DNA of 64,000 nucleotides from positions 32,001 through 96,000 of IMG/VR virus record IMGVR_UViG_3300044712_002690. One strand, written 5' to 3'. A program made the position numbers and the translations under genes. The stretch is from a virus. The stretch's first letter is position 1; each line of letters begins with the position of its first letter. The notes under the pieces are model-generated. The model did not search any database, was not told where the DNA came from, and saw only the letters and a list, made by a program, of their open reading frames with translations. Below are positions 1 to 64,000 of this stretch, piece after piece.

Positions 1-311
1 AATACATGTTTTAAAATTTGATATTCTGCTGATGAAACAACATAAAATAATTGCTTATCTAAAATAGAATAATCAGTTATGGATGGAGTATATTTAGGAT
101 AGAGTTCTGCATTTGATATTACAAAACCTACTCCATCCATACCTGTTGAAGTATACGTGGTTGCTCTCCACGCATAGTAGTCCTGCAGGGTTGTATAGCC
201 TGTTGATGTATCGTAAACAACATACGTCATTACATCTTCAGCAAGAATTTCTTCTGTATAAAATGTAACTGTTGTAGTATCTTGGTAAGGTATATCAACA
301 AGTCTTAACAT
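1..311 (-). CDS. Hypothetical protein, partial (runs off the left end), probably virion-related
   Basis: Read manually: ATG at 311, MLRLVDIPYQDTTTVTFYTEEIL..., open to position 1, starting 6 nt after the stop of 318..1232. Absent from the ORF track. Confidence 0.65.
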   Translation of the reverse strand, partial: MLRLVDIPYQDTTTVTFYTEEILAEDVMTYVVYDTSTGYTTLQDYYAWRATTYTSTGMDGVGFVISNAELYPKYTPSITDYSILDKQLFYVVSSAEYQILKHV

Positions 312-317
312 ATTTAC

Positions 318-1232
318 CTACAGTAAATCTTTTTTCTTCTCATGCACGAACATTCTAATATCTTTATCTTGGACTGCACCGAGAATGTAATCTAATTCAT
401 CAACATCTAATCTTTCTGTATTGACCCATTGAATAAATTCAACAGGTGAAATTCCAAGATGGGGTTTATCTGAATAGCTAAGTCTTAATTTTTCTAGTTT
501 AGCTTCTATAACAGGTCTAACTGGTTTTTGTGTTTTACCTTCACCAGTAGCTGCTTTCAATTCTGACATTACTTTAAACTGCTCTATTTTATCTTTGTTT
601 CTTGCTTCTCTTTCTATTTCTTCTGCATATTCTTCGGGAGTAAGACGTTTTAAAAGTTTTTCTTGTCCGTAACCAGATAATGCAACACGAATGTCTCTAG
701 ACTTTTTAATTGTTTCTAAATCAGCAAGTTTCATTAAATCAATCACAGAGCCACGTGAAATTTTGTCCATGTCAATAACATCAGAAATAACAACATGCCC
801 ATTACTAATATTTTTAACATAGAATGTTTCATCACCATATTCATCTAAATATGAACGAGCTTGTTCAGGTTTGTTACTTCTAGAAATAGTATCATAGATA
901 CCTAATTTAGATTCAGCAGCAGCAATTCTATCTTTAAGGCTTCCTTGTTTATTACTAATTAGTTGCTCTTGCGGTGCCATTTGTGGATAGCTAGTTTCAA
1001 GAGTTTCTGTGTGATTAATATCACTTGAATCTGTAATTTTCATTTCTTGTGCTCTTTTAGTAGCTTTAATGATAAGTTGTTCTTTTTGTCGAAGAAGCTC
1101 TTGTTGCTCTGCTTCTTTTTGCATTTGAAACTTCCTCATTAAAGAGTCAGGATCTGTGGGAGTAACAACAGTTCTATCAAACTGTGGGTTCTTTAATTGT
1201 TCATCAATGTCCGGAATAAAGTCTTCTTTCAT
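318..1232 (-). CDS. Hypothetical protein downstream of the major capsid gene
   Basis: 304-aa ORF with an AGGAG RBS; no recognised motif. Confidence 0.65.
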   Translation of the reverse strand: MKEDFIPDIDEQLKNPQFDRTVVTPTDPDSLMRKFQMQKEAEQQELLRQKEQLIIKATKRAQEMKITDSSDINHTETLETSYPQMAPQEQLISNKQGSLKDRIAAAESKLGIYDTISRSNKPEQARSYLDEYGDETFYVKNISNGHVVISDVIDMDKISRGSVIDLMKLADLETIKKSRDIRVALSGYGQEKLLKRLTPEEYAEEIEREARNKDKIEQFKVMSELKAATGEGKTQKPVRPVIEAKLEKLRLSYSDKPHLGISPVEFIQWVNTERLDVDELDYILGAVQDKDIRMFVHEKKKDLL

Positions 1233-1303
1233 TTCATTTCTCCTATGTAGGATGTAATTTAATCTACTGTAAAAAATAGAATTTCATGGTTAAGGTTTAA
1301 GGA

Positions 1304-1340
1304 AATAAAAAAATTGCGGTACATTTGCATGTACCGCAAT
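1304..1340 (-). terminator. Rho-independent terminator after the major capsid gene
   Basis: Perfect 12-bp stem ATTGCGGTACAT/ATGTACCGCAAT, GCAA loop on the minus strand, followed by TTTTTTATT. Confidence 0.85.
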
Positions 1341-1371
1341 CGAGAAAAGTATATATTGCTTCAACCTAGCT

Positions 1372-2553
1372 TTATGCCATCCAAGAAGGCACAGTAGCGC
1401 TAGATTTGATAGCACATGCAATTGCTCTTGGGTTAAGAACAACCTGGCTGATTTGCTCAAGGAATAGCCATCCGTATGAAGGATAACCAAACACGAACTG
1501 GTCAGCAGGGAAGACGCTCAGCTCAACACGAACTGGCATAGCACCAAGATAACGTCCTTCAGTTACTGCAAAGATCATACCAGCAGGAACAGAAACGTTT
1601 TCAAGGCCTTGTTCGTCAACACCAGCAGTTACATATACATTAACGCCCCAGATCGAACCAAAGACACCTGTTAAGAGAAGATCTCTTGAAGTGATAGGAT
1701 CGAAATCGATAGCGTTAACATTTTTCTTCAGGTCGCCAAGTTCTTGACGATTCATGAGGAATTTGTCAACTTGCAGACGATGTCTTTCAACTTCATACTG
1801 TAAAGTTTCAAGAACTGATTTCGACACTGTAGAAGTAACATTAATAATGTCATTCTCAAGTGCAGCAGCGCCATAAAGCGACTTCAGTCCCTGACGGTCT
1901 TCTGTCAGCATGATTTGGAAGGTCGTCTTGTCGTGTGTACGCTCAACAACGTCAAACTGTCTTTGAGCAATCTCGCTAACAGTAATTTTTGGTTGAGCAG
2001 TAACAAGAAACTCAGGAGGGAACACTCTGTTACCACGAACTTGGCTACCAATCGTTTGTCCGTCTTCGTTTGTCACGAGGGCAGTAACGTTGATATCTTT
2101 TTCGTAGCTATTAACTTGTCCCTGAGCTAAGTTGTGCGTACGGAATACCTGGCGGATGAAACCTTCATAGTCCAGACGGTCCAGGACAAGGGGAATCATC
2201 TCAGAACCGAAACGAAGTCTCTCCTCAGGAGAACCTGAAAGAGCGGCTTGTACGATTTGCTGTTTTTCTTCTTCAGTATAGTATGGTTTGTTATGAGCCA
2301 CACGATACTTTTCTCTCATAGCAGCAAAATGCTGGAGTTGCGTAATAGCATCAGCTTTGCTGCTAGCATTAAGTTCACCACTAGCATTAAACAGTCTGGA
2401 ACCGCTTCTTTGTGCACGACCATTCGTGTCAATTCCACCGTAAGCTTTGGGGTCAAGAAGATTCTCGTCATAAATACGAGAAGCAACTTTAGTAGCTTTT
2501 TCGCTGGCTGTTTTCTGCATTACTTCTTTCTTATTCATACCATCAGACCACAT
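1372..2553 (-). CDS. Major capsid protein (HK97-fold inferred) with KTAS/KVAS-containing propeptide
   Basis: 393 aa; AGGAGG RBS; lies after scaffold/decoration genes and before a strong terminator; low-AT, high-expression-like codon use; sequence pattern typical of large-phage capsid proteins (LVLDRLDYEGFIRQVF, VFPPEF, FDVVER). Confidence 0.85.
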   Translation of the reverse strand: MWSDGMNKKEVMQKTASEKATKVASRIYDENLLDPKAYGGIDTNGRAQRSGSRLFNASGELNASSKADAITQLQHFAAMREKYRVAHNKPYYTEEEKQQIVQAALSGSPEERLRFGSEMIPLVLDRLDYEGFIRQVFRTHNLAQGQVNSYEKDINVTALVTNEDGQTIGSQVRGNRVFPPEFLVTAQPKITVSEIAQRQFDVVERTHDKTTFQIMLTEDRQGLKSLYGAAALENDIINVTSTVSKSVLETLQYEVERHRLQVDKFLMNRQELGDLKKNVNAIDFDPITSRDLLLTGVFGSIWGVNVYVTAGVDEQGLENVSVPAGMIFAVTEGRYLGAMPVRVELSVFPADQFVFGYPSYGWLFLEQISQVVLNPRAIACAIKSSATVPSWMA

Positions 2554-2567
2554 ATTGCCCTACCTCC

Positions 2568-3275
2568 TTACACCAGATTCAATTTCACATGAAGCTCTGG
2601 GTCATCAGCAGTAGGAGCTTTTGTGATAAAACCGATTGCAGAACCAGCGCTAGTAGCTGTTAAGTAACCGGTAGCGTTTTTGTAAATATTTGCACCAAGT
2701 GTATAAGCTGTAGCAGATGTGGTGTCATAAGTAGTAGTAGCTACTTCACCAATTTCTTCTAACAGAGCTGCTTTTCCTGAACCAACAACTTGATTGATAC
2801 CAGAAAGATCAACATCTTTATACTGATAGGTAACATAAACTGTATCAGTAGCACCAATAGCTACGCGAGTGATAGCACCTGAGGTAACATCAATCGTATA
2901 GTCTGTTGTTTCTGTTTTAGGTGTAGTTTGATCGTCAGCATATACAACATAAGAAGCTGCTTTTACATATGGTTTAACATAAACGATATTAGGAGCCGAT
3001 ACGTTTTCACCAAATGTATGCTCTTCTAAAACAACCGTGCGATAGAAGTAAGTAGTATTGTTCGTAAAGAACATACCAACAACTTTATCACTTGTAGCAG
3101 AAACAGTCTGGACCATTACTTTTCCATTAACTGTAGCGAGTTTAGCCATCTGGCCAGCAACGAAAGTAGCTGCAGGATCAACTTCTCTCCAACCTGTAAC
3201 AGGCATGTTGGAAAGTCTACGAACTGCATTCACGATACCATTGCGTCCCAGAGGAGGAAGAATACCATTAGACAT
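2568..3275 (-). CDS. Putative head decoration/cement protein
   Basis: 235-aa Thr/Val/Ala-rich beta-type protein immediately upstream of the MCP; ends GFITKAPTADDPELHVKL. Confidence 0.55.
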   Translation of the reverse strand: MSNGILPPLGRNGIVNAVRRLSNMPVTGWREVDPAATFVAGQMAKLATVNGKVMVQTVSATSDKVVGMFFTNNTTYFYRTVVLEEHTFGENVSAPNIVYVKPYVKAASYVVYADDQTTPKTETTDYTIDVTSGAITRVAIGATDTVYVTYQYKDVDLSGINQVVGSGKAALLEEIGEVATTTYDTTSATAYTLGANIYKNATGYLTATSAGSAIGFITKAPTADDPELHVKLNLV

Positions 3276-3293
3276 AAAATGTCCTCCTTAAAA

Positions 3294-5408
3294 TTACTTA
3301 CCGCTTCTCATTTCGGCGTACGTTTGACGCCAGAAACGGGCATACTTATCATCGTCTTTACTGACTTGAGATCCACGAAGAGCAACCGATGCTTTATCGC
3401 TTGCTGTTTTAACTTTGGGTTCAATTTCTTCAGCTACTTTTACAGAAGCGTCAAATTCACCCGAATATTTTTTCGTAAAAGATGCTACTTTTAAAAACTC
3501 AGGCATATCTTGTTTAGCTAATGTATCAAAAGCTTCTTTAACAACTTCCATCTGGCTTTGTTCGAAACTATCGATATAAGCATTATGCACTAAAGCTTCA
3601 GCAGCTTCTTTTTCGATTCCAAACTCAACTATGTTTTTAACCATAGCTTCTTTCAAAGGATTAGAAATAAGTCCTTTGAGTTGCTGAACAGAAGCAATTT
3701 CCATTGCAAGTCTCATCTTAGCAACTGTTTCTTCAATTTCAGTTTTTCTAAGTTCAGCAGCTTGCTTCAGAGTAATTGTTTTTTCTCCAGCAGCTTTGTT
3801 AAAAGGTTTAGAAATGTCCATTCCAGGATCTTTGGGTTTTCCACCACCAGACTCACGTCCTTGACCAAGGAACTTTTCTTTCTTATCTTTTGTCATCTCT
3901 CCAGATTTCATATCTGAATTGATTTCACTTGCTTGCTCGCCTGCATTAGTAGCATTAATATCATTAAATTGATATTCTTTAGGCTGCTTAAAAGGATACA
4001 GATTTGCTTGTTTACGAGCCTCAGCTAACTTAGCCATACGTTGCTTGATTTTATCAAGAACTTGTGCTTTAGCTTCCATAGTAGCACTCATAGGATCACC
4101 ACCTTCTCCACCGCTCATTGGAGCATTTTTAGGTTCTTTAGATGCAGGATCACCTGCAACTGGAAGAGTAACTTTATCTCCGCCTTCAGCAGCATCCATA
4201 GCAGTTTTTGTTCCCTGTGTAGATGAAGCAGCTTTAGGAGCTTCAGGTTTTTCTTCTTTCTCAGGTTTTTCTTCTTTCTCTTCACCTTTTTCTTCTAAGC
4301 CTTTAGGAGCTTCAGGTTTTCCTTCTTCTCCTTCAGGTTTCCCCATAGAAGGTTTAGGAGCAGGTTTAGGAGCAGGTTTAGGTCCACCGCCACCGCCAAT
4401 GCCAGAAAGCATGTCAAGGCCTTTGCCTTTTTCTTTCTTAGCTTTGTCGATCATCATATCGCTTTTGATAGCTGAGTCAGCGTCAAGTTTAGCACCGCCT
4501 CTTTCTCCAACAAAGGATTTGAGGTTTTCAGAAAGCTTATCAAGAGCATCTTTTAATTTTGAAACTAAAGAAGGAATATCATCGACACCCATGTCCATGT
4601 CCATTCCCATTCCCATATCTTCTTTAGCTTCGCCTAATCCAAGGCCTTCTCCAAGAGCGTCAAATCCAGCTTTCTTTACATAAGCATTAGCTAATGCTGT
4701 TCTTGCTTGTGCTACGCTATCTACAGCGTATGATAACTGGTTGAGAGAGTCAGTGATATTAATACCTGGCTCAATCGCACCGTTATTCACGAGTATTTCT
4801 TTTGACATACTAGTTCTCCTACTTGAATCGTTTCCAGATTCTTGTGATAATGGTTCTAAGTTCTTGTCTTCTTGCTCCTCTTGTGTTGGAGATTTTGTAA
4901 GAAGATCATTAAAAAAATTCATTATCTCTTTTTCTTCTCTAGAAGGTAAAAGTTCTTTAAGGCGATCAACACGCCATCCTTTTTCGTCAACCAGTCTATT
5001 GACTAAAGTTTCAAGATCTATGTCTTTTAACGAGACATTTGCTTTCCTTATATCTTGACTTGATTGACTTTCTTTGTTAGTAATGAGTATATCTTCTATA
5101 TCTTTTTTCAACCTTTCGGTTGATCTCTCATTCAATATTTCTTCTGGTGTTTTTTGTGGGCCCATTGGGACTGGTGGTTTTTTACCACCACCAGGAGCAG
5201 GCGGTGCTGCACCACCTCCGCCACCCCCTCCACCTAAATCAGGCATTGGTGCTTTTGGTGGCTGTCCTGGTTGCCCAGGTGTTTTACCCATATTGTTAAC
5301 ACCAGTAGCATCCTTTCCTTCTCCTACTGGAGTATGAAGGTTGGGTACTTGTGTAGGTGTCTGACTTCCTGGCCCTTCGGTCGGCGGAGTAATAATATCT
5401 TCGGGCAT
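3294..5408 (-). CDS. Putative scaffolding/prohead core protein
   Basis: 704 aa; Pro/Gly low-complexity and coiled-coil segments; many K-x-A motifs; located between protease and capsid genes. Confidence 0.55.
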   Translation of the reverse strand: MPEDIITPPTEGPGSQTPTQVPNLHTPVGEGKDATGVNNMGKTPGQPGQPPKAPMPDLGGGGGGGGAAPPAPGGGKKPPVPMGPQKTPEEILNERSTERLKKDIEDILITNKESQSSQDIRKANVSLKDIDLETLVNRLVDEKGWRVDRLKELLPSREEKEIMNFFNDLLTKSPTQEEQEDKNLEPLSQESGNDSSRRTSMSKEILVNNGAIEPGINITDSLNQLSYAVDSVAQARTALANAYVKKAGFDALGEGLGLGEAKEDMGMGMDMDMGVDDIPSLVSKLKDALDKLSENLKSFVGERGGAKLDADSAIKSDMMIDKAKKEKGKGLDMLSGIGGGGGPKPAPKPAPKPSMGKPEGEEGKPEAPKGLEEKGEEKEEKPEKEEKPEAPKAASSTQGTKTAMDAAEGGDKVTLPVAGDPASKEPKNAPMSGGEGGDPMSATMEAKAQVLDKIKQRMAKLAEARKQANLYPFKQPKEYQFNDINATNAGEQASEINSDMKSGEMTKDKKEKFLGQGRESGGGKPKDPGMDISKPFNKAAGEKTITLKQAAELRKTEIEETVAKMRLAMEIASVQQLKGLISNPLKEAMVKNIVEFGIEKEAAEALVHNAYIDSFEQSQMEVVKEAFDTLAKQDMPEFLKVASFTKKYSGEFDASVKVAEEIEPKVKTASDKASVALRGSQVSKDDDKYARFWRQTYAEMRSGK

Positions 5409-5478
5409 GCTCTCCCCATCTTATTATATGCTAGCAAACAGAATTATAGTATTTTCTACTATAAATTTAAGGATAAAA

Positions 5479-6888
5479 TTATTCTTCTTTTAACACATCA
5501 AACAATGTAGGACTATTTCCCGATGTGCTACCTGCAGGTTTTACAGGCTTACTCATTTCTGGCTTACCCATTTCAGGTTTAGCTTCTTCTGGTTTTTTAG
5601 GTTTTGTCTTTTTAAGATCTGGAACTTTTATATTCTCTTTAGCAATTTCTTCAGAACCATCTTCTTTTTCGTTTATAATAATTGTAGTAGCTAATTTTTT
5701 AAGAGCAAATATAGCATTATCAAGTGCTTGTTTTCTTAATTGATTATCAATATTATGCCCAACAAATTTACCAGTTTTAATTATTCTTTCTGCATCACTG
5801 TGAATAGCTTGTTTTAATAAATCCTTATATTCATTATTAATAGCTAAAGATTTTTCCCATTTATCATATACACTTGATAATTTGTTTATACCACTATAAT
5901 TAGCAACATATTTCCAAAAACTATTAGCGTACTCGGAAAACTTTTCTTTATTTGTATCAATATCATGTAAAATAGATGCATATTGAGAAATAATTGCTTC
6001 TGCTTCGTTCTTAACATCAGTTTCACTAACTTCTTTTGCTATTTCTTCTAATTCTGGAGTTTTGCTTAAGATTTGACTAACATCATATGGAGTGCCTTGC
6101 ATTCCAACTTGATGAACAAGCTTATCCGCTTCAAACGAAGCTGCTTTTAAAATAACATCTTCTCCAGGTAATCCTGATCCAATATAAACTTGTTTTAACT
6201 TTTCTACTACTTGATTTATTTGTTCTTGAGTAGCTCCTTCTGTTAGAGCTATTGGGCGAACTACATCCATAAGCCATTCTTTAGTTTCATTATATTCATT
6301 ATGTCCCTGTTCTTCTGGTGTACTATAGTCAGTTTCTGGATTAGAAGAAAAATATTCAACTAATCTGTCCTTTATTTGATTAACAAACTCATCTATATTA
6401 AAAGGTTCACCCGAAGGGGCAGACGTTTGTACAGCAGGAACAGTTGCTTGACCAGGAATACCTGGAGTAATTTCTGCAGCACGAAACTTTCTATCGGTAG
6501 CGGGTTCTTTTAGATATGTAACCAAGTTACTAATCTTAGCTGCTTTTTCAAGAAGTATTTGATCAATATCCATTGTATCTGCCCCTAATTTAGTTACTAA
6601 TTCTTCAAATGCTTTAGTATACCCTTGCTCATTTGGAGTTTTCCAGGTAATGTGTAATCTTATTTCATTCTCAAATGCTTTATCAGTATGATATCTTTCT
6701 TTATGACTTTTTATTAAATCATGAACTTCTTTTTTAGTTCTTACAAATACCTCATCGGTTTTTTGACCAAAATCAAAAACTTCAACAGAATAACCTTGAC
6801 CAAACTGAGAGCCTGGGGCTAACTTTTTTATTATAAGTTCTGTCCCCTGACCAGCAGTGTTAGGATCTCTACCAGCAAGTTTAATCAT
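5479..6888 (-). CDS. Hypothetical head-associated protein with multiple K-x-A motifs
   Basis: 469 aa; starts MIKLAG; contains KKLAP, KAAK, KAASF, KQAL, KKLAT; overlaps the protease stop. Confidence 0.5.
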   Translation of the reverse strand: MIKLAGRDPNTAGQGTELIIKKLAPGSQFGQGYSVEVFDFGQKTDEVFVRTKKEVHDLIKSHKERYHTDKAFENEIRLHITWKTPNEQGYTKAFEELVTKLGADTMDIDQILLEKAAKISNLVTYLKEPATDRKFRAAEITPGIPGQATVPAVQTSAPSGEPFNIDEFVNQIKDRLVEYFSSNPETDYSTPEEQGHNEYNETKEWLMDVVRPIALTEGATQEQINQVVEKLKQVYIGSGLPGEDVILKAASFEADKLVHQVGMQGTPYDVSQILSKTPELEEIAKEVSETDVKNEAEAIISQYASILHDIDTNKEKFSEYANSFWKYVANYSGINKLSSVYDKWEKSLAINNEYKDLLKQAIHSDAERIIKTGKFVGHNIDNQLRKQALDNAIFALKKLATTIIINEKEDGSEEIAKENIKVPDLKKTKPKKPEEAKPEMGKPEMSKPVKPAGSTSGNSPTLFDVLKEE

Positions 6889-7760
6889 ACTAATGCTTCT
6901 AATCTCGATATAACTTTATCTAATTGTCCAGCAAGTCTACGTTTTTCTTGTGTTGTATTTGCTTTAGATATCATTCTATAAACAGTATCTATAATTTCTG
7001 TTTCATACATTCCATTCTCTTCAGCTACTTTTAGTAATCTACCGGGAATGATTTCAGAAACAGCATCAATTACATAAGCTTTAGGGGCAGCAGGAGAAGA
7101 TACAACTGATAGTTCAAAGAAATCTACACCACGAAGAAGTTCAGCAACTTTTTTACCTTCTTTTCTTCTGCCACGTGAAAACTTTAAACATTCACAAATA
7201 TCAGCTTCTCTTAATAACTCTCTTCCACAACAAGTACAAACAGAATGTGTAATTGAACATCCCATAGAAACAGGAACACGTGTAGGATATTTTACTAAAT
7301 CTCTTGAAATGTGAGGCGCTTTTATTTTATCAATACCAAATAATGTAGTAACATGCATATCTTCATATGGATTTTTAATAAAAACAGAATCAAATACAAG
7401 CCCAATAGAATTTTCTATTCTATCGGATTCATGATTTTTATACATTCCTGCTTTTCTAAAAGTTAAATATCTTGCGATTCCTTTGTCTTGATGAATTTCA
7501 TCAAGTTCTGTTAAATCAAAATAATCAGAATTTTTATTTACTGCATGTTCCCATAAGCTGGATTTATTCATTTTACCATAATAGTCACCAGCATCTAACG
7601 CGCGAGTTGTAGCATAGACATAATCTTCTACAGCTTTAGATATAATCATTTCATCTCTTTTATCATCAATGAGAGAAGCGATTTTTTCCTTATCCTTAGA
7701 GCTAAATTCTTTAAACTCTCTAGGTTTAAGCTGCTTCAAATACATATTATCTCTTTCCAC
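6885..7760 (-). CDS. Prohead (capsid maturation) serine protease with Cys-rich insert
   Basis: Motifs NKNSDYF, YKNH (His), VSMGC (Ser), CTCCG...ICECL and FFELSVVSSPAAPKA match the HK97/herpes-type phage prohead protease pattern. Confidence 0.8.
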   Translation of the reverse strand: MERDNMYLKQLKPREFKEFSSKDKEKIASLIDDKRDEMIISKAVEDYVYATTRALDAGDYYGKMNKSSLWEHAVNKNSDYFDLTELDEIHQDKGIARYLTFRKAGMYKNHESDRIENSIGLVFDSVFIKNPYEDMHVTTLFGIDKIKAPHISRDLVKYPTRVPVSMGCSITHSVCTCCGRELLREADICECLKFSRGRRKEGKKVAELLRGVDFFELSVVSSPAAPKAYVIDAVSEIIPGRLLKVAEENGMYETEIIDTVYRMISKANTTQEKRRLAGQLDKVISRLEALV

Positions 7761-7816
7761 AACTTTCTCCTCAAGTAAAACAACTTTAAAATAAAAATAA
7801 GATTACTATTCTAATT

Positions 7817-8200
7817 TTAAGTAAGTTTCGTGATTTCTGCTAGTAATGATTCTACATCACTTAGTAAAGTAGCGGGGTCATCGCAAGTAACAACAGCAGT
7901 TTCAAAGCACTCATCAAGTAGCTCATTCGCATCAGTAAATTCTAATGATGTTTCTAACAACAAATTATTGATAGAATCTACTTTACTAAATTCTTCAGGT
8001 TGTAAACCTTCAGGAAATGCTTTATAATATAAAGTTTCTGCATGCTCTTGATCTAAATCAAATTTCTTAGAAATGAAGTCAAGTATTTCATACTTGTCAT
8101 TTCCTTCTTGTAATCTTATCCAAACAATAATTTCTTTCTCTTTATGTGTTGGAATATAAGAAAATTTATTCAACATCTTTATTTTTGCTTTTCCACTCAA
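7817..8200 (-). CDS. Hypothetical protein
   Basis: 127-aa ORF in the leftward operon. Confidence 0.6.
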   Translation of the reverse strand: MSGKAKIKMLNKFSYIPTHKEKEIIVWIRLQEGNDKYEILDFISKKFDLDQEHAETLYYKAFPEGLQPEEFSKVDSINNLLLETSLEFTDANELLDECFETAVVTCDDPATLLSDVESLLAEITKLT

Positions 8201-8348
8201 TAATTATTTTTGTACCATTATCAAGCACAACTTCTTTCTTATGTTGATATTCACCACAACTACAACTTTTCATAAATAAAGCAGTACCAATAATAGCAAC
8301 AACAATAAGAACGATAACTTTAGTTCTGTCAGAATAAAAAATACTCAT
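8166..8348 (-). CDS. Small single-pass membrane protein
   Basis: Hydrophobic stretch VIVLIVVAIIGTALF followed by KSCSC; AGGAG RBS. Confidence 0.6.
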   Translation of the reverse strand: MSIFYSDRTKVIVLIVVAIIGTALFMKSCSCGEYQHKKEVVLDNGTKIIIEWKSKNKDVE

Positions 8349-8363
8349 CGCCTATAACTCCTG

Positions 8364-8711
8364 TTATTCATTATTTTTTAAATCATCTTTAGGTTCTTCT
8401 ATTGGTTTATAAAGTTCTATTTGAAATCTCTTTATAATTTCTTTTTTCTTATTGTACCACATAATTACATATGTATTCTTTAAAATAGGATGCGGTGTAA
8501 AAATGATACGATTACTTTTTTCTGCATCATATATTTCACTTAATCTATAAGCATTATCAGCTAATTCATAGTATTCTGCAGCTGGTAGTGTATCTGCTAA
8601 TTCAGTACCGTAATAAATACTCACCATCTGCGGTTTAAATTGATTATCTTTTACTTGAATAACCCCGCATGATAAAAACAATAAACTCAAAATAATTATG
8701 CAAGGTTTCAT
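8364..8711 (-). CDS. Predicted lipoprotein
   Basis: N-terminus MKPCIIILSLLFLSC-G is a signal peptide with a lipobox-like Cys. Confidence 0.6.
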   Translation of the reverse strand: MKPCIIILSLLFLSCGVIQVKDNQFKPQMVSIYYGTELADTLPAAEYYELADNAYRLSEIYDAEKSNRIIFTPHPILKNTYVIMWYNKKKEIIKRFQIELYKPIEEPKDDLKNNE

Positions 8712-8720
8712 ACAATCACC

Positions 8721-8828
8721 TTAATCCTTTTGTTCCTCTTGAGGAAGATCTTTCTCTTCAGAAGCAATTTTTTTATTTACTTCAATTTTAGCTAAATGAA
8801 GTTTTCTTTTAATCAATTCTTTATACAT
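8721..8828 (-). CDS. 35-aa small ORF (MYKELIKRKLHLAKIEVNKKIASEEKDLPQEEQKD)
   Basis: Read manually; fills the gap exactly, with its ATG abutting the upstream TAA; carries KKIAS. Confidence 0.5.
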   Translation of the reverse strand: MYKELIKRKLHLAKIEVNKKIASEEKDLPQEEQKD

Positions 8829-9263
8829 TTACACTATCTCTTCATCTTTAACAGCACTAGTTAGTTCATTATGATATATTTCTGCAAAAGCAATCATAGC
8901 TTCTTGTGTTTGTTGATAAAGCTTAGGTATTAAATCTAATGCAGCATAACAAGATTTTTTAGAGAAATCAATTAAATCATTTTCAAAACCTGAAACAGCA
9001 TTTTGTATCAAAGAACCCAGTTCAACTTGAGTATCTTTTAATGCAAGTAAAGGATCATATTTCTCATCTGCTTTTTTCTTGGTTCCCATACTTTCTTCTC
9101 CAAGACTATAATCTCTTTTATCTTCAGTTTTAATATATTCTGAAGTTCCTTGCATAGATTTCATGCCAGAATCACTATTAGTCATCTGTATAGGTGATTG
9201 ATTAGAAGACTTTGGTCCGTTATCAGGTTCTTCTGTTTGACTTATTTCTGCTTTTTTAAACAT
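8829..9263 (-). CDS. Hypothetical protein with K-x-A motifs
   Basis: 144 aa; MFKKAEIS and KKKADEK. Confidence 0.6.
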   Translation of the reverse strand: MFKKAEISQTEEPDNGPKSSNQSPIQMTNSDSGMKSMQGTSEYIKTEDKRDYSLGEESMGTKKKADEKYDPLLALKDTQVELGSLIQNAVSGFENDLIDFSKKSCYAALDLIPKLYQQTQEAMIAFAEIYHNELTSAVKDEEIV

Positions 9264-9624
9264 AATTCAAACAATAAATGTTTAGACCTGAGGAAGCAGT
9301 CCCACCCAATCCTTTAACAACTAAAAATGATGGAGGTGGATCTATTTTATCAACACCTAGAATATCTCTATGATTAAATGTATCTCCGCTACCAATAGCG
9401 ATACCTCTAAAATTTGTATCGCTAGCAAGATATTCTTTTAATTCTTGTCTTGTGATAAAGTTAACTTCAATAGTTACACCACTATTGTTTTTAAAATAAA
9501 AACCTTGTGGTCTTGCTCCGATATCAGTTGCTCCTGTAGATGACTCTACAATTTCACAGTTATACAATGTAGCTGTACCTGCTGTAAGTCCTGTTGAAGA
9601 TATTGTTATAAGTTTATTTTTCAT
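9256..9624 (-). CDS. Hypothetical small beta-rich protein (possibly virion)
   Basis: 122 aa, Gly/Thr-rich; GGAG RBS. Confidence 0.55.
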   Translation of the reverse strand: MKNKLITISSTGLTAGTATLYNCEIVESSTGATDIGARPQGFYFKNNSGVTIEVNFITRQELKEYLASDTNFRGIAIGSGDTFNHRDILGVDKIDPPPSFLVVKGLGGTASSGLNIYCLNYV

Positions 9625-9635
9625 TCTTAATCTCC

Positions 9636-12600
9636 CTATACTAAATTCTCGTATGCTTTAAGTAAATCTTCATTAAGTGTTTGTGGATAGTCAATCCACT
9701 TTCTAAATCCTTCTTTAAATCTTTGTAATTCATCTTGGAAATCTTTATTTAAGCAATGTCCTGAAGGATCCCAAACTCTACCATGAATCAATTTAGAGTC
9801 TACTTGTCCTCTTTTTATTGTATCTTCTGCTAAAGTAAATCCTTCTACTTGATTGTTATTTCCGTAAACAATATCTAGCATACCAAGAAGTCGATATGTT
9901 TCTAACTCTTCTCTATTAAGATCATAACTTGGTTGTCTAAATGCTTTTCTAATTTGTTTTTCAGCATCATCAGTTAAGAAATCACAATGTCTAATAAATA
10001 GTGAAGCCAATGATTCGTTTTCTTGTGCAACCCATCTTGATACATATAATGATGAACCTATAATAGAGAAAGGAATGTATCCTCTATGCTTCATCTTTTC
10101 TTGTTGCAATCTAGAACTAATCATTAGATTACGAAGATTCTGTCCATTCTCATCATTAGGAATGTTTGTTAATTCTTCTGCTATTTTAGCTTTTTGTGAT
10201 TCTTCCCATTCTTTCATATCAATAATGTCTTTTACAAAGACAATTTGATTGAATTTATTCTTTCTTGGCATCGAACATATTTTAGAAAATAGTCTTTTTG
10301 TTGCTTCTATTAAATCAATTGGACAATCAATTACTTTAATATCCTCTACATAAAAGTCTCGATATCTTTGAACTTGACTATCTAATTGATTACCAAAATC
10401 TTCATCAGCCCCTTCAGTAGCAGGTGAAGCAAGACAAATTTCTAATCCTGGTGATAATAGGAAGCTAACATTTCTACCTTTATTTAGTAATTCTTCAGTA
10501 GGAAATACTTCGCCATCTTTACCATATACGTTTTCTATCTTTACATTATAGATGCCTTGTTCATTATATCCTTTGAATTGACCGAAGCAGAAAGCACTTA
10601 TACCTATTCCTTTTATGTGAGATGCAAATTTTTCTGATCCTGTGCTAATAGCTTGATGTATCCAGTTTTCAATATCATTACAAACAACTAAGTCACTATA
10701 TCCTTTAAAATCTTTTTGCTGAGAGTATGGAATAAATCCTGTTCTACCGTATGCATACAATTTACCTTGCATGTATAATTTAACAAGAACTTCTTGTAAA
10801 TTATCAAAACTAGCTTCTTTAGTAGATAAACTAGCTAGTTTATGTAATAGCATTGTTACTGGTCCTGGAATTTGTTCTGATTTTAAATTCCTACTCCATA
10901 CTTCATTATCAATATTATCAACAAAACTAGATGTAGCTAATTCACTTTCCGCTTCTCGTTTAAATACTTCATCAACATGTAAATAAGTAGCTTTTGAATT
11001 ATCTCTAGGAAGAATGGTTTTGCGCTCTTCTACCAACTCATTATCAACTAATTGTGTTTGTTGATCTTTTCCTTTCTTAGTTTTCCAGAAGGGCAGTTTA
11101 GATAATGCTTGAGCCATTCCAGGCATACCAACAGAAGGTGCTGGTGGCTGTATATATACACCAATCCTTTCTTCAAGCTGTTGTTGATGTTTCTTTCTAA
11201 CTAATTCATCCTCAAGATCAAGACCCATTGATTGCATTAGTGTTAATGCTGATAAAGGACCTTTACCCTGAGCATATACGTTATTCATAAAAGTTAAGAA
11301 TGCTTGATCATCTCGCATCATTAACTTCTTATGCCAAACTAATTTAGGAAGGATAAGTCTTTCTTGGAGTTCTTTTCCTTCTCTTTTTACTCTAAATTGT
11401 CCTGTAATCTCTCTTTTATCTCTACGATACCATTCGTTTCTTTCAGCCATTACTTTAAAGAATTTATTTTGAATCCATCTTACTTCAAATAAATCCCTTT
11501 TAGCACGATAACGAGCAAGTTGTGTTTGTAATCCTACGTTAGCAGAAGCATATGTAGTCTCACCTGTCATAAATTGCTGGCTAACACCAAGAGCAATCAT
11601 TTTTTTACGATTGATCTCATCCCATTCACGGTCAAGTTTCATTACTTTATCAGCAACAGTGACATAATCTACATTAAGAGCATAATGGTAAATTAAAGCA
11701 AAGTTAGGATCAAATGTTGCTTGCTGTAGCATTTGAGCTAAAGCAGTTTGGTGAGATTCATTAGGAATCCAACCTTTCTGGGGATCACCAAGTTTAAATA
11801 TCTTTAATGGATAAATAAAGTTATCAGCGATAGTTATTTGAGATTCACGTAACTTGTCTTCATACATAAGTAATCTAAACAAACGATCTATGATAGATGT
11901 GCCACGAAGATCGTAAGGATTACTTCTACGTGCAATATGTGTAACTTCTTCAGAATCAAGAATAATATTCTTTCCAGAAAGAACACGACGAATAATTTCT
12001 TGAGGTAACCTTCTTTTTAATTCTTGATCTTGAGGTTTAGTAGAATTTACTAAGTGTTTAAGTTCATCATCAGGAAGTAATTCAATAGAATATTCTTGAT
12101 CAGCAAAAGGACTAGCAGATAATTCTACGAAATCAGGATTATGAATAATAATGTGTTTCCACATTCCTTTTTCATTATCCCAAGGTGTATTAATAAATAC
12201 TTCACCAATTTTAAGATATTCTAAGTCAATAAGAGGAAGCATAGAAAAGAACTGTGTTGCATCAATACAATCTTCTAAAGCTTGTTTAATCATGTTATCA
12301 TCACACATAATCTCAGCTTTAGAATAAGGAAGCTCAGCATGTAAATCTAAAACAGCTCCTACAACTTCATCATGATCATAGAACCATCTACGCCATCTAT
12401 TCTTTTGTTTAATACTTCTAGGAAGATAAATAGCGGTTGTAGTAACTTCTGGATCGTAAAAACGTCTAGAAGAGTTTCTAAGGATGTTAAGTCCACCGCT
12501 AGCCATACTGCTTGATAATCCAAGAGCAGCTAAACTAGAAAGACTAGAGCTTGTTGAAGCGCCAGTTTTATCTTCCCTTTCTGCATATACACTGGACCTA

Positions 12601-12665
12601 CCAGTTATAGATCCAGGTAAAAGGTTTTGGAAATTATCGTAGTTAGATTGTCGTTTCTTTGACAT
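9636..12665 (-). CDS. Portal protein with long C-terminal extension
   Basis: N-terminal ~510 aa show large-phage portal motifs (RWFYDHDEVVGAVLDLHAELP, EVTHIAR...PYDLRGTSII, YEDKLRESQITIAD, PLKIFKLGD), followed by ~480 extra residues. Confidence 0.8.
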   Translation of the reverse strand: MSKKRQSNYDNFQNLLPGSITGRSSVYAEREDKTGASTSSSLSSLAALGLSSSMASGGLNILRNSSRRFYDPEVTTTAIYLPRSIKQKNRWRRWFYDHDEVVGAVLDLHAELPYSKAEIMCDDNMIKQALEDCIDATQFFSMLPLIDLEYLKIGEVFINTPWDNEKGMWKHIIIHNPDFVELSASPFADQEYSIELLPDDELKHLVNSTKPQDQELKRRLPQEIIRRVLSGKNIILDSEEVTHIARRSNPYDLRGTSIIDRLFRLLMYEDKLRESQITIADNFIYPLKIFKLGDPQKGWIPNESHQTALAQMLQQATFDPNFALIYHYALNVDYVTVADKVMKLDREWDEINRKKMIALGVSQQFMTGETTYASANVGLQTQLARYRAKRDLFEVRWIQNKFFKVMAERNEWYRRDKREITGQFRVKREGKELQERLILPKLVWHKKLMMRDDQAFLTFMNNVYAQGKGPLSALTLMQSMGLDLEDELVRKKHQQQLEERIGVYIQPPAPSVGMPGMAQALSKLPFWKTKKGKDQQTQLVDNELVEERKTILPRDNSKATYLHVDEVFKREAESELATSSFVDNIDNEVWSRNLKSEQIPGPVTMLLHKLASLSTKEASFDNLQEVLVKLYMQGKLYAYGRTGFIPYSQQKDFKGYSDLVVCNDIENWIHQAISTGSEKFASHIKGIGISAFCFGQFKGYNEQGIYNVKIENVYGKDGEVFPTEELLNKGRNVSFLLSPGLEICLASPATEGADEDFGNQLDSQVQRYRDFYVEDIKVIDCPIDLIEATKRLFSKICSMPRKNKFNQIVFVKDIIDMKEWEESQKAKIAEELTNIPNDENGQNLRNLMISSRLQQEKMKHRGYIPFSIIGSSLYVSRWVAQENESLASLFIRHCDFLTDDAEKQIRKAFRQPSYDLNREELETYRLLGMLDIVYGNNNQVEGFTLAEDTIKRGQVDSKLIHGRVWDPSGHCLNKDFQDELQRFKEGFRKWIDYPQTLNEDLLKAYENLV

Positions 12666-12682
12666 AAAGCTCCATTAAGGCT

Positions 12683-13069
12683 TCATATATTAGTCGTATT
12701 GAGTCCTTGAACCGGTTGCACTGTCTGTTGAAATTCATCTGCTGGTACATACGCTGAACCTGAAGGACTAGCAGTACTATCAATTTGTACAATGCTTTGT
12801 CCTTCTGGTGTTTGTATTACATCTTCCACTTTATAAGGTGTTTTAGTCGCAGGATCAATGTATGTTTGACCTACTGTAGGGCCACCACCAACAGGCATCT
12901 GTGGACTAGCAATAGCTTGCTTAATAGGTTTAGCAAGTTTAAGTATAAGTATATCATCTACTACTTGATATCCTAACACATTTCCATACTGACCTGATTG
13001 TTTTATCAGGTCAGATATGGAAGCATCTTTAGTAAGAGGAATACTTATGAGTTTAGAATTTATAATCAT
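12683..13069 (-). CDS. Hypothetical protein
   Basis: 128 aa; contains KDAS and KQAIAS. Confidence 0.6.
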   Translation of the reverse strand: MIINSKLISIPLTKDASISDLIKQSGQYGNVLGYQVVDDILILKLAKPIKQAIASPQMPVGGGPTVGQTYIDPATKTPYKVEDVIQTPEGQSIVQIDSTASPSGSAYVPADEFQQTVQPVQGLNTTNI

Positions 13070-13071
13070 TT

Positions 13072-15891
13072 TTATTTATTGTATTGAACGAATTTAGCAA
13101 TTCCTGAATGAGCTAAAGCATACAAGTCCTCTAAAGACATATTATTACTCATATTATCAAAAAAGTCTGATAAGCCTTCGGTAATTTTTTCATCTATTGT
13201 TTGGTAAGCTTCATGTGGATCTACTCCCTCTTGTTCTGCCATCATAATTTCATGTGCTAAATCTTCAAAATCATACCCAATAGTTCTCTTAAGTTCTTGT
13301 TCCATTTGAAGAAGAATATTTTCAGTATCTGCTGCTTTCTTAAATTCAATGATTCCCTTTTCTTTACTAAGAGATATAGAAGCGATTTTAACATTGTCAA
13401 TTTTATTTGCTTCTGCAATTTTACTTACTACATCTTCTAATTGCTTATATGCATTAGTTTCCGCTGTAACAACAAGTGTTTTTGAATTAAGTTTCATACT
13501 GGCTCCTTTAAAACTATATTGATCATCCATAGCAGATTGACCACCTTGGAGATTGCCTAATTGCTGAGTAATAATATCTAACTGTTCTTTAATATTATAT
13601 TCACTAGGTGTATCCATTTTTACTGTTTGTAGATCTTCTTCTAATTGTTCTTTAAGATTCATTAGTTCTTGATATGATGCTGTTCCATTATAAAGTTTTT
13701 CTTCAAGATAGGGATCGCTTGCTGATTTTGTTCTCATGAATGCTTTCATACGTCCATAATTAAATTTATCCCTTTCTTTTCTGGCGTCCTCATCTTCCTC
13801 TTCCATAGCTAACTTAGTATCCATTATATCGCCTTCTTGATTTCGTACTGTTTCTTCAAATTCCTTTTGATCTAATCCATATACTGTAGCATCAAAAGAC
13901 TGGATATCAGCTAGTTGTCCGTCGGGACCTAATATTTGGTAATCAACATTCCAAGCAGGTTCACCTGTTTCATGAGGTTCATTAGGCCAATGGCTAACTT
14001 TAATATCTACAATATCAAAAACAATTTCTCCATCTGGATTATTAGGATCATTAAAATAAATATGGTAATCATTCATACTTGCCTCTTTATGCGCATGCAT
14101 TTGTTGTAAATGTTTTTTAGCTGCTTCTTCAGTACTATGAGAGGATAAAACTTTACCTGTCTCATGATCTTTAATAACCCACTCTGCTTTATTACCTTCG
14201 GAATCTTTATGTCCTTTTAAATGAGCTACAAAACCAAATCTTTTTTCTTTTTCATTATTAGCTCTAAAAGTTTTTCTTCCTTCTGGTATGTTAATAACTT
14301 TTCCTTTTTCAGATTCAGGTATAGAAGAAGGTTTAGGATCAGGTAACCTTTTATAATCATCAACAGGATCAGCAGCACCACCTCCGCCACCACCCATATA
14401 AGATCCAGACCAAATTGGCTTAGCTTCTTCTTGTAATCTTTCTTTCACAGCAGAAGCATCAGTAAGTTGTCTTCTTTGACTATCTAGTTCCTTCATTCTT
14501 TGTTCAAGTTTACTTCTAGTTTCAGCATCTGCCCAATACATATCTTTTGTAATTTGATTCATTTCTTCAATAATAGAAGTTAGGTTTTGTACGTTTTCAG
14601 GATTAACTTCTTTCATAAACTCATCAAACGTACTAAATTTGCTCCAAAACTTAGTCATGCTGCTCTCCTTATCCCACCCACCTTTGGGTGAAGCTCCCCA
14701 ACCCCAACCTGTATAGTCTGTATATGAGCCAGACCAAATTGGTTTTGCATCTTCTTTTAATTTAGATGAAACTGCTGATGTGTCAAGCAATTCTTTTCTT
14801 CTTTGATCTAAAGCGTTAAGTTCTTTTTGTAATTCTTCTCTTTTGTCAGGTTCAAGAACTAACATATGATTGCTAATCTGTTTCATTCTTTTAAGAATTT
14901 TTTCTAATTCTTGTTTATTTTCAGGTGTACTTTGTTGTAAAAAATCTTCGTATGAACTATATCTGGACCAAATATTTCTTTTATTAGCAGCTTTAATAGT
15001 TTCAATAACAGGTTCAATTTTTGAAAAATCAAAATTCGGATAAGAATTTTGAAGTTCATTTGATGCTTGATCAATTGCAAGATCAATAATGTCATCAGCA
15101 TCTTCCCAGCTAACACCTTCTGTAACAAAAAAATCTTTTGCTTTTGCAATTGATTTTGATAAATCAGGTAAATAACTTTCTAAATCTTCTTTGCTTGATA
15201 ACCCATAGTTAACAATTAACATTGTTAACTCATTTAAATATTTTACTACTTCTGGCTTATAATTTAAGATTTGTTCAATAGAGGCTTTCTTCATCTCTTT
15301 TTCCATGGGAATTAAATAATCCTTATAATAATTAGCTTCACCAGTAGCATCTATTGTTTCTTTTTCATGGTCAAGAGCAATGTCTTTATAAACTTCTTCT
15401 AGCTCATGAGGAGTAGGTGCTTGTTCACCTAAATTTTCATACATCTCTTGAACAGTATCTTTATGCTCAGATTCTATTTTCATTCCTTCATGCAATTCTT
15501 CTTTATTAGTTAATTCCTCTACTTCAGATTCAGTAAGCATTCTAGCTACTTTAACAGCAGAGGAATCATTAGATTCAACTAAAAAATCAAATAACGTTCT
15601 TTGTTCTTCTTCTGTAGCTAATTCTGGCTCATGTCCAATAAGATCAAGTATACGAGCAACAGTATTAAACATTCTTGTCATTTGTTTACTAATACCATGA
15701 GACTTTGTATATTCAATCATATTAAGATAGAGTTTATAAAAAGATTCACATTCACTTTTGAAGTCTTCAAAAGAAATGTTACCATTAAGTTCAACTGCTT
15801 TATAAATTTCCTCAGCTTGTCTAGGATATTCTAGTGTTTGAATAATTTCAAGCCAAGGTTGGAGTTGCGCGTATTTATTCATTCTAATCAC
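13072..15891 (-). CDS. Large acidic modular protein with internal duplication and many K-x-A motifs (putative inner head protein)
   Basis: 939 aa; two ~108-aa repeats each ending AKPIWSGSY; motifs KYAQ, KVAR, KKAS, KAAN, KEAS, KLAM, KSAS, KGAS, KIAS, KKAA. Confidence 0.55.
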   Translation of the reverse strand: MIRMNKYAQLQPWLEIIQTLEYPRQAEEIYKAVELNGNISFEDFKSECESFYKLYLNMIEYTKSHGISKQMTRMFNTVARILDLIGHEPELATEEEQRTLFDFLVESNDSSAVKVARMLTESEVEELTNKEELHEGMKIESEHKDTVQEMYENLGEQAPTPHELEEVYKDIALDHEKETIDATGEANYYKDYLIPMEKEMKKASIEQILNYKPEVVKYLNELTMLIVNYGLSSKEDLESYLPDLSKSIAKAKDFFVTEGVSWEDADDIIDLAIDQASNELQNSYPNFDFSKIEPVIETIKAANKRNIWSRYSSYEDFLQQSTPENKQELEKILKRMKQISNHMLVLEPDKREELQKELNALDQRRKELLDTSAVSSKLKEDAKPIWSGSYTDYTGWGWGASPKGGWDKESSMTKFWSKFSTFDEFMKEVNPENVQNLTSIIEEMNQITKDMYWADAETRSKLEQRMKELDSQRRQLTDASAVKERLQEEAKPIWSGSYMGGGGGGAADPVDDYKRLPDPKPSSIPESEKGKVINIPEGRKTFRANNEKEKRFGFVAHLKGHKDSEGNKAEWVIKDHETGKVLSSHSTEEAAKKHLQQMHAHKEASMNDYHIYFNDPNNPDGEIVFDIVDIKVSHWPNEPHETGEPAWNVDYQILGPDGQLADIQSFDATVYGLDQKEFEETVRNQEGDIMDTKLAMEEEDEDARKERDKFNYGRMKAFMRTKSASDPYLEEKLYNGTASYQELMNLKEQLEEDLQTVKMDTPSEYNIKEQLDIITQQLGNLQGGQSAMDDQYSFKGASMKLNSKTLVVTAETNAYKQLEDVVSKIAEANKIDNVKIASISLSKEKGIIEFKKAADTENILLQMEQELKRTIGYDFEDLAHEIMMAEQEGVDPHEAYQTIDEKITEGLSDFFDNMSNNMSLEDLYALAHSGIAKFVQYNK

Positions 15892-15895
15892 CGTT

Positions 15896-16267
15896 TCAAC
15901 TAATTGTTGAATAAGGAATTTTATCTTTATGGAGTTCTTGATATCTTCCTAATCCAGGTGTGCCTAATTCTTCTTCATTTATACTATCGTTAGTTTCAGT
16001 GTCTATAGTACTTAAACTATTTTTACAACTCATGTCACCGTATTCAGTAGCATATTTAGAAAAGTCTTCATAACACTTAAAAAATCTAAAAGAAGAAGTT
16101 CTTTGTCCTGTTGGTTCAGAAACTAATTCAACTTCTTCTCCTCTATTTCCAGTAACAGGTTTTATATCTTCAGAAGAAGATTGAGGAGTCATAAAAGGAT
16201 GAGATGTATTATCATCTGCCTTTTTAACTAACTCCTCAAAGCTTCTTATAGTAGAAAATAATATCAT
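15896..16267 (-). CDS. Hypothetical protein
   Basis: 123 aa; N-terminal FEELVKKADD. Confidence 0.55.
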   Translation of the reverse strand: MILFSTIRSFEELVKKADDNTSHPFMTPQSSSEDIKPVTGNRGEEVELVSEPTGQRTSSFRFFKCYEDFSKYATEYGDMSCKNSLSTIDTETNDSINEEELGTPGLGRYQELHKDKIPYSTIS

Positions 16268-18207
16268 TATTGTTTAACGTTATTAATCATTTCTTGTAAC
16301 ATAGAAGAAAGTCCTTCTTCCCCTACACCAGGAGGTGTTTTAAAAGCTGTACCTGAGTACATGGTATGATCAAAAATAACTGAACCATCATCTAATATAT
16401 AAATAAATAATCCATCGCTTCCTCCTGGAACAGGGAACTCAATTGAGTAGTCATATTCACCTGATTTTTTACCTGAGTTATTTAAAGCGAGTAAAAATCC
16501 TTTTTCATCAACTTGTTTTGTACCTTGAGGAAAATAATTAACATTAAATACTCGAGTTTCCTGTTCTTCAGAAAATTCCATATCTTCTATTTGTGTTATT
16601 AAACTTGATATATTTTGATTAGCTACTATTTTAAGTAACTGATCCAATTTTTTAATTTTAGCAAGTCTAATTTCTTGATTTTCAGAGGCTACTCTTTCAC
16701 CATGAAGGCCAAGAACATCTTTAGCTGTTTCAAAAACTTCACGAACAAGAGCTAATTCTTCATCTTCTGAATAGTCCATAGTTTCATGCATTTCCACAAG
16801 CTGTTTAGCTGTGTTGTAGATTTCATCAAGTTTAGAGATTTCTTCATCTTCACTATAGCCTTCATCGTCAAAGAAATCCATTAACATATCATCGAGGGCT
16901 TTCTTCAACTCAAATGCTTTTTTAGTGTCCATTTTATTTTCCTTCTCAACTTTTTTATTGTACTTACCAGCTAAATCTTCTTCATTATATGTCTTTTTAA
17001 AAAGTTCATTTTTCTTTTTATCCTTTTCTAAAGATTTAGCAACTCTGTTATAATGATTTAAATTGCTTGCTTCAATTCTATTAAATAGAATTTGTATGTG
17101 AGAAGCAATTCTATGCAATCTCTGTTCTTTTGTTTCTTCTGAGCTAGATTTTGATAAATTATAATGTACAACAGTTTTAAATTTACCAGTAGGGTTACCA
17201 TCTGAATCTAACAACTCAACAATAGCCCAAGGTACATCTAAATCCCATTCACTTTTAGCTATTTCTTCGGCTTGTTGTGGTTTGTATCCTTCATTTTTTA
17301 ACTCTTCTATTGCATCAGGTAACAATGACCATTTAACTTCAGGATCTTCTTTGAGTACTAATTTTTTTACAACACCATATTCAACTGGATCTTTTTTTGT
17401 ATCTTCTGGATCTTCTAAATGGGAAGATCCTGTAAAATCACCTATTAAATCTACATAGTCACCAGGTCGTATTTGATTTCCTGCTACATCTTCTGCTTCA
17501 TCAACCTCTTCACCTTCAATAGGTTTCCATTTTTCTGGTTGTTTACCTTGCCCATAAGGAACTTCTTTGAATGGTTCAAACATGTCATGAGAAATATCAA
17601 ATTCTTTTTTTATCTGTTCTTTAGCTTCTTCAGGTGAATATCCTTCATTTATTAAATCTTTATATACATCACGTATAATATTATTTCTTCTTTCTTCCAT
17701 TTCTGGTATAACTTCAGCTTTACCTGGTACTGCAAAAAATTGATGGTCTTCATTATATGCAGCAGCATATTTATTTGTAATACTATTCATAAGAGCAGTT
17801 TGATCAATTTCTGATAATCCTAAATTTCCTAATTCTTCTTGAACAGCAGCGATGGCTTCTTCTTTTGTTCCACCATTTTGAGTAACATTAGAATAAACAT
17901 CCTCTAGATATCTTTCTTCAAGTCTAGTGCCTAGATTTTCTTTTTTATACCCAAGACCTTGAACAAAATCTTGTACTTCTTTAATATATGCAGGAAGGTC
18001 ATACATATCTACAAAATCTAAAAGAAATTCTTGTACATCTTCTAAACTAAATTTTTGGAAAGCGGGATTAGATAAATCCTCTTCTTTACCATAACCAAAA
18101 GAATTAAGAAAATCGTTTGCTAATTCTTCACTATTATATTTAAGTCCTAATGAAAGAGCAAAATCTTGTAAAAATTCTTTTATATCAGCTAAATCAAATG
18201 TATTCAT
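16267..18207 (-). CDS. Acidic protein with short internal repeats (putative inner head protein)
   Basis: 646 aa; repeats such as NEGYSPEEAKE/NEGYKPQQAEE and YSEDEE x2; motifs KYAAA, RIAS, RVAS. Confidence 0.5.
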   Translation of the reverse strand: MNTFDLADIKEFLQDFALSLGLKYNSEELANDFLNSFGYGKEEDLSNPAFQKFSLEDVQEFLLDFVDMYDLPAYIKEVQDFVQGLGYKKENLGTRLEERYLEDVYSNVTQNGGTKEEAIAAVQEELGNLGLSEIDQTALMNSITNKYAAAYNEDHQFFAVPGKAEVIPEMEERRNNIIRDVYKDLINEGYSPEEAKEQIKKEFDISHDMFEPFKEVPYGQGKQPEKWKPIEGEEVDEAEDVAGNQIRPGDYVDLIGDFTGSSHLEDPEDTKKDPVEYGVVKKLVLKEDPEVKWSLLPDAIEELKNEGYKPQQAEEIAKSEWDLDVPWAIVELLDSDGNPTGKFKTVVHYNLSKSSSEETKEQRLHRIASHIQILFNRIEASNLNHYNRVAKSLEKDKKKNELFKKTYNEEDLAGKYNKKVEKENKMDTKKAFELKKALDDMLMDFFDDEGYSEDEEISKLDEIYNTAKQLVEMHETMDYSEDEELALVREVFETAKDVLGLHGERVASENQEIRLAKIKKLDQLLKIVANQNISSLITQIEDMEFSEEQETRVFNVNYFPQGTKQVDEKGFLLALNNSGKKSGEYDYSIEFPVPGGSDGLFIYILDDGSVIFDHTMYSGTAFKTPPGVGEEGLSSMLQEMINNVKQ

Positions 18208-18209
18208 AC

Positions 18210-18554
18210 TTATCCTCTCGATTTTTCTTGCTTTCTTAGAACAAGTGAATTTGAATTTTGGTTATACATTTCACTAGAAACTTCTTTAGCAACACGAAGG
18301 ATAACATCTACTGAATTATCATGATTTAATAAGCACTTTTCAGCTATGAAAATTTCTGCTTGAGGATATTTCTCTTTGTAATAATGAGCTGCTGCAGTTT
18401 CAAATGGTCCGTCTGTAATAAGACCCTTCTTACCAATACCTTTAAAAGATGTTCTGACATATCTAAGAAGGTTGAGATCAGCTAAGTCTTCCATGCTAAA
18501 TCTAACTAAACCTTTCTTTGAATTTATTTGGCTAACTTCTGGCATAATAATCAC
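18210..18554 (-). CDS. Hypothetical protein, first gene of the leftward arm
   Basis: 114 aa; GGAG RBS. Confidence 0.6.
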   Translation of the reverse strand: MIIMPEVSQINSKKGLVRFSMEDLADLNLLRYVRTSFKGIGKKGLITDGPFETAAAHYYKEKYPQAEIFIAEKCLLNHDNSVDVILRVAKEVSSEMYNQNSNSLVLRKQEKSRG

Positions 18555-18663
18555 ACTCCACTTGTGTGGGAATTAAATGAGTTCTAGTAAAAATTAGAAT
18601 AACTAGGGAAAGATTTAGGCGAAAAAACACACACACTTAATATTATTTTAATAAATTGTTTCT

Positions 18664-18725
18664 GAGTGCGAAGCACTCTTTTATTCTAGGAGAAGTGAGA
18701 ATTCCTCTTTAGTGAGCGAAGCTCA
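18664..18725 (+). other. Two GCGAAGC-core DNA mini-hairpins
   Basis: GAGTGC-GAA-GCACTC (18664-18678) and TGAGC-GAA-GCTCA (18713-18725). Confidence 0.75.
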
Positions 18726-18785
18726 TACATTAGGTTATATATGGTTATATATTGTTATAATAAGTTATATATAATTGATACCATG

Positions 18786-18917
18786 TCAAGTGGGTCACAT
18801 GAAGAGTTCAAGTGGGTCACATGGGGGTACTCAAGTGGGTCACATAGGACTTTCAAGTGGGTCACATAGCACTTTCTAAACGGGGATGAGCGTCAGACCC
18901 TATCAAGTGGGTCACAT
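18786..18917 (+). repeat. Five identical 15-bp direct repeats TCAAGTGGGTCACAT (iteron-like; candidate origin)
   Basis: Copies start at 18786, 18808, 18831, 18853 and 18903 (spacing 22, 23, 22, 50 bp). An AT-rich tract lies to the left (~18735-18780). The array is at the divergence point of the two gene arms. Confidence 0.9.
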
Positions 18918-18989
18918 GTAAATTAAAGTAATTTTGCTAGATTTCTCTCAGAATTACATATAATATTGTAATGAGTTAAAAATAAAACT

Positions 18990-19523
18990 ATGAAAGTACT
19001 ACAACCACAGTTTAAACAGTTTTGTATTGACAAAGTAGGACAAGAGTGTGCAGAAAAGATTTATTCTTTCTACAAATCTCTTAGTACTAAGCAGCAAGGA
19101 AAGACAGATAAATTTCTTAATCTCTCAGAAAGACGAGAAAGAAGTTTAACCTTTCTTTTAGAAAATTATGGAATAGACAATATTCTAGAAACGATTGACA
19201 TCTTTAATAAGAAAGCGGAATCTGGTGAGCTTACAGTTAATACTATTCCTTATTTTAATAAGATGGTTGAAAATCACTCAATACAAAAGAATAAAAAACC
19301 TGTTCCAAGAACGAATCCTATATTCTTTAAAACTATTACAACTACAATTATTCCAGTTAGAAAAAGAAGTTCAGAGATTAATACCTATGAGATTGATTTA
19401 TTTAATTGGGTATATGAATGTTCTCAGTGTAAAGCAGAATTTACAGGTTGGGATGAACATTGTCCAAAATGCAATTTAACTATAGATTGGGATCACTACA
19501 ATGATAAAAATTCTGAAAAGTAA
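18990..19523 (+). CDS. Hypothetical protein; possible replication-initiator-like C-terminal domain plus zinc ribbon
   Basis: 177 aa; C-terminal CSQC...CPKC; first gene right of the repeat array. Confidence 0.45.
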   Translation: MKVLQPQFKQFCIDKVGQECAEKIYSFYKSLSTKQQGKTDKFLNLSERRERSLTFLLENYGIDNILETIDIFNKKAESGELTVNTIPYFNKMVENHSIQKNKKPVPRTNPIFFKTITTTIIPVRKRSSEINTYEIDLFNWVYECSQCKAEFTGWDEHCPKCNLTIDWDHYNDKNSEK

Positions 19524-19692
19524 AGAGTATAAGTTGTATAAAGAGCTTCAAGATAAAGTAAACTCTCTTCTTAACTGTTCCACTTTATCTACTTCACTAG
19601 ATTTAACTATACTGAAATTAGATGCTTACATGCAAAAAGAAAAACGTGAAAAAGTCTTCAGTTTACGTAAATCAGACATTAGGATTGATTAA
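19501..19692 (+). CDS. Hypothetical protein
   Basis: 63 aa; translationally coupled to its neighbours. Confidence 0.45.
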   Translation: MIKILKSKEYKLYKELQDKVNSLLNCSTLSTSLDLTILKLDAYMQKEKREKVFSLRKSDIRID

Positions 19693-20813
19693 TGATTTTA
19701 TTTTTCAGTGATTTACACATGGGGATTCGCTCCTACAGTCAGCAGTTAAGTAATGGATTATTTACTGCAGAAGAGGAAGCTAGAATTGCTTTAGAATATA
19801 TTTGTAAACGAGCATATAGTTCTGATATAGACGCAGTTATTTTTGGAGGAGATTGGTTTCATACAAATCAACCTACTGCAGAGAATATTAAAGACAGTAT
19901 TTATTGGATAAAGAAATTTGATTCAATAGGAAAACCTTTCTTTCTCATTCCTGGAAATCACGATAGTTCAATGTACTCTAACGGTATGTCCTGGATTAAT
20001 TCACTTGCGCTTGCTAATACACATCTTATTACCTACTCTCCTTTTTCTTATAGATGGAAAGATTGGGATGTAAAGTTTGTTCCTTATAGTTACAGTAAGA
20101 CAATGAGAGATAAAGAAGAAGATGTTTATTCAGCGATTGAAAATACTATTTCAACATCTTCAGATAAAACGATTATTGTAGGACATATTCAAGAAGTTAC
20201 AGCTAAAATTGGTTCTGAATCAATAATGATTTCTAAAGGTGTTGATATTATTGATATGGATACAATTCATATTAAAAATGATATTGTGTTACTTCTTGGT
20301 CATATTCATAAACATCAAGTATATAAGAAAGGAAAAGCTACTGTTTGTTATCCTGGTAATTGTTTTTATCATGATCTGTCTGATGCTAATCAACAAAAAG
20401 GTTTTATTTTATTTGATGAAAATAAGGAAATTACCTTTGAAGCAATTCCTACTATTAGAAAATTTATAACTATTCATATATCTAAGGATATGGATCTTGA
20501 TACTTTAATTTCTAAAAGGAGATTAGTATCAGGAACTGTTGTATTTATTTCAACAGATTTTGAACGCAATGTAGCACTTGAAGATACTTTTAAAACCAAA
20601 CTGACTGAAAAAGGATGTATTTTAGGTGGAGTTAGATGGAAGATAACTGAAGAGGATATGGACCAATCCTTAACTCCTATTACTTCTTCTGATCCATATA
20701 AAATATTAGAAGAAAAAATACATGCAAAAGAAGAGTGGGACAATTTATTTAAGAAAGATGTTTTAGAGAAAGGTTTTACTTATTTAGATAAAGTTAAAGG
20801 TGCAGCTAGTTGA
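19692..20813 (+). CDS. sbcD: SbcD/Mre11-like metallophosphoesterase nuclease
   Basis: Motifs FSDLHMG, GGDWFH, PGNHD, LGHIH, YPG; adjacent to SbcC. Confidence 0.9.
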   Translation: MILFFSDLHMGIRSYSQQLSNGLFTAEEEARIALEYICKRAYSSDIDAVIFGGDWFHTNQPTAENIKDSIYWIKKFDSIGKPFFLIPGNHDSSMYSNGMSWINSLALANTHLITYSPFSYRWKDWDVKFVPYSYSKTMRDKEEDVYSAIENTISTSSDKTIIVGHIQEVTAKIGSESIMISKGVDIIDMDTIHIKNDIVLLLGHIHKHQVYKKGKATVCYPGNCFYHDLSDANQQKGFILFDENKEITFEAIPTIRKFITIHISKDMDLDTLISKRRLVSGTVVFISTDFERNVALEDTFKTKLTEKGCILGGVRWKITEEDMDQSLTPITSSDPYKILEEKIHAKEEWDNLFKKDVLEKGFTYLDKVKGAAS

Positions 20814-22909
20814 TTCTTAATGAAATAGAACTTAAAGGATTTGGATCATATAGAGATCAGAATATTATATCTATACCTGTAGGACTTACAGGTATTGTTG
20901 GTGTTTATGAAGAGAATTCTCTTAAATCAATAGGTTCTGGTAAGTCTACTTTAGTTACTGCTCTTAATTATATTCTTTTTGGTAAAGGTGAATTTGATAA
21001 GATCGAGGAGCTTCTAAATGATCAATTAGGTGAAAAAGATGAATTTTTTGCTGGATGTAAATTCCAACAAGGTGATTCATCTTTTTATGTTAAACGTGGA
21101 AGAAATGGAAGCTCTTATCTTGAGCTTACAGAAAATGGTTCTCCAAGAGGCGAGCCTAAAATAGATGTAAGGACAGAGGAAATTAAAAAAATAGTAGGCA
21201 TGGACTATGATATGTTCACTGCCTCGGTGTTTTTTGAGCAAGACAGATTAAGTAAATTAATAGACACAGATCCATCTGTTAGACGTAATTATGTTGAAAA
21301 AGTTCTTGGTACATCTTTATGGACAGCTGGAAGCAAGTTAATTACTAAAGATAAAAATACTGCGAAAAAAGATGCAGATTTTATAGAAAGCGAAATTATT
21401 AAAATTGACTTAGCTATTTCAGAGCATTTAAAAACGATAGAAGTAGAAGAGACAATCAAAGCTCAATTAGCTATACTAACTAAAGATAAAAAAGATATTG
21501 ACGGACAACTTGCTTCTCTTGATTTTATTAAGTCGAAAAAAGATAAACTTTGTGATTTAGAAAATCAGCAAAATAAGTTGTTTATAAAACTTACTGATTA
21601 TTCAAATAAACTTGAAGCTCATCAACAGAAGTCAAAAAGCATTTTAGAATCAGTAGATGCAGAAAAGAAATCTTTAGCTGAAATTAAATGTGAGCTTTCT
21701 TTACTGTACAAACAAAGAGAAGAAAAAGAAAACGAACTAGAAGCAGCTAAAAATGAAGAATCTTTTGTTCAAGAAATGTTAAATAGTATATTTCAAAAAC
21801 TAACAAAAGATGACGCACAAAAAATTTCACTTTTATCGTCTAAGTTAGATGATGCTTCTGGTATTTGTCCAACATGTAATCAACCTATAACGATTGATTG
21901 TATAAAAAATAAAAACAAAGAAATTGATAAAGCAATTAAAGACTTACAAAAGTTAATTGACATTTCTTTACATGCACAAAAGGAAACTGAAAATAAAAAA
22001 CAGGAAATAGTAGATAAGATAGAACTTATTGAAACTGCATTAAAACAACTCTCTAAAAGAGAAACCGGACTAGTTGATAGAATTAGTACGATAGAAGCTA
22101 ACTTAGCTGGGTCTACAGCTTTTTTAGAATCTGCAGTAGTTATTGAAGAAGAATATAAATCTACAACTAGTAGTACACAAGAGCAATATAACAATATAGA
22201 AAAAGATATTGAAGAGATTACGAAGGAGATTGCTTCTCAAGAAGATAAATTAACTAAATATGAAGAATTAAAAAAGCAACAACTTACTTTATCTTCTTCA
22301 ATTACTGATTTAACTTTAGAACTAGGAAAAATTGTACATATTAAAGAAGATATTAAAAGATTAGAAGAAGAAAAGAAAGAAAAAGAAGCTGTACTCTCTA
22401 TTACACAATATTCAGTAAATATACTGAAAGCTTTAGAAGAAGAATTTGATACAATTCCTTCAGAGATTTTAACATCCTCTGTATATCAAATTGAAAAAGA
22501 AGCATCAGATATTATACATAACTTTATGCCTGAAATGAATGTGTTTGTTAGGGAGGATACAAGTAAAGTAAACAAACCTCTTCAGATCTTTTTTGAAGTA
22601 GAAGGAAAAAGAAGAAATTACAAACGCCTTTCCGGTGGACAGAAAACAATTGCTAATTTAGCATTGCGATTAGGATTTTCAAAAGTTATTTCTTCTAGAG
22701 TAGGAGCACATATTAATTTCTTGATTTTAGATGAACCTTTTGGTTATTTAGATTCATATACACGAGATCTTATTAAAAAAGTCTTGACAGAAATCAATAA
22801 ATGGTTTAAACAAATTATTGTTATTTCCCATGTTGACAATATTCAAGATTTTCCTAATATCATTAAAATAGTTATGAGTCAAGACGGTATAAGTAGAATA
22901 CAAACTTAG
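20810..22909 (+). CDS. sbcC: SbcC/Rad50-like ATPase
   Basis: Walker A GSGKST, long coiled coil with CPTC hook, signature LSGGQ, Walker B LILDEPF, ISH. Confidence 0.92.
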   Translation: MILNEIELKGFGSYRDQNIISIPVGLTGIVGVYEENSLKSIGSGKSTLVTALNYILFGKGEFDKIEELLNDQLGEKDEFFAGCKFQQGDSSFYVKRGRNGSSYLELTENGSPRGEPKIDVRTEEIKKIVGMDYDMFTASVFFEQDRLSKLIDTDPSVRRNYVEKVLGTSLWTAGSKLITKDKNTAKKDADFIESEIIKIDLAISEHLKTIEVEETIKAQLAILTKDKKDIDGQLASLDFIKSKKDKLCDLENQQNKLFIKLTDYSNKLEAHQQKSKSILESVDAEKKSLAEIKCELSLLYKQREEKENELEAAKNEESFVQEMLNSIFQKLTKDDAQKISLLSSKLDDASGICPTCNQPITIDCIKNKNKEIDKAIKDLQKLIDISLHAQKETENKKQEIVDKIELIETALKQLSKRETGLVDRISTIEANLAGSTAFLESAVVIEEEYKSTTSSTQEQYNNIEKDIEEITKEIASQEDKLTKYEELKKQQLTLSSSITDLTLELGKIVHIKEDIKRLEEEKKEKEAVLSITQYSVNILKALEEEFDTIPSEILTSSVYQIEKEASDIIHNFMPEMNVFVREDTSKVNKPLQIFFEVEGKRRNYKRLSGGQKTIANLALRLGFSKVISSRVGAHINFLILDEPFGYLDSYTRDLIKKVLTEINKWFKQIIVISHVDNIQDFPNIIKIVMSQDGISRIQT

Positions 22910-22919
22910 GAGCAGCTCA

Positions 22920-24350
22920 ATGGATGTTATGAATTTATATGAACAGTTTTTAGTACATACAAAATTAAGTGACGCAACATATAAAAGTGTTTTTATGCGA
23001 GTACAAGACATTATACAATCACTTAATCAGATTGAATTTGAGAAATTTAAATATGGTGTAAGAACAGAATCATTTTCAATAGACTTTAACAACCTACATG
23101 AAGATGTAGCACCATCATATGTTGTTGAAACTATTAAAAACTTATTTGATAAGTTTTTTACTTTTCCTAAAGATGGTGAAATTGAACTTGATATTAAGTA
23201 TGGAACTTCTGATTTTCAAGCAACACACAGTAATGGTATCATTACTATTCCACAGCAAATTTCCTTTTTTGAAAAATTAAAAGTATTTCCATTCTTTACA
23301 GTTATGGATTCTCCTGTAGATTATTATGATGAGTTTGATTATCTATTCAAGTTTCTGAATTTAAAAGACCCAGCAAGGACAATTTTTGGACCATTAAAAG
23401 AAGTATTTGATCAACAAACCGCAACAGAAGATGTTGATTCTGGTGAAATTTCACCTAGAACAGCAGCTAGTTATAGCATTATGATTGAAGATTTACAAGA
23501 TAAAAAAGAAAAGATTTTAAAGGAACTTGAGGATATTAAAGCCTCTAAGGATTCTTTATTAGCATTAAAAAATGATTTAGTCCAATTTGCACAATTTAAA
23601 GATAAGTATAATACAGAGTATTCAACACTTGTAGATGAGTTTAATTATCTTAAAGAACAGAAAGCTGGATATCTACAAAAGTATAGTGAGACATTATCTC
23701 TTATTGATGAAATTAATGTTACTCTTGCAGCAATGAAAGATGCAGAAACCAAAGATGAAGCAGAACTCAAGTATCTTGCAGAACGTAAAGTTTATTTTGA
23801 AAGCAGAGGAACTATGCTTACTAACTCTATTAAAGAGCTTAGTGGATTACAAGATACTACAAAGCGCAGAATTGAAGAACTTCAAAATATCTTTAAAAAG
23901 ACAGATAAAATGTCTTTAGAAGATTTAGAGGATATGTCAAAACAAATTGATGTTCTAGATAAGAAACAAGAAAGACTTTTTGCTAATGTAGGATCTATAG
24001 ATAATACAATTCAACAAACAAAAGAAGCTCAGGCTAATGCAAATATTACAATTGAAAGGGCTTCTTATTCAGATCATGTAATACAGAATGCTGGTAATCA
24101 AACAATTCCAGATCATTTAGCTAAACCTGAGATTCCAACTTCTGTTCTAGTTGTAAAAAATTATCTTAGATACTATTTTGTTTATCAATGCGAGAAAAAA
24201 GAAAAGTTCTTATTGACTCAAAAAAGATTTTTCTCTAAACCTCAAGTTAGTAGGTTAGTACTCAAAGAATACTTTGGATTTGAACCTAAAATCATTTTTA
24301 GTAAGCATCCAATTGAAGGATTCAATAATGTTATTTTGGTAGAAGGATAA
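22920..24350 (+). CDS. Hypothetical coiled-coil protein
   Basis: 476 aa with a long heptad-rich middle region. Confidence 0.6.
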   Translation: MDVMNLYEQFLVHTKLSDATYKSVFMRVQDIIQSLNQIEFEKFKYGVRTESFSIDFNNLHEDVAPSYVVETIKNLFDKFFTFPKDGEIELDIKYGTSDFQATHSNGIITIPQQISFFEKLKVFPFFTVMDSPVDYYDEFDYLFKFLNLKDPARTIFGPLKEVFDQQTATEDVDSGEISPRTAASYSIMIEDLQDKKEKILKELEDIKASKDSLLALKNDLVQFAQFKDKYNTEYSTLVDEFNYLKEQKAGYLQKYSETLSLIDEINVTLAAMKDAETKDEAELKYLAERKVYFESRGTMLTNSIKELSGLQDTTKRRIEELQNIFKKTDKMSLEDLEDMSKQIDVLDKKQERLFANVGSIDNTIQQTKEAQANANITIERASYSDHVIQNAGNQTIPDHLAKPEIPTSVLVVKNYLRYYFVYQCEKKEKFLLTQKRFFSKPQVSRLVLKEYFGFEPKIIFSKHPIEGFNNVILVEG

Positions 24351-24353
24351 GCA

Positions 24354-24740
24354 ATGTTTTTTGAGTGGAGAAACTTATTTTCAAAACCTAAAAAATTTAG
24401 TTCGTTAAAAGAAGAATCAGACTTTGTTATTCAGAAGACTGAAATGATAAAAAAAGAACAAGAACAATTAGATTCATTTGAATTTGATAAATTTAAAGAA
24501 AAAGGAAATGAATTTTTTATTTCCTTTTCTGATTTTTTGTTTTTTCTAGAACAAGAAGATTATGATTTAAATGATATCTTAGCTAGATTTAAACACATAG
24601 GTGAATTAAATAAAGAAAAGTTTTCTTTTGTAGAAGCGTATGCAACTACTACAAAAGATGGTATTCACTTATCGATGAATCCTTCTGATAAGAAAAGTAC
24701 TAAAGTTAAAATTGTTTCTTTACGGACCTCAAGAAAATGA
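24354..24740 (+). CDS. Hypothetical protein
   Basis: 128-aa ORF in the operon. Confidence 0.55.
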   Translation: MFFEWRNLFSKPKKFSSLKEESDFVIQKTEMIKKEQEQLDSFEFDKFKEKGNEFFISFSDFLFFLEQEDYDLNDILARFKHIGELNKEKFSFVEAYATTTKDGIHLSMNPSDKKSTKVKIVSLRTSRK

Positions 24741-24961
24741 TAGAATGGTCTCTTGTTATAGCTGGTATAGTTGGAGCTATTCTCAATATTTTAAAGAATA
24801 AATGGTGTTTTGTTATTTGGGGTATTTGCAATATAGGATGGGTTATATTCTACATAAATTTGAAAGCTTACCCTCAAGTAATACTATTTGGATTCTATTT
24901 TTTAACTACATTGTGGGGACTTTATCAATGGTACACAGATGATAAAAGAAACCCACAATAG
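24737..24961 (+). CDS. Small 3-TM PnuC-like (half-size) membrane protein
   Basis: Three hydrophobic segments and the pattern KWCFVIWGICNIGW...WGLYQW resemble short phage PnuC-family proteins. Confidence 0.55.
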   Translation: MIEWSLVIAGIVGAILNILKNKWCFVIWGICNIGWVIFYINLKAYPQVILFGFYFLTTLWGLYQWYTDDKRNPQ

Positions 24962-24971
24962 TTTTATGTGA

Positions 24972-25754
24972 ATGGTAATTGCTATGAATGAAATAGTTAT
25001 TCATCCTGATAATACACAAGTAGAAGTAGTTTCAGAAACACCCGCTTCTGTTAGAGAAAGATACGGTTTTTATGTTTCAAAACCTCCTCTATGTCCTATT
25101 TGTAATAAAAGAAACCACATGGAGATAAATCTTCTAAGAGCACGTGATCATTTATCACTAGATCAAATTGTTCAAACAGTTCAGAATCCCGGTGTTACAA
25201 GAGGAGCTCTTGTAAAGCATTTTGATAATCATTTTATTCTTCTTCCTGCTCAAAAGAAAATATTAGATTTAAAAGAAGACTGTGCTCCTGAATCTTTAGA
25301 AATCGTAAGTAAAGTATTTGATGGTGAAGTAGATATTTTTTCTGCTTCACAAAGTATATTAAAATCTCAAGCAACAAGATTGCACGTAGTAGTTAAGAGA
25401 CTTGAATTTTTAAATCATCACCTAGAAAATGATTCAGCAGATGATATTGATAAACAAGAGTTTATTCAATTGCATAAAGTTGCTTCTGACATTGAAAACT
25501 CAATGCAGAAAACATATAGCATTATGGATAAGAAACTCTTTCCTACAAGTAAAGAAGAATTATCAAGTGCTATTTTACAGTATAAACTTACTGTGCTATC
25601 AAAATTAATTGATAGTATTCAATTAGTGTTGCTTGAACTTGAAAGGAATCCAAAATATACTTCTGCTATTTCTGCTGTACGAGAAGAATTAGCTAAAAGA
25701 ATTGGTAATATTGAGGATGAGGTTCTTAAATCTGGTGGAATAATACATAACTGA
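24972..25754 (+). CDS. Zn-binding HTH protein with helical C-terminus (possible small terminase-like)
   Basis: CPIC...H...SLDQIV...LVKHFDNH pattern followed by helical segments. Confidence 0.35.
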   Translation: MVIAMNEIVIHPDNTQVEVVSETPASVRERYGFYVSKPPLCPICNKRNHMEINLLRARDHLSLDQIVQTVQNPGVTRGALVKHFDNHFILLPAQKKILDLKEDCAPESLEIVSKVFDGEVDIFSASQSILKSQATRLHVVVKRLEFLNHHLENDSADDIDKQEFIQLHKVASDIENSMQKTYSIMDKKLFPTSKEELSSAILQYKLTVLSKLIDSIQLVLLELERNPKYTSAISAVREELAKRIGNIEDEVLKSGGIIHN

Positions 25755-25771
25755 AGATAGGAGAAAATTAA

Positions 25772-26212
25772 ATGAAAAAAATTTCTGTTCCTGTAGTTAA
25801 TAAGTCTAAAAATACTCTTCCTTCTTATGAGTCAGAAGGAGCTTCCGGTATTGACCTTAAAGCTAGCTTGGAACGACCTGTGGAAATTCTGCCTTTTCAA
25901 ACAGTTATTATACCTACTGATTGCTACATGCAAATACCTAAAGGTTATGAAATGCAAGTAAGGCCTAGAAGTGGTTTAGCAGTAAAGTATGGTATCAGTG
26001 TAATGAATGCACCCGGAACTATTGATGCTGATTTTCGTGGAAATATTTCTATAATTTTAGTTAATTTTGGTAAGAATACTTTTATTGTAAATAATGGTGA
26101 TAGGATTGCTCAAGGAGTATTTTGTCCTATTGTTAAAGTTAAATTTAAAGCTGTTAGTGACCTTGAAACTACTAATAGAGGTTCAAACGGCTTTGGTTCT
26201 ACAGGTATTTAA
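25772..26212 (+). CDS. dut: Trimeric dUTPase
   Basis: Motifs ASGIDL, RPRSGLA, GTIDADFRG, DRIAQ, RGSNGFGSTG. Confidence 0.96.
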   Translation: MKKISVPVVNKSKNTLPSYESEGASGIDLKASLERPVEILPFQTVIIPTDCYMQIPKGYEMQVRPRSGLAVKYGISVMNAPGTIDADFRGNISIILVNFGKNTFIVNNGDRIAQGVFCPIVKVKFKAVSDLETTNRGSNGFGSTGI

Positions 26213-26214
26213 TC

Positions 26215-26628
26215 ATGGCAACTAATTCAGTAGATGCTGTTTTAATTAATGCAACTAATATAGAAGTGTATGCTAATTTATTATCTTTGCATTTAGATAA
26301 AAAAGATGATATAGGTCAACTTCAAATACAAAGCATTATTCAATTAGCGCAAGATATTGCAACACACACAGAAATAATGAGGCAGCATCTTATTGATAGA
26401 GAGAATACAATTGAATCCTTAAAATCTACTTTCACTAATTTTAATGATGAATTGGATTATGATGAGTATGAATCAACTACTAATACAGCTTCTTCTACTA
26501 AATCAAGTAGAGGAGCTAAAACAGGTAAAGTAAATAGTCATACAAACTATCCACCTCCTGCACCTGAAGTAGAAAAAGAAGAAGTTAAACCTCCAATAAA
26601 CCCCTTTTTAGATCAGACTAATACTTAA
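26215..26628 (+). CDS. Hypothetical protein
   Basis: 137 aa with a disordered C-terminus. Confidence 0.55.
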   Translation: MATNSVDAVLINATNIEVYANLLSLHLDKKDDIGQLQIQSIIQLAQDIATHTEIMRQHLIDRENTIESLKSTFTNFNDELDYDEYESTTNTASSTKSSRGAKTGKVNSHTNYPPPAPEVEKEEVKPPINPFLDQTNT

Positions 26629-26634
26629 TTTTAT

Positions 26635-26680
26635 ATCCCCTTTCTCTATTTTTTACAAAAAGTAGAAAGGGGATTTCTTT
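26635..26680 (+). terminator. Stem-loop (terminator-like) overlapping the RBS of the next gene
   Basis: ATCCCCTTTCT...AGAAAGGGGAT 11-bp stem followed by TTCTTT. Confidence 0.55.
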
Positions 26681-27359
26681 GAATATTCTTAATCTAACAG
26701 ATAGTGGTTTTACAAGAGTATTTGTTGTTGGTAGTCTTAATGGAGATTACTTTAAACTTATTGATTTGCTTTATGAGCAACAATTTACATATAGCGATGG
26801 TTTAGTACTTTGTGGTAATTTTGTAAATCAGGAATCTGATAATTTATTTGATATTTTTCATTTTTTAAAGAATAATAAGAATTGTTTTTCCGTTTTAGGA
26901 AAAAATGAAGTTGATTTTGTAGAAGCTTATAAAGAAGATAAACTACCTGAATTTTTACAAACACTAGTAGACACAGCGATTATTGAATACTTAGAAACAC
27001 TACCTTTAGCAATACAATTTGATAACTTTTTAGTTGTTAACGCAGGTATAGAACCTTCCAAAGAACTCCCAGATCAAGACGATAAAGTGTTTTATTCAAT
27101 TCCTTTATATGATAGGGAATCTAGGTATTATCAGTTTGAAAATCCAGAAAGTAAGTCCTGGTTTGATTTTACATTTGATCCATTAAAAATCTGCTTTACA
27201 AATAATTCTATTGAAGAAACAACAGTTGAAGCAGGATATAACTTAAAATCTTCCACATCAAATTTAGTTTGTCTAATTATAACGCCACAAAACGAAGTTC
27301 CTGTTATCATATCTGTAGAAGATAATATTTTAAAGAACAATTATGAGGTTAGACCGTGA
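26679..27359 (+). CDS. Calcineurin-like phosphoesterase homolog lacking metal ligands
   Basis: VVGSLNGD, CGNFVNQE, LGKNE and VNAG sit at the positions of GDIHG, GDxxDRG, GNHE and HAG. Confidence 0.7.
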   Translation: MNILNLTDSGFTRVFVVGSLNGDYFKLIDLLYEQQFTYSDGLVLCGNFVNQESDNLFDIFHFLKNNKNCFSVLGKNEVDFVEAYKEDKLPEFLQTLVDTAIIEYLETLPLAIQFDNFLVVNAGIEPSKELPDQDDKVFYSIPLYDRESRYYQFENPESKSWFDFTFDPLKICFTNNSIEETTVEAGYNLKSSTSNLVCLIITPQNEVPVIISVEDNILKNNYEVRP

Positions 27360-27676
27360 GATCAAGATTCGATGCTGACAGATTTGTAGAAAGATTAGCA
27401 GCTTCACAAGAAGTTATGTCTTTTGAAGTAGTAGAAGATTTATATGATTTTTCAGGAAATAATGCACAATTTCTTATACAGTTAGGTGTTGTAGGCCAGT
27501 ATGAAGTAAATCAGTTTTTATTTAAGAAAAAAGGACAAAGATTTGTTCGTATTGGTGAAAATACGTATGAAGCAGGTTCCCTTGTTTCGGGGTCAGGAGA
27601 ATCAGCAGTTTGGAATATTACTTCAGATGAAATAGAAGATTTAGTATATAGAAATTTAGTTAAAATAGTAGGGTAG
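27356..27676 (+). CDS. Hypothetical protein with leader variant FVERLAAS
   Basis: 106 aa; GTG start overlapping the previous stop. Confidence 0.55.
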   Translation: MRSRFDADRFVERLAASQEVMSFEVVEDLYDFSGNNAQFLIQLGVVGQYEVNQFLFKKKGQRFVRIGENTYEAGSLVSGSGESAVWNITSDEIEDLVYRNLVKIVG

Positions 27677-27681
27677 TTAAT

Positions 27682-28233
27682 ATGAGAAGTCAGGTTCTTG
27701 AACATTTTTATAGACGATTATCTGGCGAAGATTATGCAGCACCAGGATCTTCAATGTATCTTTCAGTAGAAGAAATTGCTAAAATATTATTTGGTGGAAT
27801 GCCTGGAATTATACAAGAATTTATAACATATCAAATTCTGGAGCATTTTAAAGATACAAGTTTTACTGATGACGACGATATGTATTATAATATAGAAGAT
27901 AAAGCGCTACTTGCATTTTTAGACTTACTTAAACAAGACGGAGAATTTTTTAAAGTAAGTAATAATTTAGAGGAATCTTTAAAGTTTGTTCGTGATCCCG
28001 ATGAATATATGCAATCTTTGTTAGATGATGGCATATCAGAGGATTATATTGATACTATGTATCATGTTGTTGGGATAGGACCTTCTTTTGAGAATCTTCC
28101 TCCGATTATTAATTACGTTAATGTTCCTGTAGTTACAGGATCGACAGCTGGTACTCATAGAGAAGCAACAGTACCTGCGCTAGTAACAGTCGATGGTGAT
28201 TTACTTGTAACAAGCTCATCGTTGGAAATTTAA
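27682..28233 (+). CDS. Acidic protein with leader FYRRLSG
   Basis: 183 aa. Confidence 0.6.
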   Translation: MRSQVLEHFYRRLSGEDYAAPGSSMYLSVEEIAKILFGGMPGIIQEFITYQILEHFKDTSFTDDDDMYYNIEDKALLAFLDLLKQDGEFFKVSNNLEESLKFVRDPDEYMQSLLDDGISEDYIDTMYHVVGIGPSFENLPPIINYVNVPVVTGSTAGTHREATVPALVTVDGDLLVTSSSLEI

Positions 28234-28273
28234 TATTTAATAGAAATTTAGTTAAAATAACAGGATAGTTATC

Positions 28274-28987
28274 ATGAGAAGACAAACCATAGAAGATTTT
28301 TATAGAAGGTTAGCAGGCGATCCTATAGATAAAACTAAAAATAATCCAATCAGACCTGTTGCTGGAGATTTTGATAAATTTGAATTAAACACCTCTAATT
28401 ATATGGATCTTTTACAGCCTGTTATTGATGATTATAAAGAGAAGGATTCAAGAAAGTATGAGGATATGGAAGAGCAACTTAAATCTGTTACAGATATAAA
28501 TGGGACTCCTATTGATCAATTGCACCCTTATGATCTTAACAGTTCTTCTTTTTCACAAGAAGCATTTTTATTGTTTAATTCTATATTTAATATTTCTGCA
28601 TTTGACTCTGATCTTTCATTAGAAGAAAACCTTGAGGCTCTTAAGTTTGATGAAATGGAGGATGTACCTGATAAACATTACCATGACGGGTATAGAGAAG
28701 AACACAAAAATTATAATCATATAATAGAATTTACTCAGATGGATGCAGATACTTGGGTGGAATTAAGTGTTTATCAAGATAAAAACACTGGTGAGATATT
28801 TTATTATGAAGAAGGAGATTTAAGAAGAGCAGACCCTCCTATGACATTAGATAAACTTATTTCTTTATTAAATGACATGGCTAGTCTATCTCCTCCAGAT
28901 AAACAACTTGATCCAGATGCTCCATCTGCTGCTTCTGAGGTTCAGAGATGGATGAGTAATATGAATTTTACTGCTGAATTAAATTAA
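28274..28987 (+). CDS. Acidic protein with leader FYRRLAG
   Basis: 237 aa; AGGA RBS. Confidence 0.6.
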   Translation: MRRQTIEDFYRRLAGDPIDKTKNNPIRPVAGDFDKFELNTSNYMDLLQPVIDDYKEKDSRKYEDMEEQLKSVTDINGTPIDQLHPYDLNSSSFSQEAFLLFNSIFNISAFDSDLSLEENLEALKFDEMEDVPDKHYHDGYREEHKNYNHIIEFTQMDADTWVELSVYQDKNTGEIFYYEEGDLRRADPPMTLDKLISLLNDMASLSPPDKQLDPDAPSAASEVQRWMSNMNFTAELN

Positions 28988-29021
28988 TTTTTATTGAAAG
29001 AATAATGGGATACATTTAGTT

Positions 29022-29846
29022 ATGTTACATTTTAAAAATTTTGCTCAAGGTGTTCTTGATGATTCAGATGATGCTAGAATTTGGGATTATCTTGATGAAC
29101 TGCTTCCTATTGTACTTTTAGAAGGAGAAGTAATGGATGAAAGTCCTGAACAGCCTTCAGAACCCATAGAATTACCTTATACTAATTTAAGACCATTAGA
29201 ATTAAAAAAAGGAGCTAAAGTTATAGCTGATATAGAAACAGAATATCCTAATGAATATGATTATATTATTGTATATAATGATTTTATTTATGTTACAGGT
29301 ATTGTAACAGGAATGACTAATATTGGGCCTATATCAGAATTAGATTCTGTTCTTAGTTTATTTGAAAAATATGCAGGTACTTTTTCTCTTATGGAAACAG
29401 ATTTTGAAGATGAAGAAATAGATGAGAGTAAAAAAATCTATCATTCTATTGAAAATAGAAGAAACAAACAGTTACAGGAATTTTATAAGAAATTAGCTTC
29501 TGTTCCAACATATAATCTTACTTGTGTAATACATGGTGGAATACTTCCTGATGGTACTCAAATTTTTACAAATGAAGAAGTAAATGAATTATGGAATCAG
29601 TTAAAACTTTTACTTCCTATAGAAGACACAGATTTAACTTTAGACGCATTAGAAGAAAAAGGTAAAATTATTGCAGAAGTATCTACATCATACAGACATG
29701 CAAAAGGTGCTGCAGGTGAAGATTATATTATACTATTTGGTGATTATGTAATTTTTACTGATTATGATTCTGGTGTTTTTCAATTAGGACCAAGAGAGAA
29801 TGCAGAAGCAGTATTAGACTTATTGAAAAAATATTCATGTGATTAA
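29022..29846 (+). CDS. Protein with a duplicated ~110-aa domain and an internal FYKKLAS motif
   Basis: W..L..LLPI...K.IA...T.Y...DYII...D...G...IGP/LGP...VL.L..KY occurs twice. Confidence 0.6.
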   Translation: MLHFKNFAQGVLDDSDDARIWDYLDELLPIVLLEGEVMDESPEQPSEPIELPYTNLRPLELKKGAKVIADIETEYPNEYDYIIVYNDFIYVTGIVTGMTNIGPISELDSVLSLFEKYAGTFSLMETDFEDEEIDESKKIYHSIENRRNKQLQEFYKKLASVPTYNLTCVIHGGILPDGTQIFTNEEVNELWNQLKLLLPIEDTDLTLDALEEKGKIIAEVSTSYRHAKGAAGEDYIILFGDYVIFTDYDSGVFQLGPRENAEAVLDLLKKYSCD

Positions 29847-29864
29847 TATTATAGGAGAATAAAA

Positions 29865-30407
29865 ATGGCTATTGAAAAAGAATATTATGTTCCTCTGTAT
29901 AGACTTGCGGTATCAAAGATACCTGAAGACTATAGATTGCAGCAAATCAGCGAGTGGCTTGCTAAAAATGCTCTTAAAGTTTCTAACCAAGCAGTTAGAG
30001 AAAGCTTTAAACGTGCAGGAAGAAAAGATCTTGTTGATGTATTTTTACAACAAGAAGATATTAGTGTTAATGATGTTGTTAAATCAAGATCAACTGGAAG
30101 ATTTGGTACTGTTGTTAAAGAGCATTGGGATGGCGAAACTGTTACAGTTAAATGGGATTCAGGTGGACAACAGCCTCTTTCTAAAGGATCTCTTTTTAAG
30201 ATACATGAAAAGAAAGAAGAGAGACTTGATAAGAATGATGTAGTTTTAGCAAAGTCAGACACAGAAGCATATGAAGAAATGACTGATAAGAAGAAGCAGT
30301 TTATTGAAATGAAAGATAACATGGCAAAGGAAAAAAAGAATAAATCTGCTTCTGAAGTAGAATACGAAACTTGGGTAAAATCTAAATTGTACAATGAAAG
30401 CAAGTAA
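29865..30407 (+). CDS. Protein with an SH3/KOW-like module
   Basis: VNDVVKSRSTGRFGTVV...VTVKWDSG; leader LYRLAV. Confidence 0.55.
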   Translation: MAIEKEYYVPLYRLAVSKIPEDYRLQQISEWLAKNALKVSNQAVRESFKRAGRKDLVDVFLQQEDISVNDVVKSRSTGRFGTVVKEHWDGETVTVKWDSGGQQPLSKGSLFKIHEKKEERLDKNDVVLAKSDTEAYEEMTDKKKQFIEMKDNMAKEKKNKSASEVEYETWVKSKLYNESK

Positions 30408-30696
30408 TAGAGAAAGATGTCTTGAATCTCTTTATGAGTTAATTAAGAAGATAGATGCTGAGAGATCTGAAAATGATCTCTTAGACACATCTTCGGATTA
30501 TTATCAAGATTTTAATTCTAAAGATAGAATTAGAGCTTTATTAGTAAAGCTTCATTCTTATTTTAATGGCGAATTAATGTTGTCACAAAGAGATATAGAT
30601 GAAACTTGGAATGAGGTTAGAACTTACTTATATAATTCAGGTTCTAATTTGCCTATAATTTATAATGTTATTTTAGCATGTAGTTTAGACGCATAA
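30394..30696 (+). CDS. Hypothetical protein
   Basis: 100 aa; overlaps the previous stop. Confidence 0.5.
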   Translation: MKASNRERCLESLYELIKKIDAERSENDLLDTSSDYYQDFNSKDRIRALLVKLHSYFNGELMLSQRDIDETWNEVRTYLYNSGSNLPIIYNVILACSLDA

Positions 30697-30713
30697 TTTA
30701 CTAGGATATTGTT

Positions 30714-32339
30714 ATGAACTATTTTGATTTTTACCTGCGTTTATCCGCTGTAACTATTTCAAAGTTGCATGAGAAATATCAAGATCAAATACCTTTAGAA
30801 GATTTAGAAGGTATTATAAGATCAGACCCTACTTATCCAGGTGGAGATCAAGTAGGATCATATGGTCCTTGGTTAGTAAAACAATATCTACAAGGATCTT
30901 TTGATTTATCTATGTCAAATGAAATGATAACATTACTAAATGAATTTACACGCTATAAACCTAATTTAGAAAAGAAAGATATATATACGTATCAATCTGT
31001 TGATGAACTACATCAAGCAGTAGCACCTTTTATTTACTATCAACCTAACGAAGAAGAAACTTCAGCAGAACCAAGCATACTTTATGATGATGGTATTTGG
31101 GTTGCAGTTAAACCAAATACATTTGAAGAAGAATGTTTTTATGGGCAAAAAACTACATGGTGTACTAAAAGTAACTCTTCCATGTTTCAAAAGTATCAAG
31201 GAAATCTTTTTATTATAATAAATAGAAAAGAAAATAAAAAGTTTCAATTTGATCTTAAAGATTATCAATTTAAAAATGAAAAAAATCAAGAGGATCTTGA
31301 AGGATTTTTAAATTTAAATCCACCACAAGAACTCCTTACTTCATTAGGAATACAAGATATTCTTACTCCTCCTGCTACAGCACCTGAACTTAGCCAAGTA
31401 CAAGTAGCTGTACAAGAAAGAATTTCTAAATTTCTTTCTTTAAATCAAGATAATGAAAAAATGCTTGCAGAAGCATTATCTGTTGTAAATATTCCATTTG
31501 ATAAAGCTGATTCACTAGAAACATATAACGCAATATCAAATACAAAAGCAGTTCGTATGCACTATCTACAAAAAATGATACAAAATACTCCTTCTCCTAC
31601 AATTGATATAATAGAATCCCTAGCGCAGGATCCTAAGTATGTTCTTCTTGATAATGCACTTAATTATTTATATTATAGAAATTCTGCTATTACTACGTAT
31701 CAAAATATAGCTAATCCTTCAACTGGCTCATTTAGAGATAAAGCACTTAGACTAAATAAAGATCCATTTGATGAAGCAGATAAACGTCATATTCATACTG
31801 TAGATATAGAAAATAATACAATAAGCAAAGATAGACGTGTAAGCGATCTTGTTAAAGAAATTACAATAGATTCACCTAAATGGAAAGAATTTGGAAAAGA
31901 TGGTGAATTATTTACAAGTAACATTCCTAGACGATTAGTTAAAGAGATAAGAGCATTTGAGGAAGATGAATATAGTGAACACAACAAATATATGGAAGCT
32001 GTATTTGACATAGGAGAGACTTTTTTTGAATACGTTGCGGAAGCAGGTGTTGCTTGGATACAAGGTAATTCTATATCTCCACAACAAATGCAAGACGCAA
32101 AAATAGTATATTATTTTCTTGATAGTGTCCGTGCTACTGATCCTACGTTTGAAGGATTTTTCATGGATAGTTTTTATGATATTTGGCCAGGTATTCTTAG
32201 TGAAATGGGAACTGAAGATTTAGCTGAACTTGGAGTTAATTCAGATCCTATGGTATATTTTGATATGGGAAGTGACATTCTATTTGAAACAGAAATGGGA
32301 CATTCTTTCTTAAGATTTGTATTTGGAATAATTGAATAA
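30714..32339 (+). CDS. GxxTxWCT-domain (PcfJ-like) protein, paralog 1
   Basis: ILYDDGIWVAVKPNTFEEECFYGQKTTWCT...LFIIIN...KFQFD; leader FYLRLSA. Confidence 0.6.
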   Translation: MNYFDFYLRLSAVTISKLHEKYQDQIPLEDLEGIIRSDPTYPGGDQVGSYGPWLVKQYLQGSFDLSMSNEMITLLNEFTRYKPNLEKKDIYTYQSVDELHQAVAPFIYYQPNEEETSAEPSILYDDGIWVAVKPNTFEEECFYGQKTTWCTKSNSSMFQKYQGNLFIIINRKENKKFQFDLKDYQFKNEKNQEDLEGFLNLNPPQELLTSLGIQDILTPPATAPELSQVQVAVQERISKFLSLNQDNEKMLAEALSVVNIPFDKADSLETYNAISNTKAVRMHYLQKMIQNTPSPTIDIIESLAQDPKYVLLDNALNYLYYRNSAITTYQNIANPSTGSFRDKALRLNKDPFDEADKRHIHTVDIENNTISKDRRVSDLVKEITIDSPKWKEFGKDGELFTSNIPRRLVKEIRAFEEDEYSEHNKYMEAVFDIGETFFEYVAEAGVAWIQGNSISPQQMQDAKIVYYFLDSVRATDPTFEGFFMDSFYDIWPGILSEMGTEDLAELGVNSDPMVYFDMGSDILFETEMGHSFLRFVFGIIE

Positions 32340-32351
32340 TAAGGAGTAGTT

Positions 32352-33011
32352 ATGAGAAATTTACATTTACAACAATTTTATAAAAAAATAGGTATTGACG
32401 AACAATCAGCAATTATGCCTTATGATGATTCTAATGAAGTAGAAAAGCAAAAACAATTTGCTGAAAATGTAGTAACATTATTCGATAGTTTTTTAAATTC
32501 TGAACAATTTAATGTTATTAAAGCAACTAAATCTCCAATGGAGATATTCGATACAGCAGCAATAATGACTCATGCTGCTATTCATGAAAAATTAGAACAG
32601 CAGGGTAAAATTGATAAACATCCTGCTCTTCTTACAATATCAGAATATGCAGAGTATTTTGATAATTTAAGAAATGAAGATCCCGAACGTTTTGATATTG
32701 AATTTAAAGAATTTCAAGATAATCCACCTCAAGATTATATTGAAGCTAATGAAATTTTAGTAGCAGAACAACTTGGATTAATGTTTATGGGTGACGAACC
32801 CTCTAGAGAAAGAAAAATGTTTAATATGATTCAAGATATTCTTGTACAGAATAGACTACCAGCTATTCAATTAGAATTCAAAGATAATGCAAGGATACCA
32901 TATAAGAGACCAAGACCAGGAATGGGAATGCCAGGAATAGGCGGACCTGGAATGCCTCAAGGATTACCTGGTGGAAGACCCGGACTACCTGGACCAAGAG
33001 GAAGAGGATAA
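32352..33011 (+). CDS. Protein with leader FYKKIG and a Gly/Pro/Arg-rich tail
   Basis: Ends RPRPGMGMPGIGGPGMPQGLPGGRPGLPGPRGRG. Confidence 0.6.
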   Translation: MRNLHLQQFYKKIGIDEQSAIMPYDDSNEVEKQKQFAENVVTLFDSFLNSEQFNVIKATKSPMEIFDTAAIMTHAAIHEKLEQQGKIDKHPALLTISEYAEYFDNLRNEDPERFDIEFKEFQDNPPQDYIEANEILVAEQLGLMFMGDEPSRERKMFNMIQDILVQNRLPAIQLEFKDNARIPYKRPRPGMGMPGIGGPGMPQGLPGGRPGLPGPRGRG

Positions 33012-33028
33012 CATTTAGGGTTATTGTT

Positions 33029-34579
33029 GTGAAAGAAAATTATTTTTCATTTTATGAACGTATAGCTGCTATAACTGTTTCTAAATTACATGAAATGTAT
33101 GATGAACAGTTAGGTGAACAAGTAGTTAATGATATTATCTCCTCTGATCCAACATATATTGGAGGAGATAGTATAGGTTCATATACCCCATGGATCTTTA
33201 AACAAATTACAAATAGAATTATTGATCTGGATCAATTAGTAGTTGTTACACAAGCACTTGATCTATTTAATAGGTATAAACCTAATTTAGAAGTCAGAGA
33301 TATTTATCAGTATCAGTCATTAGATGAATTATTAGGTGTGTTAGATTCTTATTTACCAAAACAAGTTCCAATGGAAAAGGGATCTGAAGAAATATTATAT
33401 GACAATGGAACTTGGCTTTTAGTAAGTCCTTTTACATTTGAATCAGAATGTAACTGGGGATCAGGTACGAAATGGTGTACTACAGACCAACATGGAAAAG
33501 AGAGTGGAAGACGAACTTTTGAAAGCATAATGCAAAAATCTTTATTATATATTATCATAAATCAACAAACTGGTGAAAAATATCAATTTGATAATCATAC
33601 CGGTCAGTTTATGAATTCTTTAGATAGAGAAAGCTATGAACAATTTATAAATAGTGATCCTCCAAAAGAATTAATTTCTTTTATTGAAAAAAATACTCCG
33701 AATGTAATACAAAAGTTTATAGAAAATCGAGAAAAAGAAGCAGAGTTTCAAAGAAATTTATCTAATTTTTTCCCTATAAAAGAACAATTAATTAATCATA
33801 TTCAAGAAACAGTTGGAACACTTGATACAAGAGTGTTACTTAAGACTATTGTTTCTAAATTTATAGAAATAGTAGGTAAACCTATACTTGATTATGAACA
33901 AATTCGTGAAATTATAAGAAGCAATGTTGAGTTATATGATCTTTCCAAGTCATACGAACTTATTTCTATAATTAATGATGATAAAGAACTATTGACTGCT
34001 ACTAGTCCTGAAGAAATAGATCTTAATTTTTATGTTCAAGGAAGAATAGATTATTTTATACGTAGACTAACTGATGATGAATTTAACTTTTATGATATTA
34101 CAAATAAAATTGTGAATCTTGCAAAAAATGAAGCAAGAAAAGAAGTAAGAAAAAAAGTAAAGAATCCTCGTCAAGCAGCTGTTACTTCATTAAGACAAAT
34201 TATAGAAAATTATCCTTCTAATAGTTTTACAGCACATGATATCATGGGTGTAATTTTACAGGATGATGAATTAAAAGAAATATTTACTACAGCGTATCAG
34301 CATGCAGATCCTGAAGTTATAAAGACGCAATGGAGTCTTTATCATTTTAATGATTTTTTAGAAAAGCTTATAAATCAAACATTATATAAAGAAGGACTTG
34401 TAACTAGAAAAACAAACCGTAACCCTACTCCTGGTGAAAATTGGTATACTAATGCAGAGGAATTAGGTTATGGTCCTAATGTGGGACATAGTAGTGTGGT
34501 TACTTATACAAAAGTTCCACAAGAGCAAAGACAAAGTAGTTATGTAGGTCTCTATAATAATAGAAACTGGTGGATGTAA
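33029..34579 (+). CDS. GxxTxWCT-domain (PcfJ-like) protein, paralog 2
   Basis: N-terminal ~230 aa align by eye to 30714..32339 (SDPTY.GGD..GSY.PW, RYKPNLE..DIY.YQS.DEL, GSGTKWCT); the C-terminus is unrelated. Confidence 0.65.
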   Translation: MKENYFSFYERIAAITVSKLHEMYDEQLGEQVVNDIISSDPTYIGGDSIGSYTPWIFKQITNRIIDLDQLVVVTQALDLFNRYKPNLEVRDIYQYQSLDELLGVLDSYLPKQVPMEKGSEEILYDNGTWLLVSPFTFESECNWGSGTKWCTTDQHGKESGRRTFESIMQKSLLYIIINQQTGEKYQFDNHTGQFMNSLDRESYEQFINSDPPKELISFIEKNTPNVIQKFIENREKEAEFQRNLSNFFPIKEQLINHIQETVGTLDTRVLLKTIVSKFIEIVGKPILDYEQIREIIRSNVELYDLSKSYELISIINDDKELLTATSPEEIDLNFYVQGRIDYFIRRLTDDEFNFYDITNKIVNLAKNEARKEVRKKVKNPRQAAVTSLRQIIENYPSNSFTAHDIMGVILQDDELKEIFTTAYQHADPEVIKTQWSLYHFNDFLEKLINQTLYKEGLVTRKTNRNPTPGENWYTNAEELGYGPNVGHSSVVTYTKVPQEQRQSSYVGLYNNRNWWM

Positions 34580-36636
34580 GAATGATAAAACTATCATCTA
34601 TACTTGATTATCAACAACAAGAACTTTGTCCAGAGATATGGAATGGCTTTGTATTAAAACCTGAAATAAAAGAATTCTTATGGTTTTTATTAAAGAGTTT
34701 TTATGATAGTCAAGATCTTAAAGGATATGATGAATGGATTGCCGAGGGAATTATTGCTTCTTCTCTTGCAACTTATTTTTATAATGAAAATACTGATTTT
34801 GATATCAAAGTATTTATAGATTTAGATGTTCTTATTGAATATAATCCGCATCTAACAAAATTTACTGACGATCAGATTCTTGAAATAATGAAAAAGGAAG
34901 GTAGAAAATCATACTATCTTACTCAAGTTATTCCTGGAACTAATCATCAAGTAGATTTTTACTTTTTACCCGCAAGTGATTTACAACATCTTAATATGTT
35001 GAAGTATGATTCTGTATATTTACTTTCAAAAGATGAATGGTTAAAAGAGCCACAAAAATTAGTTGAAGGATTATCTCCTGCTTATATTATGCAAGTAGCA
35101 AGAGAGAAAGCAGAACCCTATCTTAAAAAGATTTCTGAAGACATAGAACAAACTAAAGATGACTGTCTTGATTTCTTAGTGTTAAGAGATTTCTTGAAAG
35201 ACTTAGATCCTCAAGACCTAAATAGTTTAAGAGAAGAATTTGAAAGACAATTAGATATAATCGAATATGATATTGACCAACTTGTAGAAGATAAGAATGA
35301 AATGAAGGAAATCAGAAAGAGAGAATATGATAGAAAATCTCTTAAAACTGAATTAGAAAAGTTAATGGGATCACTGAATTATAGTGATGGAAATCTTATT
35401 TTTAAACTTGTGCAGAGATATGGGTATCTTAAAATACTTGTTGAAATTAAAGAGCTATATGAAGACAAAAATATAGTTTCTAGTGACGTCGAAAATATAC
35501 TTTCTCTTCTTACTGCAACAGCAGTAAACGAAGAAAACAGAAAGTATGCAGATGTAATTAGTGATATTATTAAAAAATATCAACAGTTTTTTACAGATGA
35601 ACAAATGCAATATATACTTAATGTTGTTCCAAGATCTTTTATTCCCTGGGTATTTAGAGAATTGAAAAATTACATATTAGAATTAAGAACGGATGAAACA
35701 GATGATGAACCACCTCCTTTTAACAAAGAAACTGTTCAGTATGCTTTTCAAGATAGAAATCTATTAGCAGATATAGATAATTGGGTTAAATATTTAACAT
35801 TTTTTGTTGATAATAAGCAAAAAATAAAAGAGAAGGGATTGGTTGTAAATATTAATGATTATACTCTTGATGATTTGAAATGGGTTGTGTATAATTTTGA
35901 TCCTTCTATTAAGTATACTAGTTATGTTAATCAAGAAAAACTCAATAATAGCGATGCTGATATAGTATATGATGATCAATATTGGACTATATATGCAATG
36001 TATGATGAAGAAACTGCATGTATTTTAGGTGAAGGTACAGATTTATGTACAACAAGAGGAAAGTTTCATGATTATTATACACAAAACAATCCTATTTACA
36101 TGTTATTAAATAAAACAGATAACCATAGATGGCAATTTGATAAAAAATCAATGATGTTTGTCACAGAAGATGACGAATCTGTAAACTTTAAAACTTTTTT
36201 TGATACATATAATGAACAAATATCAAATGAATTAACACAAAAATTATATGAACTGTCTGGTAAATCTATATTTATGTATGTGAATGATAAAAATAGTATA
36301 GAATATCAATTCGGTTTAGTTGGATTAGACTATAATAAATTTGTTGAGGTACAACAAACTCAGCCCAATCTTACTCCGGGAGAAGCTATTTATAAAATAG
36401 AAGACGCATACTATTCAAGTATAGAGTCTATATTAAATGTATATCATACTTATTTATCAGTTTTAGGAAAGGATTTAGCGGATTCTTATTTACTTGCTAA
36501 ACTAGAGGATTGGCATCATCAAGGTATTCACGAGTTAAAATATCAATTACATTTAATTATTTCAGGGCAAAATAATGGATTAGAAGATATAGAATATTAT
36601 CAAGAATTGCTTAATATATTACATGAGATTAGTTAA
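34570..36636 (+). CDS. Pol-beta-superfamily nucleotidyltransferase fused to a C-terminal GxxTx(W/L)CT domain
   Basis: LCPEIW...LKPEIKEFL, SSLATYFY...TDFDIKV and QVDFY motifs; C-terminal GEGTDLCT...RWQFD. Likely start is ATG 34582 (MIKLSS). Confidence 0.7.
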   Translation: MDVRMIKLSSILDYQQQELCPEIWNGFVLKPEIKEFLWFLLKSFYDSQDLKGYDEWIAEGIIASSLATYFYNENTDFDIKVFIDLDVLIEYNPHLTKFTDDQILEIMKKEGRKSYYLTQVIPGTNHQVDFYFLPASDLQHLNMLKYDSVYLLSKDEWLKEPQKLVEGLSPAYIMQVAREKAEPYLKKISEDIEQTKDDCLDFLVLRDFLKDLDPQDLNSLREEFERQLDIIEYDIDQLVEDKNEMKEIRKREYDRKSLKTELEKLMGSLNYSDGNLIFKLVQRYGYLKILVEIKELYEDKNIVSSDVENILSLLTATAVNEENRKYADVISDIIKKYQQFFTDEQMQYILNVVPRSFIPWVFRELKNYILELRTDETDDEPPPFNKETVQYAFQDRNLLADIDNWVKYLTFFVDNKQKIKEKGLVVNINDYTLDDLKWVVYNFDPSIKYTSYVNQEKLNNSDADIVYDDQYWTIYAMYDEETACILGEGTDLCTTRGKFHDYYTQNNPIYMLLNKTDNHRWQFDKKSMMFVTEDDESVNFKTFFDTYNEQISNELTQKLYELSGKSIFMYVNDKNSIEYQFGLVGLDYNKFVEVQQTQPNLTPGEAIYKIEDAYYSSIESILNVYHTYLSVLGKDLADSYLLAKLEDWHHQGIHELKYQLHLIISGQNNGLEDIEYYQELLNILHEIS

Positions 36637-36648
36637 ATATACACAATA

Positions 36649-37413
36649 ATGGAAAAATATTCGTATAGTAAAATTTCCTTATATTCTCAATGTCCTTATA
36701 AATATAAGAAACTTTATATAGAAAAATTGCCAAGTAAAATTGCTTGGCAAACTTGTTTAGGTATATCAACTGCTGACATTTTAGAAAAGATGTATAAAGA
36801 TGAGGAAATCCTATCTAATTATGCTTGTGGTCCAACACCTGAATTACTTATTTGCTTAATCGAACAGTATTGGATACCAAATCAGTATAAAAAACAATTT
36901 GCAGAATCAAACTTAGAAACACATAAGTTTCTTTGTTATCCAAGTAAACCAGCGGAATTACGTGAGAAAGAGAACCTTTTAAAATACCTTACTTTTTATT
37001 TTAAATATCGTAAACTTGAGAAAAAGTTTGGTGTTGAATTACCATTTGAAGTTCCTTTCGATGACTTTTTATTAACTGGTAGGATAGATTTACTGAATAA
37101 AGTAGGAAATCACTTAGATATTATAGATAATAAAGTAACAAGTAATTTTCTAAATGATACATTTGAAAGCATTCAATTAGGAATTTATTACTATGCAATT
37201 AAAAAACTATTCCCTAGATTCCAGATTGGGAAAGTAGGTTATTACTACATTAAGCAATCTAGAGAGGTTTTAATTAACAGTGATTTATTAAAAGTTGATA
37301 TTATATATAGAAAGATAAGAGATTCCGTAGAAGGAATTAGAAATAAGAAATTTAATTGTTCTCCAAATCAATATTGTAATTTTTGTGAGTTTAAAAATGA
37401 ATGTGGAGCGTAG
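36649..37413 (+). CDS. RecB/Cas4-like PD-(D/E)XK exonuclease
   Basis: SYSKISLYSQCP, GRIDLL, IIDNK, QLGIY and C-terminal C...CNFC...C. Confidence 0.85.
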   Translation: MEKYSYSKISLYSQCPYKYKKLYIEKLPSKIAWQTCLGISTADILEKMYKDEEILSNYACGPTPELLICLIEQYWIPNQYKKQFAESNLETHKFLCYPSKPAELREKENLLKYLTFYFKYRKLEKKFGVELPFEVPFDDFLLTGRIDLLNKVGNHLDIIDNKVTSNFLNDTFESIQLGIYYYAIKKLFPRFQIGKVGYYYIKQSREVLINSDLLKVDIIYRKIRDSVEGIRNKKFNCSPNQYCNFCEFKNECGA

Positions 37414-37423
37414 AAAAACGAAT

Positions 37424-37639
37424 ATGGCTTTTAGTGATGATTTTAATGTGGTTATGAATTATTCTCAAAAAGAAGATAAGATATCCATTGAAAATGATAG
37501 ACCTTTAACTAAAGGAGATATTGTACTCCTTCTTAGTAACTTACTTTCATTACTTGAAACAAATGAAAGAGAATTTGCTTCTAAGATTGCTTTGGAAGCA
37601 GTAAATGTTAAAAAATCTACAGGTACTCTAAATGGATAA
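37424..37639 (+). CDS. Hypothetical protein
   Basis: Likely start MAFSDDF after GGAG; 71 aa. Confidence 0.5.
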   Translation: MAFSDDFNVVMNYSQKEDKISIENDRPLTKGDIVLLLSNLLSLLETNEREFASKIALEAVNVKKSTGTLNG

Positions 37640-38609
37640 AAAGAAACAAGCTGTTGACATTATTCCTAGTGTCAATAAAGAGATGTTTAAAGATCCTTTT
37701 AAAGAGGAACCAAAAGCAATTCCATCAGAAGAAACAACATATAAAGGATTAGAAGATTTAAGACCTGATGAAATTGAAAAATTACCTCCTCAAATCCAAC
37801 CGTGGGTTGCACCTATTCCTGTTGACTACGATCCTAAAAATGATCATTCTTATAATACTTTCAAATATTTAGAATCTTTAGGATATAGAGATGCAGTTTG
37901 GACTCTAGCAGAAGCTCATAGTAAGCCTGATATTTGTGATGATTTACAAGGATTATCCTTTACAACTGACTGGTTACTTTTTACATCTCAGCATAATCCA
38001 CCCTCTCCAATTTTTAGTAGATCACATCCTGATTGCAGATGTTTTGTAACATGTACTCCTCCTAGTAGTCCTGAAGAAATACCAGACTCTGCTCCTGGTC
38101 TTCCAATGCACGGAACTCCTGAAGAATTACTTGAATACAAGAAAAGAATATTTTCAAATTTTGTTACTATTAATGTAGATTCACAAACATTTCCTCCTGA
38201 TACAACACATTATAGCGATATATTTAAAGTACAAAAAAGGTATGCTGAAGAAGAAGCAATAGAAGTAGAACCTGTAATTGTTAAAAACAAGCTTAGACTA
38301 TTACTTCCTTTTGGTTTATACAGGCCTGTTATCGAACCATATCAAGGAGTAAAGGTAAAAAGAAAAGGTGATATTTGTACTGTTTATTTTTCTTCTTTTA
38401 ATAGAGAAGTAGAAATACCAATGCAGTTTCTGGAAGTGTTAACACTACAACAAGCTTCTAATGCTTCACCAGAAGATGGAATGTTTGTTACATTAGCTAA
38501 TGGTGCATTAGGTCAAATTAGTAGGGTTATGGGTGATACAACATATTGCTATAATTCTACTTCTAATCAAGTAGAAGAAGTAACTAACTTTACTATTCTT
38601 TCTTTATAA
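37632..38609 (+). CDS. Mu gpF/SPP1 gp7-like head morphogenesis domain protein
   Basis: WTLAEAHSKPDICDDLQG...HPDCRC motif; KRYAEE; SH3-like C-terminus. Confidence 0.6.
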   Translation: MDKKKQAVDIIPSVNKEMFKDPFKEEPKAIPSEETTYKGLEDLRPDEIEKLPPQIQPWVAPIPVDYDPKNDHSYNTFKYLESLGYRDAVWTLAEAHSKPDICDDLQGLSFTTDWLLFTSQHNPPSPIFSRSHPDCRCFVTCTPPSSPEEIPDSAPGLPMHGTPEELLEYKKRIFSNFVTINVDSQTFPPDTTHYSDIFKVQKRYAEEEAIEVEPVIVKNKLRLLLPFGLYRPVIEPYQGVKVKRKGDICTVYFSSFNREVEIPMQFLEVLTLQQASNASPEDGMFVTLANGALGQISRVMGDTTYCYNSTSNQVEEVTNFTILSL

Positions 38610-39170
38610 AAAAGACATTGTTTCAGGAGAGGAGAGCTGGTAATGCCAGGCTCCTCTTTCTTGTAGTACTTTTATCTTAGTTATATAGTCAATTTTTTCT
38701 TGAGTATTATTTGTACTTTTAAGTTTAGAAAGCAATTGACCAAGTTTCTTTCTTCTAATTAAACTACATATAGTTTGGACAAAAGTAGAATCAGGAAGAG
38801 GATCATGGATATAATATCTATTAACTTGGTAACTTCTTCTATCTTTGCTTACTAATCCATGTTGTTCAAGTTTAGCAATTCTTTGTGACTGACAATCTGT
38901 TGTAGTATTAAATACTGTAGCTAGATAATCTAATGATACTTCAATATAACCGGGCCCTTTCTTTTTAGAACTAGCTATATTTTGAAGTGTTTTTAAAGAG
39001 TAATATGTTTCTTTAGCTTCTGCAGACAATGTTTTATAACCGTACAGAAGAAAAACACTTTGATTATTCATGTCATACATTTGGAATTCGTCTAATATCT
39101 TTTGTAGACGTCTTAACGTTCCTTTTTTCTCTATTATAAAGAAAGGTGTAGATGGTTGTTTTTTTCTCAT
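38604..39170 (-). CDS. Winged-helix DNA-binding protein (replication-initiator N-terminal-like)
   Basis: LSAEAKETY...VSLDYLATVFNTT...IAKLEQHGLVSKDRR...NRYYI; the only inverted gene in the rightward arm. Confidence 0.55.
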   Translation of the reverse strand: MRKKQPSTPFFIIEKKGTLRRLQKILDEFQMYDMNNQSVFLLYGYKTLSAEAKETYYSLKTLQNIASSKKKGPGYIEVSLDYLATVFNTTTDCQSQRIAKLEQHGLVSKDRRSYQVNRYYIHDPLPDSTFVQTICSLIRRKKLGQLLSKLKSTNNTQEKIDYITKIKVLQERGAWHYQLSSPETMSFL

Positions 39171-39259
39171 ATTCGTATTGATATAAATAATTAGATTTTT
39201 TCTAGAAAGAAAATGCTACTTGATATTTTATTAAATATATCAAAAGATAGAGGTTATCT

Positions 39260-39436
39260 ATGGGTAGAAGTAAAATTTCTGATGAGAGAAAAGCTAAAAA
39301 TATAAGTATTTCACTATTCCCTAAATACCACAGAATTCTAGATGAGCTTGTAGCTGAATTTTCTTCGGATAAATCTAAAGTAATCCAGCATGCTCTTGAA
39401 GAACTTTATAAACAAAAAATTGGTGAAATAAAATAA
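39260..39436 (+). CDS. 58-aa ribbon-helix-helix DNA-binding protein
   Basis: Read manually: MGRSKISDERKAKNISISLFPKYHRILDELVAEFSSDKSKVIQHALEELYKQKIGEIK; GAGG RBS; TAATG coupling to the next gene. Confidence 0.7.
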   Translation: MGRSKISDERKAKNISISLFPKYHRILDELVAEFSSDKSKVIQHALEELYKQKIGEIK

Positions 39437-39990
39437 TGGCAAGAATACCTATTACTGAACAACCAGAACCTTTTACTTCTTTTAAAGAAGAATTTAAAGA
39501 ACCCGAAGATGGAAGTTCTTATGAAGATCTTCAATCCTTTACAATTCAGTTTGATTCAAAGGATGTTAAATTAATTGATCCTCATAATCTTGAGCAACTG
39601 ATAATTGAAATGAATTCAATTCCTTCTACTCTATTTAAGTATAGAATGATTATGGATACACAAGCAAAACTTGTTCAGCAATTAGAAGATGAATATACTA
39701 AATGGTATGCCCAGAAGTGGATGGAAGTGGATAGTCAAACAGAACCTAAGCTTGATAAAGCAGGAAATGTTATTGGACAAGTAAAAATAGTAAGAACAGA
39801 GGGAGCAAAAGAGAAGGTTATTATTACAACATTTACGGATGAATATGATGAATTTCAAAGAAAGATAAGAGAAGAAAAATATCGTTTATCTCTTATCAAG
39901 TCAACTGTTTCTTCAATAGATAGTTATTCTTATAAATTACATTCTATTCTCAATTACAAGCAAATGTTAGAGGCTAAGCATATTTCTTAG
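39436..39990 (+). CDS. Possible UvsY-like recombination mediator
   Basis: Helical 184-aa protein immediately upstream of the SSB; context only. Confidence 0.35.
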   Translation: MARIPITEQPEPFTSFKEEFKEPEDGSSYEDLQSFTIQFDSKDVKLIDPHNLEQLIIEMNSIPSTLFKYRMIMDTQAKLVQQLEDEYTKWYAQKWMEVDSQTEPKLDKAGNVIGQVKIVRTEGAKEKVIITTFTDEYDEFQRKIREEKYRLSLIKSTVSSIDSYSYKLHSILNYKQMLEAKHIS

Positions 39991-40064
39991 ACTCTCTCAT
40001 TATAAATTTTATGCTTACATCAGCCAGATTACATTAGGCAGAGACAAGCAAAGGAGTTACATTT

Positions 40065-41144
40065 ATGGACAAGATGTCAAGTTACGCATCTCAAATTTCT
40101 GAACCAGGGCAATCTAACAACACTAGTAATTTTGCTCAACAAGTTTCTATTAAGAAGGATGTACCTAATCCTATCCGTCTCGTTGATACTCCTGATGGAG
40201 TAACTCGATACTATGAAGCTTGGATTCTTTGTGATGATGATAAGAAACGTCCTTTTATCCTTGAAAACGAAACTGAAGGTAAAAGTATGCTTCTTCAGAT
40301 TCTTGGTGACCGCGAACATTTTTATCGCGGTGGTATTCTAGAATCCATTAAAGACCCTATTACAAATAGCAGTAAGTATTTGTGGGAAGAAAAAGATCCT
40401 GAACTTCTTCTTCGTATTGCATACAATAATGATGCATCAGGATCTGAAGGTTCTTGGAAACCGCGTGAAGGTTATGCAATGAATGCTATTCAGCGTAACC
40501 CTGACTCAGATAATACAGGCAATGTTTTCTTCTGGTGTAAAGAAAATAAACATACCAAATTGATGAAAATGGGTCCTACAGCATTTAAACGTCTCCAAGA
40601 TGTTCGTTTGAATGATGGAGAGCTTTCTGAGTATGATATCAACTATCTTAAGAAAGGTGTTGGTATTAATACACAACATAACATTCTGAAAGCAGGACAG
40701 AACATTCCTAATGTAGTTATTGGACCTCTTACAGAAGAAGAACAAGCATATGAACGTTATGATCTTGCAAAAGAAACTAAACTTCTTACTCCTGCTAATA
40801 CGCTAAGATATCTTAGAAATTCTATTGAGCGTATTGATGCAATTACAGGCAATAACTGGATTCAGAAACTTGAAGAAGCTTCTGGTGAAGCTGGTGAGCC
40901 TGCAACTCAAGCAGCACCTCAAGCAACATCTGCTCCTACTCGTGTTGCTACTAGAACTCCTGCTCCTTCTGGGTTAACTGAAGAGTGTGGACATTGCCAT
41001 AAACAGATTCCTGTAGGATCTGAAGTATGTCCAGAATGTAAGAATACTCTTCTTGAAGCTTGTGTTGCACCTAATTGTGGATTCAAGTTTAGTGTTTTTG
41101 CCGATAAGTGTCCAAGTTGCGGAATGGAGTATAAGACTTCTTAA
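40065..41144 (+). CDS. Single-stranded DNA-binding protein (gp32-like) with C-terminal double zinc ribbon
   Basis: PIRLV...YYEAWI...YAMNAIQR...YDINYLKKG pattern; Ala/Pro linker; CGHC, CPEC, C..PNC, CPSC. Confidence 0.6.
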   Translation: MDKMSSYASQISEPGQSNNTSNFAQQVSIKKDVPNPIRLVDTPDGVTRYYEAWILCDDDKKRPFILENETEGKSMLLQILGDREHFYRGGILESIKDPITNSSKYLWEEKDPELLLRIAYNNDASGSEGSWKPREGYAMNAIQRNPDSDNTGNVFFWCKENKHTKLMKMGPTAFKRLQDVRLNDGELSEYDINYLKKGVGINTQHNILKAGQNIPNVVIGPLTEEEQAYERYDLAKETKLLTPANTLRYLRNSIERIDAITGNNWIQKLEEASGEAGEPATQAAPQATSAPTRVATRTPAPSGLTEECGHCHKQIPVGSEVCPECKNTLLEACVAPNCGFKFSVFADKCPSCGMEYKTS

Positions 41145-41696
41145 GTGAATTTCCTCGGTTTAGATTTAAGTTTAAATAGCTCAGGGGTCGTCGTTCTCGA
41201 CGACTCCTGTGTTATTCTCTTCAAAGAAACAATGTGTCCTCCTAATGGTTGCAAGAATGTTGAAAGACTTTTCTTTCTTACTAATCTTTTTATAGAATTT
41301 CTATCAAAGTATGATATTACTTATTGTTGTATTGAGAGCCCAGCATATGGTAGTGAAGCAGGTCATTTATTTGAATTAGGAGAATGGGCTGGTATAGTTA
41401 AATTAGAGTTATTTAAAAAGGGAATACCCTTTATGTTAGTAGCCCCAAATCAGCTTAAGAAATACGTTTCAGGTTCAGGGCAAAGTAAAAAGCAAACTAT
41501 TATTTTAGATGTATATAAGAATTTTGGAGAAGAAATAAGGCAAGATGATATTGCTGATGCTTATGTCTTAGCTAGAATTTCTAGAGATTATTTCGTCTCT
41601 TATGAAAAAGATGTAGTTATTCAATTTCAAGAATATCAAAAAGAAGTATTGAAAGCGCTAAGAAAAAAGTACGAAGAACAAACAGAGTTACTATAA
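41145..41696 (+). CDS. ruvC: RuvC-like Holliday junction resolvase
   Basis: LGLDLSLNSSG, IESPAY, PNQLKKYVSGSG, DDIADAY. Confidence 0.85.
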   Translation: MNFLGLDLSLNSSGVVVLDDSCVILFKETMCPPNGCKNVERLFFLTNLFIEFLSKYDITYCCIESPAYGSEAGHLFELGEWAGIVKLELFKKGIPFMLVAPNQLKKYVSGSGQSKKQTIILDVYKNFGEEIRQDDIADAYVLARISRDYFVSYEKDVVIQFQEYQKEVLKALRKKYEEQTELL

Positions 41697-41700
41697 GCCT

Positions 41701-44421
41701 ATGGGAAGTTATCATAATTCAATTTGTCAAAAATGTGGTTTGTGGGATGGAGTTAAGTCCCCATGTATGGAAGGCAGAGGTAATCCCTCTGCTAAATTGC
41801 TTGTTTTGGGGGAGACTGTTGGTTTCTATGAAGATCAGCAGGGTGTTCCCTTTGTAGGTGAGATTGGACAAAAGTTACAGAATTATCTCAATAAGCTAAA
41901 TGTACAACATTATATTAGTACTGCGATAAAATGTAGACCAACTAAAATTGTACAAAAGCCTAAAGGACCTGTAGCTGAAAATAGAACCCCAACTGGCAGA
42001 GAAATTCAATATTGTTCTGCTAAAACATTTGAATTGATTGATAGAATGAAACCTGAAGTAATTTTAGCTTTAGGTTCAACTCCTCTTAATCAATTACTTC
42101 AACTTGGTATTGGTATGGGTATTGCTAGAGGACGTATTTATTACCATCCTCAACTAGAATGTTATGTTGTACCAACATGGCATCCTTCCTATTTAGCTAA
42201 AACACAGGATCCAATTTATGAAAAGCAATTCTATGAAGATATCAGATTAGCAGCTAGTTTAGTAGCTGCTCCTAAAACTAGAAGAATTGCATCTCGTCCT
42301 ATATCATTATCTTCATCTTTAGATATAGAGAAATATCTAGAGAAACTTAAAACAGTTGAAGAGTTAGCATTTGACTTAGAAACAACAGGATTGAATTGTA
42401 GGACAGATAGAATCACTGACATTTCTTTTTGTCATACACATGGTCAAGGTGTTCATATTAAATGGGAAAATATTCTTCCATATTACTCTACATTAAAAGC
42501 TATATTTGAACGACCTGATCTTAAATTAATTGCGCATAATGGTAGGTTTGACTGTAAGTTTCTTAGAGCTGTAGGAATTAATCCAGCTAATTTTTATTTC
42601 GATACTATGCTTGCTTATCATACGACTACAATGACGTTTGAGGGTGAAGGCAAGACATTATATAGCCTAGAAATTATGTCTTGGTTATTAACTAAAGAAG
42701 GAAACTATAAATCTATTTTAGAGGAATTTGGTGGCATTGCTGGTCATCAAGGAAAGAAAGCTGAAGATGCTAAACCTGAAACTCCTAAAGTATCTAAAAA
42801 GATTAAACCTGTAGTTAGAATACCATTAGTATCTCCAATTGATCCTTTATTTGATTTGCCTGAAGTAGAAGATGTAAATGTTGCTGAAACATTCTTTTCT
42901 CATATTGATTCAAGCAATACAGATACAGCCCTTTTGGATAGCTTTATTCCACAGAAAAGAAGAAGGGTTCCTGTTAATGCACTCACAGGAGAAGAATTTC
43001 ATATTAATGAGGAAGAAGAGCAAACATTAAAAAAATATTCAACATTTGTTCAAGATAAATTAAAGAAAAGAATTACTGATTTAAATCTTGAACCTATTCA
43101 ATACTATGCAGCTATGGATGCTGATGTAACATTTCAGATTTATAAGCAATTAGAGAATGAAATAAACAAGCAATATAAAGAAGTATTTCACAATCTTATA
43201 ATGCCAGTTAATAAAACTCTTCTTAGACTTGAAGAAAATGGTATTTTGTTAGATGTTGAATATGTTGATAAGCTTATTGAAGAGAATACCAAGCAATCAG
43301 CTAAGATCCAGAAAAAAATGTTCGATAAGATAGGATTTGAATTTAACATAGGTTCTGGTAAAGACCTTCAGAAAGTAATTTATGAGCATTTGAAAATACC
43401 AGTAGATAAGAACTTTATGACTAAAGGTGGCAAGAGCGGTAATCAGCAACCTTCTACCGATAAGGAAGCTGTCGAACATTTTGCTAAAAAATATCCTATT
43501 CTAAATGGTATTGTAGAATATAGAAAAATAGAAAAAGAAACATCTACTTATCTTGAAGGATTTAAAAACTTTATTGATCCTGTTACAAAAAGGATTCATC
43601 CTTCGTATTTGCAGCATACTACTGCAACTGGACGGCTTAGTTCACTTCAACCGAACGCTCAGAATATTCCAAAAGATAATCGTATTAGAAATATGATTAT
43701 TCCTAGACCAGGTTGGAAGTTTGTTACAGCAGACTTATCACAAGCAGAACTTCGTATTCTTGCAATGATGTCTGGTGATAAAAAAATGCAGGAAGCATTC
43801 ATAGCAGGATACGACTTTCACACATATACTGCTTGTAACATTATGGGAATTCATGTAGAAGAGTATAGTAAAGAAGATAAAACTCATGTTAAAACCAGAG
43901 GATTAGCAAAGAATGTTAACTTTGGCGTTGTTTATCAGATAAGTGCTCAAGCTCTTTCAGCAGATTTAAATATCTCTTTACAAGAAGCACAAGCATTTAT
44001 TGATAAGTTTTATAATACTTATCCAGATGTAAAAAGGTGGATTGATAGAACGAAAGCATTTGCAGCTAGGCATGGTTATGTTGAAACTCTTTATGGTAGA
44101 CGTAGATATTTACCATTTGCAATGAGTATGAAAGAAGATATTCAAGCAAGAGCTTTACGACAAGCTGTTAATACTCCAATTCAAGGTACAGCTAGTGATT
44201 GTGCTGCATTAGGATTGGTTAGGGTTCAAAATTTTATTGACGAGAATAAGTTAAAGACACAACCTGTTATGATTATTCATGATGAGATTGTTCTTGAAAC
44301 TCCCCCTGAAGAAGTAGATTTGATGTTAGAGAAGTTACCATACTTTATGACAGTAGGATTACCTAAAATAACAATCCCTCTTGTAGCAGATGCAGAAGTA
44401 TTAGAAAGATGGAAAAAGTGA
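41701..44421 (+). CDS. polA: Family A DNA polymerase with N-terminal family-4 uracil-DNA-glycosylase domain (SPO1-type)
   Basis: UDG: CQKC..PC, GRGNPSAKLLVLGE, KCRP, WHPSY. Exonuclease: FDLETTG, HNGRFD, YAAMDAD. Polymerase: TGRLSS, ADLSQAELR, AKNVNFGVVY, IHDEIV. Confidence 0.95.
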   Translation: MGSYHNSICQKCGLWDGVKSPCMEGRGNPSAKLLVLGETVGFYEDQQGVPFVGEIGQKLQNYLNKLNVQHYISTAIKCRPTKIVQKPKGPVAENRTPTGREIQYCSAKTFELIDRMKPEVILALGSTPLNQLLQLGIGMGIARGRIYYHPQLECYVVPTWHPSYLAKTQDPIYEKQFYEDIRLAASLVAAPKTRRIASRPISLSSSLDIEKYLEKLKTVEELAFDLETTGLNCRTDRITDISFCHTHGQGVHIKWENILPYYSTLKAIFERPDLKLIAHNGRFDCKFLRAVGINPANFYFDTMLAYHTTTMTFEGEGKTLYSLEIMSWLLTKEGNYKSILEEFGGIAGHQGKKAEDAKPETPKVSKKIKPVVRIPLVSPIDPLFDLPEVEDVNVAETFFSHIDSSNTDTALLDSFIPQKRRRVPVNALTGEEFHINEEEEQTLKKYSTFVQDKLKKRITDLNLEPIQYYAAMDADVTFQIYKQLENEINKQYKEVFHNLIMPVNKTLLRLEENGILLDVEYVDKLIEENTKQSAKIQKKMFDKIGFEFNIGSGKDLQKVIYEHLKIPVDKNFMTKGGKSGNQQPSTDKEAVEHFAKKYPILNGIVEYRKIEKETSTYLEGFKNFIDPVTKRIHPSYLQHTTATGRLSSLQPNAQNIPKDNRIRNMIIPRPGWKFVTADLSQAELRILAMMSGDKKMQEAFIAGYDFHTYTACNIMGIHVEEYSKEDKTHVKTRGLAKNVNFGVVYQISAQALSADLNISLQEAQAFIDKFYNTYPDVKRWIDRTKAFAARHGYVETLYGRRRYLPFAMSMKEDIQARALRQAVNTPIQGTASDCAALGLVRVQNFIDENKLKTQPVMIIHDEIVLETPPEEVDLMLEKLPYFMTVGLPKITIPLVADAEVLERWKK

Positions 44422-44428
44422 GGTTTTA

Positions 44429-45541
44429 ATGAAAACGAAGTTAATTACAGAAAAGTTAAATACTTGCCTTTCATATATTGGAATGATTGTTAAAGGTGAT
44501 GGACTAGTTCCTATTTATAATCAAATCCAATTAGATTTTAAAGATAATATTCTTGAAATTTCAGCATATGATAATAGTTATGGTGTTCAAGTTAAATATG
44601 GTAAATGTGAGCATCCTAACGGAAGGTACTTAATTGATGGACCTTCCTTTATTCACCTACTTAAGTTTAGTTCTTCTATTGAAATAGAAGTTGATTTTCA
44701 GGAAGGTCAGTTGGTTGTAAAAGAACAAGGTAATAAATATAACTTTATCTACTTTAAGAATGAGAGAGATGTTGACCTTAGTTATATTTTTACAACATAT
44801 TCTGAATTACCTGAACCTATTGTACAAATAACGTCAAAAGAATTTTCTGAGGTTTATAAATTTCTTAGTCCTACTATTGGACAGGATGTTGCTAGACCTT
44901 TTCTTATGGGAATACAATATGATGGTAATTTTGTAGCTACTGATGGTAATAATTGTGGTGTTTATTCTTACAAACCATTACAAGAGAAAAAGATTTTTTT
45001 ACCAAAAGGTGGACTAGATTTTCTTTGCTCATTTCCTAATGAAGAACCGTTTAGTATTTATGATGTTAATAATATGATTGTGATTGTTTGGAATAATGTA
45101 GAATTTGTTATTCCACAGATAAACGGTGCTTATCCAAATTATCATGTGTTGAGCGAAAGAACAAAGAGTTATCCTTTTACAGTTAAATTAAACAAAGCTG
45201 AATTTTATAGAAGCTGTCAAAAACTTGTTCCTTTTGCAGATAAACATATGCGTAAATTTTGTTCAGCAATATTTATGACGGATGGTTCCGTTCTTATTTC
45301 TGCTGCCTCTGAGGGTACTAAAGCAGGCCAGGAAAGTGTAAAACCCTTAGAAGCTACTGTACCAGATAAAGACCTTTTAATACATCCTAGTATTAAAAAG
45401 TTAGCTGAGTTAATTGCTGCACATTCTTGTGAGAATCTTACTATTAGATTTTCTAGTAATTCAGCAGCCCCACTTGTGCTAACTGATAATAATGTTGGTT
45501 TTCATTATATGAGCGTATTCAATCTAAGTCAGGAAGGCTAA
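44429..45541 (+). CDS. dnaN: DNA sliding clamp (DnaN/beta-like)
   Basis: 370 aa; motifs VARPFLMGIQY, VATDG, GAYPNY; adjacent to the polymerase. Confidence 0.85.
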   Translation: MKTKLITEKLNTCLSYIGMIVKGDGLVPIYNQIQLDFKDNILEISAYDNSYGVQVKYGKCEHPNGRYLIDGPSFIHLLKFSSSIEIEVDFQEGQLVVKEQGNKYNFIYFKNERDVDLSYIFTTYSELPEPIVQITSKEFSEVYKFLSPTIGQDVARPFLMGIQYDGNFVATDGNNCGVYSYKPLQEKKIFLPKGGLDFLCSFPNEEPFSIYDVNNMIVIVWNNVEFVIPQINGAYPNYHVLSERTKSYPFTVKLNKAEFYRSCQKLVPFADKHMRKFCSAIFMTDGSVLISAASEGTKAGQESVKPLEATVPDKDLLIHPSIKKLAELIAAHSCENLTIRFSSNSAAPLVLTDNNVGFHYMSVFNLSQEG

Positions 45542-45542
45542 T

Positions 45543-46007
45543 ATGAAAATTTCAAAGATATTTAAAACTGAGACAAGTCATATTGTAAGAGATGCTGTTT
45601 ATGTTAGGTGTAGAGAAACGCCGCATGGTCATTCTTACAAATGGATTGTAACTGTTGAAGGGCCCGTTCAGTCAAATGGTATGGTAATTGATTTTAAAGA
45701 ACTTAGTTTTGCAAAGGATTTTATTGATCTATTTGACCATTCAATAGTTTTTTGGTCTAAAGAAGATCCTATTATCCTTGAATTCTTTTTGAAGAATTTT
45801 AAAAGAGTTCTTGTAATGAATAAAAATACTACTGCAGAAAATATGGCAAAGTTAGTATTTAAGAGCCTATCTGATATTATAGAAGATAAGTTTCGACATG
45901 TAAAACTTGTTCAAGTTGATGTGTGGGAAACTGAAAATAGTTATGCTTCTGCTACATATTGCGATGAAGAAGATACATTTAGTTATATTCACAAAGACCA
46001 AAGTTAG
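45543..46007 (+). CDS. queD: 6-carboxy-5,6,7,8-tetrahydropterin synthase
   Basis: CRETPHGHSY, MVIDFKEL, FDHS, TTAENMA, VWETENSYA. Confidence 0.92.
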   Translation: MKISKIFKTETSHIVRDAVYVRCRETPHGHSYKWIVTVEGPVQSNGMVIDFKELSFAKDFIDLFDHSIVFWSKEDPIILEFFLKNFKRVLVMNKNTTAENMAKLVFKSLSDIIEDKFRHVKLVQVDVWETENSYASATYCDEEDTFSYIHKDQS

Positions 46008-46016
46008 GATAATATT

Positions 46017-46466
46017 ATGACAGAAGCATTTATTTGTTGGGAAGACATTTCTACATATCTACTTAAATCTAAGTTTGATTGTTCTCCTGATGTAATAATT
46101 GGAGTACATCGAGGTGGGCTCCCTATAGGAGTAACGCTTAGTCATAGATTTGAAAAGCCTTTAGATTCTTTTCATGTATCGAGATATGACAGAAAATCAG
46201 AAATCGTTAGATGTCATTTAGATGCGAAATCTCATTATAACGAAGTTCTTTTAGTAGATGACATATCTGATAGTGGTGAGAGTTTAATTACTGCTATAAA
46301 ATATCTACATGAAAATTATTCGATAGGTACAATTAAAACATTATGTTATTGTATTAAAAAAGATACAAAATTTATTCCAGATTTTTATAATGAGACATTT
46401 GAGAGTAATATTTGGATAGTATTTCCTTGGGAAAATTATCTTAAGATAGGTGATTCTAATGAGTGA
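46017..46466 (+). CDS. Type I purine phosphoribosyltransferase (Gpt-like)
   Basis: IIGVHRGGLPIG, PRPP-binding VLLVDDISDSGESL, C-terminal WIVFPWE. Confidence 0.85.
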   Translation: MTEAFICWEDISTYLLKSKFDCSPDVIIGVHRGGLPIGVTLSHRFEKPLDSFHVSRYDRKSEIVRCHLDAKSHYNEVLLVDDISDSGESLITAIKYLHENYSIGTIKTLCYCIKKDTKFIPDFYNETFESNIWIVFPWENYLKIGDSNE

Positions 46467-47136
46467 ATATAAATTAAAAATTACTGAAATTTTTACATCA
46501 ATTCAAGGAGAAGGACCCCATATGGGTTATCCTTCCCACTTTATCCGCCTGTATGGCTGTTCTATGGGGTGTGCTTGGTGTGATACAAAGTATTCTTGGA
46601 AAGAGTACGAGGAAATGTCTTTGGAGGATCTAACTACCGTTTTAAAGCTATTAAAAGAATCTTACACTAATATTAATAATGTAGTAATAACAGGCGGAGA
46701 ACCTTTAGAGCAGAATATCCAGTCATTAGTTGAACTTTGCCATTCTTTTGATTTAGATGTAGAAGTAGAAACAAATGGTGATCTTAGTAAATCTGCTACA
46801 GAAGAATTACCTGATGTAGATATATATATTGTATCACCTAAATTTTTAAGTGATAAACATATCGAAAAATATACTCAAGAAGTAGTAGATAAGTTTCTTG
46901 AAAAGTTTGTTTGGTTTAAATTTGTTTGTGCTTCTATAGATGATGTTAATTTTGTTTCTGACTTTTGTCAAAAAAGAGATATTCCAAAAGAAAGTGTCTG
47001 GATAATGCCAAAAGGAATAACTAATGAAGAAGTGACACAATCAAGTAAAGCAATTGTCAATTCTTGTTTAAGTTGTGGTTACAAACTTTCCGCTAGAATG
47101 CATATATCAATCTGGGATGGAAAGCGCGGAGTATAA
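46459..47136 (+). CDS. queE: 7-carboxy-7-deazaguanine synthase (radical SAM)
   Basis: EIFTSIQGEG, FIRLYGCSMGCAWCDT, ITGGEPL, VETNG. Confidence 0.95.
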   Translation: MSEYKLKITEIFTSIQGEGPHMGYPSHFIRLYGCSMGCAWCDTKYSWKEYEEMSLEDLTTVLKLLKESYTNINNVVITGGEPLEQNIQSLVELCHSFDLDVEVETNGDLSKSATEELPDVDIYIVSPKFLSDKHIEKYTQEVVDKFLEKFVWFKFVCASIDDVNFVSDFCQKRDIPKESVWIMPKGITNEEVTQSSKAIVNSCLSCGYKLSARMHISIWDGKRGV

Positions 47137-47159
47137 TTATATTAAAGGAGGCCCATACT

Positions 47160-47825
47160 ATGGGAAGATCTGAAAATTGTGTAGTGCTACTATCTGGAGG
47201 ATTAGATTCCACAGTAATGTTGTATTGGGTTAAAGAGAGATATGATAAAGTGTATCCTCTTTATGTTAATTATGGTTCAAGTCATAGGGAAAAAGAATAT
47301 GCTGCTGCATTGAAAACATGCGAAGAATTTAATCTTACTCTTGAGACTGTAAAACTCGAAGGTAATATTCTCAGTGGTTCATCTCTTGTTGACAGTGCTG
47401 TTTCTACTCCTAGTGATTTGAAAGATACAATTAACACAGTTGTTCCATTTAGAAATATTATTATGCTTAGTCTTGCTGCTAGTTATGCTGACAAAGTAAA
47501 TGCCGGTGTTATAGCTACTTCACCAACTAAAGAGGATTTTGAAGTTTTCCGTGATTGTAGAAGAATTTTCCACGATCAATTGGAAGTTGTGCTGAGAACA
47601 GCAGCAAAATTTGATCAACCTTATCAAATTCTTACTCCCTTTATTAATAACACAAAGGATGAAGTTATTGCTATTGGAGTTGGTTTAGATGTAGATTTTT
47701 CTAAGACTTGGACATGTTATTCACCAAAGAATGACAAACCTTGTGGTGTATGCCCTTCATGTCAAGTAAGAGAAAAAGGGTTTAAACTTGCTGGCATTCC
47801 AGATCCACTTATTACGGAGAAATAA
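47160..47825 (+). CDS. queC: 7-cyano-7-deazaguanine synthase
   Basis: LLSGGLDS, VPFRN, DCR, TWTCY...CGVCPSC. Confidence 0.95.
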   Translation: MGRSENCVVLLSGGLDSTVMLYWVKERYDKVYPLYVNYGSSHREKEYAAALKTCEEFNLTLETVKLEGNILSGSSLVDSAVSTPSDLKDTINTVVPFRNIIMLSLAASYADKVNAGVIATSPTKEDFEVFRDCRRIFHDQLEVVLRTAAKFDQPYQILTPFINNTKDEVIAIGVGLDVDFSKTWTCYSPKNDKPCGVCPSCQVREKGFKLAGIPDPLITEK

Positions 47826-47826
47826 C

Positions 47827-48450
47827 ATGCATATTCATTTTCATGACGAACAAGAAGAAATTAGATATAATGGGGACCAACTTAAAAGTTTGTTTCCTTA
47901 TTCTATTTCAAAAGTAAAAGGTGATTGTCTTGTAGCCTTTTTTGGTCAAATGGATGTAAGAACAGATCATATGGTTGATATGGAAGATGTACTTCAATCT
48001 GACTATATTTGGTCTCCACTTGCATTTAATATGGTTGTAGAGATTTTCCATATTGGAATTGAGTCTGCAGTTCTTTATCAACGATCACTAATGCAAATAG
48101 CTACTGAAACGTTGAGAGACTTTTTGGTTTATCATAATATTGCTTCTGCTGATATTAAGCTAGAAGGCGATGACATTATGGTTAAATTTCTAGGACCTAA
48201 AGAAGATGATAAGTATGGAGTATGGAAAAAACTTTCTGTTTCAATTGCTACAGTAAGTCATATTTCAGGTCTTATCCATTCTGCTCTTAATGTTGATGTA
48301 GATGATAAAATTCCTGTTCCTGCAACTGGACTTCGTGATATTCTTATTGAAAGTAGTATAATTGTAGAATACTGCAAAGAAGTTTGCAACAGGTTTAAAG
48401 ATTTTGTTCATTCAGTTAAATTGGCTTCAGTTAAAGTAAAAGGTGTTTAA
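47827..48450 (+). CDS. DUF366 family protein (biotin/lipoate-ligase-like fold)
   Basis: YNGDQL...GDCLVAFFGQMDV...MVDMED...QR...GDDI...KLSVSIAT.S..S.LIH...N...PV...GL.D matches my recollection of the DUF366 consensus. Likely start MHIHF. Confidence 0.8.
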   Translation: MHIHFHDEQEEIRYNGDQLKSLFPYSISKVKGDCLVAFFGQMDVRTDHMVDMEDVLQSDYIWSPLAFNMVVEIFHIGIESAVLYQRSLMQIATETLRDFLVYHNIASADIKLEGDDIMVKFLGPKEDDKYGVWKKLSVSIATVSHISGLIHSALNVDVDDKIPVPATGLRDILIESSIIVEYCKEVCNRFKDFVHSVKLASVKVKGV

Positions 48451-49069
48451 TATGGCAGAATTAAAAGATTTACTTGACGTTCCTGCATTCAATGATAAAA
48501 TGGTTAAGGGAGCTTCTCTTTTGTTAGAAGGACTTATGGAAACCACTGGTTCTTCCATTGACATTACATCAGACGAAAATTTTAAAAAGACTCCTTATCG
48601 AATTGCAAAATCTTATCTTGAAATGTGTCAAGGTCTATCTCAGTTATCAGAAGTTAAAGATATACTAGCTACTAATTTTCCTAGTGATTATCATGGAATG
48701 ATTGTTATTGATTCAATTGATGCATTTTCGATGTGCCCGCATCATTTTTTACCAGTACAATATAAGATAGATTTTGGATATATTCCTCATAATAAGATGT
48801 TGGGTCTTTCAAAGATACCTAGATTTATTAAGTTACTTTCAAAAAGACCTGCGTTGCAAGAGGATTTGACTAAAGAAATTATTACTTACTTTGTAGATTA
48901 TGTGCAACCTGAAGGAGCAATAGTAACTCTTAGGGGTGTTCATAATTGTATGGTGTGTAGGGGAGTTGGAGCAGTTAACTCAGGTGCAATTACTAGTGAG
49001 ATTTTCGGTAGTTTTGAGAAAATTGAAACTAGATCAGAATTTTTGCAGTTGATTCAGCATAAGAGATAA
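48443..49069 (+). CDS. folE: GTP cyclohydrolase I
   Basis: TPYRIAK, SMCPHHFLP, GLSKIPR, LQEDLT, HNCMVCRG. Confidence 0.95.
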   Translation: MFNMAELKDLLDVPAFNDKMVKGASLLLEGLMETTGSSIDITSDENFKKTPYRIAKSYLEMCQGLSQLSEVKDILATNFPSDYHGMIVIDSIDAFSMCPHHFLPVQYKIDFGYIPHNKMLGLSKIPRFIKLLSKRPALQEDLTKEIITYFVDYVQPEGAIVTLRGVHNCMVCRGVGAVNSGAITSEIFGSFEKIETRSEFLQLIQHKR

Positions 49070-49071
49070 TT

Positions 49072-49302
49072 GTGTTCAAGAAAAAATCTAAGCTTAAAAA
49101 ATCCTGTGAGATTCCGGAGGGGGAATTACTGCCAATTTCCCCTCATAGAGTATTAGATATTTTTAAAGACCCAAAAATTGCAACAAGTTATGAAATTCAA
49201 GTATTATCTAAAACATATCTTGAATTGTTTTCAATGATTGTAGAAAGTATTGAAGAAGAAGTCATAGAAGCTGTAGGTTCTGGTGATATTCCTCTTCATT
49301 AA
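49072..49302 (+). CDS. Hypothetical protein
   Basis: 76 aa within the que operon. Confidence 0.5.
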   Translation: MFKKKSKLKKSCEIPEGELLPISPHRVLDIFKDPKIATSYEIQVLSKTYLELFSMIVESIEEEVIEAVGSGDIPLH

Positions 49303-49314
49303 AGGAAGTATAAT

Positions 49315-50463
49315 ATGAAAATTCAATGTGATCCTATTCTTTATGGATTAGCAGTAAAGAAAATACGTAAAGCTAATCATAAATGTGAACTCACAGGAAA
49401 AGAGATTTCTTTAGAAACTTGTTATGTTAATAGTAAATATGATTCAGCTGAAATTCTTGATTACATTAAACAGGATATGGAAGCCTTTTATTGGATTTTT
49501 GATAGAATGTGGGAGGATTGGCTAGGTGTTTTTTCATTAGATACAGCACATTTATTTAAATCACATCCTCTAGATGATTATGCAAAAAAAATTATTGATA
49601 AAGTACTTGTTAATATGAAAACTCCTTTAGGAGCAAGAACAGAGTACATTAATCAATACGATCCTACATTACTTTTACCTGTTTTAAGAGAACCTACTCG
49701 TGAATCTATCGGGTATGAATTAGATCATATTCCTTTTAGAGGAATTGATGTGTGGAATGGTTATGAATTATCCTATTTAGACAAAACTGGAAAACCTGAG
49801 ACTAAAATGATCAGGTTAGCTTATGATTCTGACAGTGATTCTATCATTGAATCTAAATCTTTAAAACTATATTTTAATTCTTTTAATAATACTGTAGTGG
49901 AAGATCTCAATAGAGGATCAATTATAGATATTATAAAAGAAGATTTGACAAATACGATTAAATGCAACACAATTGCAGCAGAATTTGTTCAAAATAGTGT
50001 ATTTGCTTCTGATTCTAAATATACTTGTATAGATGATCTTACATGTGACAGTTATGGATATGAGTATAATCCTGATATTTTATCATTAAAACCCACAGAA
50101 GATAGAAAACCGATTTATATTTATTCAAATATGCTAAAATCTAATTGTAGACACAGTGGTTTGCCAGATTGGGGTACTGCTTATATTTCTTATCTACCCA
50201 CAACTGCTGTATTAGATAACAAATCACTATTACAGTATTTAATTTCATTTAGAAATCATAAAGAATTTCATGAAGAGTGCTGTGAACGCATCCTCCATGA
50301 TTTAATGTTTAAATTATCTCCAGATTGGCTTCGTGTTGAACTTCGTTATACTCGTAGGGGAGGACTTGACATCAATCCGATCCGTGTATATGATAGAGTA
50401 AATACTTATTCTTATGATTTTTATTCAGAATATTCTTCTTATAAAAGAGAAATGAGACAATAA
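49315..50463 (+). CDS. queF: Bimodular NADPH-dependent preQ0 reductase with ~100-aa N-terminal extension
   Basis: YDPTLL, DVWNGYELSYL, QueF motif ESKSLKLYF, catalytic KSNC...PDWG, EFHEEC, YTRRGGLDINP. Confidence 0.93.
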   Translation: MKIQCDPILYGLAVKKIRKANHKCELTGKEISLETCYVNSKYDSAEILDYIKQDMEAFYWIFDRMWEDWLGVFSLDTAHLFKSHPLDDYAKKIIDKVLVNMKTPLGARTEYINQYDPTLLLPVLREPTRESIGYELDHIPFRGIDVWNGYELSYLDKTGKPETKMIRLAYDSDSDSIIESKSLKLYFNSFNNTVVEDLNRGSIIDIIKEDLTNTIKCNTIAAEFVQNSVFASDSKYTCIDDLTCDSYGYEYNPDILSLKPTEDRKPIYIYSNMLKSNCRHSGLPDWGTAYISYLPTTAVLDNKSLLQYLISFRNHKEFHEECCERILHDLMFKLSPDWLRVELRYTRRGGLDINPIRVYDRVNTYSYDFYSEYSSYKREMRQ

Positions 50464-50522
50464 GTAGAAAATACAGTTGTCTTGATATTTTATAGTATAA
50501 TTAATAGCCGTAGGAGTAAAAC

Positions 50523-51548
50523 TTGAGACTTGTAGCAAGCGCATTTATTCGATACTACCACATTTGTAAGTATCTAGGTGTAAAAAATCTACTTGCTTCA
50601 AAACACTATCCTGAACAAGTACAAAAAGCTATTGACTATGCTATAGGAACAGATAATATAAACCCTCTTACTAAAGGAAAAGATCAAGGTGTTGAAGATA
50701 CTACTTTAATTGTAGACTCTGGAGCATTTTCTGTTTGGAATGCTGGAGGTGAACTTCATCTTGATGATTATTTAGTATTTTTAAGAGATTTTGATAAAAA
50801 GCATCGTTCTAAGTTTAAAGAAGTATGGTATGTTAACTTAGACGTTATTCCTGGTAAGCAAGGTGAATCTCCAACACCTGATCAAATTGCAAAAGCATGC
50901 GAAGACGGTTATAAAAATTATGAAATAATGAGGAATGAATTTGACAATGTAATTCATGTTTATCACGAAGGTGATGATCCTGATTATCTTAGAAAAATGA
51001 TTAATGAAGGAGCTAAATATATTGGTATATCTCCTTCTAATGATGTTATGACTGGACCAAGACAAGTATGGCTGGATCAAGCATTCCATAAATTAAAAGA
51101 ACATCCTCATATTAGAACGCATGGTTTTGCTGTCACTTCATTTGAGCTAATGAAAACATTTGATTGGTTTAGTGTTGACTCAACAAGCTGGTTTATGATT
51201 GGAATGTACGGTAAATTATGTATTCCTCTTGATAGACAAGGTCATTTATTTTTAGGTGAAGGCGATCTCGTACATAAAAAAGAAGTTAGTATTTCTGAAA
51301 GAAAAAAGAAAAGCGCTGACGGATATCTTACTTTAAGAAATTCAACTAGACCAGGTGATAGAGCATTTATTACTGAAGTAGTAGATAAGTATATTGATCA
51401 TCTTTGTAAAATACATCCTATTACACCTGAAAAATTATTTGATGAGAGAAATGAAGCACGCGTATTAGCTAATCTTGCAATGTTTTTACAATTTGAAAAA
51501 CAAGGAAGAATAGCACCTAAACTTGAACCTTTATTTGACGATCTATAG
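50523..51548 (+). CDS. dpdA: DNA-guanine transglycosylase (TGT-like)
   Basis: VDSGAFS, NLDVIP, HVYHEG, HGFA, SVDSTSW; next to preQ biosynthesis genes. Confidence 0.85.
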   Translation: MRLVASAFIRYYHICKYLGVKNLLASKHYPEQVQKAIDYAIGTDNINPLTKGKDQGVEDTTLIVDSGAFSVWNAGGELHLDDYLVFLRDFDKKHRSKFKEVWYVNLDVIPGKQGESPTPDQIAKACEDGYKNYEIMRNEFDNVIHVYHEGDDPDYLRKMINEGAKYIGISPSNDVMTGPRQVWLDQAFHKLKEHPHIRTHGFAVTSFELMKTFDWFSVDSTSWFMIGMYGKLCIPLDRQGHLFLGEGDLVHKKEVSISERKKKSADGYLTLRNSTRPGDRAFITEVVDKYIDHLCKIHPITPEKLFDERNEARVLANLAMFLQFEKQGRIAPKLEPLFDDL

Positions 51549-51555
51549 GAGGGAT

Positions 51556-51867
51556 ATGGAAACGCTTGGGAAGCCTCAAATTGACCCAGAAGTCATTAAG
51601 AATCTGGTTTTTTATTTTATGTGGTCTATTCATTTGATTAGTAAAGGATGTCCAGAAAGTGTAGCAACTACTACTCTTAACAGTTATATTGATGATTTAA
51701 AAACACATGTTAGGGGTTTTACGCATCCAGAACATTTAGCAAATCATTTGCAAGAAGCATATTCTAGGATTCCATCTTCTTTCCTTGAAGCTCATGAAAT
51801 ACCTAGTCATTTAGGTGATGGAATTAGAACGATTGATGTTAATTATTCCTGGGTTAAAAAATTATAG
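51556..51867 (+). CDS. Hypothetical protein
   Basis: Likely start METLGK after AGGAGG. Confidence 0.55.
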   Translation: METLGKPQIDPEVIKNLVFYFMWSIHLISKGCPESVATTTLNSYIDDLKTHVRGFTHPEHLANHLQEAYSRIPSSFLEAHEIPSHLGDGIRTIDVNYSWVKKL

Positions 51868-51875
51868 GAGGCCTC

Positions 51876-53291
51876 ATGGCTGAGAAAGAAAAAGTTAGTG
51901 AAAAGGAAGAGACAAAAAGAGCTCCAATAGATAAAGAACTTCCTGCTATTGTTAATGAGATTAATAAACAGTTTAAAACTACTAAGATTACCACTCTTAG
52001 TAAAGCTAAATCTTTTGCGGTTAAAAGATATTTTAGTGGATCATTTGGTATAGATTATCTTACTGGTGGCGGCTATGCCTATAAACGGATTCTTCTACTC
52101 TATGGCCATAAAAGTAGTGGAAAGAATAGCCAACTCTATCAGATGATGGCATATAATCAAAGATTGTGCCGTAACTGTCATGGCATTCTACCTGAATATT
52201 ATGAAAGTGAATCACAAGATCGTTGGACACGAATTCTTTCACAATTTATTGGTGTTCATGAATGTGTTTGTAAGCAACCAGCAGCAAAAATCTTTTTGCT
52301 TTTAGATTATGAGAAATCTCTTGGTGTAGAAGACCCTAAACCAACTATTGTAAGGATGTTGACTGATAAAAAGACTAATGGTCCAGTAGATGAAAACATA
52401 TATAATCATCAAATAGATATTTTAGCAGATTTGAAAAGTAAAGATAAATTAACAGACCCACAAAAAGAAATTCTAGAAAAAACAGAAGCTTGGTTGAGTG
52501 GTGTAAAAGTAGAAGAGCAAGAAATTGAAAAAATTCCTGAAACAGATTACATGACTGCTTGTGGAATTAATATTGACAAACTTTTAGTAGCAGAACCAAA
52601 GTATATGGATGAGGGTATCGAGATTGTCAAGACAATTATCAAATCTCGTGAAGTTGATGGAATTATTTGGGATTCCATACAAGCAGCTATTCCTAAATAT
52701 GTTGAAGCAAGGGATGCTGACCAAGCAACCATGGGTGTTGAAGCTAAAATGACTGGCCTTCTTATGAGACAAGTTGTTTCTGCTTTTTCAGCAGATGATT
52801 TACTTGACCCAACAGAAGCCTATAAACCTACATTATTTATAACATCGCAAGTACGGAGTGATTTAGGAGTAATGTATGCTAAACCAGATTCATATAGTGG
52901 TGGAAATGCTTTAGCTCACCATATTTCGTTAGCACTTGAAGTGAAACGTGATCAATTCCTAGATCAGAATGGTAAAGAAGCACCTTGGGGAGCTATTTAC
53001 CATGGACAACGTACTAGAATTCGTGTAGAGAAAAGTAAACTTGGTTCTCCGGGTGAAATGTTCACTTACGATTACTATTTTAGAGCTTGTCCTAATTTTG
53101 CTGTAGGAAGTATCGACCATGTTGGTGAAATTGTCAATCTTGGTCTTTTAATGGGCCTTGTAAAACAAAGAGGTGCTTGGTGCGATTGTGGAGGACAGAG
53201 TTTCAATGGTAGAAATGCACTCAGAGAAGCATTAGCAATGGACCCTGCTCTTACAATGCAACTTTATTCTGATATAGCGAAGAGAATATGA
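51876..53291 (+). CDS. recA: RecA/UvsX recombinase with insertions
   Basis: SGSFGIDYLTGGG, GHKSSGKN, IIWDSI, FITSQVR, GGNAL.H, RVEKSK, GAW. Confidence 0.9.
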   Translation: MAEKEKVSEKEETKRAPIDKELPAIVNEINKQFKTTKITTLSKAKSFAVKRYFSGSFGIDYLTGGGYAYKRILLLYGHKSSGKNSQLYQMMAYNQRLCRNCHGILPEYYESESQDRWTRILSQFIGVHECVCKQPAAKIFLLLDYEKSLGVEDPKPTIVRMLTDKKTNGPVDENIYNHQIDILADLKSKDKLTDPQKEILEKTEAWLSGVKVEEQEIEKIPETDYMTACGINIDKLLVAEPKYMDEGIEIVKTIIKSREVDGIIWDSIQAAIPKYVEARDADQATMGVEAKMTGLLMRQVVSAFSADDLLDPTEAYKPTLFITSQVRSDLGVMYAKPDSYSGGNALAHHISLALEVKRDQFLDQNGKEAPWGAIYHGQRTRIRVEKSKLGSPGEMFTYDYYFRACPNFAVGSIDHVGEIVNLGLLMGLVKQRGAWCDCGGQSFNGRNALREALAMDPALTMQLYSDIAKRI

Positions 53292-53779
53292 CAAACTATA
53301 AAAAGATCTCTAAAAAAAGAGAGATCGAAATAGGCAAGCAGATAGGAGGAAGGCCGCACCCTGGTTCAGGGTGTTTTTGGCATAAAAAGGGTGATGCTAG
53401 TAATGAATACTTGTTAATTGAAGATAAATTTGTTATTTCAAATAAGTATTCCATACAGATGAGCATTATAAAAAAGTTAACTAAAGAAGCTAATCAGCAA
53501 GACAAACTTCCTATACTTAGATTTGGTTTTCATAAAGAAGGATCAAAAAAAGATTATGCTTGTGTAGAATCTTGCTACTGTAATGATATGATATCTTTTG
53601 CAGGACATGAAACCAATAAAAAAAGCTTAACACTTACTAATGAATATTTATATGAATGCTATACAACATGCGAAAATGAGATCATGTGTCTAACTGTTTC
53701 ATTCTTAATAGAAGATAGAAAATTTTATGTTTTTGAATGGAATGAATTTTTAGATAATATTGACAAAATTTTACCTTGA
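53288..53779 (+). CDS. PD-(D/E)XK Holliday-junction-resolvase-like nuclease
   Basis: REIEIGKQIGGRPHPGSG..W..KGD...LIEDK. Confidence 0.7.
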   Translation: MTNYKKISKKREIEIGKQIGGRPHPGSGCFWHKKGDASNEYLLIEDKFVISNKYSIQMSIIKKLTKEANQQDKLPILRFGFHKEGSKKDYACVESCYCNDMISFAGHETNKKSLTLTNEYLYECYTTCENEIMCLTVSFLIEDRKFYVFEWNEFLDNIDKILP

Positions 53780-53788
53780 GGATACTTC

Positions 53789-54508
53789 ATGAAGTGCCCA
53801 TATGATATTTGTAATGGTACTGGTTTTATTCCTGTTGTTTTGGATAATGGTGAAGAGGAAGTAAAACCATGTAAATGTAGACTTGAAAAATCAGGCAGAG
53901 ACTCATTAAAGAAAAAAAGGATTGATAGTCATATACCAGTAAAATACTGGGACTATACACTAGAGAATTATAAAAAAATAAGTAATCTCTTACCTTTAGA
54001 TATTCGTGAATTTAATAAAGATAAGATTGCAGTAATAGAACAATATATTACTGATCCACAACTATTTTTAGAAGGCTCTCAAGTGCTTTGGTTATGGGGC
54101 AAAGATGATAATTCTTGCCATACTACTTTAGCAATTATTCTAGCGGAAGAGTTGTTAAAGAAAGGTAAGAAAGTCCTATTTATTGAGTTTTATAAGCTTC
54201 TTGAGATGTTCACTAACTTTGATGAGAAGAATGTATTCTTTAAAGAATTAAAAGATCAACATGTTTATGTAATTGATGATGCTTTTGACACTACTAGATG
54301 TACTACTAGTGCTTATAAGCAAAATCAATTGTTTGGTTTTATTAATGATGTATTAAATGATAATAAGCATATTATTTGTACATCTAATTGTAAAGTAGGT
54401 GAAATAGATACCTCATTATTTGGACAGCTTAAAATTATATTAAGTAGGTCTGTTGAACAGTTAGAAATTAGAGGTACATTAACTAATATACTTAGACAGA
54501 TTAAATAA
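53789..54508 (+). CDS. DnaC/IstB-like helicase loader with degenerate Walker A
   Basis: N-terminal CPYDIC..TG...CKC; LWLWGKDDNSCHTT; VIDDAF; ICTSN; upstream of dnaB. Confidence 0.7.
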   Translation: MKCPYDICNGTGFIPVVLDNGEEEVKPCKCRLEKSGRDSLKKKRIDSHIPVKYWDYTLENYKKISNLLPLDIREFNKDKIAVIEQYITDPQLFLEGSQVLWLWGKDDNSCHTTLAIILAEELLKKGKKVLFIEFYKLLEMFTNFDEKNVFFKELKDQHVYVIDDAFDTTRCTTSAYKQNQLFGFINDVLNDNKHIICTSNCKVGEIDTSLFGQLKIILSRSVEQLEIRGTLTNILRQIK

Positions 54509-54516
54509 GGTGATTT

Positions 54517-54738
54517 ATGTCAAAGATCTGCTCATTTCGATGTTTAGATGTAGAATTTGATGTATTTGATACAGAAAGGGTACCTCTTACAAAAGGAGAT
54601 TACCCTTATTTTATTACACCCTCTAGATTTGCTAAAATAGAGATGTGGCGTCATGAGAATGGATCTGTGCAAATAAACAGTAAAGAGCAGTTAGATTTTC
54701 TTATTGAAAATGATTATATTGGGACATATAAAAAATGA
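54517..54738 (+). CDS. Hypothetical protein
   Basis: 73 aa; AAGG RBS. Confidence 0.5.
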   Translation: MSKICSFRCLDVEFDVFDTERVPLTKGDYPYFITPSRFAKIEMWRHENGSVQINSKEQLDFLIENDYIGTYKK

Positions 54739-56207
54739 CAGTACAAGAAAAAAAGTTAGTATTGGAAGATCTTCCTGTAGATATCGATAATGAAGCTTTG
54801 ATATTAGCTAATGCAATCAAAGATGAAAAAAATCGAGAAATACTAGTAAATAGGGTAGATTTTAATGATTTTCGTATAAAAGAAAATCAAGGTATTGCAT
54901 TTGCTATAAAACAAATACATGAAAAAAGATTGGAGATGAATCCAGATACTCTTGTACTTATGGTTAAATCATCTCCGGTTAGATACGGTATCGACTTTGA
55001 ATACGTTCAAAAAATGGAAGAGTATGATGTTGTACCTGAAGCAAACCTAGAACAACATATACAAAAATTACAACTTGATAAACTTAAAAATGATTTAGCA
55101 AAAGAGTTTTATGAATCTATTTTTGCTTCTTGTCTTAAGCCAGAATCCTCTCTTGCTGAATTACATGAGAGATTAGAAAAAGTAAACAATGTTTTAAAGA
55201 AAGGTTACTCACATAGTCAGTTACAATTTAAAACAATGGAAACCGTTATAGCTGATTATGAAAGATATAGAAAAGAGAAACGAGCTTTTTATACTACAGG
55301 ATTTAGACAACTAGATGAAAAATTAACTGAAGGTCTTAAACCTAAAGGAATTACTATTGTTGCTGGACTCCCAGGTTCTGGTAAGAGTTCGATGACACTT
55401 AGTATGATGAATAATCTTGCAAACCAAGGTATCTATACTGCTCAGTTTGCGCTTGAGATGGACAATAATGCTATTGCATCTAAATTAGCTGGTTATAGAA
55501 CAGGTATTCCTGTTAAGAAAATTGTAAAATATTTTGATACACTGGAAGCTAAAGAAAAGGAATTGCTTGAATATGAATTGCAACGTCTGGCAAGCAATAA
55601 GTATATGTTATTTAATGATACGCCATCACAAACATTAGCTACCATTAGAGAGCAAATTAAAATTCTTCAGGATAGAATGAGACAAGAGTATTTTGTTATT
55701 GTTATTGATCTTTTTGGTAAAATTCGAGAGTTTCAAGAGAGTGAAAACTTTGCTCGAGATTATGAAAAGAAACTTAATGATGTGCAGATTATGGCAAAGG
55801 AGCTTTCTGTTAATATTGTTCCTGTTGCTCAGATACATCGAGAAGTAGTAGGTCGTAAGTTTAATAGACCTAAAATGAGTGACATTAAGAATGCTGGTGC
55901 ATGGGAAGAAGTAGCTGACATTATTTTAGGTGTACATAGACCTTGGTATAATCCTGAAGTGGCTATGGCACATCAAATTGCAATGAACGAATATCAATAT
56001 AATCATGGAGAGGAACCACAAGAGGAAGAGGATAATCCTCTTGAATCTGTTGCTGAGGTTCTTATTCTAAAACAGAGGATGGGTGAAGGTAATCAGATTA
56101 TCAACTTTATGTTTGATAAACATACTACTAGATATATGCCTATTACACAAGAATATCAAGATGATATTAATATGCAGAAAGATGATTTTGATGAAGCAAT
56201 GATGTAA
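54735..56207 (+). CDS. dnaB: DnaB-like replicative helicase
   Basis: AGLPGSGKS, FALEM, VIDLF, VAQIHR, SDIKNAGAWEEVADIIL, ILKQRMG. Confidence 0.92.
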   Translation: MTVQEKKLVLEDLPVDIDNEALILANAIKDEKNREILVNRVDFNDFRIKENQGIAFAIKQIHEKRLEMNPDTLVLMVKSSPVRYGIDFEYVQKMEEYDVVPEANLEQHIQKLQLDKLKNDLAKEFYESIFASCLKPESSLAELHERLEKVNNVLKKGYSHSQLQFKTMETVIADYERYRKEKRAFYTTGFRQLDEKLTEGLKPKGITIVAGLPGSGKSSMTLSMMNNLANQGIYTAQFALEMDNNAIASKLAGYRTGIPVKKIVKYFDTLEAKEKELLEYELQRLASNKYMLFNDTPSQTLATIREQIKILQDRMRQEYFVIVIDLFGKIREFQESENFARDYEKKLNDVQIMAKELSVNIVPVAQIHREVVGRKFNRPKMSDIKNAGAWEEVADIILGVHRPWYNPEVAMAHQIAMNEYQYNHGEEPQEEEDNPLESVAEVLILKQRMGEGNQIINFMFDKHTTRYMPITQEYQDDINMQKDDFDEAMM

Positions 56208-56208
56208 T

Positions 56209-57270
56209 ATGAATAAACTTGATGTTGAAAGAATACTAAAAGATTTAAATATTCCATATACAATCACTGGAAAGAATGCACGGATTAAGTGTATTAATCC
56301 AAATCACAAAGATGATACTCCTTCTATGTATGTCAGCCTTGCTGAAGGAGAAGAAGGAGTTTTTCATTGCTTTAGTTGTCATTATAAAGGTAATCTTCTT
56401 TCCTTTGTAAAAGATCAATTACAATTATCTGATGAAAATGCTCAAAAATATGTAAGTGACCAAAAGAAAGGCGGTTCAACAGAGGAAGAAAGATTTGCTT
56501 TTATTAAGCAACAAATGGGTAGAAGAAAAAAAGCAGGGTCAGTATACCAAGAAGCTTCTTTTATTCCTAAAATTAAACCTATAATTGACAATTACTATTT
56601 AACTAAACGTGGCTTTACATCAGATGAAATATCTAAGTGGGGAATATGCACTGTAAACGAGCCAGGTAAACCATATCATGGTTGGATTTATATTCCTATT
56701 TACTTTCAAGGTATGTTGAGAACATGGTTTTTACGTAGTACTACTTCAAATAGAAAATTATATGGATATCATACTGAGATAGATGAACATGGTAGGAAAA
56801 TTAATGTAGGTTATCCACGATCTGATATACTTTATGGATATGATGAATTACCTGAAGATTGTTCTGAAGTTTATTTATTCGAAGGAATATTTGATAAAAT
56901 TTGGTTTGAGAGAACCAAGAAACATAGTCTTGCTTTATTAGGCAATAGAATATCTGAAGAGCAACAAAAATATTTAAAAAGGTTTAAATCTGTATTTTTA
57001 GCACTAGATAATGATGAAGCAAGTTTCTTTATTGTAAAAGATGCTCTTAATCTTGCACCTTATATAGAAAATTTATGTATTTGGACACCCCCTCCCGGTA
57101 AAAAAGACGCAAATGAGTGCACAGAATTGGAACTTATGTCTCAGTTCTTAAAAGAACAGAGATTACAAGATTTTATAGAATCAGAGAGGTATATAAAATG
57201 GTACTTGAAAACGTCAACTCGAGCAATATTGAAGCCATCGGGTATGAACCCACGGAGCAAAAGCTACTAG
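56209..57270 (+). CDS. dnaG: DNA primase (CHC2 zinc finger plus TOPRIM)
   Basis: CINPNH.DDTPS...FHCFSC, LYG, FEGIFD, ALDNDEA, KDANE. Confidence 0.9.
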   Translation: MNKLDVERILKDLNIPYTITGKNARIKCINPNHKDDTPSMYVSLAEGEEGVFHCFSCHYKGNLLSFVKDQLQLSDENAQKYVSDQKKGGSTEEERFAFIKQQMGRRKKAGSVYQEASFIPKIKPIIDNYYLTKRGFTSDEISKWGICTVNEPGKPYHGWIYIPIYFQGMLRTWFLRSTTSNRKLYGYHTEIDEHGRKINVGYPRSDILYGYDELPEDCSEVYLFEGIFDKIWFERTKKHSLALLGNRISEEQQKYLKRFKSVFLALDNDEASFFIVKDALNLAPYIENLCIWTPPPGKKDANECTELELMSQFLKEQRLQDFIESERYIKWYLKTSTRAILKPSGMNPRSKSY

Positions 57271-57425
57271 TTAAATTTCGTAGCGGATCTTCTTATATTT
57301 ATAATGGTGTTCCATACGATGTATATAATGAATTTTTACGTTCATCATCTAAGGGGCAATTTTTTCATTCATCTATAAAAACAGGTGGTTACGCATATGA
57401 AAAAGTTGATATTGCAACAGTATAA
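57198..57425 (+). CDS. KTSC domain protein
   Basis: VNSSNIEAIGYEP....LLVKFRSGSSYIYNGVPYDVY..F..SSSKGQFF; likely start ATG 57198 after GAGAGG. Confidence 0.85.
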   Translation: MVLENVNSSNIEAIGYEPTEQKLLVKFRSGSSYIYNGVPYDVYNEFLRSSSKGQFFHSSIKTGGYAYEKVDIATV

Positions 57426-57466
57426 AATATAAAATACAAAAAAATTTATACTTAAAAAAATTTTAT

Positions 57467-57494
57467 TTGACGATTTTGGTGGTATTGATATTAT
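57467..57494 (+). promoter_or_regulatory. Possible sigma70-type promoter
   Basis: TTGACG-N16-TATTAT in the intergenic gap upstream of the tubulin operon. Confidence 0.35.
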
Positions 57495-57527
57495 ATTATA
57501 TACTAATAGTATCAACACATAGAATAA

Positions 57528-57941
57528 ATGAAAATAACCATTAATTTAGATAAGTTAAACCCCTCTTTTAACCAATTAGTCTCACAAAAGTTAAAAGAAG
57601 CTGGATTACCTGGATGCTTTGGTTTAATGACTTTGCCTCTTATTCCCGAAACTGAAAAGTTTGAAGATTCTGACTTACTGATAACTACAAAAACAGTAGG
57701 TAGAGAACAAATTGCTACAACTGAGCTATCAAGTTTTATTGATGGTTCAGAAGCTTTACTAGAAGGTAAAGCTCTTTCTATTCCAGGATTTAAAAAGCTG
57801 ATTTCCAGAAAAGAAGCAATAGTAACTTCTTATGTGGATCAAGCTATTCTTTGTAGTAAATGTAAATTTACAGAAGTTTGTAATATGCTAACTAAGAATA
57901 CTTTAGAATCAGCAAAACTTCTTCAAATAGGAGAAAATTAA
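57528..57941 (+). CDS. Hypothetical protein with C-terminal Cys cluster
   Basis: 137 aa; CSKC....C; directly upstream of tubulin. Confidence 0.55.
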   Translation: MKITINLDKLNPSFNQLVSQKLKEAGLPGCFGLMTLPLIPETEKFEDSDLLITTKTVGREQIATTELSSFIDGSEALLEGKALSIPGFKKLISRKEAIVTSYVDQAILCSKCKFTEVCNMLTKNTLESAKLLQIGEN

Positions 57942-59030
57942 ATGAATGACTTTTTTCATGTAGTGGGTCTTGGTCAATGTGGTATGCGTATTTCTTCTGA
58001 GTTTCAACGAGCTGGTTTTTATACAGCAGTAATGAACTCTGACGAAGTAGATGCTCGTGGTTATCAAATTGAAGAAGATAGGATTCTGGTTCTAAAGAAA
58101 ACAGGTACAGGTAAATCTCTTAAAATTGGAAGACAAATTGTAGAAGAGAATAGAGGAAAGTTTGAGTCTTTCCTTAGACGTCATGCTAACAAAAAAGGTT
58201 TGACACTTTTCATTGCTGGTGGTGGTGGAGGAACAGGTGGTTCTTTTGTTGCACCTGCTGCCGGTTATTTGAAAGAACAAGGATACAAAGTTGGTGTTAT
58301 TTATACCTTGCCACCAAAAATGCTCGGTATGGTTCCTGCAGAAAATGCTCTTCGTACTCTTAAAGAACTTACTAAAATTGAAATGGATTTGTTTATTTTG
58401 GTTGATAATGAAGTTCTACTTGAAGAAGTAGGCAAAGAAACAAGTTGGTGGGGAAAAATTAATCGACTCATCTTATCTACTTTCTATTCTTCCGTAGAAG
58501 TACTTAGATCTGATAAAACTGCTCAAACTGGTCTTGGTTCGATTGACCGTGGTGAGCTTATTCGTACTATTAGTTATGGTAAGGGTCTTACAGACATTCG
58601 TAGATGCTATTTGACCATGACAGACTGCGATCTTCCTGAACAAGATCTTAGTGAGCTTCTCTTTAAACCTCAACTGATAGAAGGATACGATTATAAAACT
58701 ACTCTTTGTTATCTTGTTTCTATTGATGTTCCTCAAAATGGTAACTTTACTGCAGTGTCTAAAAAGATATTCGATGTTGTTAAACGAAAAGTAGGTAATG
58801 GTATTTCTATTTTGGGGATGTTCCAAGATCCTCTTCTGAAAGATTCTGTAAAGGTTACTGTTGTTAATTCGGGGCTAAGACTTCCTAAAGTTCTTCAGTC
58901 CAGAATTAAAAATCTTAAGAGAGATGAGCAAGCATTTCTTGATAAGCAAGGCAAATCAGATGTCACAACTCAAATTTTTTCTGATCTTGATTTGGGGGTT
59001 AGTGTCACTGACGATGATTTTAGTATGTAG
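57942..59030 (+). CDS. Tubulin/FtsZ-family GTPase (PhuZ/TubZ-like)
   Basis: VVGLGQCGMRI, tubulin signature GGGGGTGGS, TLP, VDNE, IDRGEL, acidic C-terminal tail. Confidence 0.9.
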   Translation: MNDFFHVVGLGQCGMRISSEFQRAGFYTAVMNSDEVDARGYQIEEDRILVLKKTGTGKSLKIGRQIVEENRGKFESFLRRHANKKGLTLFIAGGGGGTGGSFVAPAAGYLKEQGYKVGVIYTLPPKMLGMVPAENALRTLKELTKIEMDLFILVDNEVLLEEVGKETSWWGKINRLILSTFYSSVEVLRSDKTAQTGLGSIDRGELIRTISYGKGLTDIRRCYLTMTDCDLPEQDLSELLFKPQLIEGYDYKTTLCYLVSIDVPQNGNFTAVSKKIFDVVKRKVGNGISILGMFQDPLLKDSVKVTVVNSGLRLPKVLQSRIKNLKRDEQAFLDKQGKSDVTTQIFSDLDLGVSVTDDDFSM

Positions 59031-59106
59031 TTAAAAGAGAGGTTCATACTCTATAGGCTATAATCTCCTTAAGATTATCAAACATAAAGAATGGGGGTTT
59101 TGGTAA

Positions 59107-59715
59107 ATGAAGAAAGAGTCTCAGGTAGAAGGGCTTTATGAGCAGTATGTTTCTGAAACCTCAACTGTGAAGAAGGAGAGGGTCTTATCAAAAATTATGA
59201 AATGCTATGAGAATTGGGGTAAGAGCTTGGCATATAATTATGCACAAGCATTTCCTTCTCATGAGCAGGACGATTGGAATCTTTTAGTACAGATAGGGAT
59301 CTGGGAAGGTGTAGAAAAAGCTACTAGTCCTGATAATGTACGGAAATCTATCTATTATAGAGTACGACATCAGATTTCTAAAGAGATTCAACTTATTACA
59401 GCTAGCAAACGTACTTATTTCCACGAAGTTCCTTATGATAATCTTAACTTTGGTGGAGAAGAGGAAAATTTTTGGGTATCTAAAATGGATATCCAAGCTG
59501 CTGTTGAGCTTTTGCCTGAAAAAACAAGGACAGTAGTTAAACTTTGGATGGATGGGCTACCTGTTCTATCCTGCGCATGGAATGAGGTTCCTGTTGAACC
59601 TTGTATTTGTAAAGAAGTAGGATTGAAGGATGCTGCAGTATACTTTAGGCTTCAAGAAGGCTTTGAACTTCTTAGAAGATCTTTAAAAGGATATGAGTCA
59701 TACGTATATGAGTAA
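59107..59715 (+). CDS. Sigma-70-like factor (regions 2 and 4)
   Basis: DDWNLLVQIGIWEGVEK...YYRVRHQI; DIQAAVELLPEKTRTVV...EVGL...VY.RL. Confidence 0.65.
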   Translation: MKKESQVEGLYEQYVSETSTVKKERVLSKIMKCYENWGKSLAYNYAQAFPSHEQDDWNLLVQIGIWEGVEKATSPDNVRKSIYYRVRHQISKEIQLITASKRTYFHEVPYDNLNFGGEEENFWVSKMDIQAAVELLPEKTRTVVKLWMDGLPVLSCAWNEVPVEPCICKEVGLKDAAVYFRLQEGFELLRRSLKGYESYVYE

Positions 59716-59956
59716 AGAGCAGTCTGGAAATTCTGTTTCAATCTATATTTCTGATTTAAAATCTTATTCTGAAGTTCAAGATGAGATTAAAGAAGAATGG
59801 TTTAAACAGTATGGACGAACTCTTAGTAAAAGTGAGATTGTTATGAAATCTTTGATTTATCTACGTGATGCTCTTAAAGGAAAATCTCCTTTTGAAGAAG
59901 AATCTAAGAGAACAATAACATCCACAAGACAAAGTTTTTGTAGATTACATAAATGA
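59693..59956 (+). CDS. Small putative DNA-binding (RHH-like) protein
   Basis: SVSIYISD...LSKSEIVMKSL. Confidence 0.4.
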   Translation: MSHTYMSKEQSGNSVSIYISDLKSYSEVQDEIKEEWFKQYGRTLSKSEIVMKSLIYLRDALKGKSPFEEESKRTITSTRQSFCRLHK

Positions 59957-61395
59957 TAATTCGTGATAAGATTTACATCCCTGTATCTAGATTAGGATCA
60001 AAAGTTAATGATCTAGCCAGGCTTTTTACTTATCAGAATCCAGAATACTTTCAAAAGTCAAGAATGGGCTTTAGTGTATCAAGATGCAGCCCATTCTTGA
60101 CTCATTACGCCTTCACTACTATAAATAATGAAAAATTTATTGTTCTTCCTAGGGGAGCCATAAAAAAGGTTATGACTTTCCTAAATAAGAATGGTATTCC
60201 CCTACGATATCTTGATGAAAGAGTAACTCACCCTGAAATTGATGTTCAATTAAAAGACACTACATTAGAAAAACAACAACTTGATATTATTGATATTTTA
60301 GAGACAAATGAAGGTGGATTAATTGAGATGGCTCCAGGCGGTGGCAAAACAATTGCTGCTCTTGGGTTTATTGCAAAGTTGAAGCAACCTACACTTATAT
60401 TAGTGCATGAACATAGACTTAGAACACAATGGGAAGGTGAAGTACAAAGAAGATTAGGTGGTACATTTACATTAGGTAGATATGATGGAGATAAAAAACA
60501 AGAAGGTGATATTGTAATAGGTATCATTAATACTGCCTATAATATGTATAAAGAAGACAGAGAATTCTTTTCTAAATTTGGTATTGTAATTATTGATGAA
60601 GTTCACCATCTTCCTGCTCATATGTTCACACTCGTAGTTAATAATATCCCTGCAAAATATCGTATTGGTTTAACTGGTACTGTTAAAAGAAAAGACGGTA
60701 AAGAAGTACTATTATTTGATATACTCGGTGAAATCCTTACATCCATTGACCCTGAACAATTACGTCATAGAATAACCAACTTTGAATTTGAAATGATAAG
60801 CACTGATGTAAATGGCCAAGTACCTACTAGACGTATGTGGGTAGATGGTATCATGACACATAAAATTGACTATGTTAAGTTATTAAGTTTTTTAGTAGGC
60901 AATAAAGAAAGGAATACACTTATACTAGAAAAAGTAGTTGAATCTTTAGAGTTAGGACACAAGCCTTTAATTCTGTCTGATAGGGTAGAGCATTGTAAAT
61001 ATTTGCATTCCTACTTGACAGATTTAGGATATAATACTATATTACTAATTGGAGCCACAAGAAAAAGCACAAATTGGGAGGACGTAAGGCAAGATGATAG
61101 TGTACAAGCTATCGTAGCACAGCGAAGTATCGCTGAAGAAGGCCTTGATTATCCTAGTTTATCTGCAATTCATTTAACCTGTCCGTCTACTAATCTACCA
61201 AAGATTAAACAAAGGATAGGAAGGATTCGCAGAGTATCTTCGGATAAGTTAACTCCTAAAGTATATGATTATGTAGATAATGCAATTTCAATGACAGACA
61301 CAAAAGGAAATACTTTTTATCCATTAAAGAGAAGTTCAAAATCTCGTGAATCTTTTTACAGAAAACTCCAGCAGGAGTATTCACAAACAAAATAG
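59953..61395 (+). CDS. SF2 DExH helicase (UvsW-like)
   Basis: MAPGGGKT, IIDEVHH, GLTGT..RKDG, EGLDYP, QRIGRIRR, YDYVD. Confidence 0.92.
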   Translation: MIIRDKIYIPVSRLGSKVNDLARLFTYQNPEYFQKSRMGFSVSRCSPFLTHYAFTTINNEKFIVLPRGAIKKVMTFLNKNGIPLRYLDERVTHPEIDVQLKDTTLEKQQLDIIDILETNEGGLIEMAPGGGKTIAALGFIAKLKQPTLILVHEHRLRTQWEGEVQRRLGGTFTLGRYDGDKKQEGDIVIGIINTAYNMYKEDREFFSKFGIVIIDEVHHLPAHMFTLVVNNIPAKYRIGLTGTVKRKDGKEVLLFDILGEILTSIDPEQLRHRITNFEFEMISTDVNGQVPTRRMWVDGIMTHKIDYVKLLSFLVGNKERNTLILEKVVESLELGHKPLILSDRVEHCKYLHSYLTDLGYNTILLIGATRKSTNWEDVRQDDSVQAIVAQRSIAEEGLDYPSLSAIHLTCPSTNLPKIKQRIGRIRRVSSDKLTPKVYDYVDNAISMTDTKGNTFYPLKRSSKSRESFYRKLQQEYSQTK

Positions 61396-61434
61396 CTTGA
61401 CTAAAGCGTACTGAGGGATACCGGTTATGATAAC

Positions 61435-62172
61435 ATGTTCCCTATTAACAATAGTTTTTTTACATCGGAGATGTTTGAAAAGGGTGTAAGGTTAAGTAAA
61501 AGTTTTAACACTAGAACCCAAGATGAAACTTATGAATTATATGATCTAATTAAGGACGCAGTATTGTGTGCACAGAATCCACAAAATATGGATTCTGATA
61601 AAGCATTACAATTTGTTGTACAAGCATTTGATCCTTTAATTAGAAAAGTTGCAAGTAGGATTTATTTACATGTAAAGGATTTTGAGGAGTTTGAAGATAC
61701 TCTTCAAGAAGCCTACGTGACCTTTATAAATCTTGTTTATGGTTATGATCCTAATATCGCTACCTTTCCTTATTATATTAGGAATATGCTACCACGACAA
61801 GTTAAAGCATGGAGTCAGAAAACCAGAAAACGTACATCTACTCCTGTGGATGTAGTTATTGTAGACAATGCTTTAGTTGACCCAGCATATGATAATAAAG
61901 ACAGCGTCTATGAAAGATATAATAGTATGATTTTCCAAAAAGAATATGAAGACTTTATCCTTGAACGAGCAGAAAAGAAAGCTAAAAGTGATACTGTAAA
62001 AGAAGTATGCTATAATTATTTCTTAGGTGCAAAAAGTTGTAGTACAATAGCTATGGATCTTGGTATCAGCTATCACGCGGTTTATGAAGTTTTGCAAAGG
62101 GTGAAAAGAGAATTACAAGATTTTATGCAAGATAGTTGTTTTGCAGACCCAGAATTTTGGAAACACATTTAA
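61435..62172 (+). CDS. Sigma-70-family RNA polymerase sigma factor
   Basis: FDPLIRKVA...EDTLQEAYVTF...YDP..ATFPYY; region 4 IAMDLGISYHAVYEVLQR. Confidence 0.8.
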   Translation: MFPINNSFFTSEMFEKGVRLSKSFNTRTQDETYELYDLIKDAVLCAQNPQNMDSDKALQFVVQAFDPLIRKVASRIYLHVKDFEEFEDTLQEAYVTFINLVYGYDPNIATFPYYIRNMLPRQVKAWSQKTRKRTSTPVDVVIVDNALVDPAYDNKDSVYERYNSMIFQKEYEDFILERAEKKAKSDTVKEVCYNYFLGAKSCSTIAMDLGISYHAVYEVLQRVKRELQDFMQDSCFADPEFWKHI

Positions 62173-62916
62173 ATGATAATTTATAGAATTATAAATACTT
62201 TAAATAATAAATGTTACATAGGTAAAACTACTTATTCTTTATCTGTGCGAAAATCTAATCATATTTCTGATGCAAAAAAAGGAAGTAATCAATATATTCA
62301 TAAAGCAATTAGAAAATATGGTGAAGAACATTTTACTTTTGAAGTATTAGATGATTCTTGTGAGACAGAAACTGAATTAAATGAACATGAAATGTTTTGG
62401 ATTAAATTTTTGCATACAAAAGCACCTGATGGATATAATTTAACTGAGGGTGGCGAAGGTGCAAGAGGTTTAATTCATAGTGAAGAACGACGTCAACGAA
62501 ATCGAGAAGTTAACTTAGGAAAAGTAATGCCAGAAGAGGTTAAAGAAAAAATTCGACAAGCAAATATTGGTAGAACTTTTTCTGAGGAATGGAGAAGTAA
62601 AATAAGCGAAGCAAACAGAAGAAGGGGTTGTCTTAGTCAAGAAACAAAAGATAAAATCTCAAAATCTAAAAAAGGTAAAAAACAATCTGAAGAAGAAAAA
62701 CATATGAGATCAATTTCAAGAAAAACCTATTTAGCTTCACTTACGGAAGAAGAAAGAAAAAATTTAGGAAAATCCTTAAGGGGAAGACCCTCATGGAATA
62801 AAGGTCTTACTAAAGAAACTAGTGAGTCTGTAAAAAAGATTAGTGATAAAGCGAAAGTAAGACCTAGAAAGAAAAAGCAACAAATGTTGGTTATATCAAA
62901 TGATCAAATCTCTTAA
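62173..62916 (+). mobile_element. Free-standing GIY-YIG homing endonuclease with NUMOD3 repeats
   Basis: IIYRIIN..N.KCYIGKT, GYNLTEGGEG, repeated SEE..xKIS motifs. Confidence 0.9.
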
Positions 62917-63058
62917 CATAGCATTACCAGAAGAGTTACATTATAGAGTAAAGCAGAAATGTCAATTTTATGAATTGACTCTACAAGAGGTTGTAGCTGC
63001 TTTACTTGAAAAATTCGATGAAGGTGAGTTAGATTATATTTTTAAGATAACACCATAA
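62900..63058 (+). CDS. 52-aa ribbon-helix-helix-like protein
   Basis: Read manually: MIKSLNIALPEELHYRVKQKCQFYELTLQEVVAALLEKFDEGELDYIFKITP. Confidence 0.6.
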   Translation: MIKSLNIALPEELHYRVKQKCQFYELTLQEVVAALLEKFDEGELDYIFKITP

Positions 63059-63091
63059 CTAAACGAATTACTAAATTTTTTTATTTTTTGG

Positions 63092-63130
63092 AGAGTAAGA
63101 CCTAAACTGATCTTACTCTTTTTATTTTTA
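63092..63130 (+). terminator. Rho-independent terminator
   Basis: AGAGTAAGA/TCTTACTCT stem followed by TTTTATTTTT. Confidence 0.65.
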
Positions 63131-63154
63131 TAAATAAATAGGAAGAAACAAACA

Positions 63155-64000
63155 ATGACAGATTCTTTAAGTGATAGACTTAGGGATCATAATTATGTTC
63201 CCTCACAAATACCAACCTCCCTTACTAAATCCACTACTCAGAAAAAGATTTGTCCTGTTAGATTTACAGAAGATGTTATTGAATATTGCCAAGGTGAAGA
63301 ATTTTTACAAGCAACTCTTCGTAAATTACAAAAAGACTTTTTACTTGATTTGTATGAGTTAGATGAAAAAGGATATCCAAAATATGATACAGGTGTTTTT
63401 ATAGCAGGTATGCGCGGCGGTAAGTCTATGCTTGCTGCTATTATAGCATCTTTTCAATTACATAAACTCTTAGCAATGCAAGATCCTGCTGCTCAATTAC
63501 ATCAGTTTAAAGGACAGCGACTAACTCTTCAATTTATAGCTTCTTCTGAAGCGCAAGCACAAGAAACAGCTTATGCTTCTTTTGAAGCTATTATAAATAA
63601 TGCGCCTTGGTGGGTGAAGTATATTGAATGGTTAAAAGAAAGAGAAGAAACAGAAGGCCTTGGTAAAGGATCTTTGTTTGAAATGCTTTCTAATAGAATA
63701 GAGTTCAAAGAAAAGAATATTGCTGCTTTATCTCTTCACTCTAACTCTGCTGCACTTGTAGGTAAAACATCAGCTTGTTGTATCTTTGATGAGTTATCTC
63801 GATTTGACGTAGCTGAGGGAGCTATACAGACAAAGACACAGAAACGATCTGCTCAAGCTGTTTATGATGGTGTTGCTAAAGCAGCTACATCGTTAATGCC
63901 TTTTTCAAAAGTAGTTACAATTACATCTCCTATGTACGAAGATGACTATGGTATGAGACTCCTTTATATGTCAGGTACATTTAGAGGGGGAAGTCAAAGC
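63155..64000 (+). CDS. terL: Terminase large subunit, partial (runs off the right end)
   Basis: Read manually (282 codons open): Walker A AGMRGGKS, ASSEAQA, Walker B CCIFDELS, coupling motif ITSP. Confidence 0.88.
   Translation, partial: MTDSLSDRLRDHNYVPSQIPTSLTKSTTQKKICPVRFTEDVIEYCQGEEFLQATLRKLQKDFLLDLYELDEKGYPKYDTGVFIAGMRGGKSMLAAIIASFQLHKLLAMQDPAAQLHQFKGQRLTLQFIASSEAQAQETAYASFEAIINNAPWWVKYIEWLKEREETEGLGKGSLFEMLSNRIEFKEKNIAALSLHSNSAALVGKTSACCIFDELSRFDVAEGAIQTKTQKRSAQAVYDGVAKAATSLMPFSKVVTITSPMYEDDYGMRLLYMSGTFRGGSQS

Follow-up and report, generated by a model that had tools for sequence, protein, structure and literature searches.

Otherwise unrelated proteins of a large uncultured myophage carry a common N-terminal leader of about 15 residues, with the consensus M-[RK]-x-x-h-L-x-x-F-Y-[RK]-[RK]-L-[AS]-G. 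The leader is real, constrained in its position and under selection at the level of the peptide. It forms a portable amphipathic helix and may be an address tag by which its carriers enter the head during assembly, with a protease site near its end, a reading to which we give somewhat less than an even chance. The record of the phage is 178,984 bp (179 kb) in length and has 277 proteins called from open reading frames. The window refers to the whole stretch of 64,000 nucleotides that was analyzed (positions 32,001 to 96,000 of the record). The phage is a non-T4-like myophage. A DNA search of GenBank phages found no close relatives, and the nearest relatives of its major capsid protein were 24–33% identical at most.

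A shared leader at the N-termini of unrelated proteins

The strict leader pattern, [FY][YV].[RK][LI][AGS], was scanned over the 277 proteins of the whole record. It matched nine times, whereas 500 within-protein shuffles averaged 1.7 matches and never exceeded 6. Eight of the nine matches started in residues 1–12, where 0.096 (about 0.1) were expected and the shuffles gave 2 at most. The initial annotation of the window had proposed a shared N-terminal leader on unrelated genes and had named its enrichment at N-termini beyond chance as one test. The leader and its enrichment are borne out by these counts. Seven members lie inside the window. Six of them (27356, 27682, 28274, 30714, 32352, and 33029, each named by its first position) have the motif at the N-terminus, and the ninth motif copy is internal, at residue 154 of the 29022 protein. 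The other two members are in the tail module, outside the window and about 40 kb from the window cluster. The features of the cluster and the tail-module genes are as follows.

27356..27676, plus strand: 106-aa leader protein with the variant F-V-E-R-L-A-A (profile 20.8 bits, residues 1–18)
27648..27728, plus strand: 81-nt DNA repeat (family D1), with a second copy at 28240–28320 of 79% identity
27682..28233, plus strand: 183-aa acidic leader protein (profile 27.5 bits)
28274..28987, plus strand: 237-aa acidic leader protein (profile 25.9 bits)
29022..29846, plus strand: 274-aa protein of two halves (profile 23.7 bits at residues 146–162)
29865..30407, plus strand: 180-aa basic protein, not a member by the leader profile
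30394..30696, plus strand: 100-aa cluster protein without the F-Y leader, with a second-type (M-N-F-like) helix at residue 12
30714..32339, plus strand: 541-aa leader protein with a PcfJ-like (G-x-G-T-x-W-C-T) domain (leader pattern, domain alignment)
32352..33011, plus strand: 219-aa leader protein whose C-terminal tail is rich in Gly, Pro, and Met (leader pattern and profile)
33029..34579, plus strand: 516-aa leader protein with a PcfJ-like domain, paralogue of 30714 (BLAST)
34570..36636, plus strand: 688-aa nucleotidyltransferase-like fusion without leader, of an N-terminal half and a PcfJ-like half
17990–18253 and 22574–23326 of the genome, minus strand: two tail-module leader genes (strict leader pattern)

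The window cluster is a tight operon with gaps of 5–40 nt that is shared with SbcCD, dUTPase, phosphatase, and exonuclease genes. Its first member, 27356, is translationally coupled to the phosphatase gene, whose stop is overlapped by its GTG start, and a 98-aa leader protein is found at the same position in the sister phage G001. No terminator was found in the cluster interior. A sigma-70 promoter scan was at chance level (115 found versus 110 expected), and a k-mer search of 71 intergenic regions returned A/T runs only and identified no late promoter. Leader genes are also present in late structural operons. A small gene that follows the tail tube occupies the same position in G001, and only its leader is alike between the two phages.

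A profile built from the nine leaders scored the members at 14.5–29.8 bits and the next-best protein in the genome at 3.6 bits. FVERLAAS at 27356, previously listed as a variant, is a member at 20.8 bits, and the internal copy previously noted in 29022 is an intact leader that opens a second homologous half. Two other suggested variants dropped out. L-Y-R-L-A-V at 29865 is below the group of members (next best, 3.6 bits) and is integral to a protein that is conserved in relatives without the leader, and M-I-K-L-S-S at 34582 is outside the profile set and is missing from the G001 orthologue. The earlier figure of about 10 cargo proteins, including enzymes, was not sustained either: there are nine members, none with a recognisable enzyme domain.

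The leaders end in [KR]-[LI]-[AS]-[GAS]. The codons of their core Arg residues vary among AGA, CGA, AGG, and CGT, and those of Leu, Ser, and Gly are also synonymous. The mixed Arg codons in the leader core show that it is the peptide, rather than the DNA, that is under selection. Once the first 20 residues were trimmed off, BLAST related no proteins (E < 0.1) other than 30714, 33029, and the C-terminal half of 34570. As judged by sequence comparison, the members are not a single diverged paralogue family, since no similarity was detected past the shared N-terminus except among the PcfJ-like proteins. All members are acidic, with net charges of -5 to -36. Of the earlier description of the sequences after the leader as unrelated and acidic, the acidity holds for all members and the unrelatedness holds by BLAST for all but the PcfJ-like proteins. 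No homologues were found for the small leader members, and the 27682 protein matched no Pfam or PHROG family. In a word-index search and an exhaustive HMMER search over 1.84 billion representative proteins, the F-Y leader found only its training sequences, which are those of this phage and G001.

The PcfJ-like family and the leaders of sister phages

The PcfJ-like domain has the core G-x-G-T-[KR]-W-C-T, of which T147, W149, C150, and T151 are invariant (alignment A4), together with the strands on either side of it, and at least 553 relatives with the G-x-G-T-x-W-C-T pattern were found in IMG/VR. The nearest PcfJ-like homologues, P0014 to P0016, carry F-Y-type leaders. No match to Pfam PF14284 (PcfJ) was found at E 0.1, the sequence search of the PDB with this domain returned nothing, and Foldseek against the PDB returned nothing below E 0.1. 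Foldseek against BFVD placed PcfJ-like proteins at E 2e-3 to 5e-2, below closer phage proteins without a name, and the Atlas gave a weak hint. VIA-align matched the domain to GNAT-like alpha/beta folds with a Z no higher than 5.3, which is within noise. In the AF2 model of residues 1–215 of 33029 (pLDDT 83.5), the leader helix (residues 2–13) scored about 56 and the domain 90 and above.

Among 45 distinct PcfJ-like members, 38 had [LIVM]-x-E within residues 4–18, compared with a background of 26%. A T4-type S77 protease was encoded on two of the five large contigs that host PcfJ-like relatives. The PA5oct member, which is among the BFVD matches of 33029, is annotated as "structural protein, ESI-MS/MS." Within this family, the F-Y helix corresponds to the first helix, which is conserved. 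In the T4-type homologues, the equivalent helix follows the L-x-E site and is hence part of the mature protein and not a removable signal. In G001, the N-terminal half of 34570 is a separate 320-aa gene, and the separate PcfJ-like gene has a leader, which the fused PcfJ-like half in 34570 has lost. We propose that the leader descends from the first helix of the widespread PcfJ-like family and that, in this lineage, duplication and recombination at the leader spread it to other genes.

The F-Y leader type was found in this phage and G001, and a second type, M-N-F, in G002 to G004. In G004, the second-type leader is present on nine N-termini, and the tagged proteins include an NT5C-like (HAD-type) nucleotidase, a GNAT acetyltransferase, and a DUF5662 protein. 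The G001 orthologue of this nucleotidase is without the second-type leader. Two small genes between the portal and protease genes are also among the nine. A matrix made from the nine G004 leaders placed 21 of its 80 best matches in head modules across four other genomes (7.9 expected), among them the C-terminal helix that is conserved in the scaffold-like protein. The helix of the 30394 protein ranked 7 of about 56,000 positions with the matrix from the G004 leaders, which is weak evidence. The hhalign comparison of the F-Y and M-N-F profiles aligned them as expected, with a P of 0.25, so that the two are not significantly alike. Thus, evidence from the second type applies to the F-Y leader only as an analogy, bridged by a single intermediate sequence.

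The head module and its candidate protease site

The features of the head module that bear on the leader are as follows.

1372..2553, minus strand: major capsid protein (PHROG 2522, E 6e-56), carrying both K-T-A-S and K-V-A-S within residues 1–25
3294..5408, minus strand: scaffold-like head protein of 704 aa, with the C-terminal helix E-F-L-K-V-A-S followed by an invariant K-T-A-S
6885..7760, minus strand: prohead maturation protease (PHROG 18299, E 4e-13), with K-I-A-S at residue 26
12683..13069, minus strand: 128-aa protein adjoining the portal gene, with K-D-A-S and, directly after it, a second-type helix at residue 17 (rank 1)
15896..16267, minus strand: 123-aa head-module protein with a second-type leader at its N-terminus (top 4 of about 56,000 positions)

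Across 16 head-module proteins, [KR]-x-A-S occurred 19 times versus 3.2 expected (z about 8–9), compared with 23 versus 18.8 expected elsewhere. The shorter [KR]-x-A occurred 88 times in head-module proteins versus 48 expected. Eleven control patterns were flat in the head proteins, including [LI]-x-E (84 versus 82 expected), and the same enrichment of [KR]-x-A-S was observed in four relatives. By this sequence evidence, [KR]-x-A-S is probably the site of the prohead protease. The protease itself matched no Pfam family at E 0.01, and by Pfam is not of the S77 type, and the sequence search of the PDB with it returned nothing. Its AF2 model, made from five sequences, had a pLDDT of 32, too low to support kinship with T4 gp21 or herpesvirus assemblin.

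At the presumed cut position, the leader end has Ala in five of nine members and Ser in three of nine, and the exact K-x-A-S is present in one of nine. No enrichment of [KR]-x-S was found in the head proteins. The pentamer [RK][RK][LI][AS][GNAS] occurred 11 times versus 3.4 expected and, without the leaders, 7 times versus 3.4, which is not significant. The leader had been said to end in the same K/R-x-A/S motif as the propeptide of the major capsid protein. What remains of this is that the leader end is close to [KR]-x-A-S, given the single exact K-x-A-S and the flat [KR]-x-S.

The scaffold-like protein has a conserved helix close to its C-terminus that resembles the leaders, a likeness that is short and only weakly significant. 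Three segments of the C-terminal tail of the protease ranked 126 to 203 of 53,185 against the leader, a weak likeness that is suggestive only. Finally, a Gly/Pro/Met-rich stretch was found in only two of the 277 proteins, the leader protein 32352 and the scaffold-like head protein.

Possible head loading, alternative readings and known systems

If the leader is an address tag, its helix would dock on the procapsid interior, like the similar helix in the scaffold-like and other head-module proteins. Its [KR]-[LI]-[AS] end would lie at or near the site of the prohead protease, with an apparent specificity for [KR]-x-A and then S, and the acidic cargo would end up in the head along with the DNA, perhaps to enter the host cell on infection. 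We infer each of these steps: the docking, cleavage, packaging, and injection of the leader proteins. The initial annotation had described the leader as a packaging tag. A portable N-terminal tag on unrelated cargo is what was found, and loading into the head is most likely what it signifies, as the reading that the circumstantial evidence in these sequences supports best. Its portability is indicated by the 81-nt repeat that ends at the leader, the lost leader in 34570, and the tail gene that is alike in its leader only.

Head loading is supported by the PA5oct virion member together with the T4-type leaders in the PcfJ-like family, by the leader end near the head-enriched [KR]-x-A-S, by the leader genes in late structural operons, by the Gly/Pro/Met-rich tail common to 32352 and the scaffold-like protein, and by the second-type leaders in sister phages, including those on the small genes between portal and protease, which resemble the C-terminal helix of the scaffold-like protein. 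However, the position of the cluster in a replication operon, the one exact K-x-A-S in nine with the non-enriched [KR]-x-S, the helix retained past L-x-E in T4-type homologues, the confinement of the F-Y leader to this phage and its closest relatives, and the acidity of the cargo, unlike the basic internal proteins of T4, count against it.

The leader helix could instead be a docking peptide for a shared partner outside the virion, either a phage hub, such as the leaderless 34570 fusion, or a host protein. An early or replication-type operon would suit such a peptide. So would the correspondence of the F-Y helix to the conserved first helix of the PcfJ-like family, kept after L-x-E in T4-type members, the lack of a first helix in cis for the PcfJ-like domain of 34570, and the AF2 values of the leader helix and the domain, which are as for a detachable element. 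We consider this explanation unlikely. It does not account for the leader genes in tail and head operons, the leader end near the head-specific [KR]-x-A-S, or the related helix in the scaffold-like and other head proteins.

It is also improbable that the shared N-terminus is the inherited baggage of fast-evolving paralogues, generated by repeated tandem duplication and 5′-fragment chimerism, with no addressing role. Traces of duplication speak for it. The 81-nt repeat takes in 34 nt of upstream DNA and 47 nt from the start of the leader gene, and the likeness ends directly past the leader. The halves of 29022 are homologous (BLASTP E 1e-9; DNA repeats D8 and D9 with a spacing of 462 nt). The leader of the first half is decayed and an intact one starts the second half (codons at about 29469–29513), so that the internal motif is explained by a tandem duplication in which the motif begins the second unit. 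Moreover, 30714 and 33029 are paralogues. However, the leader residues are kept despite synonymous and cross-family Arg changes, whereas the downstream sequences have diverged beyond detection. Two members are 40 kb away in the tail module, one of which keeps its place in G001 and has nothing but its leader in common there, and the analogous tag of G004 is on plainly different folds (HAD-type nucleotidase, GNAT, and DUF5662).

An element acting at the level of nucleic acid, as a translation-initiation or recombination cassette whose peptide is incidental, is very unlikely. The 27682 and 28274 copies do have a common ribosome-binding region and start, and T-even ip loci shuffle at conserved ends. 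However, this pair is the only one with common upstream DNA, the nine copies differ at synonymous sites and in Arg codon families while the peptide is kept, and the internal 29022 copy has no start context. Least credible is a PIP-box-like peptide binding the sliding clamp or another replication hub, for which the h-x-x-F-Y spacing, a general likeness to PIP-box and beta-clamp motifs, and the neighboring replication genes would speak, since the phage encodes a beta-type clamp homologue (44429–45541) and the leader does not match the known beta-clamp motif, Q-L-x-L-F, the PIP-box Gln is absent or misplaced, members are present in tail and head operons, and the helix runs on into [RK]-[RK]-L-[AS]-G, which is not known from any clamp motif.

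In its broadest form, the head-loading reading would be that a clade of large non-T4 myophages has interchangeable N-terminal helices (F-Y and M-N-F) as head-loading addresses, which copy the scaffold docking helix, end at a Lys-x-Ala-Ser site (non-glutamate and herpesvirus-assemblin-like) and are grafted onto acidic orphans and enzymes, forming a natural orthogonal tag set whose origin is the first helix of an internal-protein family that is widespread. As a whole, this scenario is doubtful. If head loading is true, short N-terminal addresses for protein loading would be a general strategy of large phages, with the address re-fitted to the assembly machinery of each lineage (L-x-E in the T4 type and [KR]-x-A-S here). 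The acidic orphans, together with the nucleotidase and acetyltransferase of the sister phage, would be candidates for delivery with the DNA, and the leader would add a second tag, orthogonal in sequence, with which foreign proteins could be loaded into phage heads.

To our knowledge, capsid-targeting tags are experimentally established only for T4 and, for one protein, P1. The capsid-targeting sequence (CTS) of the T4 internal proteins IPI, IPII, IPIII, and Alt was reportedly described by Mullaney and Black in 1996. Its 10 residues are sufficient for packaging (PMC9026906). Similar to the T4 CTS, the leader is a short N-terminal amphipathic peptide on otherwise unrelated proteins in a plastic gene cluster and may end at or near the apparent cut motif of the resident head protease, and the PcfJ-like cargo family has true L-x-E leaders in other phages. 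Different from T4, however, the protease is not of the Pfam S77 type, [LI]-x-E is not enriched in the head proteins, the tag is about 15 residues long with [KR]-[LI]-[AS] at its end in place of Glu, the cargo proteins are acidic, and their cluster is in a replication operon.

In P1, capsid entry of DarB requires no more than its first 30 residues, the sufficient N-terminal stretch being between 9 and 30 residues long (PMC9024508). Similar to DarB, the leader would be an N-terminal packaging stretch in a non-T4-like myophage, although the DarB signal is known for one protein and not for a tagged family, and the two have no resemblance in sequence. In phiKZ and SPN3US, many internal head proteins are cut by the prohead protease at a short over-represented motif, and these papers describe no shared portable leader (PMC5694885, PMC7411985). 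Their proteases cut after Glu ([S/A/G]-x-E), whereas the enriched motif here is [KR]-x-A-S.

Finally, the C-terminal helix of the P22 scaffold binds coat protein, and the HK97 protease has a C-terminal capsid-targeting tail. Similar to both, a short helix is proposed here to dock a protein inside the procapsid, and scaffold mimicry is a possible mechanism, given the likeness between the leader and the helix near the scaffold-like protein's C-terminus. In P22 and HK97, however, these elements are part of the assembly proteins, and not tags that are spread over accessory cargo.

Genome organization of the phage and its relatives

The phage is a large myovirus that is only distantly related to cultured phages. 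Its major capsid protein (MCP) matched most closely that of Virus Rctr197k (33% identity), followed by those of Motura and phiRSL1. The whole virus record is 178,984 bp with 32% G+C and may be incomplete, because the same proteins, identical, were found on a 239,416-bp contig. An MCP search identified five IMG/VR relatives, four of which were compared over their full length. The MCP identity to this phage was 84% for G001 (236 kb) and 68–72% for G005, G003, G002, and G004. The window corresponds to bases 32001–96000 of the record of this phage, and the genes relevant to this study were arranged as follows.

Features of the phage, with window positions
Up to 18.5 kb, minus: head module, including the genes below through the portal and several large unknown proteins
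1372–2553, minus: MCP
Head module, minus: 235-aa protein
3294–5408, minus: 704-aa scaffold-like protein
Head module, minus: 469-aa protein
6885–7760, minus: maturation protease
9636–12665, minus: portal
From 18990 on, plus: SbcCD and dUTPase
26679–27359, plus: phosphatase, preceding the leader cluster
Following the leader cluster, plus: Cas4-like exonuclease, SSB, PolA, and beta clamp
Starts 27356, 27682, 28274, 30714, 32352, and 33029: proteins with the N-terminal leader
Within the protein starting at 29022: seventh copy, internal
Outside the window, tail module: 87-aa leader gene immediately after the tail tube gene
Outside the window, tail module: 250-aa leader gene upstream of the sheath

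A 115-aa protein encoded between the portal and protease genes (8364–8711) possessed a lipoprotein-type signal, a hydrophobic stretch followed by Cys. At about 120–150 kb of G003 (L059–L061) were ~20 paralogous genes of 65–95 aa, which start with S-K-I-I-K-I and contain a C-x-x-x-C-P motif. They form a separate expanded family of mini-proteins, distinct from the leader proteins.

The F-Y leader and its duplication

The leader shared by nine otherwise unrelated proteins had the consensus M-[RK]-x-x-h-L-x-x-F-Y-[RK]-[RK]-L-[AS]-G, after which the residues are acidic, and by inspection is predicted to be an amphipathic helix. Among the 277 called proteins of the whole record, the strict pattern [FY][YV].[RK][LI][AGS] matched 9 times vs. 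1.7 expected. Eight of these matches were within the first 12 residues, vs. 0.1 expected, which supports the shared N-terminal leader proposed in the initial annotation. With a profile of the nine leaders, members scored at least 14.5 bits and the best other protein 3.6 bits. This gap removes the sequences at 29865 and 34582, both of which had been listed as variants of the leader. The motif at 29865 was conserved and integral to its protein, which leaderless relatives also possess.

The S-F-Y-R-K-L-Q noticed earlier near the C-terminus of the helicase (59953–61395) was located at 61342–61377. Of all sequences outside the leader set, it matched the leader matrix best (rank 9), and this C-terminal segment ended in Q-Q-E. 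The 32352 protein had a C-terminal tail (32892–33011) rich in Gly, Pro, and Met; the only other such stretch in the 277 proteins was in the scaffold-like protein.

The 27682 and 28274 genes had in common an 81-nt stretch of 79% identity, which extends from 34 nt before the ATG to just past the leader; the remaining parts of the two genes were unrelated. The 29022 protein was a tandem duplication with a unit of ~154 residues (E 1e-9), of which the first leader was decayed and the second was the internal motif. Between its phosphatase and exonuclease genes, G001 had only one leader gene together with the 180-aa gene and a 320-aa gene; the remaining leader genes of this phage are a lineage-specific expansion. 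The small gene that follows the tail tube was found at the same site in G001, where the leader was its only similar part. G001 also possessed a stand-alone gene of the PcfJ-like family (G-x-G-T-x-W-C-T domain) that begins with the leader. Within the 34570–37413 region of this phage, the orthologue of that domain was fused behind a protein of the 320-aa type (34570–36636, 688 aa) and its leader was lost; both component genes were separate in G001, with the exonuclease gene between them. Neither Pfam nor PHROGs confirmed the nucleotidyltransferase label first given to the N-terminal half of this fusion.

The head module and a second leader type

The [KR]-x-A-S motif occurred 19 times in the 16 head-module proteins (1372–18207, minus strand) vs. 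3.2 expected, an enrichment of about six-fold, and 23 times in the remaining 261 proteins vs. 18.8 expected. In each of G001 to G004, it was likewise enriched in the head module and not in the rest of the proteome. [KR]-x-A was also enriched in the head-module proteins (88 vs. 48), while no enrichment was found there for [KR]A, [KR]..A, A.[KR], [DE].A, [KR].S, [LI].E, or [AGS].E. From this enrichment we infer that the prohead protease recognizes [KR]-x-A-S; together with the flat [LI]-x-E and [AGS]-x-E counts, it points to cleavage at a residue other than Glu. The sites lie where cleavage would be expected. The MCP had two sites of this type in its first 25 residues, with [KR]-T-A-x kept in 4 of 5 genomes; the maturation protease had one at residue 26, and the scaffold-like protein an invariant K-T-A-S near its C-terminus. 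Moreover, a 939-aa protein (13072–15891) was a fusion of modules encoded by separate genes in G001, G003, and G004, and two of its joints, K-E-A-S and K-G-A-S immediately before Met, resembled those that a protease-cut polyprotein would have. The leader was initially described as ending in the motif of the MCP propeptide; its [KR]-[LI]-[AS]-[GAS] end is close to [KR]-x-A-S but mostly not identical to it.

In HK97, the protease tail targets the enzyme to the procapsid. The C-terminal 45 residues of the protease of this phage (6885–7010) contained V-Y-R-M-I-S and K-R-R-L-A-G. These resemble the leader's two halves and ranked 126–203 of 53,185 segments.

A different N-terminal tag, M-N-F-R-x-h-x-x-I-N-x-L-I-K-K-[SA], was found on nine proteins of G004, six of them in one row. 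The tagged proteins included an NT5C-like nucleotidase, whose G001 orthologue had no tag, a GNAT acetyltransferase, an intein-bearing DUF5662 protein, and the products of two small genes in the portal–protease interval, the position occupied by core genes 67 and 68 in T4. The intein interrupting the DUF5662 protein (L044:6901–8613) contained a C2H2 zinc finger. In G003, one head-module protein had the motif at its N-terminus and two others had it internally. When a matrix made from the nine G004 tags alone was scanned on four other genomes, 21 of the 80 best positions were in head modules vs. 7.9 expected (P = 0.015, 0.07, 0.12, and 0.006 per genome). Among the matches were the scaffold-like protein's conserved C-terminal helix (in G001, G002, and G003) and, in this phage, the head-module proteins of 128 and 123 aa. 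Within the leader cluster, the 100-aa gene at 30394 had a weak tag of this second type. One G004 tag, …I-D-G-F-F-R-K-I-S-E-E, was intermediate between the two types, whose profiles showed no significant likeness when compared.

The PcfJ-like family and a possible role of the leader

The PcfJ-like family had at least 553 IMG/VR matches. The nearer homologues of the 33029 protein, P0014, P0015, and P0016, begin with F-F-H-R-L-A-G, F-Y-Y-R-L-S-A, and a full leader, respectively. The remoter ones had ~20 additional N-terminal residues with L-x-E, followed by a helix that aligns to the F-Y motif. [LIVM]-x-E was present at residues 4–18 in 38 of 45 distinct members, vs. a background of 26%. Two of five large host contigs encoded a T4-type S77 protease, and in one of the two, G007, other proteins also shared leaders of the T4 style, in big families. 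The PA5oct member, which was one of the top structural matches of an AF2 model of 33029 residues 1–215, is annotated as a structural protein detected by MS. The L-x-E leaders, the S77 contigs, and the PA5oct annotation indicate that this family is a typical leader-bearing head protein in T4-type phages. In this phage, the family is without the L-x-E part and starts at its first helix, which is probably the element that spread to other genes.

G007 (L143–L149) was a fragment of a T4-like phage with three large shared-leader families of 5 to 10 proteins each, M-A-K-I-V-R-L-T-E-S-D-L, M-K-Y-I-I-T-E, and M-N-L-R-x-T-I-R.

We tentatively regard the F-Y leader as a candidate head-loading tag, whose helix would load the tagged proteins into the assembling head. 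Head loading would account for the position constraint and portability of the leader, for the members within late operons, and for its kinship with head-protein helices and the head-specific [KR]-x-A-S motif. It is weakened because the leaders fit the presumed cleavage motif imperfectly, because the equivalent helix belongs to the mature protein in T4-type homologues, and because the main cluster sits in a replication-type operon. That the leader helix instead serves for docking to a partner outside the virion is unlikely, and so, to the same degree, is inherited baggage of duplicated genes. The core codons vary at synonymous sites and between both Arg codon families, indicating that the peptide is the conserved entity; a DNA-level element is given small weight, as is a clamp-binding peptide, and all further explanations together are improbable.

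In our full-text searches, no publication was found in which such leader families or PcfJ-like proteins are described as cargo packaged into the head. The leader falls outside the T4 system, this phage being without S77 protease and without L-x-E; it belongs to another lineage, with another presumed protease specificity. Its known counterparts are the T4 CTS (PMC9026906) and the P1 DarB signal (PMC9024508), and the tag of this phage may act in a manner similar to both.

Follow-up and report, generated by a model that had tools for sequence, protein, structure and literature searches.

Gene Organization of the Locus

The window analyzed here is a 64,000-nucleotide stretch of viral DNA (IMG/VR virus record IMGVR_UViG_3300044712_002690, positions 32,001 to 96,000), and is part of a record of 179 kb. 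An identical DUF366 protein is also encoded on a 239-kb contig, and the source is therefore a jumbo phage. The gene order around DUF366 is polA, dnaN, queD, a phosphoribosyltransferase (PRTase) gene, queE, queC, DUF366, folE, orf76, queF, dpdA and a recA/uvsX-like gene. The genes of the cluster are as follows.

45543..46007, plus strand: queD, 6-carboxy-tetrahydropterin synthase of the PTPS family (PF01242, E 7.6e-22; syntenic in related phage contigs)
46017..46466, plus strand: small purine-type PRTase (PF00156, E 2e-15; phrog_8995)
46450..47136, plus strand: queE, radical-SAM CDG synthase (PF04055, PF13353; QueE from related phage loci matched by tblastn)
47160..47825, plus strand: queC, preQ0 synthase (PF06508, E 1.5e-53; aligned to Bacillus subtilis QueC, 3BL5)
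47827..48450, plus strand: DUF366 gene (PF04017, E 5.2e-39; 2DDZ, E 3e-11; AlphaFold2 pLDDT 88)
48452..49069, plus strand: folE, GTP cyclohydrolase I, starting at ATG 48452 or GTG 48443 (PF01227, E 1.2e-44)
49072..49302, plus strand: orf76, small protein (no Pfam, PHROG or NCBIfam match)
49315..50463, plus strand: queF, bimodular (PF14819, E 3.9e-33; PF14489, E 4e-31; also matched by the QueF HMM built here)
50523..51548, plus strand: dpdA-like DNA transglycosylase gene (phrog_887, queuine tRNA-ribosyltransferase, E 5.3e-39; no Pfam match)

A DpdA-like gene, the genes for FolE, QueD, QueE and QueC, and queF thus lie in one cluster, the order of which is matched in related phage contigs; the dpdA-like gene stands next to queF in loci L002 and L010 as well. 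As a whole, the operon is of a known kind, a DpdA/preQ1 cluster for DNA modification in phages, to which one conserved and unexplained component is added. The phage QueC has an intact PP-loop (SGGLDS) and C-terminal Cys cluster and keeps the canonical signature residues. The 1-nt gap between queC and DUF366 described in the original prediction was found, queC ending at 47825. The 8-nt overlap of DUF366 with folE that was described along with it exists if folE starts at GTG 48443, but becomes a 1-nt gap if the start is ATG 48452, which is preceded by AAGGTG and is at least as likely a start. The phage QueF carries an unassigned N-terminal extension of about 110 aa ahead of its QueF_N domain.

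The PRTase (149 aa) is encoded between queD and queE, and its matches to the XPRT and HGPRT models of NCBIfam are weak and all under the cut-off. A PRTase of similar kind adjoins queE/queC in two other clades of DUF366 phages (L013/L025 and L015), and none was found in any of the 80 bacterial DUF366 operons examined, which are the best 80 of more than 556 relatives. The enzyme could salvage the guanine that DpdA releases, or could serve in deazaguanine nucleotide synthesis in the manner of ToyH.

The DUF366 Protein and Its Family

The DUF366 ORF (plus strand) encodes 207 aa and starts at an ATG with a GGAG sequence 7 nt upstream. This ATG (47827) is preferred over an upstream TTG (47788) because the close homologues share an N-terminus beginning MHIH. 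The protein scores 134.1 bits with the PF04017 profile (cut-off 29.9) and covers positions 6-184 of its 184, and the match was confirmed on the full genome record. The gene is thus full-length, as had been proposed, and both of the motifs noted at that time, GDD (residues 114-116) and K-L-S-V-S (residues 135-139), are conserved in the family. Across 61 diverse DUF366 sequences, including that of the window, eight residues are invariant (Y14, G16, D51, E72, K135, S147, H151 and N155), six of which are polar.

The family has no assigned function, as originally stated. PF04017 is still named "Domain of unknown function (DUF366)" in Pfam, and none of DUF366, PF04017 and COG2029 is named in any paper of the literature searched. 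PH0223 of Pyrococcus horikoshii is listed in a two-hybrid table, apparently among self-interacting proteins. Neither PHROGs nor NCBIfam contains a model matching DUF366, and a blastn comparison of the operon with GenBank phages gave no match. PH0223 (2DDZ; DUF366/PF04017/COG2029) belongs to the same family as the phage protein (phmmer E 3e-11, profile E 1e-56), and the family-invariant residues are present in it, too. Unlike PH0223, the phage protein has some 15 residues inserted between GDD and K135 and is encoded in a DNA-modification operon. As PH0223 itself has no assigned function, the match provides a family name but no mechanism.

Fold and Active Site

An AlphaFold2 model of the window protein was obtained from 24 homologues (pLDDT 88, pTM 0.87). 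The model superimposes on 2DDZ with Z 25.2 and an rmsd of 1.8 Å over 184 aligned residues (Foldseek E 1e-15, TM 0.81/0.88). The biotin/lipoate-ligase fold, which the original prediction had attributed to DUF366, is recovered by the structural comparison: chains of BPL, LplA and LipB match with Z 11-13.3, the matches of Z 12-13 spanning 156-170 aligned residues, and these scores agree with Foldseek E values of 1e-6 to 1e-4 and with ESM Atlas TM values of 0.63-0.66 for a BPL/LplA/LipB-like fold. The next tier of matches, comprising the pol-gamma accessory subunit and class II aaRS cores, is clearly lower, at Z 6-9.

The core fold is therefore common to DUF366 and the BPL/LplA/LipB proteins (PF03099; PhBPL 1WNL, Aquifex aeolicus BPL 2EAY, LipB 2QHT), whereas several other features differ. 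Sequence identity is 7-19%, and no PF03099 match to the window protein was obtained at E 0.01 or better. The C-terminal SH3-like or accessory domain is missing from DUF366, and no gene for a biotin or lipoyl acceptor lies near it. The GRGRxGR loop of BPL, or the RRxxGGG loop of LplA, is absent from the consensus of the 61 DUF366 sequences, and the corresponding N-terminal half of that consensus contains an acidic MVDxED loop. The DUF366 profile was aligned to A. aeolicus BPL 2EAY by hmmsearch (weakly, E 0.09), and the family was aligned to six BirA-type proteins from DUF366-bearing genomes by hhalign (E 2e-4, probability 46%). Both alignments, although weak in their sequence statistics, pair GDD116 with the ND of BPL, K135 with its invariant lysine and GxN155 with GIGIN, and this correspondence of motifs agrees with the structural match. 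Half of the adenylate site thus looks to be retained in DUF366, to judge from the alignments and the model.

Ammonia-dependent asparagine synthetase (AsnA) is class II aaRS-like and belongs to the broad class II aaRS/BPL fold superfamily, and converts a carboxylate to an amide via an acyl-adenylate. Only general aaRS cores, at Z 6-7.5, were found among the fold matches of DUF366, and any likeness to AsnA is a mechanistic analogy, confined to the CDG to ADG conversion proposed below, and not one of family membership.

DUF366 in Other Phages

Relatives of DUF366 are encoded at 18 IMG/VR loci, and the DUF366 cluster of the ESM Atlas, with 2368 members of which 75% are viral, indicates that the family is common in phages. 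The arrangement queC-DUF366-folE-queF-dpdA is common to the window clade and a 42%-identical clade (L010/L011). Elsewhere the surroundings vary. The 168-kb phage of L013/L025 carries an ArcS-like DUF5591 gene, queD, folE2, queE, a PRTase gene, queC and DUF366; L015 has queD, queE, a PRTase gene, queC and DUF366; and L019 has queE, folE, a weak DpdA-like match, queC and DUF366. DUF366 adjoins a Gat-QueC fusion in L022 and folE2 in L012, and stands behind a weak DUF6610 (DpdA4-like) match in L016. Directly upstream of DUF366 lies queC in the window clade, L010, L013, L015 and L019. Five other records of DUF366 phages, one of them 100% and one 90% complete, were searched over their whole length, and QueC was found in all five and QueF in none.

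These distributions bear on the proposal that first drew attention to the gene, namely that DUF366 acts as a tailoring ligase and loads the primary amine of preQ1, free or in DNA, with an acyl or aminoacyl group to give a new hypermodified base. The ligase-like fold with its equivalent of the catalytic lysine, and the presence of QueF and a DpdA-like gene in the window operon, are in favor of such a reaction, as is the known tailoring of dPreQ1 in phages by DpdM and DpdN (PMC10516641). Like DpdM, DpdN and DpdL, DUF366 is an extra gene in a phage DpdA/preQ1 cluster. However, none of the three proteins, DpdL (QueD-like), DpdM (DUF3109) and DpdN (formyltransferase), is DUF366 (Cui et al., 2023; PMC10516641); the window protein matches PF04017 only and is unrelated by family to all three. 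In contrast to DpdM and DpdN, it also occurs in phages without QueF and, in cells, belongs to a housekeeping operon. The lack of QueF in all five of the other phage records argues against acylation of preQ1, as do the phages in which DUF366 is accompanied instead by Gat-QueC or an ArcS-like DUF5591 protein, both of which point to the archaeosine branch. Also against it, the window operon contains no gene for an acyl donor or carrier.

Genomic Neighborhood in Bacteria

One genome per prokaryotic species was scanned, and of the more than 556 DUF366 relatives found, the best 80 were taken for analysis of their neighborhoods. These belong to Bacillota (Desulfosporosinus, Desulfotomaculia, Heliobacteria, Syntrophomonas and Carboxydothermus), Chloroflexia, Deltaproteobacteria, Melainabacteria, Nitrospira and others. 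Neighboring ORFs were clustered and the clusters named by Pfam; many of the contigs break off early. Within this set, a conserved operon of the form queD-queC-DUF366-queE-folE(-surE) was found, in agreement with the earlier statement that DUF366 clusters with que genes in some prokaryotes: QueC accompanies DUF366 at 56 of the 80 loci, QueE at 50, QueD at 49 and FolE at 23. An HMM of 12 unimodular QueFs, built to search for QueF, gave a match no more than 8 kb from DUF366 at a single one of these 80 loci. The comparison of linkage to queF and to queC that had been suggested as a check on preQ1 acylation therefore comes out for queC (56 of 80 against 1 of 80), and the scarcity of QueF near the bacterial genes counts against that reaction.

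The linkage to queC extends to gene fusion. A QueC-DUF366 fusion protein of 438 aa, identical to the letter in three independent metagenomes, is encoded between queD and queE at the following positions.

6001-7317 of contig L111: QueC-DUF366 fusion
1406-2722 of contig L112: QueC-DUF366 fusion
3465-4781 of contig L113: QueC-DUF366 fusion

On L111, the contig that is long enough to show its context, the order is the bacterial tgt-yajC-secDF-recJ-queD-[fusion]-queE. The fusion came from the search of representatives; a search for DUF366 fusions by shared words among longer proteins yielded none.

Not every DUF366 gene has queC beside it. In Chloroflexia in which DUF366 follows queD and no queC is adjacent, QueC is encoded elsewhere in the genome, and the idea that DUF366 replaces QueC was dropped for this reason. 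On some bacterial contigs, DUF366 lies beside a gene for a penicillin-binding protein (PBP) and no que gene is nearby. The same arrangement is seen in MW495066.1, deposited as "Microcystis phage MaAM05" (L001), where DUF366 follows a PBP-type gene, as in metagenome contig L114, again with no que gene nearby. Positions 107408-125971 of this record contain secDF, glyS, fabI, engB, fliM, ompA and a peptidoglycan transglycosylase gene, and it therefore looks like bacterial chromosomal DNA. Although it is the only GenBank match labeled as phage, it was rejected as a phage context on account of these bacterial housekeeping genes around DUF366.

Types of QueC Next to DUF366

The bacterial QueCs linked to DUF366 form a distinct subtype compared with the canonical QueC of Bacillota (L116-L135). 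They have N in place of the invariant C of the PDC motif (PDN), E in place of the D six residues earlier, A in place of H near residue 42 and L in place of R near the C-terminus. Their Pfam scores are lower, at 173-193 bits, against 235-287 bits for the canonical proteins. The QueCs beside DUF366 in phages, by contrast, keep the canonical residues, and the notion that DUF366 compensates for a defective QueC was dropped because of this. Prediction of a complex of QueC with DUF366 gave scores of 0.39, 0.01 and 0.01, with a median below the mark, and weighs on neither side as to binding.

DUF366 and the Distribution of QueF

Among 14 control genomes, DUF366 was found in two, Methanocaldococcus jannaschii and Methanosarcina acetivorans, both of which have QueC and neither QueF; the archaeal evidence consists of these control-genome tallies. 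Escherichia coli, B. subtilis and most of the control genomes make preQ0 without DUF366, which is therefore not essential to the QueC reaction. A fixed sample of 151 genomes was drawn from the Bacillota, the phylum of Desulfosporosinus, in which DUF366 was found in 17 genomes, QueC in 45, QueF above the cut-off in 36 and QueA in 148. QueC accompanies DUF366 in 16 of the 17; in the seventeenth, the DUF366 match is at the end of a contig. Of the QueC-positive genomes, 1 of the 16 with DUF366 contains QueF, versus 17 of the 29 without it (Fisher p 5e-4, uncorrected for phylogeny). Twelve further QueC-positive genomes lack both QueF and DUF366.

Fifteen of the 16 Bacillota genomes with DUF366 and QueC, the two methanogens and all five of the other phage records are thus without QueF, so that DUF366 is found chiefly in genomes unable to make preQ1 via QueF, and each of these three groups argues against acylation of preQ1. 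One conserved active site across all these lineages likewise speaks against a substrate specific to preQ1. The linkage of the gene is to queC, queE and queD and not to queF or dpdA, and the claim that DUF366 acylates preQ1 to a new DNA base, for all that the fold and the window operon lend it, is now highly improbable.

The same distribution lends itself to another explanation, that DUF366 acts after preQ0 and apart from QueC catalysis, either in a QueF-independent route to preQ1 or in an unrelated, co-transcribed housekeeping role. Genomes G006, G008, G009 and G010, together with the 15 Bacillota genomes, contain the preQ0 genes, a bacterial TGT and QueA but no QueF, and the nitrile-reduction step is therefore unaccounted for in these bacteria. 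The negative association of DUF366 with QueF among QueC-positive Bacillota, the presence of TGT and QueA in all of these genomes nevertheless, and the DUF366 genes lying away from que genes each speak in favor of this explanation. The negative association may however be phylogenetic, QueF and DUF366 are present together in the window, and methanogens make no preQ1. In addition, reduction of a nitrile is beyond a ligase fold that has no redox cofactor. The QueF gap is better explained by an HgdB-like Fe-S protein (PF06050), a candidate substitute for QueF, which sits in some DUF366 operons. Its orthologues, at 52-55% identity, occur in three of the four QueF-less DUF366 genomes (G006, G008 and G009), and are absent from the QueF-positive G007 and from G010. 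This distribution is compatible with such a substitution and renders a reductase role of DUF366 itself unlikely, and the replacement of QueF by DUF366 was set aside on all these grounds. Overall, a function of DUF366 beyond preQ0 is improbable.

A Probable Accessory Protein of the PreQ0 Module

The linkage to queC, queE and queD and the natural fusion to QueC suggest that DUF366 probably assists, as a conserved accessory protein, the module that makes preQ0 (7-cyano-7-deazaguanine), and works there with QueC. The original prediction had offered a missing step of preQ0 synthesis as its second option, and of this the involvement in preQ0 synthesis is favored, whereas a strict requirement for DUF366 is not, since model bacteria lack the protein, QueC alone suffices in vitro and the phage QueC is canonical. 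QueC by itself performs the conversion of CDG via ADG to preQ0 in vitro, and all canonical signature residues are kept in the phage QueC, which thus has no visible defect for DUF366 to complement.

The phage may have acquired DUF366 within a queC-DUF366 unit that is also present in anaerobic bacteria and methanogens. FolE, QueD, QueE and QueC, together with DUF366, would then form preQ0, QueF would reduce it to preQ1, and the DpdA-like enzyme would insert the base into phage DNA. The product of the operon is most likely ordinary dPreQ1.

As to what DUF366 might contribute, CPH4 and CDG are the only carboxylic acids in the pathway, and CDG (7-deazaguanine carboxylate) is the substrate of QueC. 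As the likeliest chemistry, DUF366 may bind ATP and CDG and activate the latter as an adenylate, which would then be amidated in an AsnA-like manner (CDG to ADG) or handed to QueC. The proposal draws on the ligase fold, on the half-site ND/K/GxN that is retained and on the acidic loop that replaces the biotin-binding GRGRxGR loop; such an acidic loop would be suited to a 2-aminopyrimidinone. ATP-dependent activation of CDG takes up roughly half of the likelihood that we give to the accessory role as a whole. The claim that DUF366 is a true enzyme, acting with ATP on a 7-deazaguanine intermediate in a step so far unrecognized (adenylation or amidation of CDG being the most plausible), is tenable but on balance doubtful.

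DUF366 might instead be a non-catalytic subunit of QueC and/or QueE, regulatory, scaffolding or intermediate-binding, by analogy with HisZ, the aaRS-like regulatory subunit of HisG; as a variant, it could act as a carrier and sequester CDG or preQ0. HisZ-type proteins are among the distant fold matches, the phosphate/biotin loop of BPL is lost, the pathway runs without DUF366 in model bacteria, and the tight adjacency to queC and queE and the QueC fusion would suit such a partner. Yet the equivalents of the catalytic Asp and Lys of BPL are kept, and D51, E72, K135, S147, H151 and N155 are invariant from phages to bacteria. Invariance of this kind is seen more often in enzymes than in scaffolds. 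A purely non-catalytic partner is rather unlikely, yet a serious alternative.

The four enzymes leading from GTP to preQ0 are regarded as a closed pathway, whose product is drawn on for queuosine, archaeosine, deazapurine antibiotics and DNA modification in phages. For DUF366, there is a solved structure, a ligase-like active site and a gene order that ties it very strongly to queC, up to a natural fusion. Should it function in this pathway, present reconstructions of the pathway in anaerobes, archaea and phages lack a component; should it in fact be an enzyme, methanogens, many anaerobic bacteria and thousands of phages would have a fifth component in a preQ0 pathway that counts as "complete". 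The window operon is a poor place to seek a new base, but remains, as had been pointed out, a compact construct for probing the contribution of DUF366.

Additional Observations

Besides the QueC fusion, a Clp_N-DUF366 fusion (P0123, 347 aa) was found, in which two Clp N-terminal repeats precede a complete DUF366 domain. The polA gene upstream of the cluster (41701-44421) encodes 906 aa and contains no intein, whereas polA of the 55%-related phage L002 (L002:17-3793) encodes 1258 aa, begins with a UDG-like domain and is interrupted by an intein bearing an HNH domain.
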